Below, piece by piece: positions 1 to 64,000 of a stretch of DNA of 64,000 nucleotides (positions are counted from its first letter, which is position 1; every line of letters begins with the position of its first letter). Below the pieces are notes generated by a model. The model was not told the DNA's origin. It worked only from the letters and a program-made list of their open reading frames with translations, and ran no database searches. Source of the DNA: Candidatus Kaiserbacteria bacterium. GTDB taxonomy: Bacteria; Patescibacteriota; Minisyncoccia; Phycocordibacterales; UBA918. The translations under genes and the position numbers were made by a program. The stretch is taken from NCBI GenBank assembly GCA_016204695.1, contig JACQKD010000014.1, positions 18,562-82,561 on the forward strand, read 5' to 3'.

Positions 1-1
1 C

Positions 2-229
2 CGGCCGGAGCAATCGATTGTCGTTGTCACTCACGGCTACTTTCTGCGCACCATGGTGGCTCGCGTGCTTTTCGTGGATCTTCTGACGGGGGAACTGCAT
101 AGGAGTTTTCAAAGGCATGCCGACCACGAGAACACCGGATTGACCGTACTTCGCTACCATGGAGGTTTCGAAGAAGAGTCGAGTTGGCACTTGTGGATGT
201 ATAACGATCACGCGCATCTGGGCGAGTAG
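2..229 (+). CDS. histidine phosphatase (phosphoglycerate mutase-like) family protein, C-terminal fragment; 5' end lies outside the window
   Basis: Open frame from the window edge to TAG at 227-229 translates to ...SIVVVTHGYFLRTMVARVLF...; VVVTHG is the C-terminal catalytic His motif of histidine phosphatases. It was missed by the ORF track because it has no start codon. Confidence 0.45.
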   Translation, partial: RPEQSIVVVTHGYFLRTMVARVLFVDLLTGELHRSFQRHADHENTGLTVLRYHGGFEEESSWHLWMYNDHAHLGE

Positions 230-275
230 CGAGCCATTCTCCAGACCCCCTGTGGAGGTGTATAATCTCCGGTAT

Positions 276-683
276 ATGACAATCACTCTGTGCGGGTCGA
301 TGAAATTTAACGACCGGTTTCTTGAGCTTCAAAAAGAGCTTGAAGCGCTCGGACACACGGTGTTGATGCCGACCGCGGTACCGGGGGTAGACTATTGGGA
401 GGAAGACGGCACAAAGCGTCAGGAGGCAAAGAAAGCTCTGCGGCTCGTCGAAAAACACCTCGACAAGATCAACGAATCGGACGCGATTCTTGTCGCCAAT
501 TACACGAAGGACGATACGGAAAACTACATCGGTGCGAATTCTTTTCTCGAAATGGGATATGCAAAATATAAAGGCAAAAAGATCTTCGTACTGAACCCAC
601 TGCCGGACCAACGGTATATCCGCGACGAACTCGTCTCCTTCGAGCCGATCGCGCTTAACGGTGATCTGTCGTTGATTGTTTGA
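276..683 (+). CDS. nucleoside 2-deoxyribosyltransferase-like protein
   Basis: MTITLCGSMKF N-terminus and the GANSFLEMGYA motif (NDT catalytic Glu context). Start chosen at the internal Met (codon 40 of ORF 159..683), because the upstream part overlaps the preceding partial gene. Confidence 0.55.
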   Translation: MTITLCGSMKFNDRFLELQKELEALGHTVLMPTAVPGVDYWEEDGTKRQEAKKALRLVEKHLDKINESDAILVANYTKDDTENYIGANSFLEMGYAKYKGKKIFVLNPLPDQRYIRDELVSFEPIALNGDLSLIV

Positions 684-689
684 ATATAC

Positions 690-1337
690 ATGGGAAAACA
701 TTTCATTCTTTTTGATTTCGACGGGGTAATTCTTGATTCGTACAAAATCGCGTTTGCGGCGCAGAATGTTGTGTGTCCGGATTGCACCGAGGAACAATAT
801 CGCCAGCTGTTTGAAGGTAATATATTCGAGCAGATCAGCATGGGGTCAATACATACCAACCGCTGCCACCATGCGGACTTTTGGGATCATTACATTCCTC
901 AGCTTAAAGACGAAGGCACGCTTGTCCCAGGCATGGACGCGGTCATTTCCGCGCTTGCAGAAGTACATCGAATGATCATTGTCTCATCCGGCCAGACGCC
1001 GTTTATCGAAAACTTTCTTGCGGAGAACGCATTGCTCGAATATTTTTCTGCAATCTTGGGTAATAATGTACATAAGAGTAAGGAGGAAAAGATACGGATG
1101 GTATTCGAAACACATGGTGTCAGTGCTTCGGATTGCGTCTTTGTCACCGACACGGTTGGTGACGTACGAGAAGCCGATAAAATGGGCGTGGGCGCCATCG
1201 GCGTGACGTGGGGGTACCACGAGCCGGAGCGTTTCTCAAAGGTTGACCATTTCCGGCTTGTGCACACACCGGAATCGCTTCCGTCGGCTATCGACGACTA
1301 TTTCGCACGTACACAGACGTCAGTTTCTATCAGATAG
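690..1337 (+). CDS. HAD-superfamily hydrolase (phosphatase)
   Basis: HAD motif I FDFDGVILDS, motif II VSSG, motif III/IV K...DTVGDVREADKMG. Confidence 0.75.
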   Translation: MGKHFILFDFDGVILDSYKIAFAAQNVVCPDCTEEQYRQLFEGNIFEQISMGSIHTNRCHHADFWDHYIPQLKDEGTLVPGMDAVISALAEVHRMIIVSSGQTPFIENFLAENALLEYFSAILGNNVHKSKEEKIRMVFETHGVSASDCVFVTDTVGDVREADKMGVGAIGVTWGYHEPERFSKVDHFRLVHTPESLPSAIDDYFARTQTSVSIR

Positions 1338-1350
1338 GTAATTTTGTTTT

Positions 1351-1821
1351 ATGGATATAGAAGCACTGCGACAATTTCTCATCGATTCGAACAAAGCCGG
1401 CTACGCTACGGGGGAAGCGAAGGAATGGATCAAGGAGCAAGATGGTTCGACTACCATTCCATTTGTACTGGGTGAATGGAGATCACACGATAACTTTTTC
1501 GGTGGCGAACCGTATGGCGGCAGGGTAGTGGTGTTTTATGCAGAAAAGCCGGTATGGATGATGGTCTACTACGGCTATGTAATGGAAGGGATTGCGGTAG
1601 ATCCGGTATACAAAATATTGCGTGCGGCACTCATGCAGATGCCGGATGAACACCCGTATCGCGGACCGAAAGAATATCGTGACGGAACGTACCGATATCA
1701 AAACATATGGGAAGGGACTTTGAAGGATTTCTCCGGGAAGGAGAAGATTTTTGACGGAGAGGCGCTGATATACGAGGCCGACTATCGCGGCGGCCTTGTC
1801 GACCGGCGAAGCGGGCTCTAG
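1351..1821 (+). CDS. hypothetical protein
   Basis: 156-aa ORF; compact spacing after the HAD gene; no recognisable motif. Confidence 0.4.
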   Translation: MDIEALRQFLIDSNKAGYATGEAKEWIKEQDGSTTIPFVLGEWRSHDNFFGGEPYGGRVVVFYAEKPVWMMVYYGYVMEGIAVDPVYKILRAALMQMPDEHPYRGPKEYRDGTYRYQNIWEGTLKDFSGKEKIFDGEALIYEADYRGGLVDRRSGL

Positions 1822-1834
1822 AAACTACCTCTCG

Positions 1835-2359
1835 CTACACTTTCTCGAGTTGTTTCTCCAATTCTTTTTCAATCTCATCGCTTTCAAGCTCCTTGAGCAT
1901 CTGCCCCACATCGGCATCCGTCGATATGTCAATGCCGTTTTTCTTCAACAGAAGCGTTTGCAGGTAGATCAGCTTGGTGATCTCGCGTTCCGCGTAGGTA
2001 TTGATATAGAGCTCGACTTCTTCGCGAAGTTCGGCGACCTTCGCCTCTCTGTTTTGCGATATGAGCACGATGATCGCCAGAAAGATCGCCTCAAGCGACA
2101 CGATCATGGTGAGCAGACCGAAAGGAAACGGGTCAAAGAGCGGGACATCCGAAAAGAGGCCGATGTTCGATGCGATCCACAGCATGAAAAAAAGCGCATT
2201 GAGACAGAGAAATGAAATGGTACCGAAAATCCCGGTCAGCGAGTCGGCGATTTTGTCGATTAAAGAGCGCCGCTCATTCGCCTTCGCCTTAAAGCTTCTG
2301 ACGACATTGCGGGTGCGCAAGGTACCGCTCGCTGGCGGGATATTTTTTGTTCGAGCCAT
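1835..2359 (-). CDS. DUF1003 family membrane protein
   Basis: C-terminal 174 aa of ORF 1835..2959 (start at MARTKN). Contains FGTISFLCLNALFFMLWI...DPFPFGLLTMIVSLEAIFLAIIVLISQNREA, the typical DUF1003 core. The upstream part of the long ORF has no credible start. Confidence 0.6.
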   Translation of the reverse strand: MARTKNIPPASGTLRTRNVVRSFKAKANERRSLIDKIADSLTGIFGTISFLCLNALFFMLWIASNIGLFSDVPLFDPFPFGLLTMIVSLEAIFLAIIVLISQNREAKVAELREEVELYINTYAEREITKLIYLQTLLLKKNGIDISTDADVGQMLKELESDEIEKELEKQLEKV

Positions 2360-2422
2360 GCGGCCATCATAGCATCCCGCACCGATAGAAAAGAGGGAAG
2401 GAGTGGGATATACTGTTCTTGT

Positions 2423-3376
2423 ATGAAACAGGTCGGCACGATTCTCGGACTTGTCATTATCCTCTGTATTCTCGTCGTGGGCGGCTTCTATGCGTACACA
2501 TGGATGAAAAAGAGTGCGCAAACACAGCAGGACGCCTCGTTGCAGACTGATGAAGGGAAAATACGCGCGCTGGTCGAGGAATTCGGCACACAGCTCCAAC
2601 GTGTCGATCTCTCGCAGGAAGAGGGTGTGGCGGAAGTGATCAAGGAAGCATATCAGCCGTATCTGTCGTCTCGCTTGCTTACGGACTGGGCGAACGATCC
2701 GCGGGAGGCCCTCGGGCGTCGCGTCGCGTCGCAATGGCCGGATCGAATCGAAGTCGAGAAAGTCCAGCAGACGACAAAAATCACATATCGTGCATTCGGT
2801 ACGCTTGTCGAAGTTACGAATGAAGGTGGCGGCATCGGCGAAGCGCCAATGGAGGCCTTGCGGCGGCCGATTCAGATGACACTGCGCAAAGAAAAGGATG
2901 ACTGGCGCATCGCGCGAGTGGACATAGGTGCGCATGCGAGCGATGGTAATTGGGTACAATCACCGGTGGCGGCGCAAGGGGTCACCTTTTTGTATCCTGA
3001 TCCCCTGCCGACCGTGTACATCGAAGCGGGGACGTGGCCGCCTCTCGTCGAGCTTTACTCCGGTACCTTTGCATGTGTCGAGGGTACGAAGACCGATAGC
3101 GGTGGACGCGAACAAACGACCGAGCGGCGGCGTATCGGAGATCGTATCCATTGCATGACGCTCACCGCGGGGGGAGCGGCGGCCGGTAGCACCTATCCGA
3201 CGTATGAATATATCACCGCGCAAGACGACGCTCTGATACGCATCGTGTTCACGCTTCGCATTCCGCAGTGCGCCAATTACGATGAGCCCAAACGAACCGC
3301 CTGCTTCACCGAAGAAGAGGAGTTCGACGCCGACGGTCTCGCCGACCGCATCGCCGCAAGCGTCCACAAACCGTGA
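2423..3376 (+). CDS. hypothetical membrane-anchored protein
   Basis: N-terminal TM helix (ILGLVIILCILVVGGFYAYTW) followed by a ~290-aa soluble domain with no known motif. Confidence 0.45.
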   Translation: MKQVGTILGLVIILCILVVGGFYAYTWMKKSAQTQQDASLQTDEGKIRALVEEFGTQLQRVDLSQEEGVAEVIKEAYQPYLSSRLLTDWANDPREALGRRVASQWPDRIEVEKVQQTTKITYRAFGTLVEVTNEGGGIGEAPMEALRRPIQMTLRKEKDDWRIARVDIGAHASDGNWVQSPVAAQGVTFLYPDPLPTVYIEAGTWPPLVELYSGTFACVEGTKTDSGGREQTTERRRIGDRIHCMTLTAGGAAAGSTYPTYEYITAQDDALIRIVFTLRIPQCANYDEPKRTACFTEEEEFDADGLADRIAASVHKP

Positions 3377-3377
3377 A

Positions 3378-3953
3378 TTAACGTCTGTCAGCCCACCATA
3401 CCTCGCTGTTGGGATCGATCGTTACAGATATCGAATACGGTCGGAGTATCTTTTCGACTACAGTGCCTACGATTGCATAATCGTGCCCGCAGAGCAGTCC
3501 TTCCGGAGCAAGACGGCGGAGCCACGCTTGTACATCGGCGGTCACTTTTTCCGGACTGTGGTCTCCGTCGATAAAAACAAGTGCGCACGATTCTGCAAGA
3601 TTCTCCGCGACCGCGACCGAATCGCCGCGCAGGACGGTCACGTAGTCGCGCAATCCGAACTCGATGCTGTGTTTCTCAAACACCTCCTGCAGTTTTCCGC
3701 CGCAATCATGTACGACGCCAACCCCCGGCGTTCCTTTAAATGTATCGACCGCATATACGCGCAATCGCTTCTTGATGATTTGTTCGGCAATCGAGCAGAG
3801 TGAACGTCCCTGCCAGACACCGACTTCAACGAGCACACTCTCGTCGGGTATCTGTTCCGCAAGACGCCGGTAGGCCGCAATGTCATTCGCGGAAAACCAT
3901 CCGCAGGGAAGACCGAGATCGCAAGACGGGGGTACTTCAAGATCAATATTCAT
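3378..3953 (-). CDS. class I SAM-dependent methyltransferase
   Basis: Gly-rich SAM-binding motif VEVGVWQGRS and acidic motif LVFIDGDHS, typical of the class I MTase fold. Confidence 0.6.
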   Translation of the reverse strand: MNIDLEVPPSCDLGLPCGWFSANDIAAYRRLAEQIPDESVLVEVGVWQGRSLCSIAEQIIKKRLRVYAVDTFKGTPGVGVVHDCGGKLQEVFEKHSIEFGLRDYVTVLRGDSVAVAENLAESCALVFIDGDHSPEKVTADVQAWLRRLAPEGLLCGHDYAIVGTVVEKILRPYSISVTIDPNSEVWWADRR

Positions 3954-4007
3954 GGTTTCTTCTTATGTGTGCGGGAGACAGCCAAATCGCTGTCCCATTC
4001 CAACGAT

Positions 4008-4841
4008 CTACGCATCAAGAACGATCGTCTCGTCATGAAAGGTAAATCTCACTGAATCGGGGAATATTTCCATCTTGAGCGCTTCTCCTTTTTGCACTCC
4101 GTCCGCAAGACTCGTAATTTCTTTGTTGAAAAAAATCTTGAGTGCCGAGTCAAGCCACTCGCCATGCGTGGTGATGATCACTTTTTCATTGGGAGCCGCA
4201 CCGCGCTCGTCGAGCGCGGCCTCTCCGCGCTTGCGTGCGATGTCAGCGAGACGCAGAAGAAACACTTTTATTTTCTTTTTGTATTCTTCGCTATTTTCCG
4301 CAAAAGGGATTTCTTCTCCTCTCAGCCACCCCAGATACAGGTCGGGACCCGCCTCCAACACCTGCCCGAAGGCGGCATCCATATCTCTTTTATAGGCCGC
4401 TTCGATCTCGGCATCGGTCCCGTCTCCCCGGCGGTCATAGATATCCCGTCGCTCGTTCTTGTCAGTCTTGTCTTCCTCGTCTCTGTATAGCTTCCAATTC
4501 CGCGTACTGTTTTTAGCTCCCTTCAGATATTCGACAGTATGCCCTTTCGCCTCCAGCGCCTCGGTGAGCACTTGCGCGCTGTTTTCCGCCCGGACGCGCG
4601 GACTACTCATCACGTACACCGCATCATTCGGCTCAATTTCGTCATTAATCTGCTCAGCCAGACGTTGCAGTGATTTGACTCCTTCTTCAGTCAGGTCATG
4701 CTCTACCACTTCGGGAGATCCGCGTTCTTCTCCATAATTGGTAGTGCCGTGACGCACCAGATATACGGTCGCGTAGATTGCAGGTGCGTGTTCCCTTGAT
4801 TCATGCGATTCACCTTCCGGTTTTTCCATACTGAAAGCCAT
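4008..4841 (-). CDS. histidine phosphatase family protein
   Basis: RHG motif (YLVRHGTTNYGE) and C-terminal His (IITTHGEWL). Confidence 0.65.
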   Translation of the reverse strand: MAFSMEKPEGESHESREHAPAIYATVYLVRHGTTNYGEERGSPEVVEHDLTEEGVKSLQRLAEQINDEIEPNDAVYVMSSPRVRAENSAQVLTEALEAKGHTVEYLKGAKNSTRNWKLYRDEEDKTDKNERRDIYDRRGDGTDAEIEAAYKRDMDAAFGQVLEAGPDLYLGWLRGEEIPFAENSEEYKKKIKVFLLRLADIARKRGEAALDERGAAPNEKVIITTHGEWLDSALKIFFNKEITSLADGVQKGEALKMEIFPDSVRFTFHDETIVLDA

Positions 4842-4859
4842 GTTTTGTATATGTGTACC

Positions 4860-5861
4860 TTATGCTTGTAACGCCGACAGTCGCGCGTCGGCAAAGATGA
4901 AATAGGGCTGTATGAGTTCGTGTCGTTTGATATGGGTGAAATAATAGCCCATCACGAATGCATTATACGCCTCGTAAAAATCCAATATTTCCTTGGGCGG
5001 CAGTGTTCTTTTGCGCCGATACGTATCATACATGGCGCCGGCAAGCTCGTCTCCGCCGAATATCCGGACGCAGGCCGCAATACGCGCGGTGGCAAGCGCG
5101 TGATCCACTATGCGGAACGCAGGCATCGGCCAGTACACATCCATGAACACCGGTTTGTTTTCTATGAAGACGATATTCGCCGAATGGCCGTCAATCGTGA
5201 CGGAAGCCGAGCTTTCGGGAAGTTTCTTAAAATAAGGATGCGATGCGTGGAAGTGCACCAGTGCGTTCGCACGACTATCGGTCACCTCCTGCGATATCCC
5301 GCTCGCACTCCGGGCAAAGTCTCTGAAGTTGGACAGGCGGGCAATCATACGCTCGTAGACACTCTTGCCGAGCTCTCGGTTTTGCTCATCGAAATATTTC
5401 TCGTTCGCTCTATCGAGATTGATTAAAAGCTTTTCAGTTATCCGTACCACATCCTCCTTCGTCACTTTCTTGTTCCAAAGACGATTGATGAGCGTGTCGT
5501 CGGCATCGATTCGATTCATCAAAATGAAAAAATCATCCGCAGTATTATGCTCCGAAGGTTTCCAGCCGCCGTTGATTTCCCGCATGCCTTCAAGAGACGT
5601 ATAAATCTCCGGAGCGAATAGATTGTTCCAGGCAAAATCGGCGCGATAGAAATTCTTTCTCTTTAGAGGATCTACAAAATCACCGACAGCTTCGTCCGAT
5701 ACATGCTTGGTCACCTTACGTCCAACATCTTCATACAGGAAAATATCAGAGAGCCATGTCTCTATATGGCGCTCGGGCTTTGGAATGCCGTCTACCAGAC
5801 CCTCCTTGAGAGCTTCCGCCAACTGCATGGAGAAAAGTATACAGGAAAGCAGATGGTACAA
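4860..5861 (-). CDS. hypothetical protein, possibly protein-kinase-like (APH/ChoK-type) phosphotransferase
   Basis: HSANIVFIENKPVFMDVYWP...RIVDHALA loosely resembles the H-x-D-x4-N catalytic loop plus D-x-G of kinase-like folds. This is weak evidence. Confidence 0.35.
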   Translation of the reverse strand: MYHLLSCILFSMQLAEALKEGLVDGIPKPERHIETWLSDIFLYEDVGRKVTKHVSDEAVGDFVDPLKRKNFYRADFAWNNLFAPEIYTSLEGMREINGGWKPSEHNTADDFFILMNRIDADDTLINRLWNKKVTKEDVVRITEKLLINLDRANEKYFDEQNRELGKSVYERMIARLSNFRDFARSASGISQEVTDSRANALVHFHASHPYFKKLPESSASVTIDGHSANIVFIENKPVFMDVYWPMPAFRIVDHALATARIAACVRIFGGDELAGAMYDTYRRKRTLPPKEILDFYEAYNAFVMGYYFTHIKRHELIQPYFIFADARLSALQA

Positions 5862-5943
5862 AAATACAACAGCCCGAGCGTCGTGAGGAACGACGTCGGG
5901 CTGGGGAGGGGAAGGAGCAGGAGGTAGGATTGGTGTCGAAAGC

Positions 5944-6561
5944 CTAGGTAGTAGTCAACGGCCGCAGAGTTCGCAGATTGACGAGGTGGCCGTCGCGAAT
6001 GTCGAGTTTATATCCCGCACATTCGTCAAAAGAAATACTTGAGAGGATATGGTCGGCGTTGGGGCTGTCGGCCGCCACGCATCCAAATGCGGCGATCAAG
6101 ACGGCGTGTCCAACGACAAGGATTTTGCAGTTCTCATCGAGCGCCAGATGTTTGATCCATTCTTTAACAACACGCCACGCTTCGCGCGCGTGTTCGTCAA
6201 AAATGGGGCCACTACGCCTACGATAAGCGGCAAGTGGTTGATAGAGCAACGCTTCGAAGGTCTCTCCAAGAACGTCGTTGAATCTCGTACCGGGAATCCA
6301 GCAGAGTTGTGGCAAAACGATAATAGGATCCTGACAGACATACCCTCGAACAAACTGGAGGGTTTGTAGCGTCCTCACCATTGGTGAGGACAAAGACAGG
6401 TCAAAGTGAGGGTACCCAAACAAGGCTCCACGTTCGAGTGCTTGTCTCTGACCCAATGGAGTCAGGCACCTTGCTGCCTCTACTTCATAGGGCGACCCGT
6501 CAGGTACCTTTTCTGCATTGCCGTGGCGAAGGACAAAGAACTCCATTGTCCATTCCTTCAT
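5944..6561 (-). CDS. histidine phosphatase family protein (SixA-like)
   Basis: FFVLRHGNAEK RHG motif and VVGHAVLIAAF C-terminal His. An alternative start at the second Met gives 5944..6546. Confidence 0.6.
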   Translation of the reverse strand: MKEWTMEFFVLRHGNAEKVPDGSPYEVEAARCLTPLGQRQALERGALFGYPHFDLSLSSPMVRTLQTLQFVRGYVCQDPIIVLPQLCWIPGTRFNDVLGETFEALLYQPLAAYRRRSGPIFDEHAREAWRVVKEWIKHLALDENCKILVVGHAVLIAAFGCVAADSPNADHILSSISFDECAGYKLDIRDGHLVNLRTLRPLTTT

Positions 6562-6653
6562 AAAAGATTGTGGTACACTTGGCCAAAAGCGGCCGGTTCC
6601 CCTGAGGATTTATTACCATATTTTATATCTTCTGTCAAGCTAAAAACAAGCAT

Positions 6654-9600
6654 ATGACCGAAAATATCAAACTGTTTTCAGAGATTTCCAAGGACGATGC
6701 GGCGAGTGCCGGGGGGAAGGGTGCGTCGCTCGGTGAGATGACACAAGCGGGGATACCGGTGCCGCCGGGATTTGTGGTACTCGCTGGGGCATTCGAGCAG
6801 TTTCTCGAGGAGACGGATCTGCTTGCGGAAATAGATACGATTCTCCATACGGTACAGAAAGAAGAGATGCATACGGTGGAACATGCATCCGAGAAAATTC
6901 AACAGCTTATCTTGGAAGCCAAGATGCCTGCCGACATTGCCGCAGAAATCGAGAAACAATTTAAAGGGCTGGACACCCCGTACGTCGCAGTCCGATCAAG
7001 CGCGACCGCCGAAGACAGCTTGAGCGCCGCGTGGGCGGGACAGCTCGACAGTTATCTCAACACGACTGCCGATACGCTTCTTCAGAATGTTCAGCGCTGT
7101 TGGGCGTCACTTTTTACGCCGCGCGCTATCTTCTATCGTTTCGAGAAAGATCTGCATACGACGAAAATCTCCGTCGCAGTCGTCGTGCAGAAGATGGTCG
7201 AAAGTGAAGTGTCGGGCATCGCCTTCTCGGTGCATCCGGTGACGGAGGATCGCAACCAGCTCATTATCGAAGCGGGCTTCGGCCTCGGCGAGGCGATCGT
7301 GTCGGGACAGATCACGCCGGACAGCTATGTGGTCGAAAAGAACCCGCGCCGCATTATCGATGTCAGTCCAAGCACGCAGAGCCGCGCGCTCTACCGGGCG
7401 GCAAACGGCGGGAATGAATGGAAAGACATTGCCGAGCCGGAGGCATCCTCGCAGGTGCTTACCGAAGAGCGGATATTGGAACTGGCCGGACTGATTCTCA
7501 ACATAGAAAACCATTACGGTTTCCCCTGCGACATCGAATGGGCGTTTGAAAAAGGGACCTTCTATATTGTCCAAAGCCGCCCCATTACGACACTTTCTTC
7601 CGCATCCCAGGCCACCTCTTTGCCCTTGTCTCTTGATCCGAAGAACTACACCTATGTCGGTTTATACAAATCACCGCCGTCCGCTCTTTGGTATTGGTCA
7701 TCCTGGTATGACGCCGAGCTATCTAAAGAACTGGATATCCCCGAAGAGTTCGAGGCATATTTCGGATTGCGCGGGGGGTACAACTGGTGCCTAAAGAAGA
7801 CAGAGGAAGGTTTTAAAGAATTGGTTGCGGCCAAAGTGGAGGCGGGCGATGTCGGGTACTTCGATTCGATCTATGCGACGCTCGACCGGGAATTCGAGCA
7901 TGCAGAAACATTTGCTAAAGCCCTCGGCACGAAAGTCGAGCGCACAAGCTACGAGGAGTTGGTGGCGCATGGCCGCAAGCTCGCATTCTTCTGCTTTATC
8001 AACTGGCAGATTTCGCAGCAGTTCGATCCTATTTTTAAAGATGCAGCACAAAGTGCCGGGATCAGCGAAGACGCCATACAGAGCTATGTACCCCTCCCCA
8101 AGACGCGTTTGAATGAGCAGCATGACGACGTCGTGGAAATAAAGAAGATGATCGAGTTGAAGGGTCTGTGGGAGCTTCTCAAAGAAGATGCGACCAAAGC
8201 TATATCGGAAATGCAGTCCGATTCGGAGTTGCAGGGACGGATAGACCGCCATCTCAAGACATATGCGTGGCTCAATATCCAAAATTGGATCGGCGAGCCG
8301 CTGACACTTGAAAAGCTCCTGGAGCAAATGACGCTCATTACCTCACACGAGGCAGATCCCATCAAGGCTGCTCCGTCTGGATTCGAGAAATATGTACATA
8401 TCGCCGAACGGATCGGCAAGCTGCGCAATGCCGGGATCGAGGACTTCTCCATCTATATGCACGCCGTCATGCCGCATCTCGAGCAACTTGCAGAACGCGC
8501 AGGTATCACGTACCGAGACCTTCTTCTGCTCACGCCGCTTGAAGTATTTTCCGGAGATTCGCTTGCAACGGATATGCGCGAGAAAATCTCTCGTCGACAA
8601 AACGACAATTGGTGCGTCTATCCGAATCTGGAGACCCGAAGCGTGGAGATAACCGACGACACGGAGGTGATCGCCAATATCGCCGAGCGCTTCTTGCCGA
8701 AGGTCGAAGTCTCCGAGGATGGCAGTATCAAAGGACAAGTGGGTAACAAAGGGAAGGCGATCGGTCCTGTTCGCGTCATTATTGCCACCGATGATTTTCA
8801 TAAGATGCGACCGGGAGATGTGCTTGTCACGCCGATGACCACGCCGGACTTCGTACTCCTCATGCAACAGGCGGCGGCAATCGTGACCGACATGGGCGGA
8901 TTGCTCTGTCATGCGGCAATCGTCTCGCGCGAGCTCAATAAGCCCTGTGTGATCGATACGAAGTTTGCGACACAGATTCTCCGCGACGGCGATATGGTGG
9001 AGGTCGACGCCGACAACGGCGTCGTGCGCCCGCTTATAAACGAGATCACCACCATCGACTGGGAACTGTGGATACGCAGGCAAGATCAGCCGCCATTTCT
9101 TATTTCACTATGGATGCCGATGGAAGGACCGATGATGGCGTCCCGCATTGGCGGAGGATTTACAAAACAGCTCTGCTTGCGATACGCCGACGACACCTTG
9201 TGGATCCGCTCGTCTTCGGACATGAAGCAACTGATGCGGAATATTCGAGAATTTCTCGCCGGTCAGTCTTCGGGTGCTCTGGCAACATTGTTTGCGACTG
9301 CAGATACAATCGCAGAACAGACTCCGGAGTTTATGAAAGAAGTACAGAGGTACCCGGAAGAAAAGTTACTCTCCGATTTTGAGTCGCTCATCAAACGTGT
9401 GGTGGAGATAGCGTTCTATACCACTTCGATGCCGTATTTCGCCATGGAGGCAATCGGCACAGATGAGGTCGAGATACCCAATGCGGAGCAGATACGCACC
9501 GGAGCCGAGAAACTCCGCGCAACGTCCTTTTACGTCGAACTTAAGACAAAAGTACTCGACCGGATAGTCCGGGCATTCGCCAAGAAATATACTATCGACG

Positions 9601-10136
9601 CACATTTGGTGTTCTCCATGACAGTGGACGAAATGCGCGAGACAATGAAAGCCGGTATGCTCGCTGTCGCCTCAAGTGAGCTGGTATCGCGAGAAAATTG
9701 CGCCCATTGGTACATGGGCGACAAAATAGTTTTTTCGACCGATCCGAAACTGATGGAAACGCTCCGAAACAAAGTCATCGACGTACCGGATGACGCGAAA
9801 AGCACCCGGTCCGTCAAAGGCGCTGTCGCTTTCCCCGGAAAGGTGACGGGTACGGCGCGGATCGTCATGGTGCCTGCAGATATGGCGAAAGTACGAAAAG
9901 GAGACATTCTCGTGGCGCCGACGACCAATCCTACGCTTATGCCCGCGCTTATGACTTGTGGCGCGATCGTCACCGACGAGGGCGGCATCGCAAGCCATGC
10001 CGCGATCGTCTCGCGCGAGCTTCGAAAGCCCTGTGTCGTGGGCACCAAATACGCGACACATATCATCGCCGAAGGAGATACGGTGGAAGTCGACGCGGAT
10101 CAAGGTATAGTGAGAGTATGCCTACCAAGTACATAA
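6654..10136 (+). CDS. multidomain PEP-utilizing-enzyme family phosphotransferase: N-terminal PPDK_N ATP-grasp domain plus two PEP-utilizing mobile (swivel phosphohistidine) domains; rifampin-phosphotransferase/PEP-synthase-like
   Basis: N-terminus [10 protein letters not shown]...[12 protein letters not shown]...VVVQKMV matches PEP synthase/PPDK nucleotide-binding domain. Two copies of the mobile domain are present: ...[10 protein letters not shown]...[49 protein letters not shown] and ...[10 protein letters not shown]...[49 protein letters not shown]. There is no PEP/pyruvate TIM-barrel domain. Confidence 0.85.
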   Translation: [1160 protein letters not shown]

Positions 10137-11194
10137 GTACCGACTACTATTTTCATTTCCAGACCGGCAAGGTGCATTTTCTGCTTGCCGACATGTTTGC
10201 GCACTATTACAGCGACTTTGACGGCGTGATGCTCTCCGGTAAGGATCAGTACTCTGACTACATACACAAAAGCGGCATTGCCGAAACCGAACGAGTATAC
10301 AAGGATTTTTACAAAGACAACGATTCCCTGCGACAAATCGGTGACACGTTTGATCGCGCGGAGAAAGAGCTCCTCGATCAGCAGTCAGCCATCGCAACGA
10401 CAGAAAAGATCACTTCTGCCGACTTTGAGTCGTTTATCACATCAGCCGCGGCCATATTGGATGCATATGCGGCGTTCGACCATATTTTCACCGACCATTT
10501 ATTTAAGGACAAGCGGGAGGATATCGAAGGACTCGTTCGGGTCGCCACAGAAAAAAAGAACGTACTGCGCGAACGCATCGACCCGATTCTTTTTGGCGAT
10601 GGCACGTTCGTCGCGCTGGTGCGGAAGATCGCGAGTCAATACGGCGTTCCCGAGGATCGTATTTTCGCCGCGTCGATAGACGAAGTGCGCGAACTGCTCG
10701 CTTTCGGAAAAATGCCGGAACGAGACATACGAAACAGCGACTATGTCGTGGTCCGGGATCATGACACATATACGTATTACTTCGGAGATGAAGCGACCGC
10801 GTTTATCGCAGGATTTATCGTGGAGGAGCATCACGGGGAGGTCGGAGAGTTGAAGGGCGTATCGGTTTCCAAGAAAGGCGTCTATACGGGAACGGTGAGA
10901 AAAACATCCGTCGACTATACAAATCTCAAGGGAAGCATCGCGGAGTTTGAACACATTCCTGCAGGAATGATTCTTGTCACAGAAATGACCGTTCCGGAGA
11001 TGGTCTCGTTGATGGCTCGCTCGAAGGCAATCGTTACCGACATCGGCGGTATGCTCTGTCATGCGGCCATCACGAGCCGCGAGCTTGGCATCCCCTGCAT
11101 CATCGGCACGAAGCTCGCGACCAAAATTCTCCAGGACGGAGACGAAGTGGAAGTCGACGCGGACAAGGGGATTGTAACAATACTTACACAATAA
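10118..11194 (+). CDS. PEP-utilizing enzyme mobile-domain protein (unknown N-terminal domain plus C-terminal swivel phosphohistidine domain)
   Basis: C-terminus GVYTGTVRK...[49 protein letters not shown]. Start at internal ATG 10118 (MPTKYIS), overlapping the upstream gene end by 19 nt; the ORF-track start 9956 lies inside the upstream gene. Confidence 0.75.
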   Translation: [358 protein letters not shown]

Positions 11195-11204
11195 CTACAC
11201 AAGA

Positions 11205-12644
11205 ATGTCTCACGTTACGTATAAGGGTTTGCAGTTCGATCTTGCCTTTAAGGAATTCCATCCCCCATTACCGCTTTCGTTCTGGTCGAGTGACATATTT
11301 CTTCAGACGTATCAGCGGATAAGCGGTACCGACGTTGGTTTTATATATGCGGTAGTAGATTCTGAACTTACTGGCTATATGGAGACTGGCGGGTCGGAGC
11401 GTATCTGGGCAGCGTTGCAGGCCACACTGACGGAGGAATGGCTCCGTGGGGAACTAGAAAACTTTACACGGCAGTTCGCACATCTGAAGGCGCTTGTCGA
11501 TCCGGCTCGCACAAGCGTCTATTCACGAGGAGCACTAGTTGACCTTTTCGAATCTCTTCGCAAAACACTCGGAGAAATCTACCCGTACAGCAATGCGTTT
11601 TACGTATTGAGCAGTGAGATTGAGAAAAACGTACTTGAGAAACTCAGCAGCGCCTACGGGGAAGAGAGGGCGAACGAGATACTGGCGCAATCGAGCAGGC
11701 CCTCCCCGTCGACATCTTTGGTCACATACTGGGAACGTGTACGGTTTCTGGCCGATCGCATAGCGGGTACGCACGGAAAGGTCAAGGAGAAAGATGTTGC
11801 GGACTTGTGCGAGAATCATGACGACCTCCGAGACGAACTGGAAACCATTCGAAACGACTATTTTTGTCTGACAGCTTTAAATGCAGAAGAACGGACGGTC
11901 GCATCGATCCTCCCGGACATTGTATCCGTGATGGAGACGCCGATGCATGTAGCGGCGCCTGCGCGACCACCTGAAGTCGAAAAAGATCTATCTCTCCTTC
12001 GCACGATGATCTACTTCAAAGATGAGATATCGACCTTCATTATTCCGTATGTCTTTCATGGTCTCAAGAAACAATGGGACGCTACAGCGGCCCTGCTTGC
12101 GATTACTCCGAAAGATCTCGAGCAACTACTCATGGAAGAAGTGATAGGCGCTCTGAAACATCCCACCGAGCTGACAGAACTCGTCGAAAAAAGAAAACGG
12201 GCGACGCTTTTCTTCCATGCTCCGTTTAAGAGCACGGAAGTTATCGAAGGCACCGAAGCATCGGACGTAATCGCTTCGCTCGCCTCACAAAATCAGACGA
12301 CAGATTACTCCACCGTTACGGAAATCAAAGGAAAGGCGGGCGCTCCCGGCACGGTCACCGGTATTGTCCATAAAATCATGCACTCCAATGACATCCAGAA
12401 TTTTAAAGAAGGACACATTCTGGTGACGGTGTACACTGCACCGGAATTTGTTCCCGCCATGAAGAAGGCACGGGCCATCGTGACCGATACTGGAGGAATT
12501 ACCTGTCACGCGGCCATCGTCTCACGCGAACTCCACAAACCCTGTGTTGTAGGCACAAAAATCGCCACTGAAGTGCTCAAAGACGGAGACGAAGTGGAAG
12601 TCGACGCGGACAAGGGGATTGTAACAATACTGCACAATGAGTGA
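11205..12644 (+). CDS. PEP-utilizing enzyme mobile-domain protein (paralog)
   Basis: C-terminus [16 protein letters not shown]...[49 protein letters not shown]. Confidence 0.75.
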   Translation: [479 protein letters not shown]

Positions 12645-14079
12645 TCGGCCCTTCCCCGCAGAGGATTGGACATTTGAGTTCCAACAGAGAGGCGCTCATC
12701 CCGTCGTGATGGCCGATATCTGGTGTCGGGCGGTGTATTTCAATTTTCCCCGAGCCATAGATCTGGGTACCGTGGGCTACGACTATCTGATGACTTCCGA
12801 GTACAAGGGTTATTACCGGGCCGGAGCGCGGGAGCAAATGTTGGAAATATTCAAGGAACGGCTACAGAGTGACCCGACGTATCTCAACTACATTCTCGAT
12901 TCAACCGAAAGAAAAGCCGGGGACTTCAAGTCGTATGTGGCAGGCGGTGAGTGGGACTGGAATGCGTTTATTGAAAAGACACTCGAACTTGTCCCATGGT
13001 TCTACATACCTTGGTACGTAATGGAGTTCAACATACTGTCCGACCGAGTCGTCGGGGGTCTTGAACCGTATCGCCATACCATTGAAAACATCGTCGACTT
13101 CAATACTGCGAGCATGTTGCTGATGTTCCCCGATAAGGAAATGGAGTTCCAGAGAGAACAGGCCGCGTTCTATGCGCTTGTAACAGAAGTGAAGGAGGGT
13201 AGAGACATCGATCCTCGATCGTATCTCGAACGATTCGGCTGGATGAAAACCTTTATCCTTGCTCCCGAGGAGCCGCTCACCGAACAGGAACTAAACAAAA
13301 AGATTAAAACTGCCATTGCAGAGAGGAGCGATGAAACCTACGAACTCCAGCGGAAAAGGAGAGACGGAGACAGGGGGACGATTGTCGAACTCGAATCGCT
13401 CATCGCCGGAGACAAAAGATTGCGCCGAAGCATAGATGATGCTCGCCATCTTGGGTGGCTCCTCACCTGGAGCGTGGAAACTTCGATGCGGGCTTTCGCG
13501 ATGGGCATTCCCCGGTACAAAGAGATCGCAGACAGAATCGGACTTCTATATGATGATTGGGTATACCTCACGACTACCGAGGTTGAGCAATCTATCGCCG
13601 AAAGAAAATGTGTTGTCTCTCGCGAAGAAATAGATGCCCGCAAAGAAGCGTGGATCGTGTCGATACACGATGGTGTATTGGATATCGTGTCCGGAAGCAA
13701 AGCGAAAGAAAATATCGAGCAATTGCATATGAAGGAGACATCGAATGTTCAAAAGGATACGCAGGAAGTCGTCGGAAAACAGGCCTGCGCAGGGAAAGCA
13801 AATGGTCATGTGAGAATATGCTTGACCGCAACTGATGCGGAAGCGGTACGAGAAGGAGACATTCTGGTATGCAGTATGACCACCCCCGATTATGTCCCGG
13901 CCATGAAGCGGGCCGGGGCGATCGTCACCGATGAGGGTGGACTGCTTTGTCACGCGGCGATTATCTCTCGCGAACTCGGGAAGCCATGCGTGATCGCGAC
14001 ACGGATCGCGACGACCGTATTCAAGACCGGGGACGAGGTGGAAGTGGATGCCGATAAGGGGATTGTGAGAAAAGTATGA
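12637..14079 (+). CDS. PEP-utilizing enzyme mobile-domain protein (paralog)
   Basis: C-terminus [11 protein letters not shown]...[49 protein letters not shown]. The start overlaps the upstream stop by 8 nt. Confidence 0.75.
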   Translation: [480 protein letters not shown]

Positions 14080-15098
14080 ATTCGCGCCCGTATACCAAAC
14101 TGTTCACGCGCGACAACGGCCTACTGGTCTTCGAGCTGTGGTATGAGAGCGAGGTAAACCATTTGGAGAAATGGTTGGGATGGGCGCCCAAGAGCTATCT
14201 ACTGCACGCGGTCGAAGGCGTCACCGAAGTCTATTATGATCCGGCTGATCTCGAAGAACTGAATCGCCGGATTGCCGCGAAGCTGAAAGACACCGACTTT
14301 CTTCCAAATCTCATTTCCTGGTACAAAGAAGCGCTTGTGCCGCTTCAACGTGCGTGGAAAGAAAGGAAACCGTTGGGGAGCACGAAAGCGCTCGTCGAGC
14401 TTTTTGATAAGGGTGCTCTCGCCTGGTCGGGACTCGCGATCACGTACTTGATACCGAATCTACCGGAAGGCGAAGCGAGTCGTGACCAGACCTCTGCGGC
14501 ACTCGCGGCGCGTACGGAGACGGAGAATTTTTTTGATGATACCGACCAAGTCTTCCTCATGACACTGCGAGCGTTATTTCCCAGTCTCGGTACACGTTCA
14601 CGATATATTCTCGCAGACGAATTACGCAGAGACGCCATTCCGGAAGAAGATGTGCTCGCGAAGCGCGAGAAACATTTCATCTTCTACCGCGGCACGCTAT
14701 ATACCGACATGACTCTGGAGATGTTTGCGCATGACCACGACATCCGTCTCGAAGAAGAAACCATATCGCAATCCGGCGAGATCAAAGGACAGATCGCCAT
14801 GGGCGGAACCGCTATCGGAAAAGTCCGCGTAATTCTGAAAAAACAGGACATACCGCAGGTCGAAGAAGGAGAAATATTGGTCACCACCATGACAACTCCC
14901 GACTACCTCCCCGCAATGAAAAGAGCGGCGGCGTTTGTCACCGACGAGGGCGGCATCACGTCGCATGCGGCGATCATCGCGCGCGAATTCAAAAAGCCCT
15001 GCATCGTCGGCACCAAAATCGCGACGAAGTTCCTCAAGACCGGCGACACGATAGAAGTGGATGCCGACAAGGGGATCGTGCGAATTTTGGAAAGATAA
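14076..15098 (+). CDS. PEP-utilizing enzyme mobile-domain protein (paralog)
   Basis: C-terminus [12 protein letters not shown]...[49 protein letters not shown]. ATGA start/stop overlap with the upstream gene. Confidence 0.75.
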   Translation: [340 protein letters not shown]

Positions 15099-15162
15099 GT
15101 CAACGAATAGAGTGACTTCACTATGTGCGGACAAGGAGTATCATGGAATCGTAAACATTAAA

Positions 15163-15654
15163 ATGATCGATTGGAACGCGAAAATCAAAGAGGCGCTTGA
15201 TCGGACGGAGTTTATGGCGATATCGACCATCGGCGAGGACGGAAGCTGGACATGCCCGGTGCAGTTTGGCTACAGCGGGACGCTCGACTTGTATTTCAAA
15301 TCAATGCCACATTCCAAGCACGTCCAAAATCTGCTAAAAGACGAACGGATTTCGGTCGCTATCTATAAGACTGATCGGTTTCCCGGTTCGGAACGCGACG
15401 TGCTCGGCCTCCAACTTGCAGGCACTGTCCGGCTCCTGACACAACGCGCCGATGTCGAAGAAGCGGCCCGCTGTTACTACGGCCGCGATCCACGCAAACT
15501 CGATTATAAGACGAAGATCGACGAACATGTTGGAGGAAACGCCGAGTGGAACTTTTTCAAAATTACTCCGACAGAATTGTGGTGTTTCGACTCTCGCATA
15601 TTTGGAGAAGAGCGAGAGAAAGTTGATCTGGAAAATTTGTATATCCAAACATAA
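15163..15654 (+). CDS. pyridoxamine 5'-phosphate oxidase-like FMN-binding split-barrel family protein
   Basis: Start at internal Met (MIDWNAKIKEALDRTEFMAISTIGEDG). Length and pattern resemble the PNPOx-like superfamily; assigned at family level only. Confidence 0.5.
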   Translation: MIDWNAKIKEALDRTEFMAISTIGEDGSWTCPVQFGYSGTLDLYFKSMPHSKHVQNLLKDERISVAIYKTDRFPGSERDVLGLQLAGTVRLLTQRADVEEAARCYYGRDPRKLDYKTKIDEHVGGNAEWNFFKITPTELWCFDSRIFGEEREKVDLENLYIQT

Positions 15655-15730
15655 AGTAGCGCCTCCGTCTCACGTTCAAAATAGCCCACGCGCAACGGCA
15701 TCTGGCAAGATGCGCCGCGGCTGACGCGTC

Positions 15731-16735
15731 GTGGTATACTGGCGGGGCATGACACAAATGTTCTTGCGGATTGCCGCGGCGGCATTCTGCATTCTGGCGG
15801 TCGGTATATCCGTACCGCTTGGCGCGCGAGCGGACGATGGATACTCCGACAGCGCCTATCAATCAGCAATCGAAAAACTCGGCGGGAAAAAAGTGAAGCG
15901 TCTGCCCGTCCCCATTCTTTTCGGCGTACCGCGTTCGGCAATCATACCGAATTTCGGCGCTCCGCGCGGCGGAGGTGCGCGCACGCATGAAGGCGAAGAT
16001 ATCATGGCGCCGCAAGGCGCGCCGATCGTCTCTCCCACCAAAGCGATCGTCGTAGATGCGGGTACGGGACCGAGCGCCGGCAATTATGTCACGACGATGG
16101 GTCCCGGCGGTGAACGTTTTGTCTATATGCATCTTGATACCATCCTTGTAGAGAAAGGAGACGAGCTTCGGGTGGGGGATTTCATCGGATACGTCGGCAA
16201 CACCGGCAATGCGTCGGGCGGCCCCGCACATCTGCATTTCGAGATTCGTCAGGACGGAGTGGCCGCTGATCCGTTTCCGCGCATTGCGCGAGAGTTCTCG
16301 CTCAAGAGCAAGGTTGAGTATCTCAAGCGAGCGCTTGCGTATCTAAAGGAGAAGAAACCGCTGGTGCAATTTGTTACCGTACACTACCAGCAAGAACTTG
16401 CGCAGGCGCAGTCAACCGGTCTCACGCTTCCCAAACAGATCGCAAAAGCGATGAAAGATGCACCCTTACTCGCGCAAACAAGCGTGCCTTCTTCCGGCGA
16501 GTCGGTGCTTGGCTCGCACAAACCGCTCGTCTCAAGCCTGCAGAAACTCCTTATCTTAAAAAACACCGGGCCGGCGGCCAAGGCGCTCGCCGCCGCAGGC
16601 CCTACGGGCAATTTCGGGCCGATAACGCAGAACGCACTGATCGAGTATCAAACTGTTCTCGGTATGCAACCGGCGGACGGACGTCTCGGTACGACGACAG
16701 TTGCATTTATACTCGCAAAAGAAGGGAAGCGGTGA
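15731..16735 (+). CDS. M23 family metallopeptidase with C-terminal peptidoglycan-binding domain
   Basis: HEGEDI and GNTGNASGGPAHLHFEI (LytM/M23 zinc ligands); C-terminal PG_binding_1-like repeat (LQKLL...TGNFGPITQNALIEYQ); signal peptide. A possible alternative start is 15749. Confidence 0.8.
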   Translation: MVYWRGMTQMFLRIAAAAFCILAVGISVPLGARADDGYSDSAYQSAIEKLGGKKVKRLPVPILFGVPRSAIIPNFGAPRGGGARTHEGEDIMAPQGAPIVSPTKAIVVDAGTGPSAGNYVTTMGPGGERFVYMHLDTILVEKGDELRVGDFIGYVGNTGNASGGPAHLHFEIRQDGVAADPFPRIAREFSLKSKVEYLKRALAYLKEKKPLVQFVTVHYQQELAQAQSTGLTLPKQIAKAMKDAPLLAQTSVPSSGESVLGSHKPLVSSLQKLLILKNTGPAAKALAAAGPTGNFGPITQNALIEYQTVLGMQPADGRLGTTTVAFILAKEGKR

Positions 16736-16749
16736 TTTTAGGCAGGCCT

Positions 16750-17373
16750 CTAGCGTCGTGGCCGTTTCCACTCGGTGAGTGTGCCGGCTCGTATTTCAAT
16801 ACTGTCAGCCGGACGTAATCGTAGCGCATGAGGTGCGATTTTCTCATGTGGAGCCGCGACGAGGTTATCGTGCACTCCCCAAAGAGGATGCTCGGCGATG
16901 AGCCAGTCATCGTCAAATTCGAGAAGATTGAGAGGATTTCGTGAATACGCGCGGAGTGTTTTTTCTCCGGTATCGAGAAAATATTCGTGAAAATACGACA
17001 TCACAAGTTCGCGCACGCTCGCATACACCGGATCGCGATACCGCAGTACCGCATGATTGGTTTTGCTCACTGCGCCCCAGTGCATCCCCTCACGAAACGG
17101 CGCTATGACGTGTGATTCGTCATGTGTGCCCGTTTCAAGGTCGATAAGAAAGGGAGGACGGCCGTGATACCAAAAGATGGCGGCCGCAAGGACCGCTCCC
17201 TCGAAGCAGTGCGCGGTTCCATGCCGAAGTGTTTGGAGCGGCGATCGACATGTCTCACCCTCCGGTTCGAAGTTGATCGGAAATGAATTGAGAAAATCCT
17301 GCGTCTTTGCAGGCGTAGTCAGCGTTTTGAAAATCTGAAATTCTGCAAGATCCGGAAAAGAAAATTTCCTCAT
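16750..17373 (-). CDS. transglutaminase-like cysteine-protease-fold protein (putative)
   Basis: GTAHCFEGAVLAAAIF matches the G-x-C-x-E/F-A-x-L-x-A motif of the transglutaminase-like superfamily; downstream His/Asp candidates are present. Confidence 0.35.
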   Translation of the reverse strand: MRKFSFPDLAEFQIFKTLTTPAKTQDFLNSFPINFEPEGETCRSPLQTLRHGTAHCFEGAVLAAAIFWYHGRPPFLIDLETGTHDESHVIAPFREGMHWGAVSKTNHAVLRYRDPVYASVRELVMSYFHEYFLDTGEKTLRAYSRNPLNLLEFDDDWLIAEHPLWGVHDNLVAAPHEKIAPHALRLRPADSIEIRAGTLTEWKRPRR

Positions 17374-17450
17374 TCGGCCAGTATAATTCTTTAGGACACT
17401 TCTTGCGACAAATGTGCCAAAGGAGGGTATACTTTCACTAAACTTTAATC

Positions 17451-18311
17451 ATGAGCTGGTACACTGCGAATATACGACCAAGTCCCGTCTACTGGCAGAC
17501 CGGGCGATCGGACGGTCTTGAGCTTCTCTATCCGCCGTTCGCGCTCGCGATTTTGACGCTCTTCGTACGGGCGCGAAGCGAGGGATTGCCGGTGACGATA
17601 TACGAAACGTACCGCTCGCAAGAACGCCAGCTCCAGCTTTTTAACCAAGGCGCGACGAAACTAAAGAAGAACGGCATGCACCACTTCGGTATCGCCGCCG
17701 ATATTGTATTTCTGACGCAGAGCGGCAATCCGAGTTGGGCCGAAACCAACAACTGGGCGCGGATCGGCGCCATCGGCGGAGCGCTCGGTCTCGAGTGGGG
17801 CGGCCTCTGGAGCGGATTCGTGGACAAGCCGCATTTCCAGCTTGTGCCGGCCACCGTGAGCGCGCAGGCAAAGATCGTCGCGGGAGAGTATCCCGCATAT
17901 CCCGCATCCGTTGATACGAAACGTACCGGACTTTTGCAGGCCTACAACGCCGCAAAAGCGAGCGGCTTTACCGCTTCACAGATCTCGAAATTGAGTGCGT
18001 CTCTCTCGGCGCCCGCATCGGCGGCGCAGTCCTTGTTCCCGCGCACACTCGTGCAGGGTATAAAGGGCAAGGATGTGCTCCTCCTGCAAAAGGTGCTCAA
18101 CGCCGATGCGGCGACGCGCATCGCCGCAAGCGGTACCGGTTCCCCCGGTAAGGAAACCGATTACTTCGGCGGACTCACCAAGGCCGCGGTCGGAAAATTC
18201 CAGATAAAATACGGCATCGTCGGTCCGACGAGCACCGCGTTCGGCACGGCAGGCCCGAAAACACGCGGTGTATTGGAACAGGCGGCGGTCGCGTACAGCA
18301 TCTACTCATAA
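17451..18311 (+). CDS. M15 family peptidase (VanY/L-Ala-D-Glu peptidase-like) with C-terminal peptidoglycan-binding domain
   Basis: [25 protein letters not shown] (H-x-x-G-x-A-x-D), LEWGGLW...DKPHFQL (the D-x-P-H-F-E/Q hallmark of M15); C-terminal PG_binding_1-like LLQKVLN...KFQIKYGI. Confidence 0.7.
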
Positions 18312-18335
18312 TTACCACTGCATGTACAAAAATCT

Positions 18336-19076
18336 ATGAGATTTGAAAACAAAGTGGTCCTAGTCACCGGTTCGAGCCGCGGAATCGGCAGAGCCACCGC
18401 GCTCGCTTTCGCGCAGGAGGGCGCACATGTGACAATAAATTACGAGAAGAACCGTGCTGATGCAGAGGACACAGTAGCCGAGATCAGAAAGATCGGCAGG
18501 GATGCTATTGCAATTCAAGCAGATGTGGCTATCGAGGATGATGTCAAAAGAATGCTTCAGGAGGCCGTAGCGCATTTCGGCGGCATAGATGTTCTCGTAA
18601 ATAACGCGGGCATCGTCTTTGATGTGCCAATACTGGAAAAGACGGTAGAGCAGTGGCAACGTACGCTTGCTGTTAATCTGATCGGGACTTTTCTGTGTAT
18701 CAAAGAGACGGTTCCGTATCTTACCGAAAGATCAGGATCGTCAATAGTTACTATTTCTTCAAATAACGGCATCGACACCGGCAGTCCGGAATCCGCCGAC
18801 TACGACGCTTCCAAAGCGGGTATTATCAGCCTAACTAAGAATTTTGCTCAAGCGTTGGCTCCCAAAATCAGAGTTAATTCCGTCGCTCCCGGTTGGATCG
18901 ACACGGACATGAACAAAGATCTGCCGGTAGAGTTTGTGGAAAGTGAGACGCAAAAAACGGCCTTGAAAAGATGGGCAAAGCCGGAGGAAATAGCAAAAGC
19001 CGCCTTGTTCTTATGCTCCGATGACGCCAGTTTCATCACTGGTTCCATTTTGGTAGCAGATGGCGGTTATCGGTAA
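18336..19076 (+). CDS. SDR family oxidoreductase (FabG-like)
   Basis: TGSSRGIGRA (cofactor-binding), NNAG, YDASKAG (catalytic YxxxK). Confidence 0.85.
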   Translation: MRFENKVVLVTGSSRGIGRATALAFAQEGAHVTINYEKNRADAEDTVAEIRKIGRDAIAIQADVAIEDDVKRMLQEAVAHFGGIDVLVNNAGIVFDVPILEKTVEQWQRTLAVNLIGTFLCIKETVPYLTERSGSSIVTISSNNGIDTGSPESADYDASKAGIISLTKNFAQALAPKIRVNSVAPGWIDTDMNKDLPVEFVESETQKTALKRWAKPEEIAKAALFLCSDDASFITGSILVADGGYR

Positions 19077-19083
19077 ATACAGT

Positions 19084-19713
19084 ATGGCAACTAAAAGTCC
19101 ATTCATCATCGGAGTCAACGGGTCGCCGCATACGGATGGGATCGTCTATGAGTTGCTCAATGCGGTAATGGAAGCGGCCGCAAAAGCGGGAGCCGAGACG
19201 CGGATCATCAATCTCTACGAGCTCTTGATGATTCCCACCCCCGGCAACTACAGCAGGGATCATGCCTCCGAAACAATCGAGAACGCGCCAAAGGACGACA
19301 TCACCGCGCTCTATCCGGAGATTCTGCGTTCGGATGCGCTTGTCCTCGCAACGCCCGTCTACTGGGCCAATATGAGTGCCGTCATGAAAAATTTCATCGA
19401 GCACTTGACGCCGCTTGAGAGCGACGGATTTCATCTTGAAGGCAAGCTCGCGGCGGTGATCGCCGCATCGAAAGAAAACGAAGGCGGTGTCGAAATGGCC
19501 GCTATGGCGATGGTCGCGCCGCTGATGCAGATGGGTATGCTCATGCCGCCGAACAGCGTCATGTGGTATCCCGGCCAGTGGATGGGCGGGCGCACCGACT
19601 ATACCGACTGGGCAAAACGCGAAGCGCCAGAAGTCGGCCGAAGCATGGTGGAGCTGATCAGTCTTTTGCGCGAACATCCGATCGAATGGACCCACTATGA
19701 ACCAGGATTTTGA
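19084..19713 (+). CDS. NADPH-dependent FMN reductase / flavodoxin-like fold protein
   Basis: IIGVNGSPHTDG ... LVLATPVYWANMSAVMK, typical of the NADPH-dependent FMN reductase family; start at internal Met MATKSP. Confidence 0.55.
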   Translation: MATKSPFIIGVNGSPHTDGIVYELLNAVMEAAAKAGAETRIINLYELLMIPTPGNYSRDHASETIENAPKDDITALYPEILRSDALVLATPVYWANMSAVMKNFIEHLTPLESDGFHLEGKLAAVIAASKENEGGVEMAAMAMVAPLMQMGMLMPPNSVMWYPGQWMGGRTDYTDWAKREAPEVGRSMVELISLLREHPIEWTHYEPGF

Positions 19714-20122
19714 TAATCGGATCATCCTCGTGATACGTCACGATCTCGCGGGCTGGCAAACCGCAAACACGATCGCGCACATCAGCGGCTACCTTGGTAA
19801 TCGGCTGGAGAGACGTTTCGGCACCGGCGATTTTTTCGTGACAAGCGACGGCGTACGCCATCCGCGCAACTCCCAATATCCGATCATCATCAAGCGCGCG
19901 AAAAGCAACGAGCAACTCCACAACCTCATGGAAAAAATACGGACGGCGGAAGTCTTGTACCACGGATTTGTGAGAGAAATGATCGACTTCAACGGAGACG
20001 CCGACGTACAGGAGTGCTTTGGTAAAAAGCTGGACGCGGAAGTGGAATATCTGGGCATCGGCGTTTTCGGCCTCAATGACGTCGTAAACGCACTCACCAA
20101 AAAATTCGGTCTGTGGGAATAA
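19697..20122 (+). CDS. DUF2000-like (PTH2-fold) protein
   Basis: IILVIRHDLAGWQTANTIAHISGYLG resembles the DUF2000/peptidyl-tRNA-hydrolase-2-like family; tentative. Confidence 0.35.
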   Translation: MNQDFDNRIILVIRHDLAGWQTANTIAHISGYLGNRLERRFGTGDFFVTSDGVRHPRNSQYPIIIKRAKSNEQLHNLMEKIRTAEVLYHGFVREMIDFNGDADVQECFGKKLDAEVEYLGIGVFGLNDVVNALTKKFGLWE

Positions 20123-20126
20123 CATA

Positions 20127-20166
20127 CCGCCCGCGCCTTTCGGCGCGGGCGGCGTGTCTTTTATTC
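20127..20166. terminator. rho-independent terminator (bidirectional hairpin)
   Basis: ccgcccgcgcc-tttc-ggcgcgggcgg hairpin followed by a T-run (tgtcttttatt); A-rich on the opposite strand as well. Confidence 0.6.
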
Positions 20167-20466
20167 ACTTTCTACTCTTCAGGAGTTTCCGCCTCTTCTT
20201 CGTCATCGTCCTCACCTTCATCTTCAGGAGCTATTACCTCATCTTGCATCAGATCCGGATTGGTGTCTGTAGTGTCGTCCATCATAAGCCATTTGACGAT
20301 TACTTGATAAGAATGCTAACAAAACGCGCGGAGCACCTAAACATTACACGCGTCTAACATACAGCTACGACCGATGGCACATGGCCGCATCAAGTATAGC
20401 AAGCGATACCAAGCCCGCAAGAGCACATGAAAGATGGCCGGATGGCCGCGACACGAACGGACGTAT

Positions 20467-20482
20467 GGTATACTGACTCCGT
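20467..20482 (+). promoter_or_regulatory. extended -10 promoter (TGgTATACT) ending 8 nt before the htrA-like ATG; leaderless transcript inferred
   Basis: tgg TATACT gactccgt ATG. Confidence 0.35.
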
Positions 20483-21727
20483 ATGGAACGCGGTGGCGCA
20501 CCACGAGGGCTGTTGTCAATCGTCGTGTCGGCGGCGGTAACCGCCGCCGTCACGACGATTGCCGTCTTCTGGTTGATCGAAACGCATCCTCAATCATTCA
20601 CACAGCTTTTACGCATTCCGCCCGCGAACACCGAAGAAACACTCGGCGTCGATTCTTCCGACACCGCCGAGACGGCAGTGATTGACGCGGTGAAGAAAAC
20701 AAGTCCGGCCGTCGTTGCGATCACTATTTCGAAAAACGTTCCGGTCTACGAGCAATACTATGAAAGCGTACCGAGTCCTTGGAGCGACTTCTTCGGGGAC
20801 GGCTTCAACTTCAGCGTGCCCCGCATGCGTGAGAAGGGGACCGAAAAAAAAGAAGTCGGCGGCGGGTCGGGTTTCCTCGTTTCCGAGGATGGCTACATCA
20901 TTACCAACCGCCATGTCGTCTCGGACGAAGAAGCGGAATATATGGTGTTTATGAACGACGGCAAGCAATACCCCACGACCGTCGTCGCCCGCGACCCGGT
21001 ACTCGATCTTGCCGTCATCAAGATTGAACCGGAAACATTAGGGGGCGGATTCCCCTACCTTTCTTTCGGCGACTCCGATGCGATTCAGGTGGGACAGACC
21101 GTCATCACGATCGGCAACGCGCTCGCCGAATTTCGCAATACCGTATCGGTCGGCGTGGTATCGGGCCTCGCGCGCTCGATCGTCGCATCCGATCATAGCG
21201 GACAGTCGGAAGCTCTCGACCAGCTTATTCAGACCGACGCCGCCATCAACCAAGGCAACTCCGGCGGGCCGCTCCTCAATCTCTCAGGCGAAGTGGTCGG
21301 CGTCAATGTCGCGGTCGCGAGCGGCGCGGAGAATATCGGGTTTGCCGTGAGCGGCAACAGTGCCAAGAGCATTATTGAGTCGGTACAGCGGACCGGCAGG
21401 ATTGTACGCCCCTATCTCGGCGTACGATACGTACCGGTGACACCCGAGCTGAAAGAGAAGAACAATCTGCCGACAGACTACGGCATGCTTGTCTCGGGCG
21501 GCGTGAGATCCGATGAGCTTGCGGTCATTCCCGGCTCGCCGGCGGACAAGGCGGGCATCGTGGAAAATGACATCATTCTCGAAGTGGATCGTATGAAACT
21601 CACTCCCGACAAAAATCTCGCCGCCATCATACGCGGCAAAAAGGTGGGCGACACCGTCGATCTCAAAGTACTCCACAAGGGAGAAGAGAAAAACATCCGC
21701 GTCACTCTCGAAGAAATGAAATCCTGA
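20483..21727 (+). CDS. HtrA/DegP family serine protease with PDZ domain
   Basis: N-terminal TM segment, trypsin-like catalytic motifs (HV..D, GNSGGPLLN), C-terminal PDZ-like region. Confidence 0.85.
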   Translation: MERGGAPRGLLSIVVSAAVTAAVTTIAVFWLIETHPQSFTQLLRIPPANTEETLGVDSSDTAETAVIDAVKKTSPAVVAITISKNVPVYEQYYESVPSPWSDFFGDGFNFSVPRMREKGTEKKEVGGGSGFLVSEDGYIITNRHVVSDEEAEYMVFMNDGKQYPTTVVARDPVLDLAVIKIEPETLGGGFPYLSFGDSDAIQVGQTVITIGNALAEFRNTVSVGVVSGLARSIVASDHSGQSEALDQLIQTDAAINQGNSGGPLLNLSGEVVGVNVAVASGAENIGFAVSGNSAKSIIESVQRTGRIVRPYLGVRYVPVTPELKEKNNLPTDYGMLVSGGVRSDELAVIPGSPADKAGIVENDIILEVDRMKLTPDKNLAAIIRGKKVGDTVDLKVLHKGEEKNIRVTLEEMKS

Positions 21728-21807
21728 CCAAATTGGACATCTGACCTTTGTGGTCATGCGGCTATCTATCCACATTGATTTTTCTTATCGGACGTGTAAG
21801 TGGTACT

Positions 21808-23046
21808 ATGAGCGTATTCATGTCACATCCCATCATGCTTTCATCACCTTCGTATAATCGTCGCGAGCTTGCGATATCCTTCATTATTGCCCTTTTCCTT
21901 CTTTTGGCATGTCTTACTCCAGCGTATGCCGTCGCGGCGGAACTCGAAGTATCCGGCTGGATCCCGTACTGGAGCGGAACAAAAGGTCCGAAGGATGTAC
22001 AAAAGCATCTTAACGCGCTCTCCGAAATACATCCGTTCGGCTACTCGATCAAAGAAGACGGCACACTGCACAATCTTGTCGATATCGAAAACAGTTCATG
22101 GGAAAAGCTCATTCTGCGTGCGCGGGAGGGAGACGTACTCGTATCACCGACCATCACGACAAGCGACGGCGCGCTCGTGCACGAGCTTCTTTCGGATGAA
22201 GAAAAACGCGAAAAGCACATAGCGGAGATTATTGAGATGGTAGAAGAGGGCGGCTATGACGGCGTCAATATCGACTATGAAGGCAAAAAGACTGAAACCA
22301 AGGAGTATTTCTCCCTGTTTTTGCGCGAGCTCAAGAGTGCTCTGCGAGAAAAACGCTTGAGCTGTGCGATAGAAGCACGGACACCGCCGGATTCTCTCTA
22401 TAAGACAGTCCCTGAAAATCTCGAATACGCCAACGACTACAAGCAGATCGGTCTCTCCTGCGACGTGGTGGAGATCATGGCGTACGATCAGCAGAGAGCG
22501 GATATCAAACTCAACAACACCCGTCGCGGCATGCCGTATATGCCGGTCGCCGATGTCGATTGGGTGCGCAAGGTGGTCAATCTTGCGGCGATCACCATTC
22601 CCGAAGAAAAAATCATCCTCGGCATCCCGACCTACGGCACCGAGTATGAAGTCACCGTCTCGCCGAATTGGTTCCAAGACTACAAACGCGTTCGCGCGCT
22701 GAATCCCGACGCCGCCACCGCACTCGCAAAAAAACAAAAAGTAAAAATGAGTCGTAACAGCGCGGGTGAGATGGCATTCTCATACGCCACTGACGCGACC
22801 TCATCGAAAGTGAAGGGCTACAAGGTGCCGAGCAGGACTCCCGGCGGAAACAAAGTCGCCGCCCAAGCACTCGCCTATGCAAACAAAACGGGGAAGACCA
22901 CTTATTTCAATGTCGTCTCATGGAGCGATGCGGACGCGATAGAAGCGAAGGTCAAGCTTGCCCGCGAACTCGATCTCCGCGGCGTCGCCATTTTCAAATT
23001 TGACGGAGAAGAAGACCCCGATCTGTGGGACCTTTTTGAGGAATAG
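21808..23046 (+). CDS. glycoside hydrolase family 18 protein (chitinase/peptidoglycan hydrolase-like), secreted
   Basis: GH18 catalytic motif DGVNIDYE (DxxDxDxE); signal peptide/TM at the N-terminus; start at internal Met of ORF 21748. Confidence 0.7.
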   Translation: MSVFMSHPIMLSSPSYNRRELAISFIIALFLLLACLTPAYAVAAELEVSGWIPYWSGTKGPKDVQKHLNALSEIHPFGYSIKEDGTLHNLVDIENSSWEKLILRAREGDVLVSPTITTSDGALVHELLSDEEKREKHIAEIIEMVEEGGYDGVNIDYEGKKTETKEYFSLFLRELKSALREKRLSCAIEARTPPDSLYKTVPENLEYANDYKQIGLSCDVVEIMAYDQQRADIKLNNTRRGMPYMPVADVDWVRKVVNLAAITIPEEKIILGIPTYGTEYEVTVSPNWFQDYKRVRALNPDAATALAKKQKVKMSRNSAGEMAFSYATDATSSKVKGYKVPSRTPGGNKVAAQALAYANKTGKTTYFNVVSWSDADAIEAKVKLARELDLRGVAIFKFDGEEDPDLWDLFEE

Positions 23047-23109
23047 TATTTTGCATGGAAGTCGTGGTAGACTCGGTGCGGAGTTAGAAAGGAGGTGTAA
23101 GAAGAGAGA

Positions 23110-23154
23110 CCACTACGCGTCGCTGACAGGTTGCGCGTAGTGGTTTTTAATTTT
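23110..23154 (+). terminator. rho-independent terminator
   Basis: cactacgcg-(loop)-cgcgtagtg followed by gtttttaatttt. Confidence 0.5.
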
Positions 23155-23232
23155 CATATTACAGTATTACTCCGTTCGCGAATCGGCAAAAAACGGCTCA
23201 AAATAAAGGTTTTGAAACTACATCGGAACATA

Positions 23233-23265
23233 ATGCTTGACAATATGTCAAGCATATGCTAATGT
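23233..23265 (+). promoter_or_regulatory. sigma70-like promoter (-35 TTGACA 23237-42, -10 TAATGT 23260-65) embedded in a 10-3-10 palindrome (putative operator)
   Basis: atgcttgaca-ata-tgtcaagcat, a perfect inverted repeat overlapping the -35 hexamer; 17-bp spacer to TAATGT. Confidence 0.4.
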
Positions 23266-23398
23266 GCTAGGAGGTCAAAAGTGTCCTGCAAGCCGCATGT
23301 TGCCTCCCCAAACCGGGAGCACAGGCTGCGGCAACCGCAGGACAAGACAAGGTCTCCAAATGCGACCATGGCAATGCCGGGCGCAAAGGGGAGCGATC

Positions 23399-24271
23399 AT
23401 GTTGAACCGTTTTTTTGTCATTGTTGTAGCGTTGTTGATCGGTTTGAGTTTGGTAGGCAGTGTTGTCGCTCAAGAAAGCCGACTTCTCGGAGATGTGGTA
23501 GTGACCACCGGGGGTGATATACAGTCCCTCTCGAGTGGGACCATACCACAAGCGACCCCCGTTCCACCCTGCCCACCCAGTTCTGGTGGAATTGTTGTTG
23601 ACGGGTGTACCGATGACTGGATTGGCATCGAGCCGATTGTCGTGGACCCGAAGGGTGATTTTGATTCGAGGGCAGATGTCGTTCAGTTTTCCATAATGAA
23701 CGACTCTGAAAATGTTTACGTCCTCTTTCAATTTTCAGTTCCGCCGACGTCTGCCACGTTTCTTCTCATCAACGCTGATGGGAAGCGCAACACCGGTTGT
23801 GATCCCGGCCGACTCGGAATGGATATTGGGGTGACCTTCGACCCCAATTTTGGAGCGTACGCGGGCGATGCCCGAGACTGCGGTTGGGGATCCGAGGAAT
23901 TCCCCAAGGCAGTCAAGATGGTGACTCGAGGAAAGTTTCTCGAGGCGTCCATTCCAATCTCCTTACTTAGGGCAGTTGTGTCTGGGGTGAGGATTCTTGA
24001 GATCACCGGGGCCAATGATTTTTTTGGTCCCGTGAGGTACGAGGTTCGAGTACCAGCGATAGTCGGTGCCACTGCAGGACAGGGACTGGACTTGCTGGTT
24101 GCCCCCATTTGTCACAACCTAACGACCAGCCGGCGTGTCGCCGGCAAGCGTGGCAGTCTGGAGATAGACTGCCGGAAACTCGGGTTGGCAATCAGACCGG
24201 GGGACGTGGTTGAAATACGTTTTCTCGGCTTAGTGAACAAAAGGAGTCAGGGAGACGAACCAAGGGGCTAG
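23399..24271 (+). CDS. secreted hypothetical protein
   Basis: Start at internal ATG (MLNRFFVIVVALLIGLSLVGSVVA signal peptide) with GGGGAG RBS; the ORF-track start 23237 is a TTG inside the promoter. Confidence 0.55.
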   Translation: MLNRFFVIVVALLIGLSLVGSVVAQESRLLGDVVVTTGGDIQSLSSGTIPQATPVPPCPPSSGGIVVDGCTDDWIGIEPIVVDPKGDFDSRADVVQFSIMNDSENVYVLFQFSVPPTSATFLLINADGKRNTGCDPGRLGMDIGVTFDPNFGAYAGDARDCGWGSEEFPKAVKMVTRGKFLEASIPISLLRAVVSGVRILEITGANDFFGPVRYEVRVPAIVGATAGQGLDLLVAPICHNLTTSRRVAGKRGSLEIDCRKLGLAIRPGDVVEIRFLGLVNKRSQGDEPRG

Positions 24272-24298
24272 GATCACCGGCCGGAAGTGGTGAGCATA

Positions 24299-24358
24299 GG
24301 GGGTGTGATCGGCGCATGTTTGCGCGCAACGATCACACCCCCTTCTGTATTTTTGTCT
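24299..24358 (+). terminator. rho-independent terminator (13-bp stem)
   Basis: gggggtgtgatcg ... cgatcacaccccc followed by ttctgtatttttg. Confidence 0.55.
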
Positions 24359-24857
24359 CCCATTCTGTTTTTGATTTAAATTGTGCTACCAGTACACACG
24401 GCCGGAGACAAAGAAAGGAGGTGTCTCAAAAATTAAGAAAAAGCTGCATAAGCAGCAAACGGACGGATCGCCGCGCGCAAAAAATGCTTGTCGAAAGCCC
24501 GCGGCGATTTTTATATTTGACAGTGCCTGTTCTTGTCACGTCATGGTGGCATATTCCTCGCGTGTGGTGTATTGCACTCATCCTTTTCGGTCGCCCGGTA
24601 CGCGTGCGAGGATGTAAGAGCACATTATCCTGGCGTATAATCATAAGAGAGAGTGTGAAAGAAGTGACCAAGATACTTGCCGCATGTTTGTGGCAAGTAT
24701 GGCAGGAAAGAGCGCTCTGAAGGAGACCGGAATGAAGACTTTGGTCATTGTGTTGATAGGTTTGACATGTGTGGCGTATGAGCTGATTAACGGCATATGG
24801 GCGATGCACCTGCTGTTTTGTTTTAGACCGCGTTGTGTTTGCTCCAGCCGGTAATTT

Positions 24858-24873
24858 TGTATAATGAGAACTC
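24858..24873 (+). promoter_or_regulatory. extended -10 promoter (TGTATAAT) 8 nt upstream of the ABC ATPase ATG; leaderless transcript inferred
   Basis: ttTGtATAAT gagaactc ATG. Confidence 0.35.
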
Positions 24874-25839
24874 ATGTCAAATGCCGTTGAAGTAAAAAAT
24901 CTGGTGAAGCGATATAAGAAAGCGGAGAGAAATGCTGTCGACGACGTGTCGTTTTCCGTCAGCGAGGGAGAGTTTTTCACACTGCTCGGTCCCAATGGCG
25001 CGGGAAAGACGACCACCATTTCCATACTCACGACCATGCTCACCAAAACCGCCGGCACGGTGACGATCGGCGGATATGACATAGATAAGCATGAAAAGAC
25101 GATCCGCGAACGCATCGGCGTGATTTTCCAAGCGCCAAGCATAGACATGAATCTCACCGCCGAAGAAAACATCCGCCTCCACGCTTCACTCTACGGCCTC
25201 TATACTTTCATGCCCATGTTTTCAATAATGTCGGAAGCGTACAAAAAGCAAGTGCTCATGCTCGCCGAGCTGATCGGCATAAAGGATGCGCTGTTTGATC
25301 CGATAAAAACATTTTCCGGGGGCATGAAGCGCAAACTTGAGATCGTACGCGGACTGATGCATCGGCCCGCCGTGCTCTTTCTGGATGAACCGACGACCGG
25401 CCTCGATCCGGTGAGTCGCCGGACGCTTTGGGAATACCTCCACGACGTGCGCAGACGCGAGCGCACCACCGTCTTTCTCACGACCCATTACCTCGACGAG
25501 GCCGAGAACGCCGATCACGTCTGCGTGATCGATGAGGGGAAGGTGCTCCTCTACGGTACGCCGCGCGACATGAAAGACCGGCTCGTACAAGAGTATCTTC
25601 TGCTTGACGCGGATGACCGCGACGGACTGCTCCGCGATCTCTCGGCATGGCGGACGCAGATCGTCGACGAGCACGCGCGTCCTCTGCGGATCCGTCTCCG
25701 CAACAACGAACAGGCGCAAGAGATCATTCGCGCCGCGGGCGTATCGTTTTCGCACCTCGATATCGAGCATCCGACACTCGAAGAAGCGTATGTAAAACTT
25801 ATCGAAAAAAGCACGGCGGAAACGCCCGCAACCGTATGA
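24874..25839 (+). CDS. ABC transporter ATP-binding protein (ABC-2 exporter type)
   Basis: Walker A GPNGAGKTT, signature SGGMKRK, Walker B LFLDEPTTGLD, H-loop. Confidence 0.9.
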   Translation: MSNAVEVKNLVKRYKKAERNAVDDVSFSVSEGEFFTLLGPNGAGKTTTISILTTMLTKTAGTVTIGGYDIDKHEKTIRERIGVIFQAPSIDMNLTAEENIRLHASLYGLYTFMPMFSIMSEAYKKQVLMLAELIGIKDALFDPIKTFSGGMKRKLEIVRGLMHRPAVLFLDEPTTGLDPVSRRTLWEYLHDVRRRERTTVFLTTHYLDEAENADHVCVIDEGKVLLYGTPRDMKDRLVQEYLLLDADDRDGLLRDLSAWRTQIVDEHARPLRIRLRNNEQAQEIIRAAGVSFSHLDIEHPTLEEAYVKLIEKSTAETPATV

Positions 25840-26756
25840 ACGATACATCTGCAAAAAACTTTTCGGAACCTCCGGGATACGAAGCGGCGAAAGAGGAGAA
25901 TCCGAGACATACGCCCTCGCACGACGACGGCTTGAATAACGAAAGCAATGAAGCGGACAGGGTTTCCGGGGAGTTTTTCCGAGAGGTTAACGCCGTCATG
26001 ACTATCGCGCTCCGCGATCTCACAAAGCTTTTCCGTGACCGCCCGCGACTCGTAGCAGGGCTCATCTTCCCGATCATTTTCATCGGCGTCCTTGGCGGAG
26101 GACTCAACGCCAGCTTCGGCAAAGTGCTCGACTACGACTTCTTGACGTTCGTCTTTACCGGTGTTCTCGCGCAGACGATGTTCACCTCGACCGCTTCGGG
26201 TGTCATCTCGCTCGTGCAAGACAGGGAGAACGACTTCAGCAGAGAGTTGTTCGTCGCACCGATCTCGCGTTATACCATCGTCATCGGCAAGATCGCCGGT
26301 GAGTCGCTCGTCTCGCTCTGGCAGGCGATCGGCGTGATGGTCTTCGGCCTCATCATCGGCGTACCGCTCACCGTCATACTTGTCCTGAAGCTCCTGCCGA
26401 TACTTCTCATCATCAGCTTTCTCGGCGGCGCGTTCGGCATTCTCGTGCTCGCCAATCTCGGGAGTCAGCGCACGGCAAACCAGATTTTTCCGTTTCTCAT
26501 CTTCCCGCAGTTTTTCCTTGCCGGCGTGTTCAATCCGATCACCGCGCTCCCGCTCTACCTGTCCCTGCCGTCAAAGCTGGTACCACTGACCTACGCCGTC
26601 GACTTTCTTCGAAGCATCTACTTCCGCGGATCTCCCGCGTACGAAGAAATAGTCCTCTTTTCGCCCGTCGCGGACTTTGTCGTCATCGCGGTCGTCTCTC
26701 TCATATTTCTTGTAGCCGGCACCTACCTTTTCGCCCGCAGTGAGCGGAACAGGTAG
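25836..26756 (+). CDS. ABC-2 family transporter permease
   Basis: Six predicted TM helices; ATGA overlap with the upstream ATPase; start at internal Met MNDTSAKN (the ORF-track start 25647 lies inside the ATPase gene). Confidence 0.8.
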   Translation: MNDTSAKNFSEPPGYEAAKEENPRHTPSHDDGLNNESNEADRVSGEFFREVNAVMTIALRDLTKLFRDRPRLVAGLIFPIIFIGVLGGGLNASFGKVLDYDFLTFVFTGVLAQTMFTSTASGVISLVQDRENDFSRELFVAPISRYTIVIGKIAGESLVSLWQAIGVMVFGLIIGVPLTVILVLKLLPILLIISFLGGAFGILVLANLGSQRTANQIFPFLIFPQFFLAGVFNPITALPLYLSLPSKLVPLTYAVDFLRSIYFRGSPAYEEIVLFSPVADFVVIAVVSLIFLVAGTYLFARSERNR

Positions 26757-26956
26757 CGGCGTACCGAGCAGGAACCATACGTATGATTTCCTCGCGCTCT
26801 TTGTGTTTGTCCCCACGGAGCAAGCGGGTACGCCGCGGACCGTAGTACCATTGGAGGTGTTCCCGACTGTCATTTGTTCTTCCGGCTCTCGGCGGAGAGA
26901 GCGAGACGGTGACATGCGTAATCAGCCGATCGTTTTCCCATAATCTCTTCGCATAC

Positions 26957-27592
26957 ATGCAGAAATACATCTCTTTCGTACTTGTCCTTGCGGTACTGCT
27001 GTTGCCGATGAGCGCCGATGCTCGGGTCCCGCAGGAACTTGACCTCGACTTTCTCTTCGAGGAAGGCCCGCATCTGCCGTCATCAATACTGCAGAAAATT
27101 TTACCGCTTGGGAAAAGTGTGCTCGGAGCGTCAACGCAGACCACGGTCGGTTCGGTCGTACCGAAAAAGCTGGGGAGTACGTTCACCAGTTTTTTCGGCG
27201 ACATCTCAATACGGCATCCGAAAGGCTGGCGCACGTACGAAGACTATGACGAAAATGCCGCATATACGCTGATAGCGAATGCAGACCTCACTGCGAGTAT
27301 CAGCGTCACGCGTTTTGACGCGCCGGACACCACGGTGGAAGAGCTGACGGATTATGCCGCGAGCCGCTGTGCGGACTGTACGTTCGAGGTGTTATCGACC
27401 GGCAAAGCCAAGCTCGGGCCGGTAAAAGGCACATACCTCGACCTCACAAGCGGCGTCTGGCATAAAAAAGCATATATCCTTCTAAAGGACGAGGTCGGTT
27501 ACGTCATCGAGACAACCGCATATGAAAATGAATGGAGATCGTATCGCTCGATTCTCGAAAAAAGCGCAAAAAGTTTTAAAATTTTGGAATAA
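26957..27592 (+). CDS. secreted hypothetical protein
   Basis: Signal peptide MQKYISFVLVLAVLLLPMSADA; no known motif. Confidence 0.5.
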   Translation: MQKYISFVLVLAVLLLPMSADARVPQELDLDFLFEEGPHLPSSILQKILPLGKSVLGASTQTTVGSVVPKKLGSTFTSFFGDISIRHPKGWRTYEDYDENAAYTLIANADLTASISVTRFDAPDTTVEELTDYAASRCADCTFEVLSTGKAKLGPVKGTYLDLTSGVWHKKAYILLKDEVGYVIETTAYENEWRSYRSILEKSAKSFKILE

Positions 27593-27633
27593 CCGTCTGG
27601 GGCGGAACATGCCGCGATCACTCCGTATACCGT

Positions 27634-28182
27634 ATGAAGAAGTCCGATAGCGTACAACAATGCTGGCCGTGGGAGTTGACCGCTTTCGTCTTGGTTGCCG
27701 TCATCGGATTTGAGGTGACGACGCTTCTGTCGTTCGGGTACGCGCCGTCCGGAGAAGAATCTCTCGCAAGGATCGTCCCCGCGGAGCTCGTTTTTCTCGC
27801 CAACGGCGACCGCGAGAGATATGGCGCCGCGCCGCTCATCGAAAACCCGCTTCTCGCGCGCGCGGCGGAACTCGCGGCAAACGATATGGCCGCACGCGGA
27901 TACTTTTCTCATGCGAGTCCCGAGGGAGAGCCGCCGTGGCGTTGGCTTGAGCAGGTGGGATACCGGTACGCCGTCGCGGGACAAAATCTCGCCATCAATT
28001 TCAACGATTCGAAAGACGTGGAAGATGCGTGGATGAACTCTCCGCCGCACAGCGCAAATATTCTCGACAACGGATTTACGGAAACGGGTAGCGGTGTTGC
28101 GTCGGGCACATATCGCGGCCGAGAGATGACTTTCGTAGTACAATTTTTCGCTCGGCCGCTCCCGCCGAAGGAAACAAACTGA
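27634..28182 (+). CDS. CAP (SCP/PR-1-like) domain protein, membrane anchored
   Basis: N-terminal TM; YFSHASPEG...GQNLAINF...WMNSPPHSANIL are CAP domain signature regions. Confidence 0.65.
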   Translation: MKKSDSVQQCWPWELTAFVLVAVIGFEVTTLLSFGYAPSGEESLARIVPAELVFLANGDRERYGAAPLIENPLLARAAELAANDMAARGYFSHASPEGEPPWRWLEQVGYRYAVAGQNLAINFNDSKDVEDAWMNSPPHSANILDNGFTETGSGVASGTYRGREMTFVVQFFARPLPPKETN

Positions 28183-28207
28183 TTAACCGATCACTTCACC
28201 ACACACT

Positions 28208-28540
28208 ATGGACATACGAACACTGTCGGAGAGAGCGATGGAGATACGCGCAAAGTATAGAGCGCTTGAAAAAGAAAAAATTGGAAGAGAGTGGACGAGA
28301 AGCGAAGTTGCACAGGGTCTTGTGGGAGATGTCGGCGATCTCATGAAGCTTGTGATGGCGAAAGAGGGTCTTCGCGACATTCCGGATGCGGATACGAAGC
28401 TCGCGCACGAGCTTTCCGACTGTCTGTGGTGCATTCTCGTGCTTGCGGAGAAATACGACATTGATCTCGAAAAAGCGTTTTTGAAAACAATGGATGAATT
28501 GGATAAAAGGATTACAAGCGAAAAAGGACAGTCGGCGTGA
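28208..28540 (+). CDS. MazG-like nucleotide pyrophosphohydrolase (small all-alpha NTP-PPase)
   Basis: EVAQGLVGDVGDLMK and HELSDCLWCILVLAEKYDIDLEKAF match the E-x-x-E...E-x-x-D metal-binding helices of MazG-like proteins. Confidence 0.55.
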   Translation: MDIRTLSERAMEIRAKYRALEKEKIGREWTRSEVAQGLVGDVGDLMKLVMAKEGLRDIPDADTKLAHELSDCLWCILVLAEKYDIDLEKAFLKTMDELDKRITSEKGQSA

Positions 28541-29010
28541 ATACGTATACGCTCTTGTATTTGTACGACTCGAAAGCGCGCCGGATTCTGCTCGCGCTGA
28601 AAAAACGCGGGTTCGGGGAGGGAAAATGGAACGGTATCGGCGGAAGAGTGGAAGAAGGAGAGACGGTGGAAGATGCGGCGGTGCGAGAGGCGCAAGAGGA
28701 GGCAAGAGTGGAGGTCAGTCCGGACACACTGGTACGCCGCGGCAGTATTCGTTTTTCATTTGAAAACCGTCCGGAACTTGATCGGGACGTGCATATCTTT
28801 TTTACGGAAGAATGGAAGGGAGAACCTATCGAAACCGGGGAGATGCGGCCGCGGTGGCATGACGCCGCCCGTCTTCCGTATGAAGAAATGTGGATTGCCG
28901 ACAAAGATTGGCTACCGAAGATGCTTGCCGGAAAAGTAATAGCGGGACGCGTCCGCCTCTCCGGCTCGGGGGACCGGATTTTGGACATGGAAATCAAAGA
29001 CTCGGTGTAG
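28537..29010 (+). CDS. Nudix hydrolase (MutT-like)
   Basis: Nudix box GGRVEEGETVEDAAVREAQEEARV; ATGA overlap with the upstream MazG-like gene. Confidence 0.8.
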   Translation: MNTYTLLYLYDSKARRILLALKKRGFGEGKWNGIGGRVEEGETVEDAAVREAQEEARVEVSPDTLVRRGSIRFSFENRPELDRDVHIFFTEEWKGEPIETGEMRPRWHDAARLPYEEMWIADKDWLPKMLAGKVIAGRVRLSGSGDRILDMEIKDSV

Positions 29011-29031
29011 TATATTGAGACGCGCGGAGAA

Positions 29032-29104
29032 GCCACCTTAGCTCAGTTGGTAGAGCACCACTTTCGTAAAGTGGGGGTCCTCGGTTCAATCCCGAGAGGT
29101 GGCT
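29032..29104 (+). tRNA. tRNA-Thr (anticodon CGU)
   Basis: Cloverleaf: acceptor gccacct/aggtggc, D arm tagctcagttggtagagc, anticodon stem ccact/agtgg with loop ttCGTaa, T arm ctcgg-ttcaatc-ccgag. Confidence 0.8.
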
Positions 29105-29178
29105 CCGAGAGTGCGAGCACAGAAAAATCCGCGGAAAAGCGTAGGTGGGGTAAACTGCTATTATGATATGGTAGTAGT

Positions 29179-29886
29179 ATGCTGATTCTCACAAAAAACA
29201 TTCTGGAGAAAGAGTACTGTAACAACAAAAAATCAGTCGCTGAGATAGCTAAATTTTTTAATTGTTCGCAACACAAAATAAACTATTGGCTGGGTAAGTA
29301 TCACATTCCTAAAAGAAAAATTTCGGAAGCGATGTATATCAAATGGAATCCGAGGGGTGATCCTTTTGCCTTTAATAACCCACAAACCTTAGACAAAGCA
29401 TTCCTATGGGGATTGGGACTCGGATTATTTTGGGGAGAAGGTAATAAGAAGAACACGGACTCGGTCCGACTGGGTAACGTGGATCCCGGACTTATACGAA
29501 CGTTTTTAAAGTTTCTTGACGAGATCTATACTATTGATCATGCACGACTGAGATTCGGGCTTCAGACTTTTACCGACATTGGTGAGAATGCGGCAGTCGC
29601 TTATTGGTGTCGGGAGTTGCGAGCAAACCGCCGACAATTCTATAAAGTTACAGTCACGCGCTCTGGAAGTCTTGGAACATATCGAGAAAAAAGTAAGCAC
29701 GGAGTTCTAACTATCTATTTCCACAACAAAAAACTTCGTGATAGTATCGTCAATGCGATTGGGGAATTGGGTTCTGGTTCCATTCGCAAAAGTGCCATCT
29801 TAGCTCAGTTGGTAGAGCGCGTCCATGGTAGATCGCAAAAGATCTCTGCCCTTTGGGACAGAAACGTCCCATCGAATCCCGAATAA
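29179..29886 (+). CDS. HTH plus degenerate LAGLIDADG-like (putative homing endonuclease) protein; the 3' end runs into the tRNA-Thr(GGU) 5' exon
   Basis: N-terminal HTH-like KSVAEIAKFFNCSQHKINYWL; central AFLWGLGLGLFWGEGN resembles a single LAGLIDADG motif (acidic E in the catalytic position) followed by an I-CreI-like FLKFLDEIY region. The locus is AT-rich. The exact C-terminus is uncertain because the frame stays open through the tRNA exon into the intron. Confidence 0.4.
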   Translation: MLILTKNILEKEYCNNKKSVAEIAKFFNCSQHKINYWLGKYHIPKRKISEAMYIKWNPRGDPFAFNNPQTLDKAFLWGLGLGLFWGEGNKKNTDSVRLGNVDPGLIRTFLKFLDEIYTIDHARLRFGLQTFTDIGENAAVAYWCRELRANRRQFYKVTVTRSGSLGTYREKSKHGVLTIYFHNKKLRDSIVNAIGELGSGSIRKSAILAQLVERVHGRSQKISALWDRNVPSNPE

Positions 29887-30075
29887 CGGTCAACGGCCTG
29901 ACACCGGTTAAGACCGTGGCCTTCTCTCAATAGAAGGCCCGAACGACTGACACGGGAAGTTTCATTCGCCGACGGGTGAAGATGCTTAAGATACAGTCTA
30001 GCCCTCTTATAGTGTCTGTCGAAAAAGAGGTGTAAGCGAAGGACGAGGTCCCCGGTTCAATCCCGGGAGATGGCT
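29794..30075 (+). tRNA. tRNA-Thr (anticodon GGU) interrupted by a 209-nt intron in the anticodon loop (between positions 36/37)
   Basis: 5' exon 29794-29829 (acceptor gccatct, D arm, anticodon stem cgtcc, loop atGGT) and 3' exon 30039-30075 (aa, ggacg, variable aggtc, T arm cccgg-ttcaatc-ccggg, acceptor agatggc, discriminator t). The joined exons closely resemble canonical bacterial tRNA-Thr(GGU). Confidence 0.6.
29830..30038 (+). ncRNA. putative group I intron (209 nt) in tRNA-Thr(GGU)
   Basis: Boundaries obey group I rules (5' exon ends in U, intron ends in G). The size is similar to the smallest known tRNA group I introns. An internal acagtctag segment resembles a P7/R-element-like sequence. 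No ORF inside. Confidence 0.45.
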
Positions 30076-30096
30076 CAATAGATCCATAGGCGGAAG

Positions 30097-30681
30097 TTAT
30101 AACGGCTTAAAGAGTGCTTGGAGCGCTTCTTTCTTTTCAGGGTACAGCTTCGCTTCATACAATACCGGCGCGATCTCTTTCTCGGAGAAATGTTTACTCG
30201 TGCCAATCTCAACAAACTCATCGAACGTAACCGGCTTGAGTGTGATCCTTTCGCCGGCATCGAGATGCATGTCCGCGATTTTGGTGAGACCTTTTGCGAT
30301 GAAACTGAAAACGACGTAGTCAATCTTCGAGGTAGGGTGGTGAGCATCCCATAGGGTAAACTCGGATGCTTCATATCCGCTTTCTTCGAGGAGCTCGCGC
30401 TTTGCCGCGTCGAGGATATCCTCACCCTCATCAACCCGACCTCCGGTTGCCGCAATAAAAGACGCTTTCCCGGGCTGTTCTTGCTCGGTCAGTACGATCT
30501 TCCCGTCGTCGAGCACCGGAAACACGACGACCGTGTCGGCTCGTTTCAGTTTTTCAAACATTGTTTTCGTGCCGTCGAAAAGCTCCTGCTCCCATTGGTA
30601 GACATCGAAGATGACCCCGTCAAAGACTTTTTTCGCATGATCAGGGATCGGCTGATCCGACGGCGGTCGAGAGATATGCAT
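30097..30681 (-). CDS. Nudix hydrolase (ADP-ribose pyrophosphatase-like)
   Basis: Nudix box GGRVDEGEDILDAAKRELLEESG. Confidence 0.75.
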   Translation of the reverse strand: MHISRPPSDQPIPDHAKKVFDGVIFDVYQWEQELFDGTKTMFEKLKRADTVVVFPVLDDGKIVLTEQEQPGKASFIAATGGRVDEGEDILDAAKRELLEESGYEASEFTLWDAHHPTSKIDYVVFSFIAKGLTKIADMHLDAGERITLKPVTFDEFVEIGTSKHFSEKEIAPVLYEAKLYPEKKEALQALFKPL

Positions 30682-30738
30682 AGCAAGGAGATTGTACCAC
30701 TACAAGAAGAACGGCACCCGCGCATGCGCAGGTGCTGT

Positions 30739-30972
30739 TCAAAGATAGTTCTTACTGGGTCTGATCACTTCGACAGACTTTCTGGCCTTTATGATGTGAC
30801 AGGTGAATTTCATTAATGTCACACGCCGACAAAAATTACACCAGCGTCTGATGTAAGGAATCGGCGCTCCGTCGGGTTTAAACATACCTTGCTCTTGTCC
30901 AACATCAAGGAAATGATCGCACCGGGTACAGGTAAATCTCAACAGGGGAACCGAGATGCTCATCTCTGCCAC
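30739..30972 (-). CDS. small zinc-ribbon protein (hypothetical)
   Basis: 77 aa with CxxC...CxxC (CTRCDHF...CNFC); unknown function. Confidence 0.3.
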   Translation of the reverse strand: MAEMSISVPLLRFTCTRCDHFLDVGQEQGMFKPDGAPIPYIRRWCNFCRRVTLMKFTCHIIKARKSVEVIRPSKNYL

Positions 30973-30989
30973 TCTTTTCTCCTAAAGAA

Positions 30990-31766
30990 CTATATTTTCA
31001 CCTTCGCCATACGGAGCAGTTTCAAATGCGCCGCATGAAGAAGAACCGCGAACCACGCGACGACGATCGACGTGGCCGCAAGTACGTTCCCCACGATGCC
31101 GAGAACGGCATGATAAGGAGCGAAAACCAAAAACATTACCGCGACCCACATGAGCAGGAGGCGGACGCGGTCGAGGATGAATTTATAATCCTCGTCTTCG
31201 TCCGTGTTCAACAACGTACCGTTGGAGAGTTTGAATTCTGCCATGCGCAGAAGTCCGAGTATGCCCCAGCTGATCAAAAACCAGAGTAAAAATTCCACCG
31301 CCAGAATGTGATAGACCACGAGTGCGATGCCGATGACAATCGACATTGAGAGATCGCGTATCCAATCGAGTTTTGCACCAAGGACCGTCACCCTGTCATT
31401 GTTTCTCGCAAGCGGACCATCGAGCATATCGGTGAAGCCGGCGAGCAGGATGCCGACAAAAATGACTTCTACCGGTACGCCGATCCAAAACAAGCACGCA
31501 AGCGCGGCAATGAGCAGAAAGCCGAGATACGTCACCGTGTTCGGGGATATTCGCTTCATGCGGCGCGTCAGCGGCAAGAAAAGTCGGTCGCGGCGAGCGG
31601 CCTCGATCTCGGTCGCGCGGGAGAAAAAGAACGCCAGCGTCTCTTTGTGAGCAAATCGAGCGCACAGGAAATACCCGGCCGGAACCGCCAGTCCGAAGAA
31701 AATGATGCTTCCTGCAACGGAATAGAAATCCATTTCGCGTATACTAGCATACCTTTGAGAGTGCAT
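30990..31766 (-). CDS. CDP-alcohol phosphatidyltransferase family protein
   Basis: Signature D-x2-DG-x2-AR-x8-G-x3-D-x3-D: [26 protein letters not shown]; multiple TM helices. Confidence 0.75.
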
Positions 31767-31853
31767 ATACCGGTCCCGGAAACGGCATGTCGACGCTCGT
31801 GCCGATGGGGCGGTTCCATGGTTATTTTCGAGATTGGCTCTATAATGACCCGT

Positions 31854-32729
31854 ATGGAAAAAGAGGACATCAACGCACGCATAGCGACACTTGAAATCGC
31901 GATGACGCGAGCCGATTTTTGGAGTGATCCGAAGGCGGCGCAGGCGATGATCAAAGAACTCAATACGCTCAAAGAGCAGGCGGCGGGAAAGGAAAAATAT
32001 GATCGCACCAACGCAATCTTCACCATCGTCGCGGGCGCGGGAGGAGACGACGCTGAAGATTTCGCCCGGATGCTCGTCTCGATGTACCAGAAATACGCTG
32101 AAAAACGCGGCTGGAGCGTCAACATGCTCGATGAGAATAAGAACGATCGGGGCGGTTACCGCAACATCGTTTTTGAAGTGGCGGGGAAGGACGCCTACGG
32201 GATGCTAAAACGCGAGTCGGGCGTGCATCGCCTCGTGCGAATGTCGCCCTTCAATGCATCGGGAAAACGACAGACCTCGTTTACGCTTGTGGAAGTGTCG
32301 CCGAAAGTCGAGCCGGGTGAAGTGAAGCTCAATGAAGAGGATCTGGACGTGAGTTTCGCCCGCGCCGGAGGCGCGGGCGGCCAAAATGTCAACCGCCGCG
32401 AGACCGCCGTGCGCATTGTGCACAAGCCGACCAACATTTCCGTCCACGTCTCCTCCGAGCGCAGTCAGCAACAAAACCGCGAACGGGCGCTCGCACTCCT
32501 TGCCGGCAAGTTGTACACATTCGAAGAAGCGCAACACAAACGCGAAATGCAGGGTCTTTCCGTCGAAAAGACCGTGAAAATCGAGTGGGGAAGCCAGATA
32601 CGCTCGTACGTACTCCATCCCTATCAGCTCGTCAAGGACCACCGCACCGACACCGAAGTGCGCAATGTCGACGCCGTACTGGACGGCGATATAACAACTT
32701 TTCTAGACGCGGAACGAGAGCTGGGATAG
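31854..32729 (+). CDS. prfB: peptide chain release factor 2 (RF2), short N-terminus, no programmed +1 frameshift site
   Basis: SPF tripeptide ([15 protein letters not shown]), GGQ motif ([19 protein letters not shown]), C-terminal [15 protein letters not shown]. In-frame candidate starts are 31818, 31845 and 31854. I chose 31854 because a TATAAT box (31841-31846) lies 7 nt upstream and the protein then aligns with E. coli RF2 just after the usual frameshift point. Confidence 0.8.
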
Positions 32730-32775
32730 AATGGAACGCGTTGTATACGGAAGCTTCCGCAGTTGGCGCTTTTCT

Positions 32776-33456
32776 ATGATCTACTTTGATAAAGTCTCGA
32801 AAATCTACGGAGAGGAATCGATAGCCCTTGAAGACGTCACCTTTGAAGTCGCCCCGGGCGAATTTCTTTCCATCGTCGGCCACTCCGGCGCAGGCAAGAC
32901 GACACTCATAAAAATGCTCATCGTCGAGGACCGGCCGACCGCCGGTACCGTCTATTTCGAATCGAAAGATGTGCACGCCATTCCGCGCCGCCAGCTCCCG
33001 CGCTATCGCCGCAAGATCGGCACGGTATTTCAAGATTTCAAATTGCTCCCGCACAAAACCGCCTATGAAAACATCGCCTTCGCCATGGAGGCCAACGGCC
33101 GCAGTGACGAAGAGATAGAAGAAAACGTGCCGCAGGCGCTCGGACTCGTGGATCTCGCGGACAAGATCTGGAATTTCCCGCACCAGCTTTCCGGCGGCGA
33201 AAAACAGCGCGTCGCGATCGCGCGCGCCATCGTCAATCAGCCCGATCTCATCATCGCCGACGAGCCCACCGGCAATCTCGACCCGATCGCCACGTATGAA
33301 GTCGTGCAGATCCTCAAAAAAGTCAACGACCTCGGTACCACGATCATCATGACCACGCACAACAAGGGCGTGATCGATGCGCTCGGGAGACGCGTCATCA
33401 CCATGGACCGCGGACGCATTGTGCGAGACGATAGCGAAGGCAAGTATGTGCTGTAG
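32776..33456 (+). CDS. ftsE: cell division ATP-binding protein FtsE
   Basis: Walker A GHSGAGKTT, signature LSGGEKQR, Walker B LIIADEPTGNLD; followed by ftsX. Confidence 0.85.
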   Translation: MIYFDKVSKIYGEESIALEDVTFEVAPGEFLSIVGHSGAGKTTLIKMLIVEDRPTAGTVYFESKDVHAIPRRQLPRYRRKIGTVFQDFKLLPHKTAYENIAFAMEANGRSDEEIEENVPQALGLVDLADKIWNFPHQLSGGEKQRVAIARAIVNQPDLIIADEPTGNLDPIATYEVVQILKKVNDLGTTIIMTTHNKGVIDALGRRVITMDRGRIVRDDSEGKYVL

Positions 33457-33467
33457 AATAAGATTCT

Positions 33468-34409
33468 ATGTGGACTGCATGTAAGCGGATAATAAAAGCG
33501 GGAGTGGTCGGATTTTGGCGCGATGCGTTCGTCTCCTTCACCTCCGTACTTGTCATCACAGTCGCGCTCTTCATGGTCGCCACCACGCTTTTCAACAATC
33601 ACGCCCTCGAAGTGGCGCTCGAAGACCTTGAAGAGAAGGTGGACATCAATATCTACTTCACCATCACCGCCACCGAGGAAGAAATTACGGCGTTCCAAGG
33701 ATTACTCGAAGGACTGCCCGAGGTCGCGGAAGTCACCTATACGTCGCGCAGTCAGGCGCTTGAAGAATTCCGTGCGCGACACGAGGGTGACGAGCTGATC
33801 ATCAAGGGACTCAAAGAGCTTGACGACAATCCGCTCGGCGCGTCGTTGTCCGTCCGTGCAAAGGAGACGTCGCAGTACGAAGGTATCGCGACATTCGTCG
33901 TCGCCCAGCATGAAAATCCGCCATCGGGCACCTCTATCATCGACCGTGTCAATTACAATCAAAATAAAAAAGCGATCAGCCGCCTCAACGACATCATCAA
34001 CTCCACCCGCAACGACAACACCACCAAAGCGATTCTCCTCATCGCCATCGCGCTTTTTGTCTCGTTCAATACGATCCGGCTTGCAATCCACAATGCCCGC
34101 GAGGAGATCGGCGTCATGCGGCTCGTCGGCGCAAGCAACACGTTTATCAGTATGCCGTTTATGGTATCGGGCATCCTGCAGGGGCTGATTGCGGGAGTGC
34201 TCGTGGTGCTTCTCCTGTACCCGGCGCTTATTTTCTATGAAAGCGCTTTCTATCCGTTTCCGTTTTTCGACGAGGCGGGATACGGCAAGCTTCTCTTCGG
34301 CTATTTCGTCATCAACTTCGCCGCCATATTCTTCACCATCGTCGGTAGCGGCATCCTCATTGGAGCGATTTCCAGCTTTCTCGCGGTGCGGCGGTATCTC
34401 AGAATATAG
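33468..34409 (+). CDS. ftsX: cell division permease-like protein FtsX
   Basis: N-terminal TM, large periplasmic loop, three C-terminal TM helices; position downstream of ftsE. Confidence 0.8.
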   Translation: MWTACKRIIKAGVVGFWRDAFVSFTSVLVITVALFMVATTLFNNHALEVALEDLEEKVDINIYFTITATEEEITAFQGLLEGLPEVAEVTYTSRSQALEEFRARHEGDELIIKGLKELDDNPLGASLSVRAKETSQYEGIATFVVAQHENPPSGTSIIDRVNYNQNKKAISRLNDIINSTRNDNTTKAILLIAIALFVSFNTIRLAIHNAREEIGVMRLVGASNTFISMPFMVSGILQGLIAGVLVVLLLYPALIFYESAFYPFPFFDEAGYGKLLFGYFVINFAAIFFTIVGSGILIGAISSFLAVRRYLRI

Positions 34410-34418
34410 CGTACGAAT

Positions 34419-36083
34419 ATGACGGCACGACAGCATACGGAAGAACGGAACACCACACGAAAATACATCTTTGTCGTCGGCGGCGTAATGTCATCGGTCG
34501 GCAAAGGCATCGCGACGGCCTCCATCGGCAAAATACTGCAAGCGCGCGGTTACAAAGTCTCGCTCGTGAAGTGCGACATGTACGTCAACATCGACGCGGG
34601 CACCATCCGCCCGACCGAGCACGGCGAGGTGTTCGTCGGTGAAGACGGCATCGAAGCCGACCAAGACCTCGGCAACTACGAGCGCTTCACCGACCAGACC
34701 TCGACCGCCCTCCATTACCTCACCACCGGACAGGTCTATGCCGAGGTCATCAAGCGCGAGCGCAACTTGGAATACGGCGGCGAGGACGTGGAAGTCGTCC
34801 CGGATATCCCGAACGAAATCATCCGCCGTATCAAGCTCGCGGGAGAGACGGACCAGAGCGACTTCGTCGTCATCGAAATCGGCGGCACTGTCGGCGAATA
34901 TCAAAACGTGCTGTTTCTCGAAGCCGGACGCATGATGAAGGCGCGCCACAAAAACGACGTGCTCTTTGTCCTCGTGAGCTACCTGCCCATTCCGGGAAAA
35001 GTCGGCGAAATGAAAACCAAGCCGACCCAATACGCCGCACGGACGCTCAACGCAACCGGCATCCAAGCTGACTTCATCCTCTGCCGTTCCGAACACATGA
35101 TCGATGAGAAACGCCGCGAGAAGCTCGCGCTCTTTTGCAACATCGAACCGGAGGATGCCATCGCCGCGCCGGATGTGGACTCCATCTATGACGTGCCGGT
35201 CAACTTCGCGCGCGATGGACTCGACCTGCGCATCTTGCAAAAGTTCGGGCTTGAACCGAAAGCGGACAATCTCGGGCAGTGGTCTGCGCTCGCGGAAAAA
35301 ATCAAAACCCTTACGGATACCGTCTCCATCGGGGTGGTCGGCAAATATTTCAATACCGGTGACTTTACGCTCGCCGATTCATACATTTCCGTCCTTGAGT
35401 CCATCAAGCACGCGGCGTGGGAAGCAGGCGTCAAACCGAAAATCTCGTGGCTCGATGCCGAAGCATACGAAAAAGACCCGTCAAAACTCTCCGAGCTTTC
35501 CGGCTACGACGGCATCATCGTCCCGGGCGGCTTCGGCTCGCGCGGAGTGGAAGGCAAAATCCTCGCCGTCGAATACGTCCGCAAAAACAACATCCCCTAC
35601 CTCGGCCTCTGTTACGGCCTCCAGATGGCCGTCATAGAATACGCCCGCAATGTCTGCGGGCTCGCGGATGCCAATACCACGGAAGTAAACAAAGACACCC
35701 CGCACCCCGTCATCGACGTCATGGTCGACCAGAAAGCAAATATCGCAGAAAAGAAAATGGGCGGCACCATGCGTCTCGGCGCCTATCCCTGTGAGCTCAA
35801 AGACGGCACCATAAGTAGGGAAGCGTATGGAAAGAAAAACATCAGTGAACGGCACCGCCATCGCTATGAAGTCAACAACGAATACCGCGCACAACTCGAA
35901 GAGGCAGGTCTCGTCATAGCCGGCCGCAACCCCGACCGCGACCTCGTTGAAATCATCGAGCTTCCGCAGTCGAAACACCCGTTCTTCGTCGGCGTCCAAT
36001 TCCACCCCGAATTCCTCTCCCGCCCCCTTGCTCCGCACCCCCTCTTTATGGCATTTATTAAGGCGGCGACAAAGACAAAGTAA
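34419..36083 (+). CDS. pyrG: CTP synthase
   Basis: N-terminal synthetase motifs (KYIFVVGGVMSSVGKGIATASIG), C-terminal class I glutamine amidotransferase (GLCYGLQMAVIEYARNV...HRHRYEVN). Confidence 0.95.
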   Translation: MTARQHTEERNTTRKYIFVVGGVMSSVGKGIATASIGKILQARGYKVSLVKCDMYVNIDAGTIRPTEHGEVFVGEDGIEADQDLGNYERFTDQTSTALHYLTTGQVYAEVIKRERNLEYGGEDVEVVPDIPNEIIRRIKLAGETDQSDFVVIEIGGTVGEYQNVLFLEAGRMMKARHKNDVLFVLVSYLPIPGKVGEMKTKPTQYAARTLNATGIQADFILCRSEHMIDEKRREKLALFCNIEPEDAIAAPDVDSIYDVPVNFARDGLDLRILQKFGLEPKADNLGQWSALAEKIKTLTDTVSIGVVGKYFNTGDFTLADSYISVLESIKHAAWEAGVKPKISWLDAEAYEKDPSKLSELSGYDGIIVPGGFGSRGVEGKILAVEYVRKNNIPYLGLCYGLQMAVIEYARNVCGLADANTTEVNKDTPHPVIDVMVDQKANIAEKKMGGTMRLGAYPCELKDGTISREAYGKKNISERHRHRYEVNNEYRAQLEEAGLVIAGRNPDRDLVEIIELPQSKHPFFVGVQFHPEFLSRPLAPHPLFMAFIKAATKTK

Positions 36084-36116
36084 TCGTTCCAATCTACCAA
36101 TGTAGGAGGAATACGA

Positions 36117-36350
36117 GTGGCGACAGTAATTCGAGAGCTTATCTCTCACTACAAATTCGCTCTGATAGTTTCCCGAGCCGACTACCTCTATACCGGCGAC
36201 CAACCGGTCCAAGCGGGCGATAGCCTACGCCTCATTCCATGGAACGAGGCAACGGATTGTCCTGCAGGAGACGGTGTAACCCGGCTTATACGAAAAGCGG
36301 CTCCGGAAGGGAAATGTATGCGGCTTACCTGGTATATGGACATTATATAG
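36117..36350 (+). CDS. small hypothetical protein (77 aa)
   Basis: GTG start preceded by a strong AGGAGG RBS at a 7-nt spacing; no homology recognised. The region could alternatively hold an ncRNA. Confidence 0.25.
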   Translation: MATVIRELISHYKFALIVSRADYLYTGDQPVQAGDSLRLIPWNEATDCPAGDGVTRLIRKAAPEGKCMRLTWYMDII

Positions 36351-36390
36351 GTACGTCCAATGCCAGGAACATACCTATATGCTACAGTAT

Positions 36391-36423
36391 GGACGCATCA
36401 AATGATGCGTCCACCTATTTTTT
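36391..36423 (+). terminator. rho-independent terminator abutting tRNA-Gln
   Basis: ggacgcatc-aaat-gatgcgtcc followed by acctatttttt. Confidence 0.5.
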
Positions 36424-36493
36424 GCCGGGTCGTCTAATGGTAGGACTCGGGACTTTGAATCCCGCTATCTTGGTTCGAATCCAAGCCCGGCAG
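36423..36493 (+). tRNA. tRNA-Gln (anticodon UUG)
   Basis: Acceptor tgccggg/cccggca with U1-A72 (typical for bacterial tRNA-Gln), anticodon stem cggga/tcccg with loop ctTTGaa, T arm cttgg-ttcgaat-ccaag, discriminator G. Confidence 0.8.
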
Positions 36494-36707
36494 CAATATG
36501 TATTGGAGCTTTGCCGTAGTAAATAATAGATTAGCGGAAGTATTCTTTGATAAGACCAAAAAGGGTACGACAAAAATCCACGGACATTGCTATGTCAAGA
36601 AGGAAGAATATAAAACCAAAAAAGAACAATTGTGGATCAAGAAAGACTGCGAACGAATCCGTCTTGTATACAGAAACAAAAAGTATCGTAAAATAGGATA
36701 GCTCGCT

Positions 36708-37361
36708 ATGAAATTACTTCTCACCTCGTCCGGGTTTACGAATACATCGATAACAAATGCCTTGCGGGAATTACTTGGTAAAGACTTCAAAGACACGAAT
36801 CTTGTATTTATCCCGACCGCCGCCAATGTCGAGACAGGCGGCAAAGAGTGGCTCATCGACGACTTTATCGCGTGCAAAAAACTCGGCTTTAAGGAAATCG
36901 ATATAGTCGACATCGCGGCCGTCCCGCAAGAAGTATGGGAACCTCGGCTCAAGAACGCGGACATCATCATGGTCGGCGGAGGCAACACCTCATACCTCAT
37001 GGGACAGATAAAAAAGTCAGGGCTGGGAACCCTTCTGCCCGACCTGCTGGAAACACGCATCTATGTGGGCATAAGCGCCGGCAGTATGGTAACTGCGCCG
37101 AAGTTGCAAGAAAAAGAAATGCAAATGCTCTATAACGAACCGATTTTTGATGACGAAACCAATGAGGGTTTGGGCTTTGTTGATTTTCTCGTCGTGCCGC
37201 ATATGAATTCGCCGCACTTCCCTCGTGTCGCCGAACAGATAGACGAAGTTGCCAAAGACACCGATGTCCCGTTCTATGCGCTGGACGACCAATCGGCCGT
37301 GAAAGTTACTGACGGAAATGTCGAAGTCGTTTCAGAGGGGAAGTGGAAGCGATTTAATTAG
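36708..37361 (+). CDS. peptidase S51 (peptidase E/cyanophycinase-like) family protein
   Basis: GISAGSMV nucleophile motif (G-x-S-A-G-S); type-1 glutamine amidotransferase-like fold pattern. Confidence 0.6.
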   Translation: MKLLLTSSGFTNTSITNALRELLGKDFKDTNLVFIPTAANVETGGKEWLIDDFIACKKLGFKEIDIVDIAAVPQEVWEPRLKNADIIMVGGGNTSYLMGQIKKSGLGTLLPDLLETRIYVGISAGSMVTAPKLQEKEMQMLYNEPIFDDETNEGLGFVDFLVVPHMNSPHFPRVAEQIDEVAKDTDVPFYALDDQSAVKVTDGNVEVVSEGKWKRFN

Positions 37362-37563
37362 TTCCTTTGATTGACCACTTTTGCTGATGCGGTAGCCCAG
37401 TTTTTGATTCCTGTGATCGCACTCACTTTCGGTACATCTACTCCCTGTGGCGTCATCCAAGTCTTCGTCCTCGTTTCCGCCATATCAGCCCTCCTCTTCC
37501 GCCAGACAAGTCAAACGGGTACAATGCCCAGCATTATGTGGCCAGACCAATGCAGAGCAACAA

Positions 37564-38010
37564 ATGGCGACTTGTAAAGATCTAAAAACAATTGCAAAAG
37601 CAAGACTGCGGAGTGCAGTAATTCTAATCGATGCTGGCGACTGGGATGGAGCGGCTTACATGATGGGTTACGTCCTAGAATGCGCTCTTAAGGCTGCTGT
37701 ATGCAAGTCGCTACGGTTGACAGACTACCCTCAAAATCGTAAAACTGATACCCATTTTCTCACACATAACTTCGATCAGCTCGTTGTTTTATCAGGGGTA
37801 TCGGACTTATTTGATTCCAACGCAAGCTCAAGTGTGTTCCAAAATTGGTCCGACTTTACAAAGGAGTTTTTGGGTGATTGGCCTGCTATGAGATATAACA
37901 TTCAACACCAACAGACATTTACTGAAATCAAAGTGAGAGACCTGTATACTAACCTTACAGACAAACCAGATGGAATTCTCGCCGTGATAACTAGAAAAAA
38001 ACGATGGTAG
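37564..38010 (+). CDS. HEPN domain protein
   Basis: Helical pattern AKARLRSAVILIDAGDWDGAAYMMGYVLECALKAAVCK and an R-x4-H motif (AMRYNIQHQQ); AT-rich locus; start at internal ATG of ORF 37447. Confidence 0.5.
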   Translation: MATCKDLKTIAKARLRSAVILIDAGDWDGAAYMMGYVLECALKAAVCKSLRLTDYPQNRKTDTHFLTHNFDQLVVLSGVSDLFDSNASSSVFQNWSDFTKEFLGDWPAMRYNIQHQQTFTEIKVRDLYTNLTDKPDGILAVITRKKRW

Positions 38011-38393
38011 AAAAATTTGAAAAAATATTAGAGAAAATCAAATCCGAGAAGGGGCCTCTGACCTTCTTTGGTATATTCAAGATGGATGAATTAACAGATA
38101 AATGGTCCGTCCTATTGTCCGCTACATGGGCATCGGAACACAGCAAAAGAATAGAGGCATTTGAATATCTTTTAGATCTCTTAAGAAAAAATTTGACCTC
38201 GGAGGAAGCACGTTCAATTGCTCGCATCGGAGTATTCTCAAACGATGAACATTTGATCGATTTACTATTGAATTTCCAAAAAGGTTCAAGGATCAGAGAA
38301 CAAAGTATCAACGGAAACATCATACACGATGGCTATGTGTTAGAAGCCAATCGAATAGTCGAATCAGAAATTGTCCCTATACCCGATTATTAG
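38004..38393 (+). CDS. hypothetical protein, translationally coupled partner of the HEPN gene
   Basis: ATG overlaps the HEPN stop (atggtag); 129 aa. There is no nucleotidyltransferase (MNT) GS-x9-D-x-D motif, so it is not a canonical HEPN-MNT partner. Confidence 0.45.
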   Translation: MVEKFEKILEKIKSEKGPLTFFGIFKMDELTDKWSVLLSATWASEHSKRIEAFEYLLDLLRKNLTSEEARSIARIGVFSNDEHLIDLLLNFQKGSRIREQSINGNIIHDGYVLEANRIVESEIVPIPDY

Positions 38394-38412
38394 TTTTATC
38401 ATTACTTCTTAT

Positions 38413-38796
38413 ATGCAAGAACAACTGGATACTGCGGGGGAGTTTTCGCTGGTGAGGCGGGCGAGGAGTTTTGTGCATGCGGGGAGGGGCATTTGGGTAT
38501 TTTTGAAAACCACGCCGAATGCATGGATTGAAATCACCATATTCATCGGAGCGGTAGCGGCCGGTATCGTCGTCGGCCTCACCTATATCGAATGGATCCT
38601 GCTCGTATTTGCCGCAGGATTCGTTCTCGTGTCCGAGGCCTTCAATACGGCCATAGAAATAGACATCAACCTCACCTCTCCCGAATACCATCCCTATGCC
38701 AAAGATACGAAAGATGTCGCCGCAGGCGCGGTGCTCATCGCCTCCATCACCGCCCTCATCATCGGTCTCGCCATCTTCGGCCACCATCTGCTATAG
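38413..38796 (+). CDS. dgkA: diacylglycerol kinase family protein (DgkA/undecaprenol kinase-like)
   Basis: VSEAFNTAIEIDIN and YHPYAKDTKDVAAGAVLIA match prokaryotic DAGK motifs; three TM helices. Confidence 0.75.
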   Translation: MQEQLDTAGEFSLVRRARSFVHAGRGIWVFLKTTPNAWIEITIFIGAVAAGIVVGLTYIEWILLVFAAGFVLVSEAFNTAIEIDINLTSPEYHPYAKDTKDVAAGAVLIASITALIIGLAIFGHHLL

Positions 38797-38798
38797 TT
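38767..38798. repeat. direct repeat copy 1 (3' end of dgkA), also found at 41468-41499
   Basis: ctcgccatcttcggccaccatctgctatagtt versus ctcgccatcttcggccgtcatctgctatagtt (30/32 identical). Confidence 0.6.
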
Positions 38799-38811
38799 CC
38801 ATATCCACCGC

Positions 38812-39150
38812 ATGCAAAAAGTATTGTCCATATCTCTATATTCGGCCCCGATCATTTTGATGATCGGATTGATCCCTTTGATCCGGGACGACTATGTGCT
38901 CACCGCAGTCTATATAGTGATTATTGCCGTATCTCTCAAATTGATTACGGCGAAACGAAACGACCTTGTTGTCCTCATATTCGGTTTTTTCGCGATGATT
39001 GTCTCCGAATACATCTTCATCAGCACGGGCGCGGAAACATTCGTCAGGAATTCCTTGTTCGGTCTCATGCCCCTTTGGCTACCATTTCTGTGGTCCTATG
39101 GTTTTGTCGCGATAAAGAGGGCGATGGCAGTGCTTGGAACAGACAGGTAA
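38812..39150 (+). CDS. small integral membrane protein (hypothetical)
   Basis: Four predicted TM helices; 112 aa. Confidence 0.45.
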   Translation: MQKVLSISLYSAPIILMIGLIPLIRDDYVLTAVYIVIIAVSLKLITAKRNDLVVLIFGFFAMIVSEYIFISTGAETFVRNSLFGLMPLWLPFLWSYGFVAIKRAMAVLGTDR

Positions 39151-39203
39151 GGCAGAGATATATCAAACCGCATGAAAATCTTCGCTATATAATTCATCCG
39201 TAT

Positions 39204-40208
39204 ATGGAACGACCGCCTGCAATCAGATTTTCAATGTTTGAGGACTTCGCCATACGGACGGAACGGAAGGAGAATCCCCGCACCATGCCGTACGTCCTTT
39301 GTTCCGTATCCGCGTTCAGCGGTCAGCGAGAACGGATAAGTCGCATGCTGAAGGACGATATGGAGCGCCTTTTCCGCGAATCTTCCACACAAAAAGAAGT
39401 GGTGACCGTAGAGCCGGCACGTGAGTTTTTGCAGACCGTGTGGCAAAGAGACAGTTATCTTTATTTTAACGGCGTCTACTTTCCTTGGCGATGGATCGAT
39501 ACAAAAGGCCAGAACCGTCCCGAGCGCGAAGCATATGTGCTAAAGATGATGGGGATGAAAGATAGCGTCTCTCTTGAAAAAGTACTGCCGCGGATACTGA
39601 CTGACAGGGACGAGGGAATGTTTGCCATGGGTGAAGGGGGGCTGTATTTCCCCGATCACGACAATAATACGCTGTTTATTTCTCGAGGAATCGTCGCTGA
39701 AGAAGGTACTCTCTCTGAAGAAGAACTTACTAAACGCCTTACAGATATGCATAAGCACATTTTTGGCGACGACATCGACGTCACGGTATTGCCGCAACCG
39801 GATACGACTCCGCATCTTGATACTCATTTTTCTGTTATTCCTAGGACCAAGATTGCGCTATTTGAAAACGGATACTATGGAAAAGCCGAGGGAGCCGGTG
39901 CGATGGAGACATTGGATCAGCTGGGATACGAAAGCGTTCAGACACCGCCGAGCGTTCTCTCGCGTCCTCTCAATATTTTCTATATGGAAAACGATGCGGG
40001 TACGGTATGTGCGTACGTCTATCCGAGCATCAATGAGTCAGTCCGAGACCTCTTGCACCAGAACAACGTAGAGACATACGATATGTCGCCAGCTCTTGGC
40101 AACATCCTCGACGCACAGGAAGGCGGCCCGCGATGTATCACCAACGAAGTCCACACCAAAGACCCTGCTTTCATCAGGAACCTCGGGTTTAAAGCTCCTT
40201 CCTTATGA
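39204..40208 (+). CDS. amidinotransferase/arginine-deiminase-like (guanidino-group-modifying enzyme superfamily) protein
   Basis: PHLDTHFSVIP (H-L-D-T, as in arginine deiminase) and C-terminal EGGPRCITNEV (catalytic Cys context, as in agmatine deiminase/DDAH). Start at the Met 10 nt downstream of a TATAAT box. Confidence 0.5.
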   Translation: MERPPAIRFSMFEDFAIRTERKENPRTMPYVLCSVSAFSGQRERISRMLKDDMERLFRESSTQKEVVTVEPAREFLQTVWQRDSYLYFNGVYFPWRWIDTKGQNRPEREAYVLKMMGMKDSVSLEKVLPRILTDRDEGMFAMGEGGLYFPDHDNNTLFISRGIVAEEGTLSEEELTKRLTDMHKHIFGDDIDVTVLPQPDTTPHLDTHFSVIPRTKIALFENGYYGKAEGAGAMETLDQLGYESVQTPPSVLSRPLNIFYMENDAGTVCAYVYPSINESVRDLLHQNNVETYDMSPALGNILDAQEGGPRCITNEVHTKDPAFIRNLGFKAPSL

Positions 40209-41191
40209 ATGCGCAAAAATATATCATGTCTCAGCTTCAGGTTCTCAAAGAGCCGATATTGCTTGGGGTAAAACCAAAGAGCGCCGAAGAAATGGCGAAA
40301 GCTATTTTTACGGCTCTTATGTCAAAAAAGTTTAGGAAGTATTCCGTGCCTGAAAAGAATCAGGTAATAATCCGTGGAGCCATAGAGAAAAACATAGCGA
40401 ATGGTGAACCCATAAAGATATCATGGCCATTTGGAGGTTATAAGCTGTGGCGCTTTGAAGAAACTCCGGAGGTAGACTGGGCAGAGTTATTTTCTATCAT
40501 GTATTTTGTTCGTTGGCTCAAGCCGGTGTGTGCCCTCTATCAGAAAGGGGTCGAGTTTACGTTTTGGGTCGACGAGGTAGTGATAGCAAAGATGAATAAT
40601 ATTCCTCAGGCAGACCTGGACGCATACCAAAAAAGTTTTGCCGACCTTTTGAAGTTCGTCAAACCGTGGTTGCCCTCCAACCTAAAATTTGAAGTCTTTC
40701 TTGAGAGGTTACAATACGAAAGTAACGAAGCTTTCGAAAAAGGACTGGCAGTGGAGATGGAAAAACTAAGCAACGCCAGGGCCGCAAGTCCACAACCCCT
40801 GTCTGAGGCAGCCATACGCTCGATTGACATGAATGTAAAATTGACGCCAAGACAGGCCCAAGATCCATTCTGGCGGGAGAAGGTGGATCTTATGCACTAC
40901 GCCTACTACAACTTACAAGAGCAGCAAAACCGTATCCGGCCGTCTTATACAACTGTAAATATAACCGCATTTACGACTTTCTTTGAACCGAACGTGATTC
41001 CTGTCGGCACCACTAAAACCTCCATTGCGAAGTTTTGGGTCGGTGTTGGAGCGCTTCAGAGACGCGGGGATAGATTTATAGAAACTATCTTTTCTCTTTC
41101 ACAAATCGACAAGGCACATGCTGTATGGGAATCTGTGAAGATTGTTGGGTTGCGTGGAAAGAACTTCTCAAAGATTAGAGTCGTCGGGTAA
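40205..41191 (+). CDS. hypothetical protein
   Basis: 328 aa; ATGA overlap with the upstream gene; no recognised motif. Confidence 0.45.
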   Translation: MNAQKYIMSQLQVLKEPILLGVKPKSAEEMAKAIFTALMSKKFRKYSVPEKNQVIIRGAIEKNIANGEPIKISWPFGGYKLWRFEETPEVDWAELFSIMYFVRWLKPVCALYQKGVEFTFWVDEVVIAKMNNIPQADLDAYQKSFADLLKFVKPWLPSNLKFEVFLERLQYESNEAFEKGLAVEMEKLSNARAASPQPLSEAAIRSIDMNVKLTPRQAQDPFWREKVDLMHYAYYNLQEQQNRIRPSYTTVNITAFTTFFEPNVIPVGTTKTSIAKFWVGVGALQRRGDRFIETIFSLSQIDKAHAVWESVKIVGLRGKNFSKIRVVG

Positions 41192-41393
41192 TCCTCAAGG
41201 AACTGAAACTGTCTTGTTTGGCAGGAATCTCATACAGCCATATGGGTTTTGTACGTCCGGGGTTCTGTGACTGAACAAATAGACAGGAGAAGATATCCTG
41301 GATACTTCATCTTGGGAGCGAAAAACAGTGCACTTGATTCCAGAACCAGGATCATTTTCGATAGGAGTTAGGTATACTTATTCCACGACGAAA

Positions 41394-41466
41394 ATGCAGA
41401 AACTGCCCAAGCTGGAGAAGGGGGACAAAGTAGCGATTTTGTCGCCGTCGTTTGCGGCAGGGTCGG
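41394..41466. repeat. diverged duplicate of the 5' end of the LD-carboxypeptidase gene (original at 42594-42666)
   Basis: atgcagaaactgcccaagctggagaagggggacaaagtagcgattttgtcgccgtcgtttgcggca versus atgcggaaactgccaaaactacagaaaggggacaaggtggcgattttgtcgccgtcgtttgcggcg; includes a 26-nt identical core. Confidence 0.6.
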
Positions 41467-41467
41467 C

Positions 41468-41499
41468 CTCGCCATCTTCGGCCGTCATCTGCTATAGTT
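41468..41499. repeat. direct repeat copy 2 (duplicate of the dgkA 3' end)
   Basis: See copy 1 at 38767-38798; immediately follows the ldcA 5' duplicate. Confidence 0.6.
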
Positions 41500-41507
41500 T
41501 GTCCAAT

Positions 41508-42146
41508 ATGCGAAAGCTTGTCGTACCACTGTATCTGCAAGCACCGAAATCAGTGGATTGCGGACCGGTATGTGTCCGAATGGTGTTATCCTATTTTGGC
41601 ATCCGCCGAAGTTTGGCCTTCTTGCAGAAAAAACTCCATTACGACAAAACAGGGACATCGTCGTACGACAACGGCGCATTACTCCTCGATGAAGGATTGC
41701 GGGTAACAGCCGTCACCGCCAACCCGATGCTTTTCCCGCCCGACATTGTCCGCTCGCTTAAGAATAAGAAGCACCTCCAAGAGTTGATCACTAAAAAGAG
41801 CAAAACGACCCCTAAATATAAAAAATGTTTGAAGACTTTAGAGAAATTCCTGGAAAAAGGAGGTAATTTAATAATTGAAATCCCGAACGCGAAACACGTA
41901 CGCGCCGCGATCGACGCAAAGCGACCGATTATCGCATTACTCTACGGAAAAGCAATGGGGAGCAACGAAGGAACGTTCCACTTTGTTGTGGTTACGGGAT
42001 ATGACGGCAAACACGTCTTCATCAACAACCCGTATCCGAAGTCAAAACGGCAGTGGAAATGCCCGATGGATACTTTTCTCTATGCGGTCCATTCCTCAAG
42101 TGTGGGATATATAGACAATGCAACGTTGTTAATTATCTCTAAATAA
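41508..42146 (+). CDS. peptidase C39-like domain protein
   Basis: DCGPVCVRMVLSYFG (catalytic Cys context of C39-like/BtrH-type domains) and a downstream FHFVVVTGYDGKHVFINNP His region. Start at internal Met, because the upstream part of ORF 41328 is a chimeric ldcA-5'/dgkA-3' duplicate. Confidence 0.5.
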   Translation: MRKLVVPLYLQAPKSVDCGPVCVRMVLSYFGIRRSLAFLQKKLHYDKTGTSSYDNGALLLDEGLRVTAVTANPMLFPPDIVRSLKNKKHLQELITKKSKTTPKYKKCLKTLEKFLEKGGNLIIEIPNAKHVRAAIDAKRPIIALLYGKAMGSNEGTFHFVVVTGYDGKHVFINNPYPKSKRQWKCPMDTFLYAVHSSSVGYIDNATLLIISK

Positions 42147-42173
42147 GCTCCAGATACTATTCAAGATATAGCT

Positions 42174-42569
42174 ATGAAAACAGAAACAAACGGATTTTCT
42201 TTCATTTTGAAACCGTCGACAATCGTCGAGGCGGGAATCGGGGTATTCGCACTGCATGATATCGCCAAGGGCACCCATATGGCATTGTTTCTGAAAGACT
42301 TTGAGGAAATGATGTATAAGCCGGAGGATGTGCCGGAAGAATTGCAAGGATATTGTCTTGACCTGCCCGATGGGAAGCTTCAATGTCCAAAATATTTCAA
42401 CCGAATGGACATCGGGAACTATCTAAATCACTCGGAAAATGCCAATATACGGTGGGAGGGAGAGAAGGGATATTTTGCCGCCCGCGACATCCGGAAAGGC
42501 GAAGAAATCCTCGCCGACTACCGCCAGCTCGGTGAGCCGGAAGACACCTGGGCGGAGTATTATAGATAG
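42174..42569 (+). CDS. SET domain protein (putative lysine methyltransferase)
   Basis: NHSENANIRWEGE (equivalent of the NHSCxPN motif) and YFAARDIRKGEEILADY (the ELxxDY motif); ~130-aa minimal bacterial SET. Confidence 0.65.
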   Translation: MKTETNGFSFILKPSTIVEAGIGVFALHDIAKGTHMALFLKDFEEMMYKPEDVPEELQGYCLDLPDGKLQCPKYFNRMDIGNYLNHSENANIRWEGEKGYFAARDIRKGEEILADYRQLGEPEDTWAEYYR

Positions 42570-42584
42570 GGAATAATTCACTCC

Positions 42585-43625
42585 ATGACAGAAATGCGGA
42601 AACTGCCAAAACTACAGAAAGGGGACAAGGTGGCGATTTTGTCGCCGTCGTTTGCGGCGCCGGGAAAATGGCCGCAGGTGTATGAGCTCGGACTCACGCG
42701 AGTGCGGGAAGTATTCGGCTTGGACCCGGTCGAATTCCCGACAACCAAAAAGATTGGTGCGTCGGGGGAGGAACGGGCGAAGGACATCATCGACGCGTTC
42801 ACGAATCCCGAGATTAAAGCGGTAATTACCACGCTTGGCGGCAACGACCAAGTCACCTACATCAAGAATCTTCCCGCAGAGCCATTTGTCGAGAACCCGA
42901 AACCGTTTTTCGGGTACAGCGACAATTCGCATTTCTGCAACTTTCTTTTCCTCAATGGCATTCCGTCATACTATGGCGCTTCACTTTTTACGCAGTTTGC
43001 AATACAGGGTGAGATGGATGCCTATACCGTCGAATACATCAACCATGCACTTTTTGACGAGGATGAATTCGAAATCAGACCGTCGGAAGAGTACAACGAC
43101 AAGGGTCTTGATTGGAACAATACTGACCTTCTCGGGACCCGCCGCACCTACTGGCTGAACGAGGGGTGGCATTGGGACGGTGAACAGAGCGCGGAGGGAC
43201 TCCTGTGGGGAGGATGCATCGAGTCGGTCGATGAGATGCTCCGCCACGGCGTGCCTATTCCCACGCTCGAACAATTCACGGACATCGTACTCATGCTTGA
43301 GTCGTCAGAAGAAATACCGCCCGCACAGTATGTATCCCGGATACTTCGGGCGCTCGGCGAGCGGGGGATACTGAAGCAGGTAAAAGGCGTGCTTGTCGGC
43401 CGGCCGAAAGCATGGGAATTCGACAAGCAGAATACCGATGATGAAAAGAAAGCGTATCGCGCGGAACAGCGGGAAATTGTCCTCAAAACAGTCCGTGCGT
43501 ACAATGTCAATATCCCCATCGTCCAAAATCTCGACTTCGGCCACACCGACCCGCAACTCCCGATGCCCTACGGCGGAAAGGTGCGTATAGACTCCGAAGC
43601 CAAGAAGATTTTTGCTGACTTTTAA
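42585..43625 (+). CDS. ldcA: LD-carboxypeptidase (peptidase S66) family protein
   Basis: GDKVAILSPSF N-terminal nucleophile region and overall S66 pattern; start may be the Met at 42594. Confidence 0.8.
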   Translation: MTEMRKLPKLQKGDKVAILSPSFAAPGKWPQVYELGLTRVREVFGLDPVEFPTTKKIGASGEERAKDIIDAFTNPEIKAVITTLGGNDQVTYIKNLPAEPFVENPKPFFGYSDNSHFCNFLFLNGIPSYYGASLFTQFAIQGEMDAYTVEYINHALFDEDEFEIRPSEEYNDKGLDWNNTDLLGTRRTYWLNEGWHWDGEQSAEGLLWGGCIESVDEMLRHGVPIPTLEQFTDIVLMLESSEEIPPAQYVSRILRALGERGILKQVKGVLVGRPKAWEFDKQNTDDEKKAYRAEQREIVLKTVRAYNVNIPIVQNLDFGHTDPQLPMPYGGKVRIDSEAKKIFADF

Positions 43626-43628
43626 ATT

Positions 43629-44135
43629 ATGTTAGAGACTATTCATGATTTTAAAGAAGATGCAAAAAGGTACATCGACCTTTTTAATGCGTTCACGGGA
43701 AAGCATAACCTGACCGATAAAGCACAAGCGGACCATATCTGCTACAAGTGCGGTTCGAAAGAATCATTCGAACAACTTCGAGTTTTGTTCGAATCAAACA
43801 GTAGCTGGATATATCAGTCAATAATCTCGAACCGCCGCATCGCATATATAAAGCTTGCGGAAGGTATCGAATCCGCATTGGGCACAATCCATTTCCTCGA
43901 GCTGTCGGACCAGAAACCGGATGGTTCACAACATGACGGTTTTGACCACATAGAGGCCTATCCCACAGCATATTCCTACGAAGAAATGGTGCGAGAATTG
44001 GAATCCTCGGAGAAGGTACTGAAGATAGAACGCCCGCACCATACCACACATGACATTGATATCGGCGACAAGTTCTTATTTCGTTGCACCCAGGGTCCCC
44101 TCGTGGAGAAGATTAAAAGTACGGAAATGATTTGA
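43629..44135 (+). CDS. hypothetical protein (possibly VOC/glyoxalase-fold)
   Basis: DHICYKC...FLEL...DHIEAY spacing is reminiscent of VOC metal ligands; weak. Confidence 0.3.
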   Translation: MLETIHDFKEDAKRYIDLFNAFTGKHNLTDKAQADHICYKCGSKESFEQLRVLFESNSSWIYQSIISNRRIAYIKLAEGIESALGTIHFLELSDQKPDGSQHDGFDHIEAYPTAYSYEEMVRELESSEKVLKIERPHHTTHDIDIGDKFLFRCTQGPLVEKIKSTEMI

Positions 44136-44145
44136 TAATGACAAT

Positions 44146-44694
44146 ATGAGCACACACATCACATATTTCGTCCATGGTACGACGACGGATAACGAACAAC
44201 ATATCTCTTCGGGATGGAAGGATGTGGAGCTTTCGGAGCTTGGTATCAAGTAGGGAAAAGAGCTCGGCGAGACCACCGCAGACAAGCGCTTCGATGTGGT
44301 ATTTTGCTCCGACCTCAGGCGGGCCGTTGGTTCGGCACAACTCGCATGGGGTGACAAATATCCGATCATTCCGGACGAACGTCTGCGCGAGTGCAACTAT
44401 GGCGACCTCAACGGTGCATCTTCGGATATTGTTGAACCGATGCAAGAAGAGGAATGCATCGCAAAGCCGTTTCCGAACGGAGAAAGTTATGGAGACGTAA
44501 AAGCTCGGATTGCGGACTTCCTGGAGTTTCTAAAAACAAACTATGACGGAAAGCATGTCGCGATTGTAGGACATAAGGCACCCCAACTTTCTCTCGACGT
44601 CCTCTTGAAGAGTAAAACATGGACGCAAGCTTTGGCCGAAGATTGGCGAAAGACGAAGGTATGGAAACCTGGCTGGGACTATCTTCTTGAGTGA
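44146..44694 (+). pseudogene. histidine phosphatase family gene interrupted by an in-frame TAG at 44251-44253 (pseudogene, sequencing error or readthrough)
   Basis: MSTHITYFVHGTTTDNEQ (HG motif) ... GIK-TAG-GKELGETTADKRFDVVFCSDLRRAVGSAQ... and C-terminal VAIVGHKA, all in one frame; the ORF track reports only the part after the stop (44296..44694). Confidence 0.45.
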
Positions 44695-44697
44695 GAT

Positions 44698-45657
44698 ATG
44701 ACAACCAAACAGAAAATCCTCCAGTCTCTTATACCGCTTATTGAGGACCTGCAATTCGTGATAATCGACGACAAACGTGTACAAGAGGTCGCGAAGGAGT
44801 TGCTTTCGGCTGATCTTCCTCCCTGGGACAACGACCTTCAACTGCTCGGAACGCCCGAAGAAACAGCGCAATACTATTTCTTTGTTGACAGTATCAACTT
44901 CTGTTTTTGGGCACCAAAAGGCGAAACCCGATGGGAATATGAGATTAACGGCGCATGGGTCGGCGGGTACTATGCCTATTCCCGAGCTATCAAGGATGCG
45001 TTCCTTAAGAGCCGTCATTTTTTCGATGCAAAGTATCTGCAAACTATCCCGGAAGATGTTTTTCGTGCGATCTTTGAAAGCGGAAGAAACAAGCTTTTGC
45101 TTCTTGAGGAGCGACTGCAAATCATACGAGAAAATTTCTCTATTTTGTCGGATCAGTTTGATGGTCAGGCAATCAACCTCATCGAGCAAACGGGGAAAGA
45201 CGCGGACAAAATCGTCGAGCTTCTCACCGCGTCGTTCCCCTCATTTCGAGACAGTGCTCTTTGGGAAGACAGCACGCTCTATTTTCTCAAGCGGGCGCAG
45301 ATTTTTGCATCAGATGTCTCATATACCGGCCTGCCGGAACTCGCCATCGCCAATCTCGACCATCTCACCGTATTTGCCGACTATAAGTTGCCGCAGATAC
45401 TTGAATCATTCGGCGTGCTGACATACGCACCCGAATTGGATGCCGATATACGAAACGAGGTGCTTATCCCCCCGGGATCACGTAAAGAAATAGAGATCCG
45501 CGCATGCGCGATCACAGCGGTCGAACGAATACGCGACGAGATGGAGCGGCTCGGCAGAGCGCTTTCAAGCAACGAGCTCGATTGGATACTCTGGGTCAAG
45601 GCAAAGCAGACGACATTCATAAAACCTCACCACAAGACCCTCACAACGTTTTATTAA
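44698..45657 (+). CDS. queuosine salvage family protein (DUF2419/Qng1-like)
   Basis: NFCFW and VFADYKLPQIL motifs, which I recall as characteristic of DUF2419 proteins. Confidence 0.5.
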   Translation: MTTKQKILQSLIPLIEDLQFVIIDDKRVQEVAKELLSADLPPWDNDLQLLGTPEETAQYYFFVDSINFCFWAPKGETRWEYEINGAWVGGYYAYSRAIKDAFLKSRHFFDAKYLQTIPEDVFRAIFESGRNKLLLLEERLQIIRENFSILSDQFDGQAINLIEQTGKDADKIVELLTASFPSFRDSALWEDSTLYFLKRAQIFASDVSYTGLPELAIANLDHLTVFADYKLPQILESFGVLTYAPELDADIRNEVLIPPGSRKEIEIRACAITAVERIRDEMERLGRALSSNELDWILWVKAKQTTFIKPHHKTLTTFY

Positions 45658-45673
45658 CGCTTTCCAAGATTAC

Positions 45674-46204
45674 ATGCAACACCACAACACTCTTTTTATC
45701 CTCTGCGGCGAAGCGTTTTCGGGAAAGTCGACTCTCGCCGACCATATCGCCAAGCACTACGGAGCGCATATCGTCGGACGCGACCTGATCTATTTTTCGC
45801 TTGCCGACGCATTGGCTCTCGAAGAGACGCCGGAAGAGGATGATGATGCTTTCTGGAAAAACATGTGGCCGATCGCCATGCAAGGCGTGCGGAATCTTTT
45901 GCTGACAGGCCAGTCGGTGGTATTCGACGACAACTGTCTGCTCTTTCGACAACGTGAAGAATTGCGTGAGATCGCAACCGCCTGCGGCGCGCGGAGTGTC
46001 CTGATCTATCTCAATGTACCCGCGGATATTCTCAAAAAACGAAAAGACGCGAACAAATTGACGCGGGAACGGCATGATGTCCCTTCTGCATGGCTTGCGG
46101 ATGATGCGCGACTTTTCGAGCGACCGGAAGAAACTGAAAAAATTCTGCCGTACACCCCTGACGAACCGGCTGAAATGCTCTGGAAGAGAATTGAGCAGAT
46201 CTGA
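45674..46204 (+). CDS. P-loop NTPase (AAA_33/kinase-like ATP-binding protein)
   Basis: Walker A ILCGEAFSGKSTLA; small size typical of zeta-toxin/PNK-like kinases. Confidence 0.55.
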   Translation: MQHHNTLFILCGEAFSGKSTLADHIAKHYGAHIVGRDLIYFSLADALALEETPEEDDDAFWKNMWPIAMQGVRNLLLTGQSVVFDDNCLLFRQREELREIATACGARSVLIYLNVPADILKKRKDANKLTRERHDVPSAWLADDARLFERPEETEKILPYTPDEPAEMLWKRIEQI

Positions 46205-46283
46205 TCACAAACCGCTTATTCTTCCCCGGATGGCTTTTCTGACTGCGCCGAAAGTGTGCTTGTGAGAAGAAAAGTCGCGTTGC

Positions 46284-46296
46284 TATACTCTTAGTC
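46284..46296 (+). promoter_or_regulatory. -10 box TATACT 7 nt upstream of the Nudix ATG (leaderless pattern)
   Basis: gcTATACT cttagtc ATG. Confidence 0.3.
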
Positions 46297-46746
46297 ATGC
46301 CGGAACACTTCAAATATATTGCCGCAAGTTACTTACTGCTTATCAATGATGGGAATATTTTGTTGCAGCGCAGATACAATACCGGCTTCATGGATGGTTG
46401 GTATGGACTGCCTTCCGGACATCTCGACGGAGGAGAAACCGCACGAGAAGGAGGGTCGCGTGAATTCAAAGAAGAGCTCGGTATCCGTATTGACCCCGAA
46501 GACTTGAGCATGGTGCATGTGATGCATCGCAAAGCGCGCAACGATGAACGAATCGACTTCTTCATGACCACGAAACGGTACGAGGGAACGATAGAGAATC
46601 GGGAGCCGCACAAATGCGATGATCTCCGCTGGTGTCCTCCGGATGCGCTTCCTGAAAACACTATTGATTATATCGTCACAGCGATCAAGGCGTTTCGAGA
46701 CGGGGAATTCTATTCTGAGTTTGGGTGGTCCCGGCACACAGGGTAA
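46297..46746 (+). CDS. Nudix hydrolase
   Basis: Nudix box GHLDGGETAREGGSREFKEELGI. Confidence 0.75.
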   Translation: MPEHFKYIAASYLLLINDGNILLQRRYNTGFMDGWYGLPSGHLDGGETAREGGSREFKEELGIRIDPEDLSMVHVMHRKARNDERIDFFMTTKRYEGTIENREPHKCDDLRWCPPDALPENTIDYIVTAIKAFRDGEFYSEFGWSRHTG

Positions 46747-46797
46747 AAACAGGAACGCGATGGTCACTATCCGCGCATAGACCTAATTCAGCTACAG

Positions 46798-47142
46798 TTG
46801 TTTGGGGAACAAGGAATGATACTTTATACTTTACTTATGGAACGTAAAACTCTCAAGGAACTCCAGAGGTTCTACGCGGAGAAGTCAAAAGAACGGGGCT
46901 TCGATAAGGAAACAGCACAAGATGCGCTCTTACTCATGGTAGAAGAAGTAGGCGAACTCGCTCGGGCGGTCAGAAAACAAGCGAGCATAAAAATAGACGA
47001 TAAGACAAAAGTATACGCTGTTGAGGAGGAGCTTGCCGATATTTTCAACTATCTGTTGCATATTTCAAACATATTGGGATTAGATCTGGAAGAATCGTTT
47101 TGGAAAAAAGAAGAAGAGAATAAAAAGAGAAAGTGGACATAA
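46798..47142 (+). CDS. MazG nucleotide pyrophosphohydrolase domain protein
   Basis: VEEVGELARAVRK and EELADIFNYLLHISNILGLDLEESF (MazG EEXX(E/D) motifs). An alternative start is 46816. Confidence 0.65.
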   Translation: MFGEQGMILYTLLMERKTLKELQRFYAEKSKERGFDKETAQDALLLMVEEVGELARAVRKQASIKIDDKTKVYAVEEELADIFNYLLHISNILGLDLEESFWKKEEENKKRKWT

Positions 47143-47158
47143 GTCCCGGACGACGGGT

Positions 47159-47968
47159 ATGTTTAAGAAAATCTTATACGGCGTCGGCGGGGTAGTTATC
47201 CTTATAGTCATATTCAGCACGATTGGATACAAAGACAACAAGACAGGTCCTAAAGACATTTTTAGTTTACAAGAAGCTATCGTAACAGGACCTTTCTCCA
47301 CGAACACACCAGTATCGGGAGAACAACCGGTACCAGGGCAAGAAGAAAACGTCACATATTATCGAGTAATCAAAGTGGTTGACGGAGATACGATTGCTGT
47401 TGATATGGACGGGAAAACGGAAACGATACGACTGATCGGGATCAACACGCCGGAGACGGTAGACCCGCGAAAGCAGGTGGAATGTTTCGGTCGCGAAGCG
47501 TCGGACAAAGCAAAAGAATTACTCTCCGGCAAACGCGTACGAGTAGAGACGGACGCCACGCAAGGAGAGCGGGACAAATACGGCCGCCTCTTGGCGTATA
47601 TCTATCTCGAAGACGGACTCTTTTTCAACAAGCACATGATCGAGGAAGGATACGCATACGAGTATACGTACAATCTGCCATACAAATACCAAGCAGAGTT
47701 CAGAGCGGCACAACAGTCCGCGCAAGCCGGCGAAAAAGGTCTGTGGACTAAAGGAGTATGTGACAGCAGATCAACAGCGACGCCGTCTCCGTCAATTCCG
47801 GCATCTGTTTCCTCCGACTATTCATGTGCGGAAGATACCTACAATTGCGGCGGCTTCAAAACGCATGCCGAGGCTCAATCCGCATACGAGGCCTGCGGCG
47901 GGACGGGAAACGACATCCATCACCTCGATCAAGATGGGGATGGGTTGGCCTGCGAAAGCTTACCTTAA
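47159..47968 (+). CDS. nuc: secreted thermonuclease (SNase-like) with C-terminal Excalibur calcium-binding domain
   Basis: N-terminal TM/signal; VVDGDTIAV...IRLIGINTPE...YGRLLAYIY (staphylococcal nuclease fold motifs); C-terminal HLDQDGDGLACE (Excalibur DxDxDGxxCE). Confidence 0.8.
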   Translation: MFKKILYGVGGVVILIVIFSTIGYKDNKTGPKDIFSLQEAIVTGPFSTNTPVSGEQPVPGQEENVTYYRVIKVVDGDTIAVDMDGKTETIRLIGINTPETVDPRKQVECFGREASDKAKELLSGKRVRVETDATQGERDKYGRLLAYIYLEDGLFFNKHMIEEGYAYEYTYNLPYKYQAEFRAAQQSAQAGEKGLWTKGVCDSRSTATPSPSIPASVSSDYSCAEDTYNCGGFKTHAEAQSAYEACGGTGNDIHHLDQDGDGLACESLP

Positions 47969-47995
47969 GCGTCCGTTCGTCGATTTCTACCGAAG

Positions 47996-48043
47996 CAAAA
48001 AGCGCCGCCGCCGGGGCAAAGCCCCGGCGGCGGCGCTTTTTGC
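47996..48043. terminator. strong rho-independent terminator (17-bp GC stem, bidirectional)
   Basis: aaaaagcgccgccgccggggc-aaa-gccccggcggcggcgctttttgc. Confidence 0.65.
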
Positions 48044-48114
48044 TTCTCACAATCCCAAATGGTACTCTTATCCGCAGAAACTGGAGAATACTGTTTATCC
48101 GTATATCGTTACAT

Positions 48115-49284
48115 ATGATTAATTCAAAAAAGATTATCTGGGGTGTAGTAGTGCTCATCGCACTTGTTGCCATTGCTTTTTTCTCAATGAAAAAGAGTCC
48201 GGAAGCGCCTGACACCGCTACCAAAAACGAGGATACGGGTCCCATAAAAGTCGGCGTCATACTGCCGCTGACCGGAGATGGCGCAGTATACGGCGAGCCC
48301 GCGAGAAACATCTACCAGATGGCGGTCGTGGAGATCAATGCCGCCGACGGTGTTGGAGGCAGGATGCTTGAGCTCGTCGTCGAAGACAGCAAGTGCACCG
48401 GGGAGACGGCAGTAAGCGCCGCACAGAAACTTATAAACGTCGACAAGGTAAAAGTAATTATTGGCGGATTCTGCAGTAGCGAGTCACTTGCCGCAACACC
48501 GGTGGCTGCAAACGCCAAAGTGGTGCTCTTCTCGCCCGGCTCGTCGAGTCCGGATCTCACGGGTGCAAGTCCGTTTTTCTTCCGCAATTATCCGAGCGAC
48601 GCATCACAGGGTACTGTACTCGCGCGAATCGCATACAACGACAAAAAGTATAAGACCGTGGCATTTATTCAGGAGCAAACAGACTATGCGGCCGGAGTAT
48701 ACAAGGCCTTTAATGAAGAATTCACCAAGCTCGGCGGTACGGTCACAAACGAGAGTTTCCCGACGAAGAACACCGATTTTCGAGCGATTGTTACGAAGAT
48801 AAAAGACGCGAAGCCCGATGCGGTCTTTATTGACACGCAGACTCCGGCAGTCGGAACCCGGATCATGCAACAATCAGAACAGCTTCAATATAAACCCGCC
48901 TTAATCGTCAACGATGTTATTTCAGGCGACCCCGATACCGTCACGCAAAATGCCGAGTTTCTGGAAGGGGCACTCACGGCGGAGTTTGGCATTGATCCGC
49001 AAAATCAGAAATTCCAGCACTTGATAACGGCATACAAGGAAAAGTACGGGCAGGAGCCTCCGTACCAAAGCTATGCGCAGACCGAATACGACGCGGTCTT
49101 CATGGTCCGCGACGCGCTCCTCGCAAACGGCGAGGATGGCGAGAAGATCGCCAAGTGGTCGCGCACAGTGAAAGACTGGGAGGGCGCTTCGGGAAAGATC
49201 ACCATTCTCCCCAGCGGCGACCGCGACGGCGGCCACTCGCCGAGAGTGATTAAGAGTGGTAAAGTGGCGCCGTATACCAAATAA
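48115..49284 (+). CDS. branched-chain amino acid ABC transporter substrate-binding protein (LivJ/K-like, PBP type 1)
   Basis: Signal anchor; IKVGVILPLTGDGAVYGE...; periplasmic binding protein family 1 pattern; start at internal ATG (MINSKK). Confidence 0.85.
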   Translation: MINSKKIIWGVVVLIALVAIAFFSMKKSPEAPDTATKNEDTGPIKVGVILPLTGDGAVYGEPARNIYQMAVVEINAADGVGGRMLELVVEDSKCTGETAVSAAQKLINVDKVKVIIGGFCSSESLAATPVAANAKVVLFSPGSSSPDLTGASPFFFRNYPSDASQGTVLARIAYNDKKYKTVAFIQEQTDYAAGVYKAFNEEFTKLGGTVTNESFPTKNTDFRAIVTKIKDAKPDAVFIDTQTPAVGTRIMQQSEQLQYKPALIVNDVISGDPDTVTQNAEFLEGALTAEFGIDPQNQKFQHLITAYKEKYGQEPPYQSYAQTEYDAVFMVRDALLANGEDGEKIAKWSRTVKDWEGASGKITILPSGDRDGGHSPRVIKSGKVAPYTK

Positions 49285-49295
49285 CCAACCGGATT

Positions 49296-50429
49296 ATGAA
49301 CAACACAGGCAAATGGGTGGGAGGGGTGGTAGTGGTCATCGCCCTTATCGCGATCGTCGTATTCGCGATGCGGAGCGGCAAGAGCGATTCGACCGATACG
49401 AACGCGACAAGCACGGAAAAGAGCACGATAAAAATCGGACTTTCGTTACCGCTCACCGGCGACCTCGCCTTCATCGGCGAAACCGATCGCAATGCCGCAC
49501 AGCTTGCGCTTGAGGAGGTCAATAAACAGGAGGGGCTTAAGCATAACTATGAGCTCGTGTTCGAAGACGACTCGTTCAATGCGGCGAAAGCGGCGAGTGT
49601 CATAAAAAAGTTTACGAGCATAGACAAAGTTGATGCAGTCATCAGCATTGGCTCAACGGCAGGGAATGTCGTTGCGCCCGTTGCCGAAACCAATCGCATT
49701 CCACACATCGGGGCGGGTGCTTCTGATTCGACTATCGCCAAGGGCGATTACAATTTCATTCACTGGACGCGACCACAGGAGGAAGCGGACGCGATGCTCA
49801 AAGAACTCCAAAAACGAAAAATAACAAAAGTCGCGGCCCTGGTAGCTAATCAGCAAGGCCTCCAGGCAATGAATACAGAACTCAAAAATAAAGCCGGGGC
49901 CGTTGGCATTACTATTACCGATGAGACATTCAATCTTGGACAGACCGATTTCCGCACAACCATCTCAAAGATTGAAAAGGAAAAACCGGAAATATACCTT
50001 CTGGGAGCATTTGACCCTGAAGTCGGCATCATCGCAAAACAAATCCGTGAGCTCGGTATCAAAACACCGCTGACTTCTATTGAATCGTTCGCGCTCACCG
50101 CCGACTTGAAACCGTTTGAGGGACAGTGGTTCGTCGATGCGGCCGTTCCGACAAGCCAATTCGGCGGCACATACCAACAAAAGTATGGCAAAGAACCCGG
50201 GCCTGCGGCGGCAAATACCTACGACGCGATCCATCTCTTGGTGAAAGCGTTTGAAGCAGTGCCGGGAGACGGAAAGCCGGCGAGTGACCAAGTTGCCAAA
50301 GCGCTTGGCGGGACACAGGGATACAGTGGGGCGCTTGGCCCGCTGTCGGTCAACTCTGATGGGATATTCATCTCACAGGCGGCAATAAAAATCGTTAAGG
50401 ATGGAAAAGCGGTAGCGGTGCAAGAATAG
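49296..50429 (+). CDS. branched-chain amino acid ABC transporter substrate-binding protein (paralog 2)
   Basis: IKIGLSLPLTGDLAFIGE...; same family. Confidence 0.85.
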   Translation: MNNTGKWVGGVVVVIALIAIVVFAMRSGKSDSTDTNATSTEKSTIKIGLSLPLTGDLAFIGETDRNAAQLALEEVNKQEGLKHNYELVFEDDSFNAAKAASVIKKFTSIDKVDAVISIGSTAGNVVAPVAETNRIPHIGAGASDSTIAKGDYNFIHWTRPQEEADAMLKELQKRKITKVAALVANQQGLQAMNTELKNKAGAVGITITDETFNLGQTDFRTTISKIEKEKPEIYLLGAFDPEVGIIAKQIRELGIKTPLTSIESFALTADLKPFEGQWFVDAAVPTSQFGGTYQQKYGKEPGPAAANTYDAIHLLVKAFEAVPGDGKPASDQVAKALGGTQGYSGALGPLSVNSDGIFISQAAIKIVKDGKAVAVQE

Positions 50430-50503
50430 CGCAAAGACTCCGAAACCCACAAAAACCGCTCGCGGATGAGCGGTTTTTGTGGGATAGTAGCCATAATTCC
50501 GCC

Positions 50504-51364
50504 ATGGACATCATCCCTCAACTCGTCGTCAACAGCATCATCGCAGGCGCGATATACAGCATGGTCGCGCTTGGCTTCAATCTCATTTACGGGACGACCA
50601 AATTTTTCAACCTCGCGCACGGCACTGTCGCCGCCATCGGCGGGTACACCGTCTTTTACCTTTCAAAATCTCTCGATTTTCCCGTACTGCCAAGCGTCAT
50701 CGTCGGCGTCTTATTTGCCGGATGCATCGGCTATCTGGTCGACAAAAGCGTGTTCCGGGCGTTACGAAAAAAGAAGGCCTCGGGCATGGTCTTTCTCGTG
50801 GCTTCGCTCGGCGTTATGACAGCGCTCCAGGCACTGGTCGCCATACTCTTTTCGAGCCAATTCCAAACACTGTCCGTCGGGTCTGCAAAAGTCTACCAGG
50901 TCTTCGGAGGCGTCATCACGCAGGTGCAGGCAATCATCTTGCTCTGCGTGCTTCTCATCATGGCCGGATTGACGCTTCTGCTCCGGTTCACCCGCTTCGG
51001 CAAAGCGGTAAGAGCGACGAGCGATGAAGAAGAAGTCGCCAAAATCGTCGGCATCAATACAAACAAAATCATCGGCAGAGTATTTTTCCTCGGTTCGGCA
51101 ATTGCCGGACTCTCCGGCATACTCGTCGGCTTTGACACCGGCATTGAGCCGGCAATGGGACTCTCGCTCTTGCTCAAGGGTGTGATTGCTTCCATCATCG
51201 GCGGCATCGGCAACGTCTACGGCGGCGTACTTGGCGCGTTCCTTCTCGGGTTCATTGAGAACTTCGGCATCTGGAAAATTTCCGGCGAATGGAAGGACGC
51301 AATCGCTTTCGGCGTATTGCTCATTTTCCTCCTCTTCAGGCCGCAGGGACTCATTAAAAAATAG
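50504..51364 (+). CDS. livH: branched-chain amino acid ABC transporter permease (LivH-like)
   Basis: MDIIPQLVVNSIIAGAIYSMVALGFNLIYG N-terminus typical of LivH; 8-9 TM helices. Confidence 0.8.
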   Translation: MDIIPQLVVNSIIAGAIYSMVALGFNLIYGTTKFFNLAHGTVAAIGGYTVFYLSKSLDFPVLPSVIVGVLFAGCIGYLVDKSVFRALRKKKASGMVFLVASLGVMTALQALVAILFSSQFQTLSVGSAKVYQVFGGVITQVQAIILLCVLLIMAGLTLLLRFTRFGKAVRATSDEEEVAKIVGINTNKIIGRVFFLGSAIAGLSGILVGFDTGIEPAMGLSLLLKGVIASIIGGIGNVYGGVLGAFLLGFIENFGIWKISGEWKDAIAFGVLLIFLLFRPQGLIKK

Positions 51365-51370
51365 CTCTCT

Positions 51371-52237
51371 ATGGAATACTTCATCCACCTCGGCATACTC
51401 GTCGCCATATACGCCATTCTCGCGCTCTCGCTCAATCTCGTGATTGGCTACACGGGACTGCTCTCGGTAACCCAAGCCGCCTTCTACGGCATCGGCGCGT
51501 ACGCGACCGCCATCCTCATCACCTCCTATGATGTCAATTTTTTTCTTTCAATACTCATCGGCATGGCGGCGACAGGCCTTGCCGCCTTTATCATCGGATA
51601 CGTGCTGTCGAGATTCGACGGAGACTACTTTGCGCTCGGCTCGTTTGGGTTCAACATCATCATCTTCAGCATATTCATGAACTGGCAAGAGCTGACGCGA
51701 GGACCTTTGGGAATCCCGGGAATCGACCGGCCGTCCCTTTTCGGGTTCGTCTTTTCGGATAACACGCCGTTCCTCGTCCTCGCGGCGCTACTCGCAGTCC
51801 TCGCTTACTTCCTCTGCCAATTCATTGTCCATTCATCGTTCGGCAGAGTACTTAAGGCCATCAGGGAAGACGAGAAAGCGATACAAATATTCGGATACAA
51901 AACCGGCTACTACAAGCTCGTCGTATTCATAGTCGGCGCAATGGTCGCCTCGGTCGGCGGGTCGCTCTTCGCATCGTATATTACTTTCATTGACCCCTCA
52001 TCGTTCCACCTCAACGAGTCGATATTCGTGCTCGCAATCATCATTCTCGGGGGACTTGCCAACAATAAAGGAGCAGTCTGGGGAGCCGCCTTCCTCATCC
52101 TTCTCCCCGAAGCCCTGCGCTTCGTCGGCTTCCCCACCGACATCGCCGCTCAGATGCGCCAGGTCGTCTACGGCCTCATCCTCGTCCTCCTCATGCTGTA
52201 CCGACCGCAAGGCTTGATGGGAGAGTATAAATTATGA
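51371..52237 (+). CDS. livM: branched-chain amino acid ABC transporter permease (LivM-like)
   Basis: Polytopic membrane protein following livH; GYTGLLSVTQAAFYGIGAY motif region. Confidence 0.8.
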   Translation: MEYFIHLGILVAIYAILALSLNLVIGYTGLLSVTQAAFYGIGAYATAILITSYDVNFFLSILIGMAATGLAAFIIGYVLSRFDGDYFALGSFGFNIIIFSIFMNWQELTRGPLGIPGIDRPSLFGFVFSDNTPFLVLAALLAVLAYFLCQFIVHSSFGRVLKAIREDEKAIQIFGYKTGYYKLVVFIVGAMVASVGGSLFASYITFIDPSSFHLNESIFVLAIIILGGLANNKGAVWGAAFLILLPEALRFVGFPTDIAAQMRQVVYGLILVLLMLYRPQGLMGEYKL

Positions 52238-52257
52238 AGTTGTGGTAGATTACCTTT

Positions 52258-53376
52258 ATGAAAAAGACGCTTATTGGTACGGCCATTATCCTAGTTCTTG
52301 CAAGTCTCGTTCTGGTAGTTGCAAAAAATAACAAGCGGACTACAGATGGTTCTGTAAAAGTTGGTGCTGTCTTGTTTCTGACCGGCAATCAAGCGGTATT
52401 TGGCGAGGAAATACGCAATTCATTACTCCTGGCAAACGAGGTATATAACGCCGACGCAGACACTAACGTCGAACTTCTGATCGAAGATAGCCAGGATGAC
52501 CCGAAGGCTGGAATAAGCGCATACAACAAACTCAAACAGCAGGGTGTGTCCGCGATGATCTCTGCCGGCGATCAAGTAAGCTACGCGCTTTCTCCGCTTG
52601 CCAATAACGATAAATTACCTCTTGTGATGACGGCGGCTGCGGCTGGCGAGATCAATGGAGACTACACATTTCGATCATTTATTACTGCACGGAAGCAAGC
52701 GGAAGTTGTGGGCAATTATGCGGTAGAAGACCTCAAAAGCAAAAACATCGGTGTACTCTACATAAATAATATCTTTGGAGAGTCGTATCTAGACGCTCTC
52801 AAAGCGGCACTCCACGACAGAGCTGCAGTCGTTTCTGAGGAGGCGTTCAATATAGCGGACAGTGAATTGCGAACGCAGATAACAAAAGTTATCGCGAGCG
52901 AGCCTGATGCGATAGTGATTTCCGGTTTCGGGCCTGGCTATACGACTGCTTTCAACCAGCTTCGGCAATACGGTTGGCGAGGAAGTATCCTGACGGTAAA
53001 TACGCTTTCCATTCCGTATGTGTTCAATACCATCGCCCCCGCTAACCTGCACGATACGTATTTCACTGACACCAATTTTGACATCAGTGAGCCTGCGAAC
53101 GCAAAGACCGCAGAATTCATCAAACGATATAAGGAAAAGTACAAGACTAATCCAAGCTTTATCGGGGCATTCGCATACGACATGTATACGGTATTGGGCT
53201 CCGCGATTCAAAAATGCGGCTCTGACCCGGAAGAAATCAAAGATTGTCTCCTAGATATACAAGGTGTGGATGCAATGCTCGGCGATATTGATTTCTCCAC
53301 CCACGAGATGCGCGTCCCGCTCTACGTTAAAAAGGTTGAGGACGGCACACCAGCCATTGTCAAAGTCATAGAGTAA
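52258..53376 (+). CDS. branched-chain amino acid ABC transporter substrate-binding protein (paralog 3)
   Basis: VKVGAVLFLTGNQAVFGE...; PBP1 family. Confidence 0.8.
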   Translation: MKKTLIGTAIILVLASLVLVVAKNNKRTTDGSVKVGAVLFLTGNQAVFGEEIRNSLLLANEVYNADADTNVELLIEDSQDDPKAGISAYNKLKQQGVSAMISAGDQVSYALSPLANNDKLPLVMTAAAAGEINGDYTFRSFITARKQAEVVGNYAVEDLKSKNIGVLYINNIFGESYLDALKAALHDRAAVVSEEAFNIADSELRTQITKVIASEPDAIVISGFGPGYTTAFNQLRQYGWRGSILTVNTLSIPYVFNTIAPANLHDTYFTDTNFDISEPANAKTAEFIKRYKEKYKTNPSFIGAFAYDMYTVLGSAIQKCGSDPEEIKDCLLDIQGVDAMLGDIDFSTHEMRVPLYVKKVEDGTPAIVKVIE

Positions 53377-53423
53377 GACCTGGAGTACTGGTCATATAGC
53401 CGAGAGCCCCGGGATTTGGTAGG

Positions 53424-54554
53424 ATGGATTTTGATATGAAAACAATAATCGGGATACTGGTGATTATCTTACTCGTAATCGGCGTTATCGTATTTACCAA
53501 AAAACCGGCATCGGAAGAAACGTCAAATGGAACAATAACGATAGGAGCTATTATCTCGGAAACGGGCGTCGCGGCCGCATTCGGCGAAATGTCGCGCAAG
53601 GGCATCGAGCTTGCGGTGAAGGAGATCAACAACACAGGCGGTGTAGACGGCAGGATGGTGTCAGTGGTATTTGAGGACGATAGGACAGACCCGAAGGCGG
53701 CATCAGGCGCGTTTCAAAAGCTCACGAGCGTAGACAAGGTCGGCGCAATCATCGGCAGCAATTTTGATTTCGTTACACAACCTCTTTTTTCTCTGGCAGA
53801 AACGAACAAGACCGTTGTCGTGACTCCGCTCTCTCCCCGGATCGCGGGAGCGTTCGACACGAATGCGTACTCGTTCACCATGATGACCGACTTTTCGGAC
53901 ATCATCAGGACATTTGACGGATACCTGAAAGAAACGGAGTATGACCAGCTCGGCATCGTCCGCTTCGAAAGCGCATTCGGCGAGGAAATAGAAAAGACAC
54001 TGAACGCCATGCAGTCGGAAATGGGCAAGAAGTCGCTTATCTCCGAAACATATCAGCGAATCGGAAATGCCGATTTCAAAACGACCATTCTCAAGCTCAA
54101 GGAAGCAAAGGTCGATATGATCTTTCTCGACACGGTAGCGACCGACACAATCACGTTTGTCACACAGGCAAAGCAACTCGACTATACCCCGCAGATCATC
54201 ACCCACTTTGACGTTGAAGATACGGTCAAAATACAAGGCGTCGATACGTCCCTTTTCGAAGGTATCGTACTGATTAACTGGGGCTTCGCGCCGACGTCGT
54301 TTGCGGAAAAGTTCAAGAAAGAATACGGGATAGAGGCCGGAAAGGCGGCTGACCGCGCATACGATGCGGTCTATGTCCTCGCCCATGCGATTGCAAAAAC
54401 TCCAAACCTCTCCGATCTTCCCAAGACACTGGAATCACAATCATTCAAAACTCCGAATGTCGAGTTCGGGTTCAATCCGAACCACGCCGCCGCAACCACG
54501 CCTGTCGTCGTCCAGATGATAAAAGACGGTACGGTAGTTGGGTATAAGAAGTAA
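53424..54554 (+). CDS. branched-chain amino acid ABC transporter substrate-binding protein (paralog 4)
   Basis: ITIGAIISETGVAAAFGE...; PBP1 family. Confidence 0.8.
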   Translation: MDFDMKTIIGILVIILLVIGVIVFTKKPASEETSNGTITIGAIISETGVAAAFGEMSRKGIELAVKEINNTGGVDGRMVSVVFEDDRTDPKAASGAFQKLTSVDKVGAIIGSNFDFVTQPLFSLAETNKTVVVTPLSPRIAGAFDTNAYSFTMMTDFSDIIRTFDGYLKETEYDQLGIVRFESAFGEEIEKTLNAMQSEMGKKSLISETYQRIGNADFKTTILKLKEAKVDMIFLDTVATDTITFVTQAKQLDYTPQIITHFDVEDTVKIQGVDTSLFEGIVLINWGFAPTSFAEKFKKEYGIEAGKAADRAYDAVYVLAHAIAKTPNLSDLPKTLESQSFKTPNVEFGFNPNHAAATTPVVVQMIKDGTVVGYKK

Positions 54555-54571
54555 CCGCGACCAACAAGGCT

Positions 54572-55306
54572 GTGCCCACTCTCGAAACAAAAAGCATTTC
54601 AAAGCGTTTCGACAGCATCAAGGCGGTCGATAACGTCTCCCTTTCGTTTGAAGCCGGAAAGATTACCGGGCTCATCGGACCGAACGGGTCGGGCAAGTCG
54701 ACGCTGATCAACCTGCTCACCGGATTCGTCCCGTACGATGCGGGAATGCTTGTGCTCGGAGAGACGACCAGGCTCTCACGGGTGCGGCCGTACGACATCG
54801 CCACATACGACATCACGCGCACGTTCCAAGACGTGCGGCTCTTCGAGCAGATGTCGGTGCTCGACAATGTGCTTGTCGTGCTCACCGAGCGCAATGTCTG
54901 GAGCGCACTCTTTGAGAAGCACAAAACATACCATCTCGAAAAGGCGAAAGAAGTCTTGGAGCGAGTCGGGCTGTGGGAAAAAAGAAACCAGCTTGCGGTA
55001 AACCTCTCGTACGGCCAGCGCAAGCTCCTCGAGATCGCCCGCGCAGTCGCGATGGATGCAAATATCTATTTCTTCGACGAGCCGTTCGCGGGACTCTTTC
55101 CAGAGATGCGCAAAGTGGTAACCTCCGTACTCAAAGAGCTCCGGAACAAAGGCAACACGGTCATTCTCGTCGAGCACAACATGGATATCATCCGCGAGCT
55201 CTCCGACTACTGCGTCGTCATGGATTCGGGCTCGCTCCTTGCGCAAGGCAAGCCCGAGGTCGTCCTCTCCCGCAAAGACGTCATCGAGGCATATCTTGGC
55301 GAATAA
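54572..55306 (+). CDS. livG: branched-chain amino acid ABC transporter ATP-binding protein (LivG-like)
   Basis: Walker A GPNGSGKST, signature LSYGQRK, Walker B IYFFDEPFAGL; GTG start. Confidence 0.85.
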   Translation: MPTLETKSISKRFDSIKAVDNVSLSFEAGKITGLIGPNGSGKSTLINLLTGFVPYDAGMLVLGETTRLSRVRPYDIATYDITRTFQDVRLFEQMSVLDNVLVVLTERNVWSALFEKHKTYHLEKAKEVLERVGLWEKRNQLAVNLSYGQRKLLEIARAVAMDANIYFFDEPFAGLFPEMRKVVTSVLKELRNKGNTVILVEHNMDIIRELSDYCVVMDSGSLLAQGKPEVVLSRKDVIEAYLGE

Positions 55307-55366
55307 TCGGCACTCCTGTTGCATCCCGTGATATAGTCTGGTACAGTCCTCTCCCCGTTAATAATA

Positions 55367-56515
55367 TTGATTCTATATATGAGCAATACAGCCAAATTGA
55401 TACTCGGAATAATCGCTCTGATGGTAATAGCCGGAGCGATAATCTTTTACGGAAAAAACCCTGACGAGAAGAATAATTTGGTTGAAGGGGAAACTCTAAA
55501 AATCGGATGGGTCGGTCCGCTCACCGGGCAAAGCGCCGCAATGGGCGAGCATAGCTCCACTGCCGTCCAGATCGCAGTAGATGAGATAAATGCGGCCGGG
55601 GGAGTAAACGGCAAAAAGATCGAGCTGTTCGTCGAGGATGACCAGTATTCGGCGGAAAAAACTCTCTCCGCGTACCGGAAGCTCGTCGACCTCAACAAGG
55701 TGAAGATAATCCTCCTGCAAAACTACACCGCCATATTTACGCTCGCTGAAAAGGCGGAGACCGAGGGCGTGCTACTTTTCGACGTCGTCGACTGCAATGA
55801 CCGCATCGTCGCAAGCGGCGACAACACCGTGTGCCTTGGTATCGAATCGGAAAGCATTTCGCGTCCGCTTGCGGATTACTCGGAGAAACAAGGATTCAAA
55901 AAAGTCGGAATCGTCCACTTCAACAGCGACCAGTTCTTTCCGTATGTGAAAGATGTTTTTGTCGAAGACTTTGATGGGCAAACGGTTGTGGAGGGATATG
56001 TGGCAGGAACAAATGACTTCAAAACCATCATGACGAAGATGGTCAAGGAAGATGTCGAAGCCATCGTGCTCCTTAGCTATGATGAGGGAGGTCTTGCGAT
56101 CAAGCAGGCGCGGGAGCTTGGTTTCAAAGGACCATTCCTGATGGCAGGCACCGTCGCAAGCCCGACACTTCAGGAACTCGCCCAAGGGAAAGCGGAAGGT
56201 ACGATTTTCACCTTCTGGAACGCGTCTCGTGACGACGAAATGGTGAAGAAATTCAATACCGCCTTTGCCGCAAAGAAAGGACACGAACCGTTCCTCGATT
56301 TCTCGACCTATCCCGCCTATGACGCCGTACGTGCACTTGCTAAAGCGCTTTCAACATCGAAAGACACGAGCTTTGATGGCGTAAAATCCGCACTTATTTC
56401 CCTCAAAGAAAAAGGATTGACCGGAGATATAGACTTCAAAGAAGACGGCGGCGCCCGGGTACCGTACAGTCTCTACGAACTCAAAGGCGGCATGCCGACA
56501 AAATTGGTCGAGTAA
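55367..56515 (+). CDS. branched-chain amino acid ABC transporter substrate-binding protein (paralog 5)
   Basis: LKIGWVGPLTGQSAAMGE...; PBP1 family; an alternative start is 55379. Confidence 0.8.
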   Translation: MILYMSNTAKLILGIIALMVIAGAIIFYGKNPDEKNNLVEGETLKIGWVGPLTGQSAAMGEHSSTAVQIAVDEINAAGGVNGKKIELFVEDDQYSAEKTLSAYRKLVDLNKVKIILLQNYTAIFTLAEKAETEGVLLFDVVDCNDRIVASGDNTVCLGIESESISRPLADYSEKQGFKKVGIVHFNSDQFFPYVKDVFVEDFDGQTVVEGYVAGTNDFKTIMTKMVKEDVEAIVLLSYDEGGLAIKQARELGFKGPFLMAGTVASPTLQELAQGKAEGTIFTFWNASRDDEMVKKFNTAFAAKKGHEPFLDFSTYPAYDAVRALAKALSTSKDTSFDGVKSALISLKEKGLTGDIDFKEDGGARVPYSLYELKGGMPTKLVE

Positions 56516-56539
56516 TTATTCTCACACAGAAGGTGTAAG

Positions 56540-57271
56540 ATGGGGGCAATGAAAGAAGCGACGCTTTTGGAATTGCGGGACGTCAGTGTGCAATATGGCG
56601 GAGTGAAGGCGCTCGCCGGGGTGGATGTGACTATTGACGAGGGAGAGGTTGTCGCCCTGATGGGTCCGAACGGCGCGGGGAAATCGACAGTACTCAAAGC
56701 AATCTTCGGGCTTGCGCCCATCGAATCGGGGCGTGTGATTTGGGAAGGAAGCGAGATCAAGCTCGCGCCACATGAGATCGTCGAGCTTGGCATCTCATTC
56801 GTACCGCAAGGGCGGAGGGTGTTCCGGCATCTCTCCGTGTACGAAAATATCGAGATTGGCGGGCATAACATAAAAAACAGAGCGGTACTCAAAGAGCGGA
56901 TTGAGGAAGCATTTGAGATTTTTCCTGCACTTAAAGAAAAAGTGTCTCAAAAATCGGGACAGCTTTCGGGAGGCCAACAACAAATGGTTGCGCTCGCGCG
57001 CGGGCTCGTCACGGACCCGAAGCTTCTCCTGCTTGACGAGCCCTCGCTCGGACTTGCACCGAAAGTCGTAAAGGAAGTCTTCGCGAAGATCAAGGAAATA
57101 AATGAAAAGCGAGGCACCGCAATACTTGTCGTCGAGCACAACATTAAGTCGATTCTTGAAATCGCCACGCGAGCGTATGTGCTCGATAAAGGGAAGGTGG
57201 TAACAAAGGGAACGGGAAAAAGCTTCACCCAAAGTGACATTCTGGAGAAAGTGTTTATGGGAGTGGTGTAA
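56540..57271 (+). CDS. livF: branched-chain amino acid ABC transporter ATP-binding protein (LivF-like)
   Basis: Walker A GPNGAGKST, signature LSGGQQQM, Walker B LLLDEPSLGLAP. Confidence 0.85.
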   Translation: MGAMKEATLLELRDVSVQYGGVKALAGVDVTIDEGEVVALMGPNGAGKSTVLKAIFGLAPIESGRVIWEGSEIKLAPHEIVELGISFVPQGRRVFRHLSVYENIEIGGHNIKNRAVLKERIEEAFEIFPALKEKVSQKSGQLSGGQQQMVALARGLVTDPKLLLLDEPSLGLAPKVVKEVFAKIKEINEKRGTAILVVEHNIKSILEIATRAYVLDKGKVVTKGTGKSFTQSDILEKVFMGVV

Positions 57272-57273
57272 GA

Positions 57274-57699
57274 CTATTGGCCGGTAGCCGTATATTTTGC
57301 GATTTTTCCGCGTGCGACTCGTTCAAGGTAGACGACTGTGGCGACTTCCGCGACAAGCAAAACAATCACAAACCAGAACATCCCCGCGCTGTTGCTCGCA
57401 AGCGAGAGGTCCACGAGCTCGCGGATGATGGCGATGACCCACGCCAATTGCATGATACGCACGTCTTTGTAGAAGAGCGCAAAGAGCAGTACGAGTGCGC
57501 CGCCAAGCTGTCGTCCGGCGACCATGTATGAGAGTTGGTCCACGGCATGCCCGGCACCGATACCCGGTACAAATTCCGATAAGTTAGTGAAAAAATTGAA
57601 AAAACCGAATGCGTTGATGAGCAATATCACGCAACTGAAAAGTACGATCACGAGCGGAAAGCGCGCGACAGTGGGGACGAGCGGGCGCATACCTCGCAT
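57274..57699 (-). CDS. DoxX family membrane protein
   Basis: C-terminal ~140 aa of ORF 57274..57975 (start MRGMRPLV); four TM helices with the FGFFNFFTNLSEF...PG pattern of DoxX. The upstream part of the long ORF lacks a credible start. Confidence 0.55.
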   Translation of the reverse strand: MRGMRPLVPTVARFPLVIVLFSCVILLINAFGFFNFFTNLSEFVPGIGAGHAVDQLSYMVAGRQLGGALVLLFALFYKDVRIMQLAWVIAIIRELVDLSLASNSAGMFWFVIVLLVAEVATVVYLERVARGKIAKYTATGQ

Positions 57700-57888
57700 A
57701 CGCCTACTTTCTGAAGATTGAGTCGGGCCAGGATATGATGTTTCCATATGTATATACAGTACCAACGAATAAGCGACAAACGCATCTGCGCACAATTTTA
57801 TACTGGCACCCCCTCGAGTCAACAAACTAATCCACCACCACATACGCATACTCGACAGTAATGGATAGCAAAACGGCGGCTCTTCTTT

Positions 57889-57901
57889 TATACTATCTTG
57901 C
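57889..57901 (+). promoter_or_regulatory. -10 box TATACT 7 nt upstream of the purQ ATG (leaderless pattern)
   Basis: ttTATACT atcttgc ATG. Confidence 0.3.
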
Positions 57902-58591
57902 ATGAAATCAAAAAGTGGCCTGCGCGTCGGCATCGTTCGTTTCCCCGGTTCCAACTGCGACCACGACACGCTCAACTATTTCACCGCCTTCGGCCATCGA
58001 CCGTTGTTCCTGTGGTTTAAGGATACGCGCATACCGGCGGTCGACCTCATTGTGCTACCAGGGGGGTTCGCGTTCGGCGATCGTGTATATGCAAAAGCGA
58101 CCGCCTCCTACACGATCGACCCCGGCAAGCTCGCGCTCACCTCGCCGATCATGAAGCCGTTGCGTGCCCTCGCGGAGAAAGGCATGCCGATTCTCGGCAT
58201 CTGTAACGGCTTTCAGATCCTCGTGAAAGCGGGCATGCTCCCGGGCGTGTTGCTACAAAACGATTCAAAGAAATTTTTCTGCGACTATGTCGACTGCACA
58301 GTCACGGGAAATTCTTTTTTCTCGAACAACAAGCTTCTTGGCAAAACATTCTCGATTCCCGTCGCCCATGGATACGGCAAATATTCGGTGTCAAAAAAAG
58401 AGGCCGCGGCGTTGCGCCGGAACGGGCAGGTATTTCTCGAATATAAGAGTATCAACCCCAACGGTTCGACAGACGACATCGCAGGCGTCTGCAACAAGGA
58501 GCAGACGATATTCGGCATGATGCCGCACCCGGAACGCTCGCCACGGCGGGAATATTTTATGCATGCAATCGAATCATATGTCCGCAAATAG
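57902..58591 (+). CDS. purQ: phosphoribosylformylglycinamidine synthase subunit PurQ (glutaminase)
   Basis: [14 protein letters not shown]...LPGGFAFGD...GICNGFQIL...HPER (class I GATase triad context). Confidence 0.85.
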
Positions 58592-60146
58592 AAACAACCC
58601 CACGGAGATTCCGAAACTTCTTGCCGAAGCGATGGCGAGCGAGCATACGAGCTACAAGAGTACGAAAAAGTTTCTCTCCAAACTTCCCACCAAAGGCAGA
58701 CATGTCATCCAAGGGCCGGGAGAAAACGCGGGTATCGTCGACCTCGGTGGCGGATGGGCGCTCGCACTGCGTATCGAGAGTCACAATCATCCCTCCTTCA
58801 TAAAGCCCTATCATGGCGCGGCCACCGGCGTCGGCGGCATTCTGCGCGACATCTTCACTATGGGCGCGCGACCCATCGGCCTCTTGGATATCCTGCGCTT
58901 CGGCACCGACGCCTACTCCAAACGGCTCGTGCCGGAAGTGGTGCGCGGCATTGCCGACTACGGCAACTGCATCGGGGTACCGGTCGTCGGCGGCGATGTG
59001 TATTTCGACAAGACCTATAACCATAATTGCCTCGTCAACGTCGCCGCCTTCGGTCTCGTCAAAAAGAAAAATATTATTTACGGAAATGCACTGACGACCG
59101 GGAGCGACCTCATCTATGTCGGCGGGCGCACCGGCAGAGACGGCGTCGGCGGAGCGCAGATGGCATCGGAGTCGCTCGACTCCATGAATGAGGCGGCGAT
59201 TCAAAGCGCCGATCCGTTCCTCGAAAAGCTACTCCTTGAGGCATGTTGGGAGCTTGCGGAAACCGACTGGGTGGAGGGCATGCAGGATATGGGAGCCGCA
59301 GGCCTGTTATGCTCGACCTCGGAAGTGGTACTCCGCGGCAGAAAGAAAACGGGAAAGAATCTCGGCGCACGCGTATTCCTCAATCGCGTGCCGGTGAAGG
59401 CCGCACGCATGACGCCGGTCGAGATGCTGCTCTCGGAATCGCAGGAACGGATGATGATCGTAGGGAAGCGGAAATACCGCAGAAAGATACTCGCGCTTTT
59501 CAAATATTGGGACCTCGAAGCGGTGGTCGTCGGCACGGTCACGAACGACGGCAAATACACGATTGTCTACAACGAAGGCAGGAAGAAAAATGTTACATTG
59601 CCGATGAACTTTGAAGAGGTATTCCCCGATCTCGAAGAGCACTGGGAACTCACGAAGTGGAAGGCGCAGAAAGGCGCGCACAAGAAAGCCGCGACCTCGT
59701 TCACTCGTGACATCTGGCACCAGTACGACTGGATGGTGGGGACGAGGACACACAAAGGCCCGAACTGTCCCGGCAACTACGCGATTCTCGGTCTTCCGGA
59801 GATCAAAAGCGAGCTGGTGGTGTCGTGGAGTTCCGATGAGGGCCGTTCTGACCAAAATCCGGCACGCGGCATCGAGCATGCATTCGACCGATGTCTTGCA
59901 CGAATGAAGCATCTTAAAGCAAAGCCGCTCGGCTTGACGAATTGTCTCAATTTCGGGCATCCGCGCGATTCCATGGGGGCGTTCGCACAGACGACCGAAG
60001 CGCTTGCAAAACGATGCAAGAAAACCGGTATACCGGTGATTGGCGGCAATGTCAGCTTATACAACGCGCACGAGGGTCATTCCATCAAGCCGACGCCCGT
60101 ACTCGTCATGGTCGGCGTACGGAAGAACCGGATTCAAAAAACCTAG
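58563..60146 (+). CDS. purL: phosphoribosylformylglycinamidine synthase subunit PurL (short form, 527 aa)
   Basis: [13 protein letters not shown]...[13 protein letters not shown]...ESHNHPS...GGILRDIF... and the second-half motif NCLNFGHP...GGNVSLYN; appears to lack the last AIRS_C-like domain. Confidence 0.8.
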
Positions 60147-60159
60147 CCGAATATACACC

Positions 60160-61284
60160 ATGAAAAGCGCATACGCACAGGCAGGAGTGGACGTCGACAT
60201 CGAAGCGCAGGCCTCGCGAATCATGTATGAAGCGGCGCGTACGACATTTGAAAACCGCCGCGGCAACATCGGCGAGATCATCACACCATTTGATGACTTC
60301 TCGGGCATCCGCGTCGTCGACGTCGGCGGATTGCCGAGCGGGAGCATGATGTGTATGTGCTTCGATACCACGGGCACGAAAGTGGAACTTGCGCACCGCA
60401 TGAACAAACACGACACGATCGCGTACGACCTCTTCGCGATGGTCTGCGACGACGCCGTCTTGCGCGGCGGGGAGCCGGTTTTGATCGGCAGCAACCTCGA
60501 CATCCAGTCGCTCGGCACCGATGAACGATTCATTCCTGTGATACGCCAGCTCGCCGAGGGCTACACTGCCGCGGCAAAGACGGCAAATGTGGCGGTCATA
60601 AACGGAGAGATCGCGCAGATGGGTGAACTGGTTGCCGGCCACGGCGATTTTCCATACCACTGGGGCGCCGCACTCGTGTGGTTTGGCAGGCGCGAAAAAC
60701 TTTTTACCGGAAGAGAAATTAAGACAGGAGACGCGGTGGTGATGTTGCGACAGGTAGGATTCAGAGCCAACGGCCTCTCGCTGGTCCGCAGGATCTTTGG
60801 AAATGCTTATGGGGAAGACTGGCACCACACGATGTTTGAAGACATGCCGCTCGGCCTTCATGTGCTTGAACCGTCGACCATCTACAGCGCGCTTGTCGTC
60901 GCGCTTCATGGCGGATTTAAAACGAAAGGATCGGCGGAGATCCATGGCGTCGTTCACATCACCGGCGGCGGCATTCCCGAAAAATTTTCCCGCGTATTGC
61001 GCCCGAGCGGTCTGGGTGTCCGTCTCGCATCACTCTTTTCTCCATCGTCGGTGGTACTGCATTGTCAAAGACTCGGCGGTATCTCCGACCGCGATGCCTA
61101 CGGTGCCTGGGGCATGGGCCAGGGGATGGCGCTCATCACGCCCGAACCGGAGAAAGTCGTAGCGGCGGCGCCCTCGTTCGGGATCGAAGCCCAGATAGCC
61201 GGGGAAATAATGCCCGAAGCGGGAGTCATCGTCGTAAGTCAAGGAGCCGAACAGCCCGGCACAGAAATTGTATTTGATGCATGA
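60160..61284 (+). CDS. purM: phosphoribosylformylglycinamidine cyclo-ligase (AIR synthase, PurM)
   Basis: MKSAYAQAGVDVDIEAQ N-terminus, FDTTGTKVELA (equivalent of the DGVGTK motif), AIRS/AIRS_C pattern; start at internal ATG of ORF 60040. Confidence 0.8.
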   Translation: MKSAYAQAGVDVDIEAQASRIMYEAARTTFENRRGNIGEIITPFDDFSGIRVVDVGGLPSGSMMCMCFDTTGTKVELAHRMNKHDTIAYDLFAMVCDDAVLRGGEPVLIGSNLDIQSLGTDERFIPVIRQLAEGYTAAAKTANVAVINGEIAQMGELVAGHGDFPYHWGAALVWFGRREKLFTGREIKTGDAVVMLRQVGFRANGLSLVRRIFGNAYGEDWHHTMFEDMPLGLHVLEPSTIYSALVVALHGGFKTKGSAEIHGVVHITGGGIPEKFSRVLRPSGLGVRLASLFSPSSVVLHCQRLGGISDRDAYGAWGMGQGMALITPEPEKVVAAAPSFGIEAQIAGEIMPEAGVIVVSQGAEQPGTEIVFDA

Positions 61285-61392
61285 CATATCCGTATCGCGG
61301 GGATTTTCGCGCGATGGTGTATAGATCTCGTTGATGCCGGATGGGCGGGGATATAATACCGATACGGATTTATCGATAATCATCACCTGCGT

Positions 61393-61899
61393 ATGGTCAC
61401 ACCAAAACAGAAAGTTGCGGCAAAGCGCAACGTCAAGAAGGCGCAAGCCGTTTGGAAGGGAATGACGAAGCGCCAGCACTCGCTCGCACAACCCGAAGGA
61501 CGAGCGCGGAAAAAGCCCGGCACGACCGGAAAAGGAAAGTTTTATCGCATTGAGATTCGCCCCAAAGGGGAATTCAAGACATTTCGAGTGCAGGATGTCG
61601 GGAAGAAGGGCGGGCTTGAGCGGCTCGCCGGCAGGCGGTCAAGCGGAAGCTGGGACACGGTGACATGGCTTGTTGCGAAAGAAGAAGCGCACGTCGGTCC
61701 GAACGGACAGCTTGTGATCGACAGCCCGCGTGCGCGAACGGCACTCACGCAGATTGTCGGACCGATTGTGCATGTAAAGGGCGATGTTTTCAGAGCGCAT
61801 CCGAAAAAGAATGTGCCGGAGTCGGCAAAGCCGACTCCGGCAATGCGCCGCGCCCAAAAAACCAATATCAAGAAAGCCCAGGCCGCCCGACGAAAATAA
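61393..61899 (+). CDS. hypothetical basic protein with terminal KKAQA repeats
   Basis: 168 aa, Lys/Arg-rich, repeated NVKKAQA/NIKKAQAARRK at both termini; no recognised family. Confidence 0.4.
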   Translation: MVTPKQKVAAKRNVKKAQAVWKGMTKRQHSLAQPEGRARKKPGTTGKGKFYRIEIRPKGEFKTFRVQDVGKKGGLERLAGRRSSGSWDTVTWLVAKEEAHVGPNGQLVIDSPRARTALTQIVGPIVHVKGDVFRAHPKKNVPESAKPTPAMRRAQKTNIKKAQAARRK

Positions 61900-62053
61900 G
61901 TAAAACCGACCGCCCGTCGATCCCCGTTGCAAGCAGACGGGGCATTCTGGCATCCGCAAGTAAAAGGTGCACAGGCACCGGATTCTATTTCGGATGATCC
62001 GACGTACAATGCTACACGCCGAGCTGCCCATCTGTGCTACCCTTAAAATACAC

Positions 62054-63046
62054 ATGCCAAAAGAAGAAAAAACGATTGTTGTCTCCGAACTCTCAAAGAA
62101 ATTCACGTTCCCGGTCAAAACCGAAGGGACGGGATGGTTGAAGAATCTGTTGCGACCCGAGATCAGGCATGTCAGGGCGGTGGACGCAATTTCATTCTCG
62201 GTCACCAAAGGGGAGCGGGTCGCTTTCATCGGCCCAAACGGAGCGGGAAAGTCAACAACGATAAAAATGCTGACAAGCATCTTGTTTCCGACGTCAGGGA
62301 CAATACGGGTCCTGGGACTTGATCCGACGACAGACCGCAAAAAACTCGCGTACAAGATCGGCACCGTCTTCGGTCAGCGTTCCCAGCTATTCCCCAACTT
62401 GCCGATCACCGATTCTCTCGAATTTTTCGGTGTGATGTATGACATGACCGATATACAAATACGGAAACGTGTCATTGAGCTTGCGGAGCTCTTTGAGCTT
62501 AATTCGTTCGCCGATCAGCCGGTACGAAAGCTCTCACTCGGTCAGCGTATGCGTGCCGAAGTGGCCGCATCGCTCATGCACCGACCAGAAGTCATTTTCC
62601 TCGACGAGCCGACAATCGGGCTTGATGTTATTGCCAAAAAATCCCTTCGCGATTTGTTGGTCAAAATAAACAACGAAGAACAAACTACTATTTTTCTGAC
62701 TTCTCATGACGTCGGCGATATCGAATCCCTCTGCAATCGGACAATCATCATCAACAAGGGAATATTGGTGAAAGATCTGCCGACCCAAGAGCTTACGCGG
62801 ACGTTCGTGTATGAAAAATACATTGATCTCGTGCCCCCCGTGGCATTTGAGACGTTTCCCGAACTGCCGGACGGCATCCGCTATGCGACGAAGGGGAAAA
62901 ATAAGATCACAACAATCGTCGATCTCGATAGAATCAGCGTACGAGACGCGCTCAAAGCGCTCCTCGACATCTTCGAGGTGGAAGATGTCGACGTCTACAA
63001 CACCGACCTTGAGACAGTGATCAGACATATCTATGAAGCAGACTAG
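62054..63046 (+). CDS. ABC transporter ATP-binding protein (ABC-2 exporter type)
   Basis: Walker A GPNGAGKSTT, signature LSLGQRMR, Walker B IFLDEPTIGLD; start at internal ATG (MPKEEK). Confidence 0.85.
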   Translation: MPKEEKTIVVSELSKKFTFPVKTEGTGWLKNLLRPEIRHVRAVDAISFSVTKGERVAFIGPNGAGKSTTIKMLTSILFPTSGTIRVLGLDPTTDRKKLAYKIGTVFGQRSQLFPNLPITDSLEFFGVMYDMTDIQIRKRVIELAELFELNSFADQPVRKLSLGQRMRAEVAASLMHRPEVIFLDEPTIGLDVIAKKSLRDLLVKINNEEQTTIFLTSHDVGDIESLCNRTIIINKGILVKDLPTQELTRTFVYEKYIDLVPPVAFETFPELPDGIRYATKGKNKITTIVDLDRISVRDALKALLDIFEVEDVDVYNTDLETVIRHIYEAD

Positions 63047-63833
63047 ACTGGCGCAAAAAATAATACGAACGCAATTCAAAGACCGCATCTATTATCCGAG
63101 CCGGCTTGTGGTCGATACGATACGCGTCATCGCACGGTGCGGGATTTTGCTCATACTGTATTCGTATGTCTTCGAGCTCAACAATGGAACAATAAACGGC
63201 GTATCATATGTCACCGCCGCGTGGAGCATGTTTTTCTATTTTGCGTTCTCAGTCCTCGTCTTACGCCATATCTCCCAGGCAATCATGGAGGATGTGCGGC
63301 GAGGCACCGTGGAAATCCTTTTCAGCAAGCCGATCTCATACCTTTCGTACCGAATGGCGTTCCAGGTGGGAAAGGGACTCTACTCGTTTTTGGTTATCGG
63401 CGTGTCGGGAGCACTCGTACTCGCACTTCTTGTCGGCTTTCCGGTAACGGCAACTTCCATGATTTTCATACCCACCATGATCGTGACTTTTGTCCTTGGA
63501 GTCATTCTTTCGCTTCTTCTTTATTCGATCATCGGGCTCCTTGCATTTTGGATCGAAGACATCAATCCGATATTTTGGACTGTCGATAAAGCTGTCATGA
63601 TCCTGGGAGGATCGTATCTTCCGGTGGCGTTATTCCCGACCTACGTATACGCCCTCGCCTTATACAGCCCGTTCGGCGCCACGCAATTTATTACCCACAC
63701 CGTATACCACACATGGCAGACCGAATGGTATTTCAAAATCGGCATGCAGGTATTTTGGGTTATTGCGCTCGGCGCAATCGTACACATTGTATTCCAAAGG
63801 GCAAAGCAAAAGGTTTCCGTAAACGGAGGATAA
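63033..63833 (+). CDS. ABC-2 family transporter permease
   Basis: Six TM helices; overlaps the ATPase stop. Confidence 0.7.
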   Translation: MKQTRLAQKIIRTQFKDRIYYPSRLVVDTIRVIARCGILLILYSYVFELNNGTINGVSYVTAAWSMFFYFAFSVLVLRHISQAIMEDVRRGTVEILFSKPISYLSYRMAFQVGKGLYSFLVIGVSGALVLALLVGFPVTATSMIFIPTMIVTFVLGVILSLLLYSIIGLLAFWIEDINPIFWTVDKAVMILGGSYLPVALFPTYVYALALYSPFGATQFITHTVYHTWQTEWYFKIGMQVFWVIALGAIVHIVFQRAKQKVSVNGG

Positions 63834-63837
63834 TCCT

Positions 63838-64000
63838 ATGATAAACGAACTATATTTTGCGCTTTACGCGATCAAGAAAAATGTCCAGAGTAACGCGGAG
63901 CTTCGTACGAGCTTTATCGCCAACATCATCGGCATGATGATCAATAACACGTCCTTTCTTATCATATGGATATTCTTTATCCGGTCGGTCGGCATCATTA
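63838..64000 (+). CDS. second ABC-2 permease, 5' partial (runs off the window end)
   Basis: MINELYFALYAIKKNVQSNAEL...IIGMMINNTSFLIIWIFF; hydrophobic; continues beyond 64000. Confidence 0.5.
   Translation, partial: MINELYFALYAIKKNVQSNAELRTSFIANIIGMMINNTSFLIIWIFFIRSVGII

Follow-up and report, generated by a model that had tools for sequence, protein, structure and literature searches.

A two-gene cassette in a Candidatus Kaiserbacteria contig pairs a HEPN-domain protein with a large conserved protein family and is probably a variant toxin–antitoxin or phage-defence module

HEPN RNases are central effectors of toxin–antitoxin, abortive-infection and CRISPR-associated systems, and the small stand-alone HEPN proteins are regarded chiefly as partners of MNT adenylyltransferases. 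Type VII HepT/MntA modules include Shewanella SO_3166/SO_3165, the HEPN/MNT pair of Aphanizomenon and the HEPN-MNT pair of Legionella, and MntA acts by AMPylating the tyrosine of the RX4HXY motif of HepT. The Legionella HEPN depends on metal through residues of helix 2 (PMC11586414). CPR bacteria have few known defence systems, and both their mobile elements and their defences are poorly known. AF0298-like HEPN-T proteins and AbiV lack the motif histidine but keep the arginine; helix 2 carries an acidic residue, and a second, strongly conserved histidine sits in the segment inserted between helices 2 and 3. Some HEPN domains bind RNA but are not catalytic (PMC3710099). AbiV is neutralised by RNA, as in type III systems (bioRxiv 10.1101/2024.05.05.592566).

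The window, by which we mean the whole 64-kb stretch of Candidatus Kaiserbacteria DNA analysed here, carries two overlapping small ORFs on its + strand: a HEPN-domain gene (37564–38010, +; 148 aa, a putative RNase toxin) and a partner gene (38004–38393, +; 129 aa, a putative antitoxin or regulator). The 7-nt overlap, ATGGTAG (38004–38010, +), was read directly in the sequence; at the junction, cgATGGTAGaa, the partner ATG lies within the final Trp and stop codons of the HEPN gene, just as the initial annotation had described, and the arrangement suggests that the two genes are translationally coupled. The HEPN start most likely lies at ATG 37564 rather than at GTG 37447, because homologue lengths (145–152 aa in 31 of 37 aligned homologues) and starts (at most one residue from the equivalent of this ATG in 34 of 37, nearly all beginning ‘MA...’) agree with the former. 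On the 5′ side, the context consists of a tRNA-Gln(UUG) (36423–36494, +; anticodon ttg), on which ARAGORN and Rfam agree and which had been named correctly at the outset, a peptidase S51/class I glutamine amidotransferase-like gene (36708–37361, +; Pfam PF03575, E 2.7e-33; NCBI name), and a 202-nt spacer (37362–37563, +; GC 0.505), which may contain a promoter of the cassette or be crossed by readthrough from the S51 gene. A promoter and terminator scan of 36300–38900, spacer included, gave no signal above chance, and Rfam run over the whole 64-kb window returned two tRNAs and no other match. On the 3′ side, a diacylglycerol-kinase-family gene (38413–38796, +; Pfam DAGK_prokar, E 2.9e-28) begins with an ATG at 38413, 19 nt past the partner stop.

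The first gene product is a HEPN domain protein, and here the initial annotation was upheld by profile search at the level of the family. Pfam HEPN (PF05168) scores the window protein at 21.9 bits with a gathering score of 22, and since this single-protein score falls just under gathering, the assignment rests on family-level and structural evidence: PF05168 matches 35 of 38 family members at E ≤ 0.1 (best E 1.7e-6), several homologues carry a precomputed PF05168 match, and an all-helical AlphaFold2 model (pLDDT 93.6) retrieved HEPN structures at the top of a Foldseek search, led by 1wol and 1ufb (probability 1.00, TM 0.67–0.68) and followed by the HEPN matches 4nqf, 3o10, 1o3u, 2hsb, 2q00 and 8xeh, all with weak E-values of 0.08 and above. 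The window protein is also matched by phrog_5737 (E 4e-14) and by the PADLOC model PDC-M28A (E 6e-6); a profile of the family run against PDB chain sequences found nothing. Together with the E39/H68/R110 pattern described below, these matches place the protein in an AF0298-like HEPN-T, PDC-M28A-like, phrog_5737 subfamily within the nucleotidyltransferase-associated HEPN-T clade.

Across the HEPN family, four residues do not vary (E39, K43, H68 and Y111), and R110 is kept in 97% of members. The string RYNIQH, initially read as an Rx4H motif, is indeed present, and its R110 and Y111 are conserved, but its final residue, H115, is not: of 20 motifs inspected visually in the alignment of 38 sequences, most have Arg at that position. 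RYNIQH is not the conserved active-site motif of the family. The canonical Rx4-6H RNase motif is not kept across the family, in which the corresponding motif is M-R-Y-[DN], with an invariant Tyr at +1 and no RX4HXY context. The conservation of E39, H68 and R110 matches exactly the alternative active site of AF0298-like HEPN-T proteins (PF05168; PDB 2hsb) and AbiV (PMC3710099), and both 2hsb and AbiV are among the Foldseek matches of the HEPN model. AF0298-like proteins are associated with MNTs, whereas the conserved partner protein here belongs to another family. HEPN_AbiV (PF18728) is found in only three of the 38 HEPN family members, at E 0.0024 or weaker, and an AbiV-type RNA antitoxin is rejected, as the gene 3′ of the HEPN evolves like one that encodes a protein. 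From these comparisons we infer that the HEPN protein is an RNase toxin, with catalysis itself a matter of conjecture given that the canonical Rx4-6H histidine is absent.

The partner comes from a large, conserved family (about 1000 clusters at 50% identity) that, judged by sequence searches, has no description in the libraries consulted: the window protein had no match in Pfam, PADLOC, NCBIfam or PHROGs, and members of its family had none in Pfam or PADLOC. It is a real protein, as seen from the differences at codon positions 1, 2 and 3 (0.455, 0.296 and 0.602) and from a confident AlphaFold2 model of an alpha/beta protein of ~120 aa; a chance ORF is ruled out by the homologous clusters and the confident fold. 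Foldseek ranked the RNase-immunity protein MafI2 first for this model and MntA/MNT antitoxins second to sixth, and the predicted fold weakly resembles that of MNT antitoxins. MafI2, which confers immunity to the MafB2 RNase toxin (PDB 8hhj), shows no sequence similarity to the partner (7–9% identity), and the toxin that it neutralises folds like RNase A and not like a HEPN. MafI2 is itself similar to generic CzrB-like domains, and a small fold in common may be all that lies behind the match.

The Pol-beta nucleotidyltransferase motifs (G[SG]...DxD) are absent from 29 close and 135 broad members of the partner family, in agreement with what had first been noted for the window protein, and where MNTs have their first catalytic Asp the family has an almost invariant Trp. 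PF01909 and PF18765 matched none of the 135 broad members. When the broad family alignment (A3) was compared by hhalign, in local and global modes, with 40 bona fide MNTs, gathered with a self-written consensus-like query and yielding a profile that was validated by its recovery of PDB MNTs, the probability was at most 2.6% (1% for alignment A1), and because it is no higher, homology of the partner to MNTs is unsupported by sequence; the same result counts against an MNT ancestry. Conservation reaches 90% or more only at F22, W34, R74 and G104, and the broad family keeps acidic positions at D/E28 (93%), D/N32 (84%) and E/D68 (91%). The partner profile gave chance-level matches only against PDB chains (MarR, E 0.1; histidine racemase, E 0.42). 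HTH, RHH and AbrB DNA-binding domains had no consistent match in the family and do not appear in the AlphaFold2 model, with Bac_DNA_binding below threshold in three of the 29 close members (best E 0.016). Type II antitoxins typically have a DNA-binding domain, and its lack here counts against reading the partner as a binding antitoxin. The initial proposal of a new partner family stands in that no described family matches, but needs qualifying in that the partner may, by its predicted fold, be a degenerate MNT, in which case the module would be a HEPN-MNT derivative.

The two genes travel together. The partner lies directly 3′ of the HEPN gene in 61 of 61 metagenome loci found via HEPN, and the pairing holds in 21 further distinct loci (16 found via either gene, three distant partner homologues, one IMG/VR contig and one Klebsiella phage, the last a faint match), with no examined locus lacking the partner where enough downstream sequence was available, so that the suggested co-occurrence of the pair is amply seen elsewhere. 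An ATGGTA[GA] junction is present in more than 50 of the 61 metagenome loci and in most other loci of the close subfamily. The matrix of pairwise identities for the HEPN correlates with that for the partner (r = 0.71; highest value in 1000 label permutations, 0.25), and the pair is obligate and co-diverging. Mean identities of 0.42 for HEPN and 0.41 for the partner indicate about equal rates of divergence; antitoxins often evolve faster than their cognate toxins, and these equal rates count against a toxin–antitoxin reading. Members of the close subfamily come mostly from CPR/Patescibacteria and are patchily distributed, with only eight matches among 185,579 species-representative genomes in a scan run with alignment A1, A3 being too divergent as a query. 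The window partner found no match in a phage collection, nor did the distant partner member P0195 in a plasmid collection; the HEPN query gave one distant match among phages, in Klebsiella phage Kp4864-1.

The pair has a GC content of 0.40 (0.399) and a GC3 of 0.39, with 0.52 and 0.61, respectively, for the window, and no other 830-nt stretch of the 64 kb is as poor in GC (z = −3.5). The pair looks like a horizontally acquired, mobile two-gene cassette, both in its composition and in its varied neighbours. Its GC stays between 0.30 and 0.42 whatever that of the flanks (0.37–0.61), which are less AT-rich than the pair at all 14 other loci. It is variously accompanied by housekeeping genes, type III and MmeI-type restriction–modification genes, large serine recombinases, a DDE transposase and a prophage integrase fragment; in several genomes it sits amid housekeeping genes (GatB/GAPDH, GroEL, LptE/holA) with no defence genes nearby. 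Such housekeeping surroundings count against a toxin–antitoxin reading, as does the gene order, the putative toxin gene coming first, which is the less common order in toxin–antitoxin modules.

The initial annotation had gone further, describing a single AT-rich islet (36494–38393) that includes the S51 gene and was acquired horizontally at tRNA-Gln, and this account fares poorly. Both of the GC dips it pointed to exist, one across the pair and one directly 3′ of the tRNA (36495–36707, GC 0.352), and the tRNA lies 1 kb upstream of the pair. The S51 gene between the dips is present as described, but its GC of 0.494 and GC3 of 0.592 are like those of window genes (GC3 0.61 ± 0.06, from which the 0.39 of the pair departs, bearing out the compositional part of the claim), the diacylglycerol-kinase-family gene likewise has a native composition (GC3 0.656), and the compositionally foreign segment is confined to the HEPN–partner pair. 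No integrase or recombinase occurs among the ORFs at 34.5–41 kb, a repeat scan of 36300–38900 found no flanking direct repeats, no second copy of the tRNA-Gln 3′ end occurs in the window, and an S51 gene adjoins the pair in none of nine other gene-annotated contexts. The S51 protein found no relatives in metagenomes, so there was no empty S51–diacylglycerol kinase junction to compare. Because integrase and tRNA-end repeat are missing and a native-looking S51 gene lies between tRNA and pair, the tRNA-islet reading is unsupported, and we regard it as very improbable; of the marks of a tRNA-integrated genomic island (an integrase, a direct repeat of the tRNA 3′ end, and an unbroken foreign stretch from the tRNA onwards), none is seen here. 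What survives of the claim is horizontal acquisition of the pair, not integration at the tRNA.

Set beside HEPN/MNT type VII modules, the cassette is similar in joining a small HEPN protein to an alpha/beta partner of ~100–130 aa in a mobile, patchily distributed two-gene unit, in having a HEPN of the nucleotidyltransferase-associated clade, and in that MNT antitoxins are among the best PDB matches of the partner’s predicted fold. It differs in that the partner has neither G[SG]...DxD nor PF01909/PF18765 nor any profile similarity to MNTs, that the HEPN lacks a conserved RX4HXY, and that the HEPN gene precedes the partner gene, overlapping it by a fixed 7 nt. Because of these differences, in partner motifs, HEPN motif and gene order, neutralisation of the AMPylation type is unlikely. 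The HEPNs of the family also match PDC-M28A of PADLOC PDC-M28, if weakly (E 1.2e-4 to 6.9e-9, with one of six tested unmatched), but no partner matches any PADLOC model, including any for a second component of PDC-M28. In the literature library searched, no paper on PDC-M28 turned up, and HEPN, Patescibacteria and toxin–antitoxin were combined only in two surveys of archaeal defence systems.

On this evidence, the cassette is probably a variant of a toxin–antitoxin or phage-defence module and not a tRNA-linked island. We posit, with somewhat better than even confidence, that 37564–38393 is a self-contained mobile toxin–antitoxin or abortive-infection cassette composed of a HEPN toxin and a binding-type antitoxin. 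Like type II-like modules, it consists of two small, adjacent, co-oriented genes that form a conserved, patchy and mobile unit. The HEPN-T protein, with its alternative set of residues (E39 in helix 2, H68 in the helix 2–3 insert, R110 followed by Y111), would be the RNase toxin. The partner, presumably translationally coupled via the conserved ATGGTAG overlap, would neutralise or gate the HEPN by direct binding rather than by AMPylation, because it lacks Pol-beta nucleotidyltransferase motifs, and it may descend from the MNT antitoxin usually found beside HEPN-T proteins, its catalytic activity having been lost. The missing canonical Rx4-6H histidine counts against this explanation.

That missing histidine, along with the precedent of non-catalytic RNA-binding HEPN domains (PMC3710099), would also fit a non-toxic RNA-binding or RNA-processing heterocomplex, in which a non-catalytic HEPN and its obligate partner serve a cellular role, and the equal divergence of the two proteins and the placement of some pairs between housekeeping genes agree with it. 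We nevertheless consider such a complex unlikely, as the close subfamily is so thinly scattered among genomes, the AT content of the pair exceeds that of its host in every case and its neighbours differ from genome to genome, the pair is found beside restriction–modification genes, recombinases and a transposase and in prophage-like DNA, its HEPN matches a PADLOC defence-candidate model, and the invariant polar residues occupy the proposed alternative active-site layout. A type VII-like module, with the partner a highly divergent but active nucleotidyltransferase or other enzyme that covalently modifies the HEPN, likely at Tyr111, seems equally improbable. It would draw on the MNT antitoxins among the partner’s nearest structural neighbours, the invariant Tyr directly after the motif Arg, the retained acidic positions of the broad partner family and the nucleotidyltransferase-associated clade of the HEPN; it is opposed by the absence of G[SG] and DxD, the Trp in place of the first catalytic Asp, the lack of nucleotidyltransferase Pfam domains throughout the broad family, the negligible hhalign probability against a profile that does recognise PDB MNTs, and the conservation of so few partner residues.

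Returning to the toxin–antitoxin or abortive-infection cassette, we note that this HEPN subfamily is always coupled to a different protein family, large and conserved, that is absent from Pfam and PADLOC; were the partner an antitoxin, it would be a new neutralisation partner for HEPN toxins, and were it a dead MNT, the pair would record an enzymatic antitoxin turning into a binding one. More tentatively, and as a reading that we hold to be possible but would not bet on, the cassette could represent a widespread, unrecognised HEPN conflict system of Patescibacteria/CPR, other bacteria and (pro)phages, in which an RNase with an alternative active site is controlled by a catalytically dead MNT descendant. 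If so, enzymatic neutralisation of type VII would have given way in evolution to neutralisation by binding, and the cassette might be a main toxin–antitoxin or abortive-infection module in CPR bacteria. In metagenomes, the cassette is readily annotated by its fixed ATGGTAG overlap and constant low GC.

The two genes lie on the forward strand of the window, in a stretch that runs from tRNA-Gln(UUG) (36423-36494, +; ARAGORN and Rfam) through a 213-nt AT-rich spacer directly after it (36495-36707, GC 0.352), a peptidase S51 gene (36708-37361, +; Pfam E-value 2.7e-33), a further spacer of 202 nt, an HEPN-like gene (37564-38010, +, 148 aa, an ORF with its start placed by homologues) and an ORF for a 129-aa partner (38004-38393, +), with a diacylglycerol-kinase-family gene (+) beginning 19 nt past the partner gene. 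The initial annotation had described an AT-rich islet, possibly acquired at the tRNA. AT-richness holds for the first spacer and for the pair (37564-38393), whose GC of 0.399 is the lowest of any 830-nt stretch in the window (window GC 0.519, z = −3.5) and whose GC3 values (0.396 for the HEPN gene, 0.385 for the partner gene) compare with 0.61 ± 0.06, and a minimum of 0.47, in 29 long window ORFs; it does not hold for the S51 gene, which is native in composition (GC 0.494, GC3 0.592). Since that native gene sits between them, the “islet” breaks up into an AT-rich spacer behind the tRNA and, apart from it, a foreign two-gene cassette. The spacer contains a 67-aa Lys-rich ORF (36498-36701), but no identical protein occurs in a collection of 15 billion, and the stretch is thus probably non-coding. 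The model of an islet acquired at the tRNA finds no support and is very unlikely, given the native S51 gene and given that no integrase was seen among the ORFs at 34.5-41 kb and that neither flanking repeats nor, in the window, a second copy of the tRNA-Gln 3′ end was found. Elsewhere in the window, the second-lowest GC patch (29107-29950) directly follows tRNA-Thr (29032-29106) and may be another foreign insertion beside a tRNA; within it, an AT-rich 235-aa ORF (29179-29886, +) carries the segment 'GLGLGLFWGEGNK', which we take to be reminiscent of LAGLIDADG homing endonucleases.

The cassette is an obligate pair that moves as a unit. The two genes were adjacent in every look-up, whether begun from partner or from HEPN homologues: a species-representative genome scan recovered eight loci, all from Patescibacteria (Roizmanbacteria, Levyibacteriota, Nomurabacteria and others), with the HEPN gene upstream in each (8/8), and a metagenome scan from the HEPN side found the partner immediately downstream in 61/61 loci, including four where the longest-ORF rule picks an earlier start and where the partner ORF scores 1e-37 to 1e-44. 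The overlap of HEPN stop and partner start noticed previously, ATGGTAG, is plain in the sequence, and an identical 7-nt ATGGTA[GA] overlap recurs in >50 of the 61 metagenome loci, which accounts for conservation at two protein ends, “(K/R)W*” where the HEPN stops and “MV” where the partner begins. Pairwise identities of the two proteins are correlated (r = 0.71 over 57 non-identical pairs, against a maximum of 0.25 over 1000 label permutations).

Composition and context elsewhere fit a mobile element. Pair GC (0.30-0.42) is below that of the flanks (0.37-0.61) in 14/14 other loci, the largest gap being 0.35 versus 0.61, and the neighbours differ at each locus, among them GatB/GAPDH, GroEL, Obg, ABC/AAA and Schlafen-AlbA genes, a DDE transposase, and large serine recombinases with HNH and NOV_C genes. 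On the prophage-like IMG/VR contig UViG_2627854072_000002 (L088 3974-4758), a pair of 137 aa (HEPN, HMM E-value 9e-19) and 130 aa (partner, HMM E-value 2e-10) directly follows a fragment ending in a tyrosine-recombinase-like motif, a typical place for prophage-borne defence genes. Klebsiella phage Kp4864-1 (OK490416.1, L023 2483-3288) encodes a member of this HEPN subfamily (hhalign probability 97.9%, PDC-M28A E-value 7e-9) followed by an overlapping 134-aa ORF, which may be a very divergent partner, its sole similarity to the family being a faint C-terminal 'NG' segment (HMM E-value 0.025). Restriction-modification genes directly adjoin the pair in two genomes (L004/L005 5428-10351; L009 1-1818), where they specify a type III-like N6_N4 methylase plus ResIII and an enzyme of the MmeI type; this fits the reported clustering of HEPN-T genes with restriction-modification operons (PMC3710099). 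At one Candidatus Roizmanbacteria locus, the opposite strand carries an ORF of 269 aa (L018 1261-2070, −) that begins 18 nt downstream of the pair and, by motif regex only, shows a motif like that of nucleotidyltransferases (GS...DME).

The first protein is an HEPN protein, as had been proposed. Although the window copy falls just short of the PF05168 gathering score (21.9 versus 22 bits), this model matches 35/38 homologues across the family (best E-value 1.7e-6), and the window protein also matches phrog_5737 (E-value 4e-14) and the PADLOC candidate model PDC-M28A (E-value 6e-6; relatives up to 7e-9). Its confident AlphaFold2 model (pLDDT 93.6) finds HEPN proteins as best PDB matches, with weak Foldseek E-values: ST0689, TT1696, 4nqf, sacsin HEPN, TM0613, AF0298, the Legionella HEPN toxin and AbiV. 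Public annotation of the 152,889-bp source contig, part of a Candidatus Kaiserbacteria MAG (CPR/Patescibacteria), names it “HEPN domain-containing protein” of 187 aa starting at GTG 37447; homologues, however, are 145-152 aa long in 31/37 aligned cases and start within one residue of ATG 37564 in 34/37, nearly all with “MA...”, so the start is almost certainly ATG 37564 and the 39-residue extension (37447-37563) is probably an annotation artefact. The R-x4-H motif RYNIQH, initially cited for the HEPN gene, fared less well, its His being variable across the 38 sequences and mostly Arg (20 motifs read by eye). Invariant or nearly invariant residues instead include R14, E39, K43, H68, R110 and Y111, the layout described for AF0298-like HEPN-T proteins and AbiV. 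These retain the motif Arg without its His, and have a second conserved His in the insert that links helix 2 to helix 3 as well as an acidic residue within helix 2, an arrangement proposed as an alternative RNase site (Anantharaman et al., PMC3710099). Helix 2 covers residues 27-49 of the model, with the following helix beginning at residue 70, which puts E39 and H68 at the positions that this layout calls for.

The partner, a hypothetical protein in public annotation, evolves as a protein, judging by differences of 0.455, 0.296 and 0.602 at codon positions 1, 2 and 3. It belongs, as suspected, to an undescribed family: the window protein has no match in Pfam, PADLOC, NCBIfam or PHROGs, nor have family members in Pfam (including 135 diverse members) or PADLOC, and PDB sequences likewise gave no match. 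A profile of 29 close homologues recovers 1004 cluster representatives (50% identity) at E ≤ 1e-3 (244 at E ≤ 1e-10), and a PF05168-type HEPN gene lies upstream in 4/4 distant members checked, one of them in an LptE-encoding bacterium with flanking DNA of GC 0.61. Conservation in the broad family exceeds 90% only at F22, W34, R74 and G104, and is moderate at D/E28, D/N32, K/R33, E/D68 and N103; the G[SG]...DxD motif that marks minimal nucleotidyltransferases (MNTs) is missing, as first noted. The AlphaFold2 model (pLDDT 84.6; alpha-beta-beta-alpha-alpha-beta-alpha-beta-beta) nevertheless places MntA/MNT antitoxins at Foldseek ranks 2-6 (probability 0.82-0.97, E-values 0.03-0.07), behind the RNase-immunity protein MafI2, itself closest in structure to CzrB (PMC9970974); RimP, BolA and CzrB/MamM-type domains score similarly. 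This predicted likeness is striking in the partner of a nucleotidyltransferase-associated HEPN, though its scores lie in the grey zone. Against a profile built from 40 bona fide MNTs (PF18765/PF01909), which recognises PDB MNTs, hhalign gave the family a probability of 2.6% locally and 0.08% globally, and MNT ancestry, argued from predicted fold and genomic logic only, stands at about even odds.

On balance, a toxin-antitoxin or abortive-infection module is the likeliest reading, at slightly better than even odds, given the clade of the HEPN, a pairing that is obligate, translationally coupled and co-diverging, the mobility and patchy distribution, the restriction-modification, recombinase and prophage neighbours, the PADLOC defence-candidate match and a partner without an obvious catalytic constellation. 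In such a module, whose RNase activity, toxicity, toxin identity within the pair and mode of neutralisation we infer, the HEPN protein would act as an RNase toxin through the alternative E/H/R site, and direct binding by its co-translated partner would neutralise or gate it. A non-canonical modifying enzyme, acting in a system of the type VII kind, would be consistent with the invariant Tyr111 beside Arg110 and with the partner's conserved acidic positions but seems unlikely, and a non-toxic RNA-binding heterocomplex is similarly improbable. In its working the cassette would come closest to HEPN/MNT modules, yet it lacks what defines them: the motifs of a nucleotidyltransferase, homology at the profile level and RX4HXY. 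The HEPN protein groups with AF0298-like HEPN-T and AbiV-type proteins, but the AbiV antitoxin is an RNA (bioRxiv 10.1101/2024.05.05.592566), unlike the protein partner here, and PADLOC PDC-M28 is related by its A component only.

HEPN modules are already known; new here is a putative HEPN toxin module whose partner family matches none of the libraries searched, and within an incomplete literature coverage we found no publication describing the pair. It should be of moderate interest to toxin-antitoxin and defence-system specialists, and of somewhat more given the size of the partner family and the concentration of the close subfamily in CPR bacteria. Some partner homologues reach 250-300 aa; two (P0162 and P0190) end in short tandem peptide repeats (NPVYNHTI..., NPNINGRI...), another (P0204) has the whole partner domain duplicated in tandem, and one member of the broad family alignment bears a SEC-C motif.

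Follow-up and report, generated by a model that had tools for sequence, protein, structure and literature searches.

Genes and repeats between dgkA and ldcA

The window analysed here is a stretch of 64,000 nucleotides from a Candidatus Kaiserbacteria genome, and all positions are counted from its first nucleotide. The interval between the dgkA and ldcA genes contains two unrelated gene sets in tandem, and between them lies a 127-nt chimera (L'D') in which a copy of the beginning of ldcA (L') is joined to a copy of the end of dgkA (D'). The order is D / cassette 1 / L'D' / cassette 2 / L, with D and L belonging to the intact genes. The features are listed from left to right.

36423-36494, + strand, tRNA-Gln(ttg) (ARAGORN, Rfam), conserved left edge of a hypervariable interval with ldcA as its right edge
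38413-38796, + strand, dgkA, intact, 127-aa prokaryotic diacylglycerol kinase (Pfam PF01219, DAGK_prokar, E = 2.4e-28)
38762-38798, + strand, D repeat, reference copy, the final 35 nt of dgkA plus 2 nt
38812-39150, + strand, cassette 1 gene 1, 112-aa membrane protein (sub-threshold DUF2878 match, E = 2e-4)
39204-40208, + strand, cassette 1 gene 2, 334-aa member of a rare family, with a probable pentein / guanidino-modifying fold
40205-41191, + strand, cassette 1 gene 3, 328-aa protein with a predicted PvcA/IsnA (isonitrile synthase)-like fold (model, Foldseek)
41192-41370, + strand, non-coding spacer after cassette 1, without an ORF
41371-41458, + strand, L', 23 nt of ldcA leader and the 65 initial coding nt (MQKLPKLEKGDKVAILSPSFAA), diverged
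41459-41462, + strand, AGGG filler, 4 nt at the illegitimate L'/D' joint, read directly from the sequence
41463-41499, + strand, D', diverged dgkA 3' end (…GLAIFGRHLL*), in a frame that differs from those of L' and C39
41508-42146, + strand, cassette 2 gene 1, C39-like cysteine peptidase, 212 aa from an internal ATG (Pfam PF13529, PF03412)
42174-42569, + strand, cassette 2 gene 2, SET-domain protein, 131 aa (Pfam PF00856)
42570-42658, + strand, L repeat, reference copy, the leader and 65 initial coding nt that belong to the intact ldcA
42585-43625, + strand, ldcA, intact, 346-aa LD-carboxypeptidase (Pfam PF02016, Peptidase_S66, and PF17676, S66C)

The closest homologue of the dgkA product (P0122) has 88% amino acid identity, and homologues of ldcA, which has an alternative start at 42594, reach 83-84% identity. 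None of the cassette genes has a PADLOC match. The protein encoded at 39204-40208 belongs to a family with just seven representative clusters among 1.84 billion proteins, and it has the conserved motifs GEGG, HLDTH and GG(I/P)RC(I)TNE. A preliminary description of this DNA called it a guanidino-modifying enzyme. Its structural model, which is of low confidence (pLDDT 56), agrees with this in that it matches pentein-fold proteins only (agmatine deiminase, DDAH and arginine deiminase, E about 1e-4), but the protein has no sequence match in Pfam or PDB. The third protein of cassette 1 has about 1000 homologues, mostly unannotated CPR proteins; its model (pLDDT 89) matches PIsnA (9dh4/9dhm) and PvcA (3e59) in Foldseek with E = 6e-10 and a TM score of about 0.6, and there is a weak Pfam DIT1_PvcA match. 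The spacer that follows may be a decayed gene remnant. In frame 0 it shows a weak tblastx likeness (E = 0.4-1.5) to the C-terminal motif region of the gene downstream of dgkA in L103 and L106, a motif that we take to be SpoU/TrmH-like, and it has no similarity to the C39 or SET genes.

Comparison of the window with itself confirmed both repeats and the order given above, which had been noted earlier. The D and D' copies are identical at 34 of 37 positions, so the repeat is somewhat wider than the 32 nt (30 identical) first reported; shuffling gave no chance match in 100 trials, and blastn of D against the remaining window gave E = 5e-10. The L and L' copies are identical at 66 of 77 positions without gaps (41382-41458 versus 42582-42658), or at about 86% with one gap (41371-41458 versus 42570-42658; blastn E = 7e-21). 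The ldcA-start copy had been placed at 41394-41466, and while the copy is real, the similarity stops at 41458. At the joint, nucleotide +65 of ldcA (L') meets nucleotide -37 of dgkA (D') through the AGGG, and the parent sequences have no similarity there. Such a join of a right to a left boundary (41458-41463) is of the novel-junction type of a tandem duplication. The cassettes themselves (38799-41370 versus 41500-42569) have only chance-level short matches to each other, and their Pfam families differ.

An ORF reads through L'D' into the C39 gene (41328-42146, 272 aa), and an independent gene caller takes the ATG of L' (41394) as the start of the C39 gene (250 aa). The upstream extension of 38 aa is very likely an annotation artefact, as the preliminary description had recognized, because the C39 Pfam domain starts about 12 residues past the internal ATG at 41508, which lies 10 nt after the D' stop. 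As a practical matter, gene callers fuse the chimera to the peptidase gene and so add a spurious 38-aa N-terminus.

Divergence of the copies and variability of the locus

The D and D' copies have diverged by 8% and the L and L' copies by 12-14%. Of the 100 coding positions compared in the two repeats, 11 are different, eight of them third codon positions; six of the eight coding differences between L' and L are synonymous. The repeats are short, and so this bias is only moderately strong statistically (P = 0.009 under neutrality, and about 0.03-0.05 if a dead fragment had decayed in place). L' also encodes an N-terminus typical of ldcA orthologues. With their synonymous bias, the copies therefore look like alleles that diverged under purifying selection, and the codon pattern favours L'/D' and L/D being two alleles that diverged while functional. 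The amount of divergence and the third-position bias also indicate that the insertion event itself did not produce the copies by duplication.

D' and L' are 92% and 88% identical to D and L, respectively, and the orthologues in the nearest sampled relatives are 82% (dgkA) and 79% (ldcA) identical in nucleotide sequence, which suggests a closely related donor. For example, D' is closer to D (34/37) than to the dgkA end of L088, the locus with the closest dgkA relative (26/37). The final 26 nt of L', beside the joint, are identical to L, and all eight differences lie in the first 39 nt. This clean stretch is unexpected under a simple one-sided event. However, L086 and L177 also show about half the rate of evolution in the same 26-nt patch of ldcA, and so we do not consider the pattern significant.

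The locus was compared with 83 ldcA and 87 dgkA loci in other genomes, and neither duplicated gene ends nor dgkA-ldcA adjacency was found in any of them; the L'D' feature is unique to this strain among these 170 comparable loci. In the 80 GTDB ldcA loci, dgkA was within 10 kb in none, and in the 80 metagenome dgkA loci ldcA was likewise present in none. The ancestral dgkA/ldcA junction that the preliminary description postulated is thus not seen in any relative.

The closest ldcA relatives lack dgkA and have the tRNA-Gln gene as their conserved neighbour on the left. The tRNA gene is 1.5-1.6 kb upstream of ldcA in L086, L087 and L177, as compared with 6.1 kb here, and the genes in between are unrelated: a Hydrolase_2 gene and a gene for a 216-aa protein in the 1.6 kb of L086 and L087, and three small ORFs in the 1.5 kb of L177. 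In L088, dgkA is followed by a LigT-like gene, orf64 and then a SET gene that is 81% identical to the one in cassette 2 and about 860 nt downstream of dgkA. Homology between L088 and the window stops exactly at the dgkA stop codon and returns 11-13 nt before the SET ATG. Three different contents, those of cassette 1, of cassette 2 and of the L088 allele, begin exactly at the dgkA stop codon. Alleles with a single cassette (dgkA-C39-SET-ldcA or dgkA-cassette 1-ldcA) were found in none of the collections, in which exact look-ups returned this strain only, and the searches found no donor genome for the inserted DNA. Judged by these comparisons, the region between tRNA-Gln and ldcA is hypervariable in this Kaiserbacteria lineage, with small gene sets that differ by strain.

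Origin of the chimera

We think it rather probable that L'D' is the scar of a one-off additive recombination between two strain variants of the hypervariable locus, and not a functional site. The anatomy of the locus, its recovery in independent assemblies, the divergence pattern, the lack of a recombinase and of a hairpin, the variability in relatives and the uniqueness of L'D' are observed; which strain was donor and which recipient, which way the DNA moved and the course that the event took are inferred. One strain would have had dgkA, the membrane protein, the pentein enzyme, the IsnA-like enzyme and ldcA, and a related strain, about 8-12% diverged in nucleotide sequence, would have had dgkA, C39, SET and ldcA. 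DNA of one strain would then have recombined into the other. On one side the exchange would have been homologous, either in ldcA and the sequence that follows it or in dgkA and the sequence that precedes it; at the other end, an illegitimate join would have brought position +65 of the ldcA allele from one strain next to position -37 or so of the dgkA allele from the other. Alternatively, and with an equivalent outcome, a fragment that began in the dgkA 3' end, included C39 and SET and ended in the ldcA 5' end could have circularised and integrated via a single crossover. Both routes would be additive, leaving the gene sets in tandem, the outer dgkA and ldcA intact and the 127-nt L'D' in between. 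CPR Saccharibacteria, a group other than Kaiserbacteria, have been shown to be naturally competent (PMC10633639).

The same topology could have arisen in place. An illegitimate exchange between sister chromosomes might have copied everything between the 3' end of dgkA and the 5' end of ldcA, both included, with complementary gene loss or replacement of one copy afterwards until the two shared nothing. The L'/D' joint, from 3' boundary to 5' boundary, is exactly the novel junction expected of such a tandem duplication, and the 26 nt of L' beside the joint that are identical to L would also agree with it. We nevertheless regard it as unlikely. The two units have no gene or remnant in common, and even the spacer is unlike C39 and SET. 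Deletions exact to gene boundaries would be needed, such as the one that would have placed the C39 ATG 10 nt after the D' stop, and the third-position bias would be unexpected in a dead fragment. In addition, identical duplications of several kb are expected to collapse by RecA-dependent duplication loss, and this one should have done so long before its copies had diverged by 8-14%.

The preliminary description proposed repeated site-specific insertion, in an integron- or att-like manner with target duplication, and this proposal is not supported; we consider it quite improbable. It would require a recombinase encoded elsewhere that used an attachment site at dgkA/ldcA and duplicated the target each time. 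D does lie to the left and L to the right of each cassette, the region is downstream of a tRNA gene, and the three contents begin at the dgkA stop codon, although breakpoints at gene ends would also be expected from selection alone. However, roughly 60 ORFs in the 64-kb window include no integrase, recombinase or transposase domain (Phage_integrase among them), as had been noted for the immediate neighbourhood, and neither cassette encodes a recombinase. L'D' has no attC-like hairpin: the folding z-scores of its DNA are -0.96 and -0.98 on the two strands, with D and L alone at about 0, and the cassette borders have no inverted repeats. Two distinct repeats are present, diverged, coding and with a synonymous bias, instead of the single direct-repeat core of an att site, and the window contains no second copy of the tRNA-Gln 3' end. 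Nor do the 170 other loci have a dgkA/ldcA junction or duplicated gene ends. A single recombination between allelic versions of the locus explains the chimera more simply.

The three contents that begin exactly after the dgkA stop could also be taken to mean that this position, together with the ldcA/SET leader, provides the preferred joints of an integrase-independent cassette-stacking mechanism in CPR bacteria, in which a retained D would serve each incoming cassette as a portable promoter. D and D' each have TCGCCA-18-TATAGT with a TG upstream, and the TGCTATAGT match resembles an extended -10 element. The region has seven promoter-like matches and 6.2 would be expected by chance; we give this suggestion very little credence.

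Hardly credible at all is an assembly artefact, in which the assembler would have stitched together co-existing strains with different cassettes between identical flanks: the source is a metagenome-assembled genome and Logan contigs end within the C39 gene in two runs, but Logan contigs of independent per-run assemblies from two other runs (L083 from SRR12113383, window 37728-42092, and L085 from SRR12113430, window 39976-42925) span the joint at 100% identity and have unique sequence to its left and right, the longest exact stretches common to the repeat copies (26 and 16 nt, none of at least 31 nt) are too short for a path in a k=31 graph, and a strain bubble does not produce an L'-to-D' adjacency. 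The concern about misassembly at 41460-41500 that was raised earlier is thereby removed. The odd tail of another contig, L084, was considered as an alternative junction and rejected, since it is a Nextera adapter.

Additive recombination between strain variants, the explanation that we prefer, is an event of a known kind in a CPR genome, and no new kind of system is revealed. It would represent a clean and reproducible footprint of recombination between diverged strains in an uncultivated Kaiserbacteria genome, and it would imply that reduced CPR genomes can bring accessory gene sets together with no mobile-element machinery involved. In this lineage, the stretch from tRNA-Gln to ldcA also stands out as a hotspot of hypervariability.

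Comparison with known systems

A close parallel is provided by the products of homology-facilitated illegitimate recombination (HFIR) in naturally transformable bacteria (Acinetobacter, Pseudomonas stutzeri and Streptococcus pneumoniae). In HFIR, linear DNA is attached by homology at one of its ends and by an illegitimate join at the other (PMC3240628). As in those products, there would be one homologous side and one illegitimate joint, and DNA would be added rather than swapped with no need for a dedicated recombinase (PMC3240628). The L'/D' joint with its 4-nt filler fits an illegitimate end-join. The difference is that the incoming DNA here would itself be an allelic version of the locus, and copies of dgkA and ldcA can therefore be recognised at the two ends of the insert.

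The orphan-module arrays of T6SS effector-immunity, Rhs and CDI systems are also similar in that modules enter by flank homology, older modules are displaced yet retained, and the retained modules are preceded by fragments of a conserved gene; HFIR has been proposed as the builder of these arrays and contrasted explicitly with integrons (PMC5361080). However, neither cassette here is made up of toxin and immunity genes, dgkA and ldcA form the flanks, there are only two units, and both flanks are duplicated instead of one.

Joints formed by Campbell-type single crossovers or tandem duplications have the identical topology, D-x-L'/D'-y-L, with a novel junction, as in a merodiploid structure, that connects a right to a left boundary; they differ in that the contents here are unrelated and the flanks have diverged with a synonymous bias. 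Integron arrays resemble the locus in their compact, promoter-less-looking cassettes that are co-oriented in one direction, with a promoter-like element in the left flank, but here there are no intI, attI or attC hairpins and the repeats are fragments of protein-coding genes. Finally, replacement-type flexible genomic islands beside tRNA genes likewise have unrelated genes in each relative between conserved flanks (here pyrG, tRNA-Gln … ldcA), and the locus described here differs from them in that two variants have been fixed in tandem, with a visible chimeric scar between them.

The repeats and the L'D' joint

The last nucleotides of dgkA (D) and the 5' region of ldcA (L) each occur a second time between these two genes, as diverged copies (D' and L') that abut in an L'D' joint. 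Two gene cassettes are thereby set apart, and the order of the locus is as follows.

Features of the dgkA-ldcA region
38413-38796, dgkA (Pfam); its 3' end is D
Cassette 1, 112-aa membrane protein with a weak DUF2878 match
39204-40208, + strand, 334-aa protein (cassette 1)
40205-41191, + strand, 328-aa protein (cassette 1)
41192-41370, + strand, 180-nt non-coding spacer between cassette 1 and L'
41382-41458, L', 66 of 77 positions identical to L at 42582-42658
41463-41499, D', 34 of 37 positions identical to D at 38762-38798
41508-42146, C39-like peptidase (cassette 2; Pfam)
42174-42569, SET protein (cassette 2; Pfam)
42585-43625, LD-carboxypeptidase, ldcA (Pfam)

Self-comparison of the region 37.5-44.5 kb recovered the same pair of repeats as the preliminary description, and no repeat in that region is stronger than these; against the whole window their E-values are 5e-10 (D) and 7e-21 (L). 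If one gap is allowed, the L repeat reaches 41371-41458 versus 42570-42658. L' then consists of 23 nt of ldcA leader and the first 65 coding nucleotides, D' consists of the final 35 nt of dgkA and 2 nt more, and the two are separated by the 4 nt AGGG. The L'D' segment has no further matches anywhere in the window, and the other repeat families found in a whole-window scan are only a paralogue array at 8.8-15 kb, two tRNA T-arms and three weak two-copy matches (71-79% identity).

The joint was also looked for in Logan assemblies, which are made one per sequencing run, and three other runs match the window at 100% identity. Contig L083 (SRR12113383) covers dgkA, cassette 1, L'D' and 600 nt of the C39 gene, and contig L085 (SRR12113430) runs from the 328-aa gene through L'D' and cassette 2 into the start of ldcA. 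Exact identity between the repeat copies runs for at most 26 and 16 nt, and so a k=31 graph is not misled by it. The apparent divergence of a third contig, L084 (SRR12113384), at 41384 could pass for an alternative junction and was rejected, the contig end (3378-3395) being Nextera adapter CTGTCTCTTATACACATCT. The source proteins have NCBI names that come from a MAG of Candidatus Kaiserbacteria (locus tags HY416_…). The original observation is correct and robust, with significant repeats and a joint that is reproduced in independent contigs.

An ORF from 41328 does pass through L' and D' into the C39 gene, and an independent gene caller places the start of that gene at the L' ATG (41394), which gives a product of 250 aa. 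Because the C39 domain (Pfam) begins only about 12 residues past the ATG at 41508, the N-terminal extension is best read, as was proposed at the outset, as an artefact of the joint.

Genes of the cassettes and their surroundings

The family of the 334-aa protein is very rare (7 representative clusters among 1.84 billion proteins) and has the conserved, pentein-like motifs GEGG, HLDTH and GG-x-RC-x-TNE. The earlier label of this protein, guanidino-modifying enzyme, is plausible but weakly supported: the only significant matches of the predicted structure are pentein-fold proteins, including agmatine deiminase, DDAH and arginine deiminase, and the model is of low confidence (pLDDT 56). The gene overlaps the IsnA-like 328-aa gene by ATGA and is translationally coupled to it. 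About 1000 homologues of the 328-aa protein are found, mainly unannotated and largely in CPR genomes, with two paralogues in tandem in L175, a contig of another genome. Its model is confident (pLDDT 89) and finds matches in the isonitrile synthases PIsnA and PvcA (E = 6e-10, TM ~0.6). No gene of either cassette matches known defence families.

The frame-0 translation of the spacer contains …YPGYFILGAKNSALDSRTRIIFD… and weakly resembles (tblastx E = 0.4-1.5) the C-terminal motif region of the gene downstream of dgkA in L103 and L106, a motif that we take to be SpoU/TrmH methyltransferase-like. A decayed gene or a pseudogene remnant is a possible origin of the spacer. Both D and D' hold a match to TGCTATAGT that resembles an extended -10 element and is placed 7-10 nt ahead of the first cassette ATG; the longer match, TCGCCA-18-TATAGT with a preceding TG (38768-38797 and 41469-41498, + strand), ends 10-14 nt upstream of the first ATG of each cassette. 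Promoter-like matches in the region are at chance level in number and the D/D' element is a consensus match only; the dgkA 3' end could double as a promoter for the genes that follow it.

Just upstream of dgkA (37447-38393, + strand), a gene for a 187-aa HEPN-domain protein with a weak PADLOC PDC-M28A match overlaps a 129-aa gene. GC content in the region is lowest at this pair (0.37), which is perhaps a toxin-antitoxin or defence-like module of recent acquisition. Farther away (6654-15098, + strand) is a tandem gene array with a repeated C-terminal segment of 150-220 nt, in which at least three paralogues (479, 480 and 340 aa), each terminating in a PEP-utilising mobile domain, come after a 1160-aa PPDK_N/PEP-utilizers protein.

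A 30-nt repeat at 29076/30047 was examined as an att duplication and proved to be a T-arm, that of a second tRNA-Thr (29792-30078, + strand; anticodon GGT), whose halves (5' at 29792-29829, 3' at about 30041-30077) are split by an intervening sequence of ~210 nt. This gene was missed by ARAGORN and by the Rfam gathering thresholds, and RF00028 has no match. The intron is 88% identical in the related contig L086, which exceeds the conservation of adjacent coding sequence, and it holds a TAAGATACAGTC motif that resembles a group I J8/7-P7 element. Introns at position 36/37 of tRNA-Thr(GGU) have already been described in Patescibacteria as 'divergent group I introns' (PMC13011429), and this one matches them.

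The interval between tRNA-Gln and ldcA in related genomes

The closest relatives of ldcA are 83-84% identical in protein. In L086 and L087 the order pyrG, tRNA-Gln, variable genes, ldcA is retained; L177 is a short contig that contains only the portion from tRNA-Gln to ldcA, pyrG lying past its end.

Content of the tRNA-Gln(ttg)-ldcA interval in three genomes
L086/L087 (L086 8419-10001): 1.6 kb; Hydrolase_2 and a 216-aa protein
L177 (127-1620): 1.5 kb; three small ORFs
Window (36494-42585): 6.1 kb; peptidase S51, low-GC HEPN and 129-aa gene, dgkA, cassette 1, L'D', cassette 2

The interval holds entirely different genes in the three genomes, and the flanking core genes are ~80-89% identical at the protein level; it is a hypervariable hotspot. 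Since the content differs from genome to genome, dgkA itself belongs to the variable part; on the left, the conserved border is formed by tRNA-Gln.

The closest relative of dgkA (88% protein identity) is on L088 (from SRR22388256), where it is followed by a LigT-like 188-aa gene, a 64-aa ORF, a SET gene (81% identical) and the contig end. Homology to the window breaks at the dgkA stop codon and returns 11-13 nt upstream of the SET start. Together with the two cassettes, this layout brings the number of distinct gene contents after dgkA in this lineage to at least three. L176, which is more distant, likewise has a homologue of the 328-aa protein downstream of pyrG and tRNA-Gln, and in L175 and L176 no homologue is flanked by dgkA and ldcA. 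A metagenome scan with the C39 protein gave no relatives, and a viral-contig scan with the 328-aa protein gave no matches.

Exact look-ups with dgkA, the 328-aa protein, SET, ldcA and the 250-aa fused C39 protein returned only contigs of this strain, and the 212-aa C39 protein has no exact record; thus, no single-cassette allele was found by these look-ups. Among 83 ldcA and 87 dgkA loci, only this strain's contigs carry a second copy of their own gene end, and therefore the L'D' feature is a one-off and not a recurrent property of these sites.

Origin of the joint

Of 65 coding positions, L' and L differ at 8, and six of these differences are synonymous; D' and D differ at 3 of 35. Eight of the 11 differences fall at third codon positions, a bias with a probability of 0.009 under neutrality and of ~0.05 if one copy decayed neutrally in place and the other was constrained. 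L' encodes MQKLPKLEKGDKVAILSPSFAA, a fully typical ldcA N-terminus, and D' encodes …GLAIFGRHLL*. To judge from these sequences, the copies look like alleles rather than fresh duplicates. D' is 92% identical to D and L' is 88% identical to L, versus nucleotide identities of 82% for dgkA (L088) and 79% for ldcA (L086) in the nearest sampled relatives; these values suggest that the second set of flanks came from a lineage nearer than every sampled relative, yet clearly distinct. All eight L/L' differences lie within the first 39 coding nucleotides, and the 26 nt that adjoin the joint are identical. We do not take this patch as evidence of a crossover or gene-conversion tract, because in L086 and L177, too, its variability is about halved, and the effect is not significant.

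On balance, we favor the view that the joint is a recombination scar that merges two strain variants of the hypervariable locus. The D-x-L'|D'-y-L topology would arise if a second allelic copy were added to the locus instead of being exchanged. Either one side would have paired homologously while the other was end-joined illegitimately, as in homology-facilitated illegitimate recombination (PMC3240628), or a circularised fragment carrying D'-C39-SET-L would have integrated by a single crossover. Saccharibacteria have been shown to be naturally competent (PMC10633639), which makes DNA uptake in CPR bacteria plausible.

A tandem duplication in place would produce the same joint, but it would also require a complete reciprocal loss of genes, exact to the gene boundaries. 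Remnants of C39 or SET were sought in the spacer and none was found, only the weak methyltransferase-like motif, and the codon-position bias fits such a duplication poorly; we regard it as unlikely.

The preliminary description proposed repeated integron- or att-like insertion into a dgkA/ldcA junction, and this is not supported. In Pfam scans of about 60 ORFs across the full 64 kb, and in the precomputed annotation of the syntenic contigs, no integrase, recombinase or transposase appears, and neither cassette encodes a recombinase. L'D' folds no better than shuffled sequence on either strand (z ~ -1) and has no attC-like hairpin, the cassette borders have no inverted repeats, and a search for a second tRNA-Gln 3' end as an att repeat found none. 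Nor are the two genes neighbors in relatives: dgkA is within 10 kb of ldcA in 0 of 80 GTDB loci with ldcA (best identity 74%), and ldcA is near dgkA in 0 of 80 metagenome loci with dgkA. Each testable defining feature failed, and a site-specific system, whose enzyme would be encoded elsewhere, is very improbable. That the assembly itself created the joint is hardly credible, since independent contigs cross it.

Events like the merger of strain variants that we favor are already known, and this one would be an instance from a CPR genome. A similar explanation has been put forward for the displaced-but-retained modules arrayed at T6SS effector-immunity and Rhs loci, a proposal that was explicitly set against integrons (PMC5361080).

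Follow-up and report, generated by a model that had tools for sequence, protein, structure and literature searches.

A stand-alone SET-domain protein of Patescibacteria encoded beside duplicated ends of flanking genes

A 131-aa open reading frame (ORF) in this genome carries the signature motifs of a SET domain, directly downstream of a gene for a C39-like peptidase and next to repeated sequence, which raises the question of whether it encodes a genuine SET-domain protein, what such a protein would act on, and how the gene came to lie where it does. An earlier reading of the letters alone (the sequence-only reading) had proposed a minimal SET-domain protein, noted the peptidase gene beside it, and suggested horizontal acquisition within a cassette bounded by repeats. 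We followed up these points in the window (i.e., the whole 64-kb stretch of DNA that was analysed) and in the relatives of its genes, and found the ORF to encode a real, intact, stand-alone SET-domain protein.

When compared with the Pfam SET profile PF00856, the ORF scored 44.2 bits (gathering cutoff 22.4; E 2.8e-11), and given this score and the near-complete coverage of the profile (residues 21-116 align with positions 1-104 of 105), the match is well beyond chance. The NHSENAN motif occupies residues 85-91 (nt 42426-42446), the EILADY motif residues 111-116 (nt 42504-42521) and ends in a tyrosine of the catalytic type, Tyr116, and the SAM-binding GxG motif corresponds to G21-I-G23. The catalytic Tyr and Asn positions, whose absence the sequence-only reading had named as grounds for dropping its claim, are present and invariant across the family, and the proposal of a minimal SET-domain protein is thus borne out by profile score, motifs and predicted fold alike. 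The protein ends 15 residues past Tyr116 with no cysteine in that segment, its only cysteines being C61 and C71 in the insert. Because the Zn-binding CxCxxxxC post-SET and pre-SET clusters that mark SUV39-type enzymes are absent, it is not an enzyme of that type. A weak echo of a SAF domain was detected (E 0.014), and the N-terminus (MKTETNGFSFILKPS) contains no hydrophobic signal-like segment. The identical NCBI protein (P0001) is already named SET domain-containing; the ORF is thus an uncharacterised subfamily member of a known SET class whose domain annotation is already right, and, being ordinary and annotated, it opens no new category.

In an alignment of 40 homologs, the invariant residues include S9, F10, C61, C71, P72, F75, G81, N82 and Y83, as well as N85, H86, N91, E111, Y116, L119 and E121, and G21, G23 and Y60 are conserved in at least 90% of sequences. 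The conserved residues span four canonical motifs (GxG, the insert-region Tyr, NHSxxxN and ExxxxY), a pattern that points to strong purifying selection on the SAM-binding and catalytic positions. In HMMER alignments, N85-H86 falls on the NH dipeptide of EHMT2 and of S. pombe Set7, and Y116 aligns with the catalytic Tyr of both ('DYG' in EHMT2, 'SYGD' in Set7). An AlphaFold2 model built from the 40-homolog alignment reached a mean pLDDT of 91.6 and a pTM of 0.82, and a Foldseek search of the PDB with this model gave 274 matches at E<=0.001, of which all 50 listed are SET or PR domains. Among the top matches were the viral protein vSET, Set7, SET7/9, SETD8 and MLL3, all with probability 1.00, together with PRDM9; the TM-scores were moderate (0.55-0.69).

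Many characterised SET enzymes carry a Phe or Tyr two positions ahead of the catalytic Tyr; the residue at this position is Ala114 in the window protein and Ala, Gly or Ser across the family. We speculate that so small a residue would leave a roomy active site, compatible with multiple methylation. Furthermore, as the protein has no post-SET region, closure of the lysine channel would fall either to the C-terminus of the family, with its family-specific tail (L119, E121, P122, Y129), or to a second subunit.

The known protein closest in architecture is vSET (A612L) of Paramecium bursaria chlorella virus 1 (PDB 3kma), and the closest in profile similarity is S. pombe Set7 (5h6z). Like the window protein, vSET is a minimal single domain of about 120 aa with no pre-SET or post-SET region and the same set of motifs, and no Foldseek match ranks above it (E 6.3e-7; target-normalised TM 0.69; 121 aligned columns at 24% identity). 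However, vSET is viral and is not detectable by a sequence search from the window protein, which, unlike vSET, has an insert with two invariant cysteines (C61 and C71-P72) and a conserved C-terminal LGEPE...YY tail. vSET tri-methylates eukaryotic histone H3K27 (PMC7019647), and the eukaryotic chromatin that it targets does not exist in the window organism. Sequence likeness to solved SET structures is weak throughout, the best profile match among them being that of Set7 (E 5e-4; residues 18-118), which is also the second-best fold match. Set7 shares the small SET core without a Cys-rich post-SET region, but it is a eukaryotic histone methyltransferase, with 169 aa in the crystallised chain and about 20% identity.

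Other comparisons concern function more than form. Likened by its description, the best functional analogy for a target within the cell itself is Go1-SET of Methanosarcina mazei, a small stand-alone prokaryotic SET protein that methylates the endogenous DNA-binding (chromatin) protein MC1-alpha (PMC3980110). Go1-SET differs in being archaeal, and in the 64-kb window we found no MC1-like gene and no HU-like gene, the latter by tblastn with an approximate E. coli HupA query, which is a weak check. The same catalytic domain also occurs in host-associated bacteria, in Chlamydia NUE/cpnSET, Legionella RomA/LegAS4, Burkholderia BtSET and Bacillus anthracis BaSET (PMC3980110, PMC2904774). These bacterial effectors differ from the window protein in being larger or multi-domain (e.g., with ankyrin repeats), secreted by T3SS or T4SS, and directed at eukaryotic histones; the window protein consists of a single domain and scores 11.8 bits (E 0.071) against the AnkI/LegAS4 model (NCBIfam NF043024), for which the cutoff is 550.

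Searching 5.8 billion proteins through a word index yielded 168 relatives, and almost all of these are single-domain proteins of 129-138 aa that are 60-73% identical to the window protein. When 1.84 billion cluster representatives (clusters at 50% identity) were searched exhaustively with HMMER, 1284 clusters passed E<=1e-3, 277 passed E<=1e-10 and 11 passed E<=1e-30, counts that mark the family as a compact subfamily among small prokaryotic SET proteins, which fill a few hundred clusters. To call bacterial SET proteins uncommon, as had been done from the sequence, is therefore an overstatement: the 277 clusters come from this family alone, and SET genes are found in free-living and environmental bacteria as well (PMC3980110). 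In a survey of GTDB with one genome per species, 43 SET loci were confirmed, which is an undercount because the search patterns were strict. Genome records with the family belong to Kaiser-, Nomura-, Adler-, Morani-, Yanofsky-, Wildermuth-, Azam- and Taylorbacteria and to Peribacteria. Homologs at 55-67% identity come from Nomura-, Adler- and Moraniibacteria, Minisyncoccia and generically labelled Patescibacteria MAGs, and among those at 36-48% are Yanofsky-, Wildermuth-, Azam- and Taylorbacteria, Peribacteria, Babeliales, Myxococcota, Acidobacteriota and Bacteroidota; Nomurabacteria fall into both groups (L019, L020 and L022 at 63-67%, L051 at 44%). Carriers outside Patescibacteria are few (Myxococcota, Babeliales and Acidobacteriota, at 36-48%). 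The family is thus highly conserved, patchily distributed and accessory, and resides mainly in the ultra-small Patescibacteria (class Paceibacteria and relatives). Some relatives are fusions, namely tandem SET-SET proteins (P0121, P0147), a cupin/AraC-binding domain with SET (P0151), GNAT with SET (P0159), and a 2321-aa protein of Lamprobacter (P0153, locus L047; 42% identity) in which GNAT, PGA_cap, Mur-ligase and two ATP-grasp modules precede a C-terminal SET domain. A scan of IMG/VR viral contigs with the family alignment recovered no relative, and a phage origin of the gene was rejected on these grounds.

Every gene of the window between about 32.7 and 49.3 kb lies on the forward strand (Table 1). 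The C39-like gene does adjoin the SET gene, directly upstream with a gap of 27 nt, as had been reported. Its product is stand-alone, with no ABC transporter domain and homologs that are all 212 aa long, and is entered at NCBI as a hypothetical protein of the same organism (HY416_03970). An Rfam scan of the window for structured RNA returned two tRNAs only, and promoter and terminator scans remained at background (15 found against 12.0 expected, and 12 against 9.1), so that no transcription unit was defined. Neither the SET protein nor the C39-like protein matched a PADLOC model at E<=0.01, and membership in an anti-phage defence system was rejected.

Table 1. Features around the SET gene, in window coordinates.
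Feature	Coordinates	Strand	Remarks
FtsE	32731-33456	+	
FtsX	33468-34409	+	
CTP synthase (PyrG)	34419-36083	+	
tRNA-Gln(UUG)	36423-36494	+	with the upstream FtsE-FtsX-PyrG, conserved backbone anchor of the variable stretch
Peptidase S51	36708-37361	+	
HEPN-like protein	37447-38010	+	overlaps the next ORF
129-aa ORF	38004-38393	+	
Diacylglycerol kinase (DAGK)	38371-38796	+	DAGK_prokar, 98 bits
Repeat D2, copy 1	38762-38798	+	true 3' end of the DAGK gene, stop codon included
Cargo X1 (three genes)	38799-41381	+	112-aa membrane protein, ~321-aa ORF without Pfam match, 328-aa ORF
Repeat D1, copy 1	41382-41458	+	orphan LDcp 5' end (12 nt upstream plus first codons)
Repeat D2, copy 2	41463-41499	+	orphan DAGK 3' end, directly upstream of the C39-like gene
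C39-like cysteine peptidase	41508-42146	+	212 aa; PF13529 46.8 bits, PF03412 45 bits
SET gene	42174-42569	+	ATG start, 131 aa; single domain, no pre-SET or post-SET
Repeat D1, copy 2	42582-42658	+	true 5' end of the LDcp gene
LD-carboxypeptidase (LDcp, peptidase S66)	42585-43625	+	PF02016 and PF17676; backbone gene 3' of SET
YecM, His_Phos_1, queuosine salvage, AAA_33 kinase, NUDIX, MazG, SNase		+	downstream of LDcp

The repeats at this locus are real, but they are not what a cassette boundary would suggest. Both D1 (77 nt, 86% identity) and D2 (37 nt, 92% identity) consist of diverged copies of the ends of flanking genes, and not of the ends of a mobile element: in each pair one copy belongs to an intact gene (LDcp or DAGK) and the other is an orphan. 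Only 4 nt separate the two orphan copies, LDcp-5' coming first and DAGK-3' second, which gives the locus the layout DAGK3' - X1 - LDcp5' / DAGK3' - (C39-like, SET) - LDcp5'-LDcp (i.e., A-X1-B'-A'-X2-B, with two different cargos). An ATG at 41394 in the orphan LDcp end runs in frame into the C39-like ORF, and in L002 the gene caller gave a 250-aa product that starts at the equivalent ATG; the true DAGK end carries an extended -10-like sequence (TGCTATAGT). Of the 11 mismatches between the D1 copies, 7 fall at third codon positions of the LDcp frame (6 of 8 from the shared Met onward), a bias expected of two diverged functional alleles and not of the decay of a duplicate that arose in situ. An assembly artefact was rejected as the source of the repeats, since over 39976-50569 the window is matched at 100% identity by three assemblies that come from different sequencing runs (one of which covers D1 copy 1, D2 copy 2 and D1 copy 2) and the copies are 86-92%, not 100%, identical to each other. 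A second, independent orphan LDcp 5' end was found in L078, where an ABC-transporter gene separates 83 nt at 82% identity from the intact gene 2.5 kb downstream.

No recombinase is encoded between 36.5 and 43.6 kb, and the cassette has no inverted repeat or attC-like element. An island bounded by tRNA-Gln was likewise rejected, as the 64-kb window holds no further copy of the tRNA-Gln 3' end. A recombinase of its own and element-specific ends, which define a mobile cassette or integrative element, are thus lacking at the window locus. For the suggestion that a repeat-bounded cassette speaks for horizontal acquisition, this means that the repeats stand and that mobility of the family is plausible, whereas the repeats themselves, being flanking-gene ends with no integrase or attC site, are not those of a mobile element. 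We propose instead that recombination between two diverged versions of the locus, each carrying different cargo, would have produced the duplicated flanking-gene ends, most simply through single-crossover integration of a circularised [DAGK3'-cargo-LDcp5'] molecule from a related strain or through unequal exchange.

Comparison with other genomes places this proposed exchange within a stretch of variable content. For LDcp, 537 relatives were confirmed among more than 600 pattern matches, and 80 that are 50-74% identical were kept; none of these 80 loci contains SET, and none has a gene order in common with the window except for tRNA-Gln and PyrG in a few, so that LDcp synteny offered no way to an empty site. 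In L004/L005 the FtsE-FtsX-PyrG-tRNA-Gln backbone of the window recurs, and after a single intervening gene come a C39-like gene and SET. In L057, PyrG and tRNA-Gln are followed after 810 nt by LDcp, the intervening genes of the window being absent, and in L084, L067 and L087 tRNA-Gln lies 75-217 nt upstream of LDcp. These contexts indicate that what the window carries between tRNA-Gln and LDcp, about 6 kb, is specific to the lineage and occupies a hot spot of the backbone.

Proximity to tRNA genes extends to the family as a whole. A same-strand tRNA ends no more than 100 nt upstream of the SET start in 7 of 47 non-redundant loci (Ile, Gln at two loci, Arg, Glu, and His at two loci), and further SET loci have an Asp, Asn or Gln tRNA within 0.3-1.4 kb. 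By the same measure, a tRNA was found at 1 of 70 LDcp loci (Fisher p = 0.007 against SET) and at 17 of 1470 among all ORFs in the fetched loci (1.2%, SET cases included; binomial p about 1e-6), p-values that are optimistic because the loci are related by descent. A HAD-like gene and SET lie, in L024, between exact 18-nt direct repeats of the tRNA-Asn 3' end, a classic integration scar although no integrase is present. L004 contains a 45-nt copy of the tRNA-Gln 3' half, placed after the tRNA with a 20-nt spacer. A large serine recombinase precedes SET in L021, and fragments of one lie between tRNA-Gln and SET in L006; no recombinase family recurs among the 168 neighbours of SET homologs. Lateral mobility of the family is plausible in view of its patchy distribution, its ever-changing context, the enrichment at tRNA 3' flanks and, in the only genome pair compared, a higher conservation than PyrG (SET 68%, PyrG 55%). 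A bolder proposal, which we put forward tentatively and regard as rather doubtful, is that SET is a mobile single-gene cargo of Patescibacteria that settles in hot spots, above all tRNA 3' flanks, where it may be co-transcribed with the tRNA, and that it would methylate one conserved protein of the cell itself (nucleoid or ribosomal) or of a host, thereby serving as a transferable methylation switch.

Whether SET works with a neighbour was addressed in about 51 distinct contexts (the window, L004, L006, L008, L010, the 43 genome loci and L138-L140), by collecting the ORFs of the three neighbours on either side in about 45 loci and clustering them with BLAST, and by a phmmer search with the C39-like protein. 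Among 86 first and 82 second neighbours at the 43 loci, Pfam returned 141 and 130 families, respectively, none of them in more than 4 loci, and the few common to several loci are generic AAA/helicase domains. A conserved operon partner or target gene beside SET was rejected, and the lack of any recurring neighbour indicates that SET has neither a dedicated partner nor an adjacent target. This bears directly on the link with the C39-like peptidase, which could be imagined, for instance, as a two-gene module in which a precursor is cut by the peptidase and then methylated by SET, or in which SET controls the peptidase. The order of the two genes and their 27-nt gap in the window would fit such a module, as would the recurrence of the pair in L004/L005 downstream of the same FtsX-PyrG-tRNA-Gln backbone. 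However, a C39-like gene lies upstream of SET in those 2 of the roughly 51 contexts alone, and between window and L004/L005 the peptidases are 24% identical where the SET proteins are 68% and the PyrG proteins 55% identical. SET is absent from all four contexts of the closest peptidase homologs (49-67% identity), and the three nearest SET relatives examined (70-73% identity) have no C39-like peptidase, their neighbours being toxin-antitoxin modules, HTH regulators, APH kinase, LigT and CutA1. The context survey has largely refuted the module, which we now consider very improbable, and a meaningful link between the two genes did not hold up.

Our overall reading, which we consider probable, is that the window encodes an intact, minimal, stand-alone SET methyltransferase of an accessory family, with no partner, at a locus made by recombination between two versions. 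The predicted activity is that of a SAM-dependent methyltransferase, most likely a protein-lysine N-methyltransferase. The protein would need no dedicated partner gene and would probably act in the cytoplasm as a homodimer: the tandem SET-SET fusions fit a dimeric working unit, vSET reportedly functions as a homodimer too, and the lack of a signal-like N-terminus points to the cytoplasm. Its conserved protein substrate would be encoded elsewhere than next to SET; by analogy with Go1-SET, our preferred candidate is a basic and abundant protein of the cell itself, nucleoid-associated or ribosomal. The Mur-ligase/ATP-grasp, GNAT and cupin fusions of distant relatives leave room for substrates that are not histone-like, or even not proteins.

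Other explanations have to be weighed against this reading. The protein could be an effector that an episymbiotic patescibacterium delivers to its bacterial or archaeal host to methylate nucleoid, histone-like or other host proteins, in the manner of chlamydial NUE and Legionella RomA/LegAS4 in eukaryotic hosts and of vSET in Chlorella, and the concentration of the family in host-dependent lineages (Patescibacteria, Babeliales, and predatory or social Myxococcota), its accessory and mobile-looking distribution, which is typical of effectors, and its structural likeness to vSET, which is packaged and used against host chromatin (PMC7019647), all lend this idea some appeal. We nevertheless judge it unlikely, as the protein lacks a signal peptide and any other export signal that can be recognised, its gene is not linked to those for secretion or pili or to any others, its score falls far below the cutoff of the AnkI/LegAS4 model, and 60-73% conservation over lineages with presumably different hosts argues for a universal, probably self, target. 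That SET acts on a peptide, a poly-amino acid or a cell-wall-related substrate instead of a folded protein is suggested by the domain content of the Lamprobacter fusion and by the position of the window gene between a peptidase and LDcp, an enzyme of murein-peptide recycling. The fusion, however, is a single case in a distant relative, the adjacency of SET and LDcp is unique to this genome, with SET missing from all 80 LDcp loci, and characterised SET enzymes all methylate protein lysines (PMC3980110), which makes such a substrate quite improbable. Least credible is a catalytically dead SET fold retained as a binding or structural module: the missing post-SET region, the small residue at the Phe/Tyr-switch position and the SAF-domain echo could be read in this way, but every SAM-binding and catalytic motif residue is invariant in the family, which is unexpected for a dead enzyme, and vSET is active with the same minimal architecture (PMC7019647).

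Our literature search found nothing on this family, nor any paper that mentions SET proteins specifically from Patescibacteria or the candidate phyla radiation. The minimal SET proteins described here form a tight and strongly conserved family in Patescibacteria, and their changing context together with the enrichment at tRNA genes suggests mobility at the level of the gene, without a linked recombinase. The locus itself illustrates how cargo may be exchanged between strains by way of the conserved ends of flanking genes. Because SET is more conserved than PyrG in the genome pair compared, its substrate should be identifiable, and that substrate could reveal lysine methylation of a core protein in the reduced cells of Patescibacteria.

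Genes of the SET family lie directly at the 3' flank of tRNA genes more often than the genes compared with them: a same-strand tRNA stands no more than 100 nt upstream of the SET start in 7 of 47 SET loci, the same measure giving 1 of 70 LD-carboxypeptidase (LDcp) loci and about 1% of all ORFs in the fetched loci. The tRNAs just 5' of the SET homologs vary in identity (Ile, Gln, Arg, Glu and His), and Asp and Asn tRNAs occur on the same strand at greater distance.

Features of the window and of the compared loci (L-numbers, contigs with SET or LDcp homologs)
Feature	Locus	Coordinates	Remarks
SET directly 3' of tRNA	L013, L015, L018, L019, L023, L027, L034		same strand; tRNA end-to-SET gap 8-66 nt
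Other SET loci with upstream tRNA	L037, L024, L026, L004, L006		
tRNA upstream of SET	window	36423-36494	
tRNA-Asn-end repeat segment	L024	7166-8491	
tRNA-Gln(CUG) and partial copy	L004	3582-3725	
ORFs 5' of SET-preceding tRNA	L013; L015; L026	4611-5270; 7232-7978; 4331-5017	
SET protein with NHSCDPN	L047	195-1379	394 aa
P0153	L047	1395-8360	2321 aa
HEPN-like and 129-aa genes	window	37447-38393	GC 0.37, lowest in region
Two ORFs of cargo X1	window	39243-41191	about 321 and 328 aa
Promoter-like sites	window	38768-38797; 41469-41498	identical
Inverted repeat	window	47992-48046	26 nt, perfect; 3-nt loop
Orphan LDcp 5' end; intact LDcp	L078	165-247; 2720-3760	orphan: 83 nt, 82%
Orphan LDcp start to C39-like ORF end	window	41394-42146	one frame

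In L024, a segment of about 1.25 kb that holds a HAD-like gene and SET lies between direct repeats of the tRNA-Asn 3' end (GAATCCTACCCGGGGAGC), 18 nt long and free of mismatches; these repeats are an integration-type scar, and no integrase was found at the segment. Separately, in L004 a 20-nt spacer separates tRNA-Gln(CUG) from a downstream 45-nt duplicate of that tRNA's 3' half, extending from anticodon stem to acceptor end; the duplicate may be an empty att scar. Just 5' of the SET-preceding tRNA, three loci carry related ORFs of about 220-250 aa with an HTH-like segment at the N-terminus and an 'LYWAEGSK' motif, which is reminiscent of LAGLIDADG endonucleases. The family also occurs in fused form: the Lamprobacter sp. 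protein P0153 combines GNAT, PGA_cap, Mur-ligase and two ATP-grasp modules with a C-terminal SET belonging to the window protein's family, directly downstream of a separate SET protein with the canonical motif.

Elsewhere in the window, the gene for a 187-aa HEPN-like protein (Pfam HEPN, E 3e-4; weak PADLOC PDC-M28A match, E 1e-5) overlaps that for a 129-aa ORF, and the two look like a toxin-antitoxin or defence-type pair. Within cargo X1, the block between the true diacylglycerol kinase (DAGK) 3' end and the orphan LDcp 5' end, the ORF of about 321 aa had no match in a Pfam search and the 328-aa ORF a single sub-threshold one (DIT1_PvcA, E 0.034). An inverted repeat (GAAGCAAAAAGCGCCGCCGCCGGGGC and its complement) just 3' of the SNase-like gene probably serves as a terminator hairpin.

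A promoter-like site whose -10 element is of the extended type (TGCTATAGT) lies in each of the two DAGK 3'-end copies, directly 5' of a cargo block; by consensus match, these are putative promoters. A second, independent orphan LDcp 5' end was found in L078, 2.5 kb upstream of the complete LDcp gene; an ABC-transporter gene on the minus strand lies between the two. In the window, the frame that begins at the orphan LDcp ATG (41394) stays open across the orphan DAGK 3' end and is that of the C39-like ORF, and in one assembly the gene caller annotated a 250-aa product from this ATG; C39-like homologs are 212 aa in all cases. Because of this shared frame and the 250-aa call, the C39-like peptidase may have captured the LDcp translation start.
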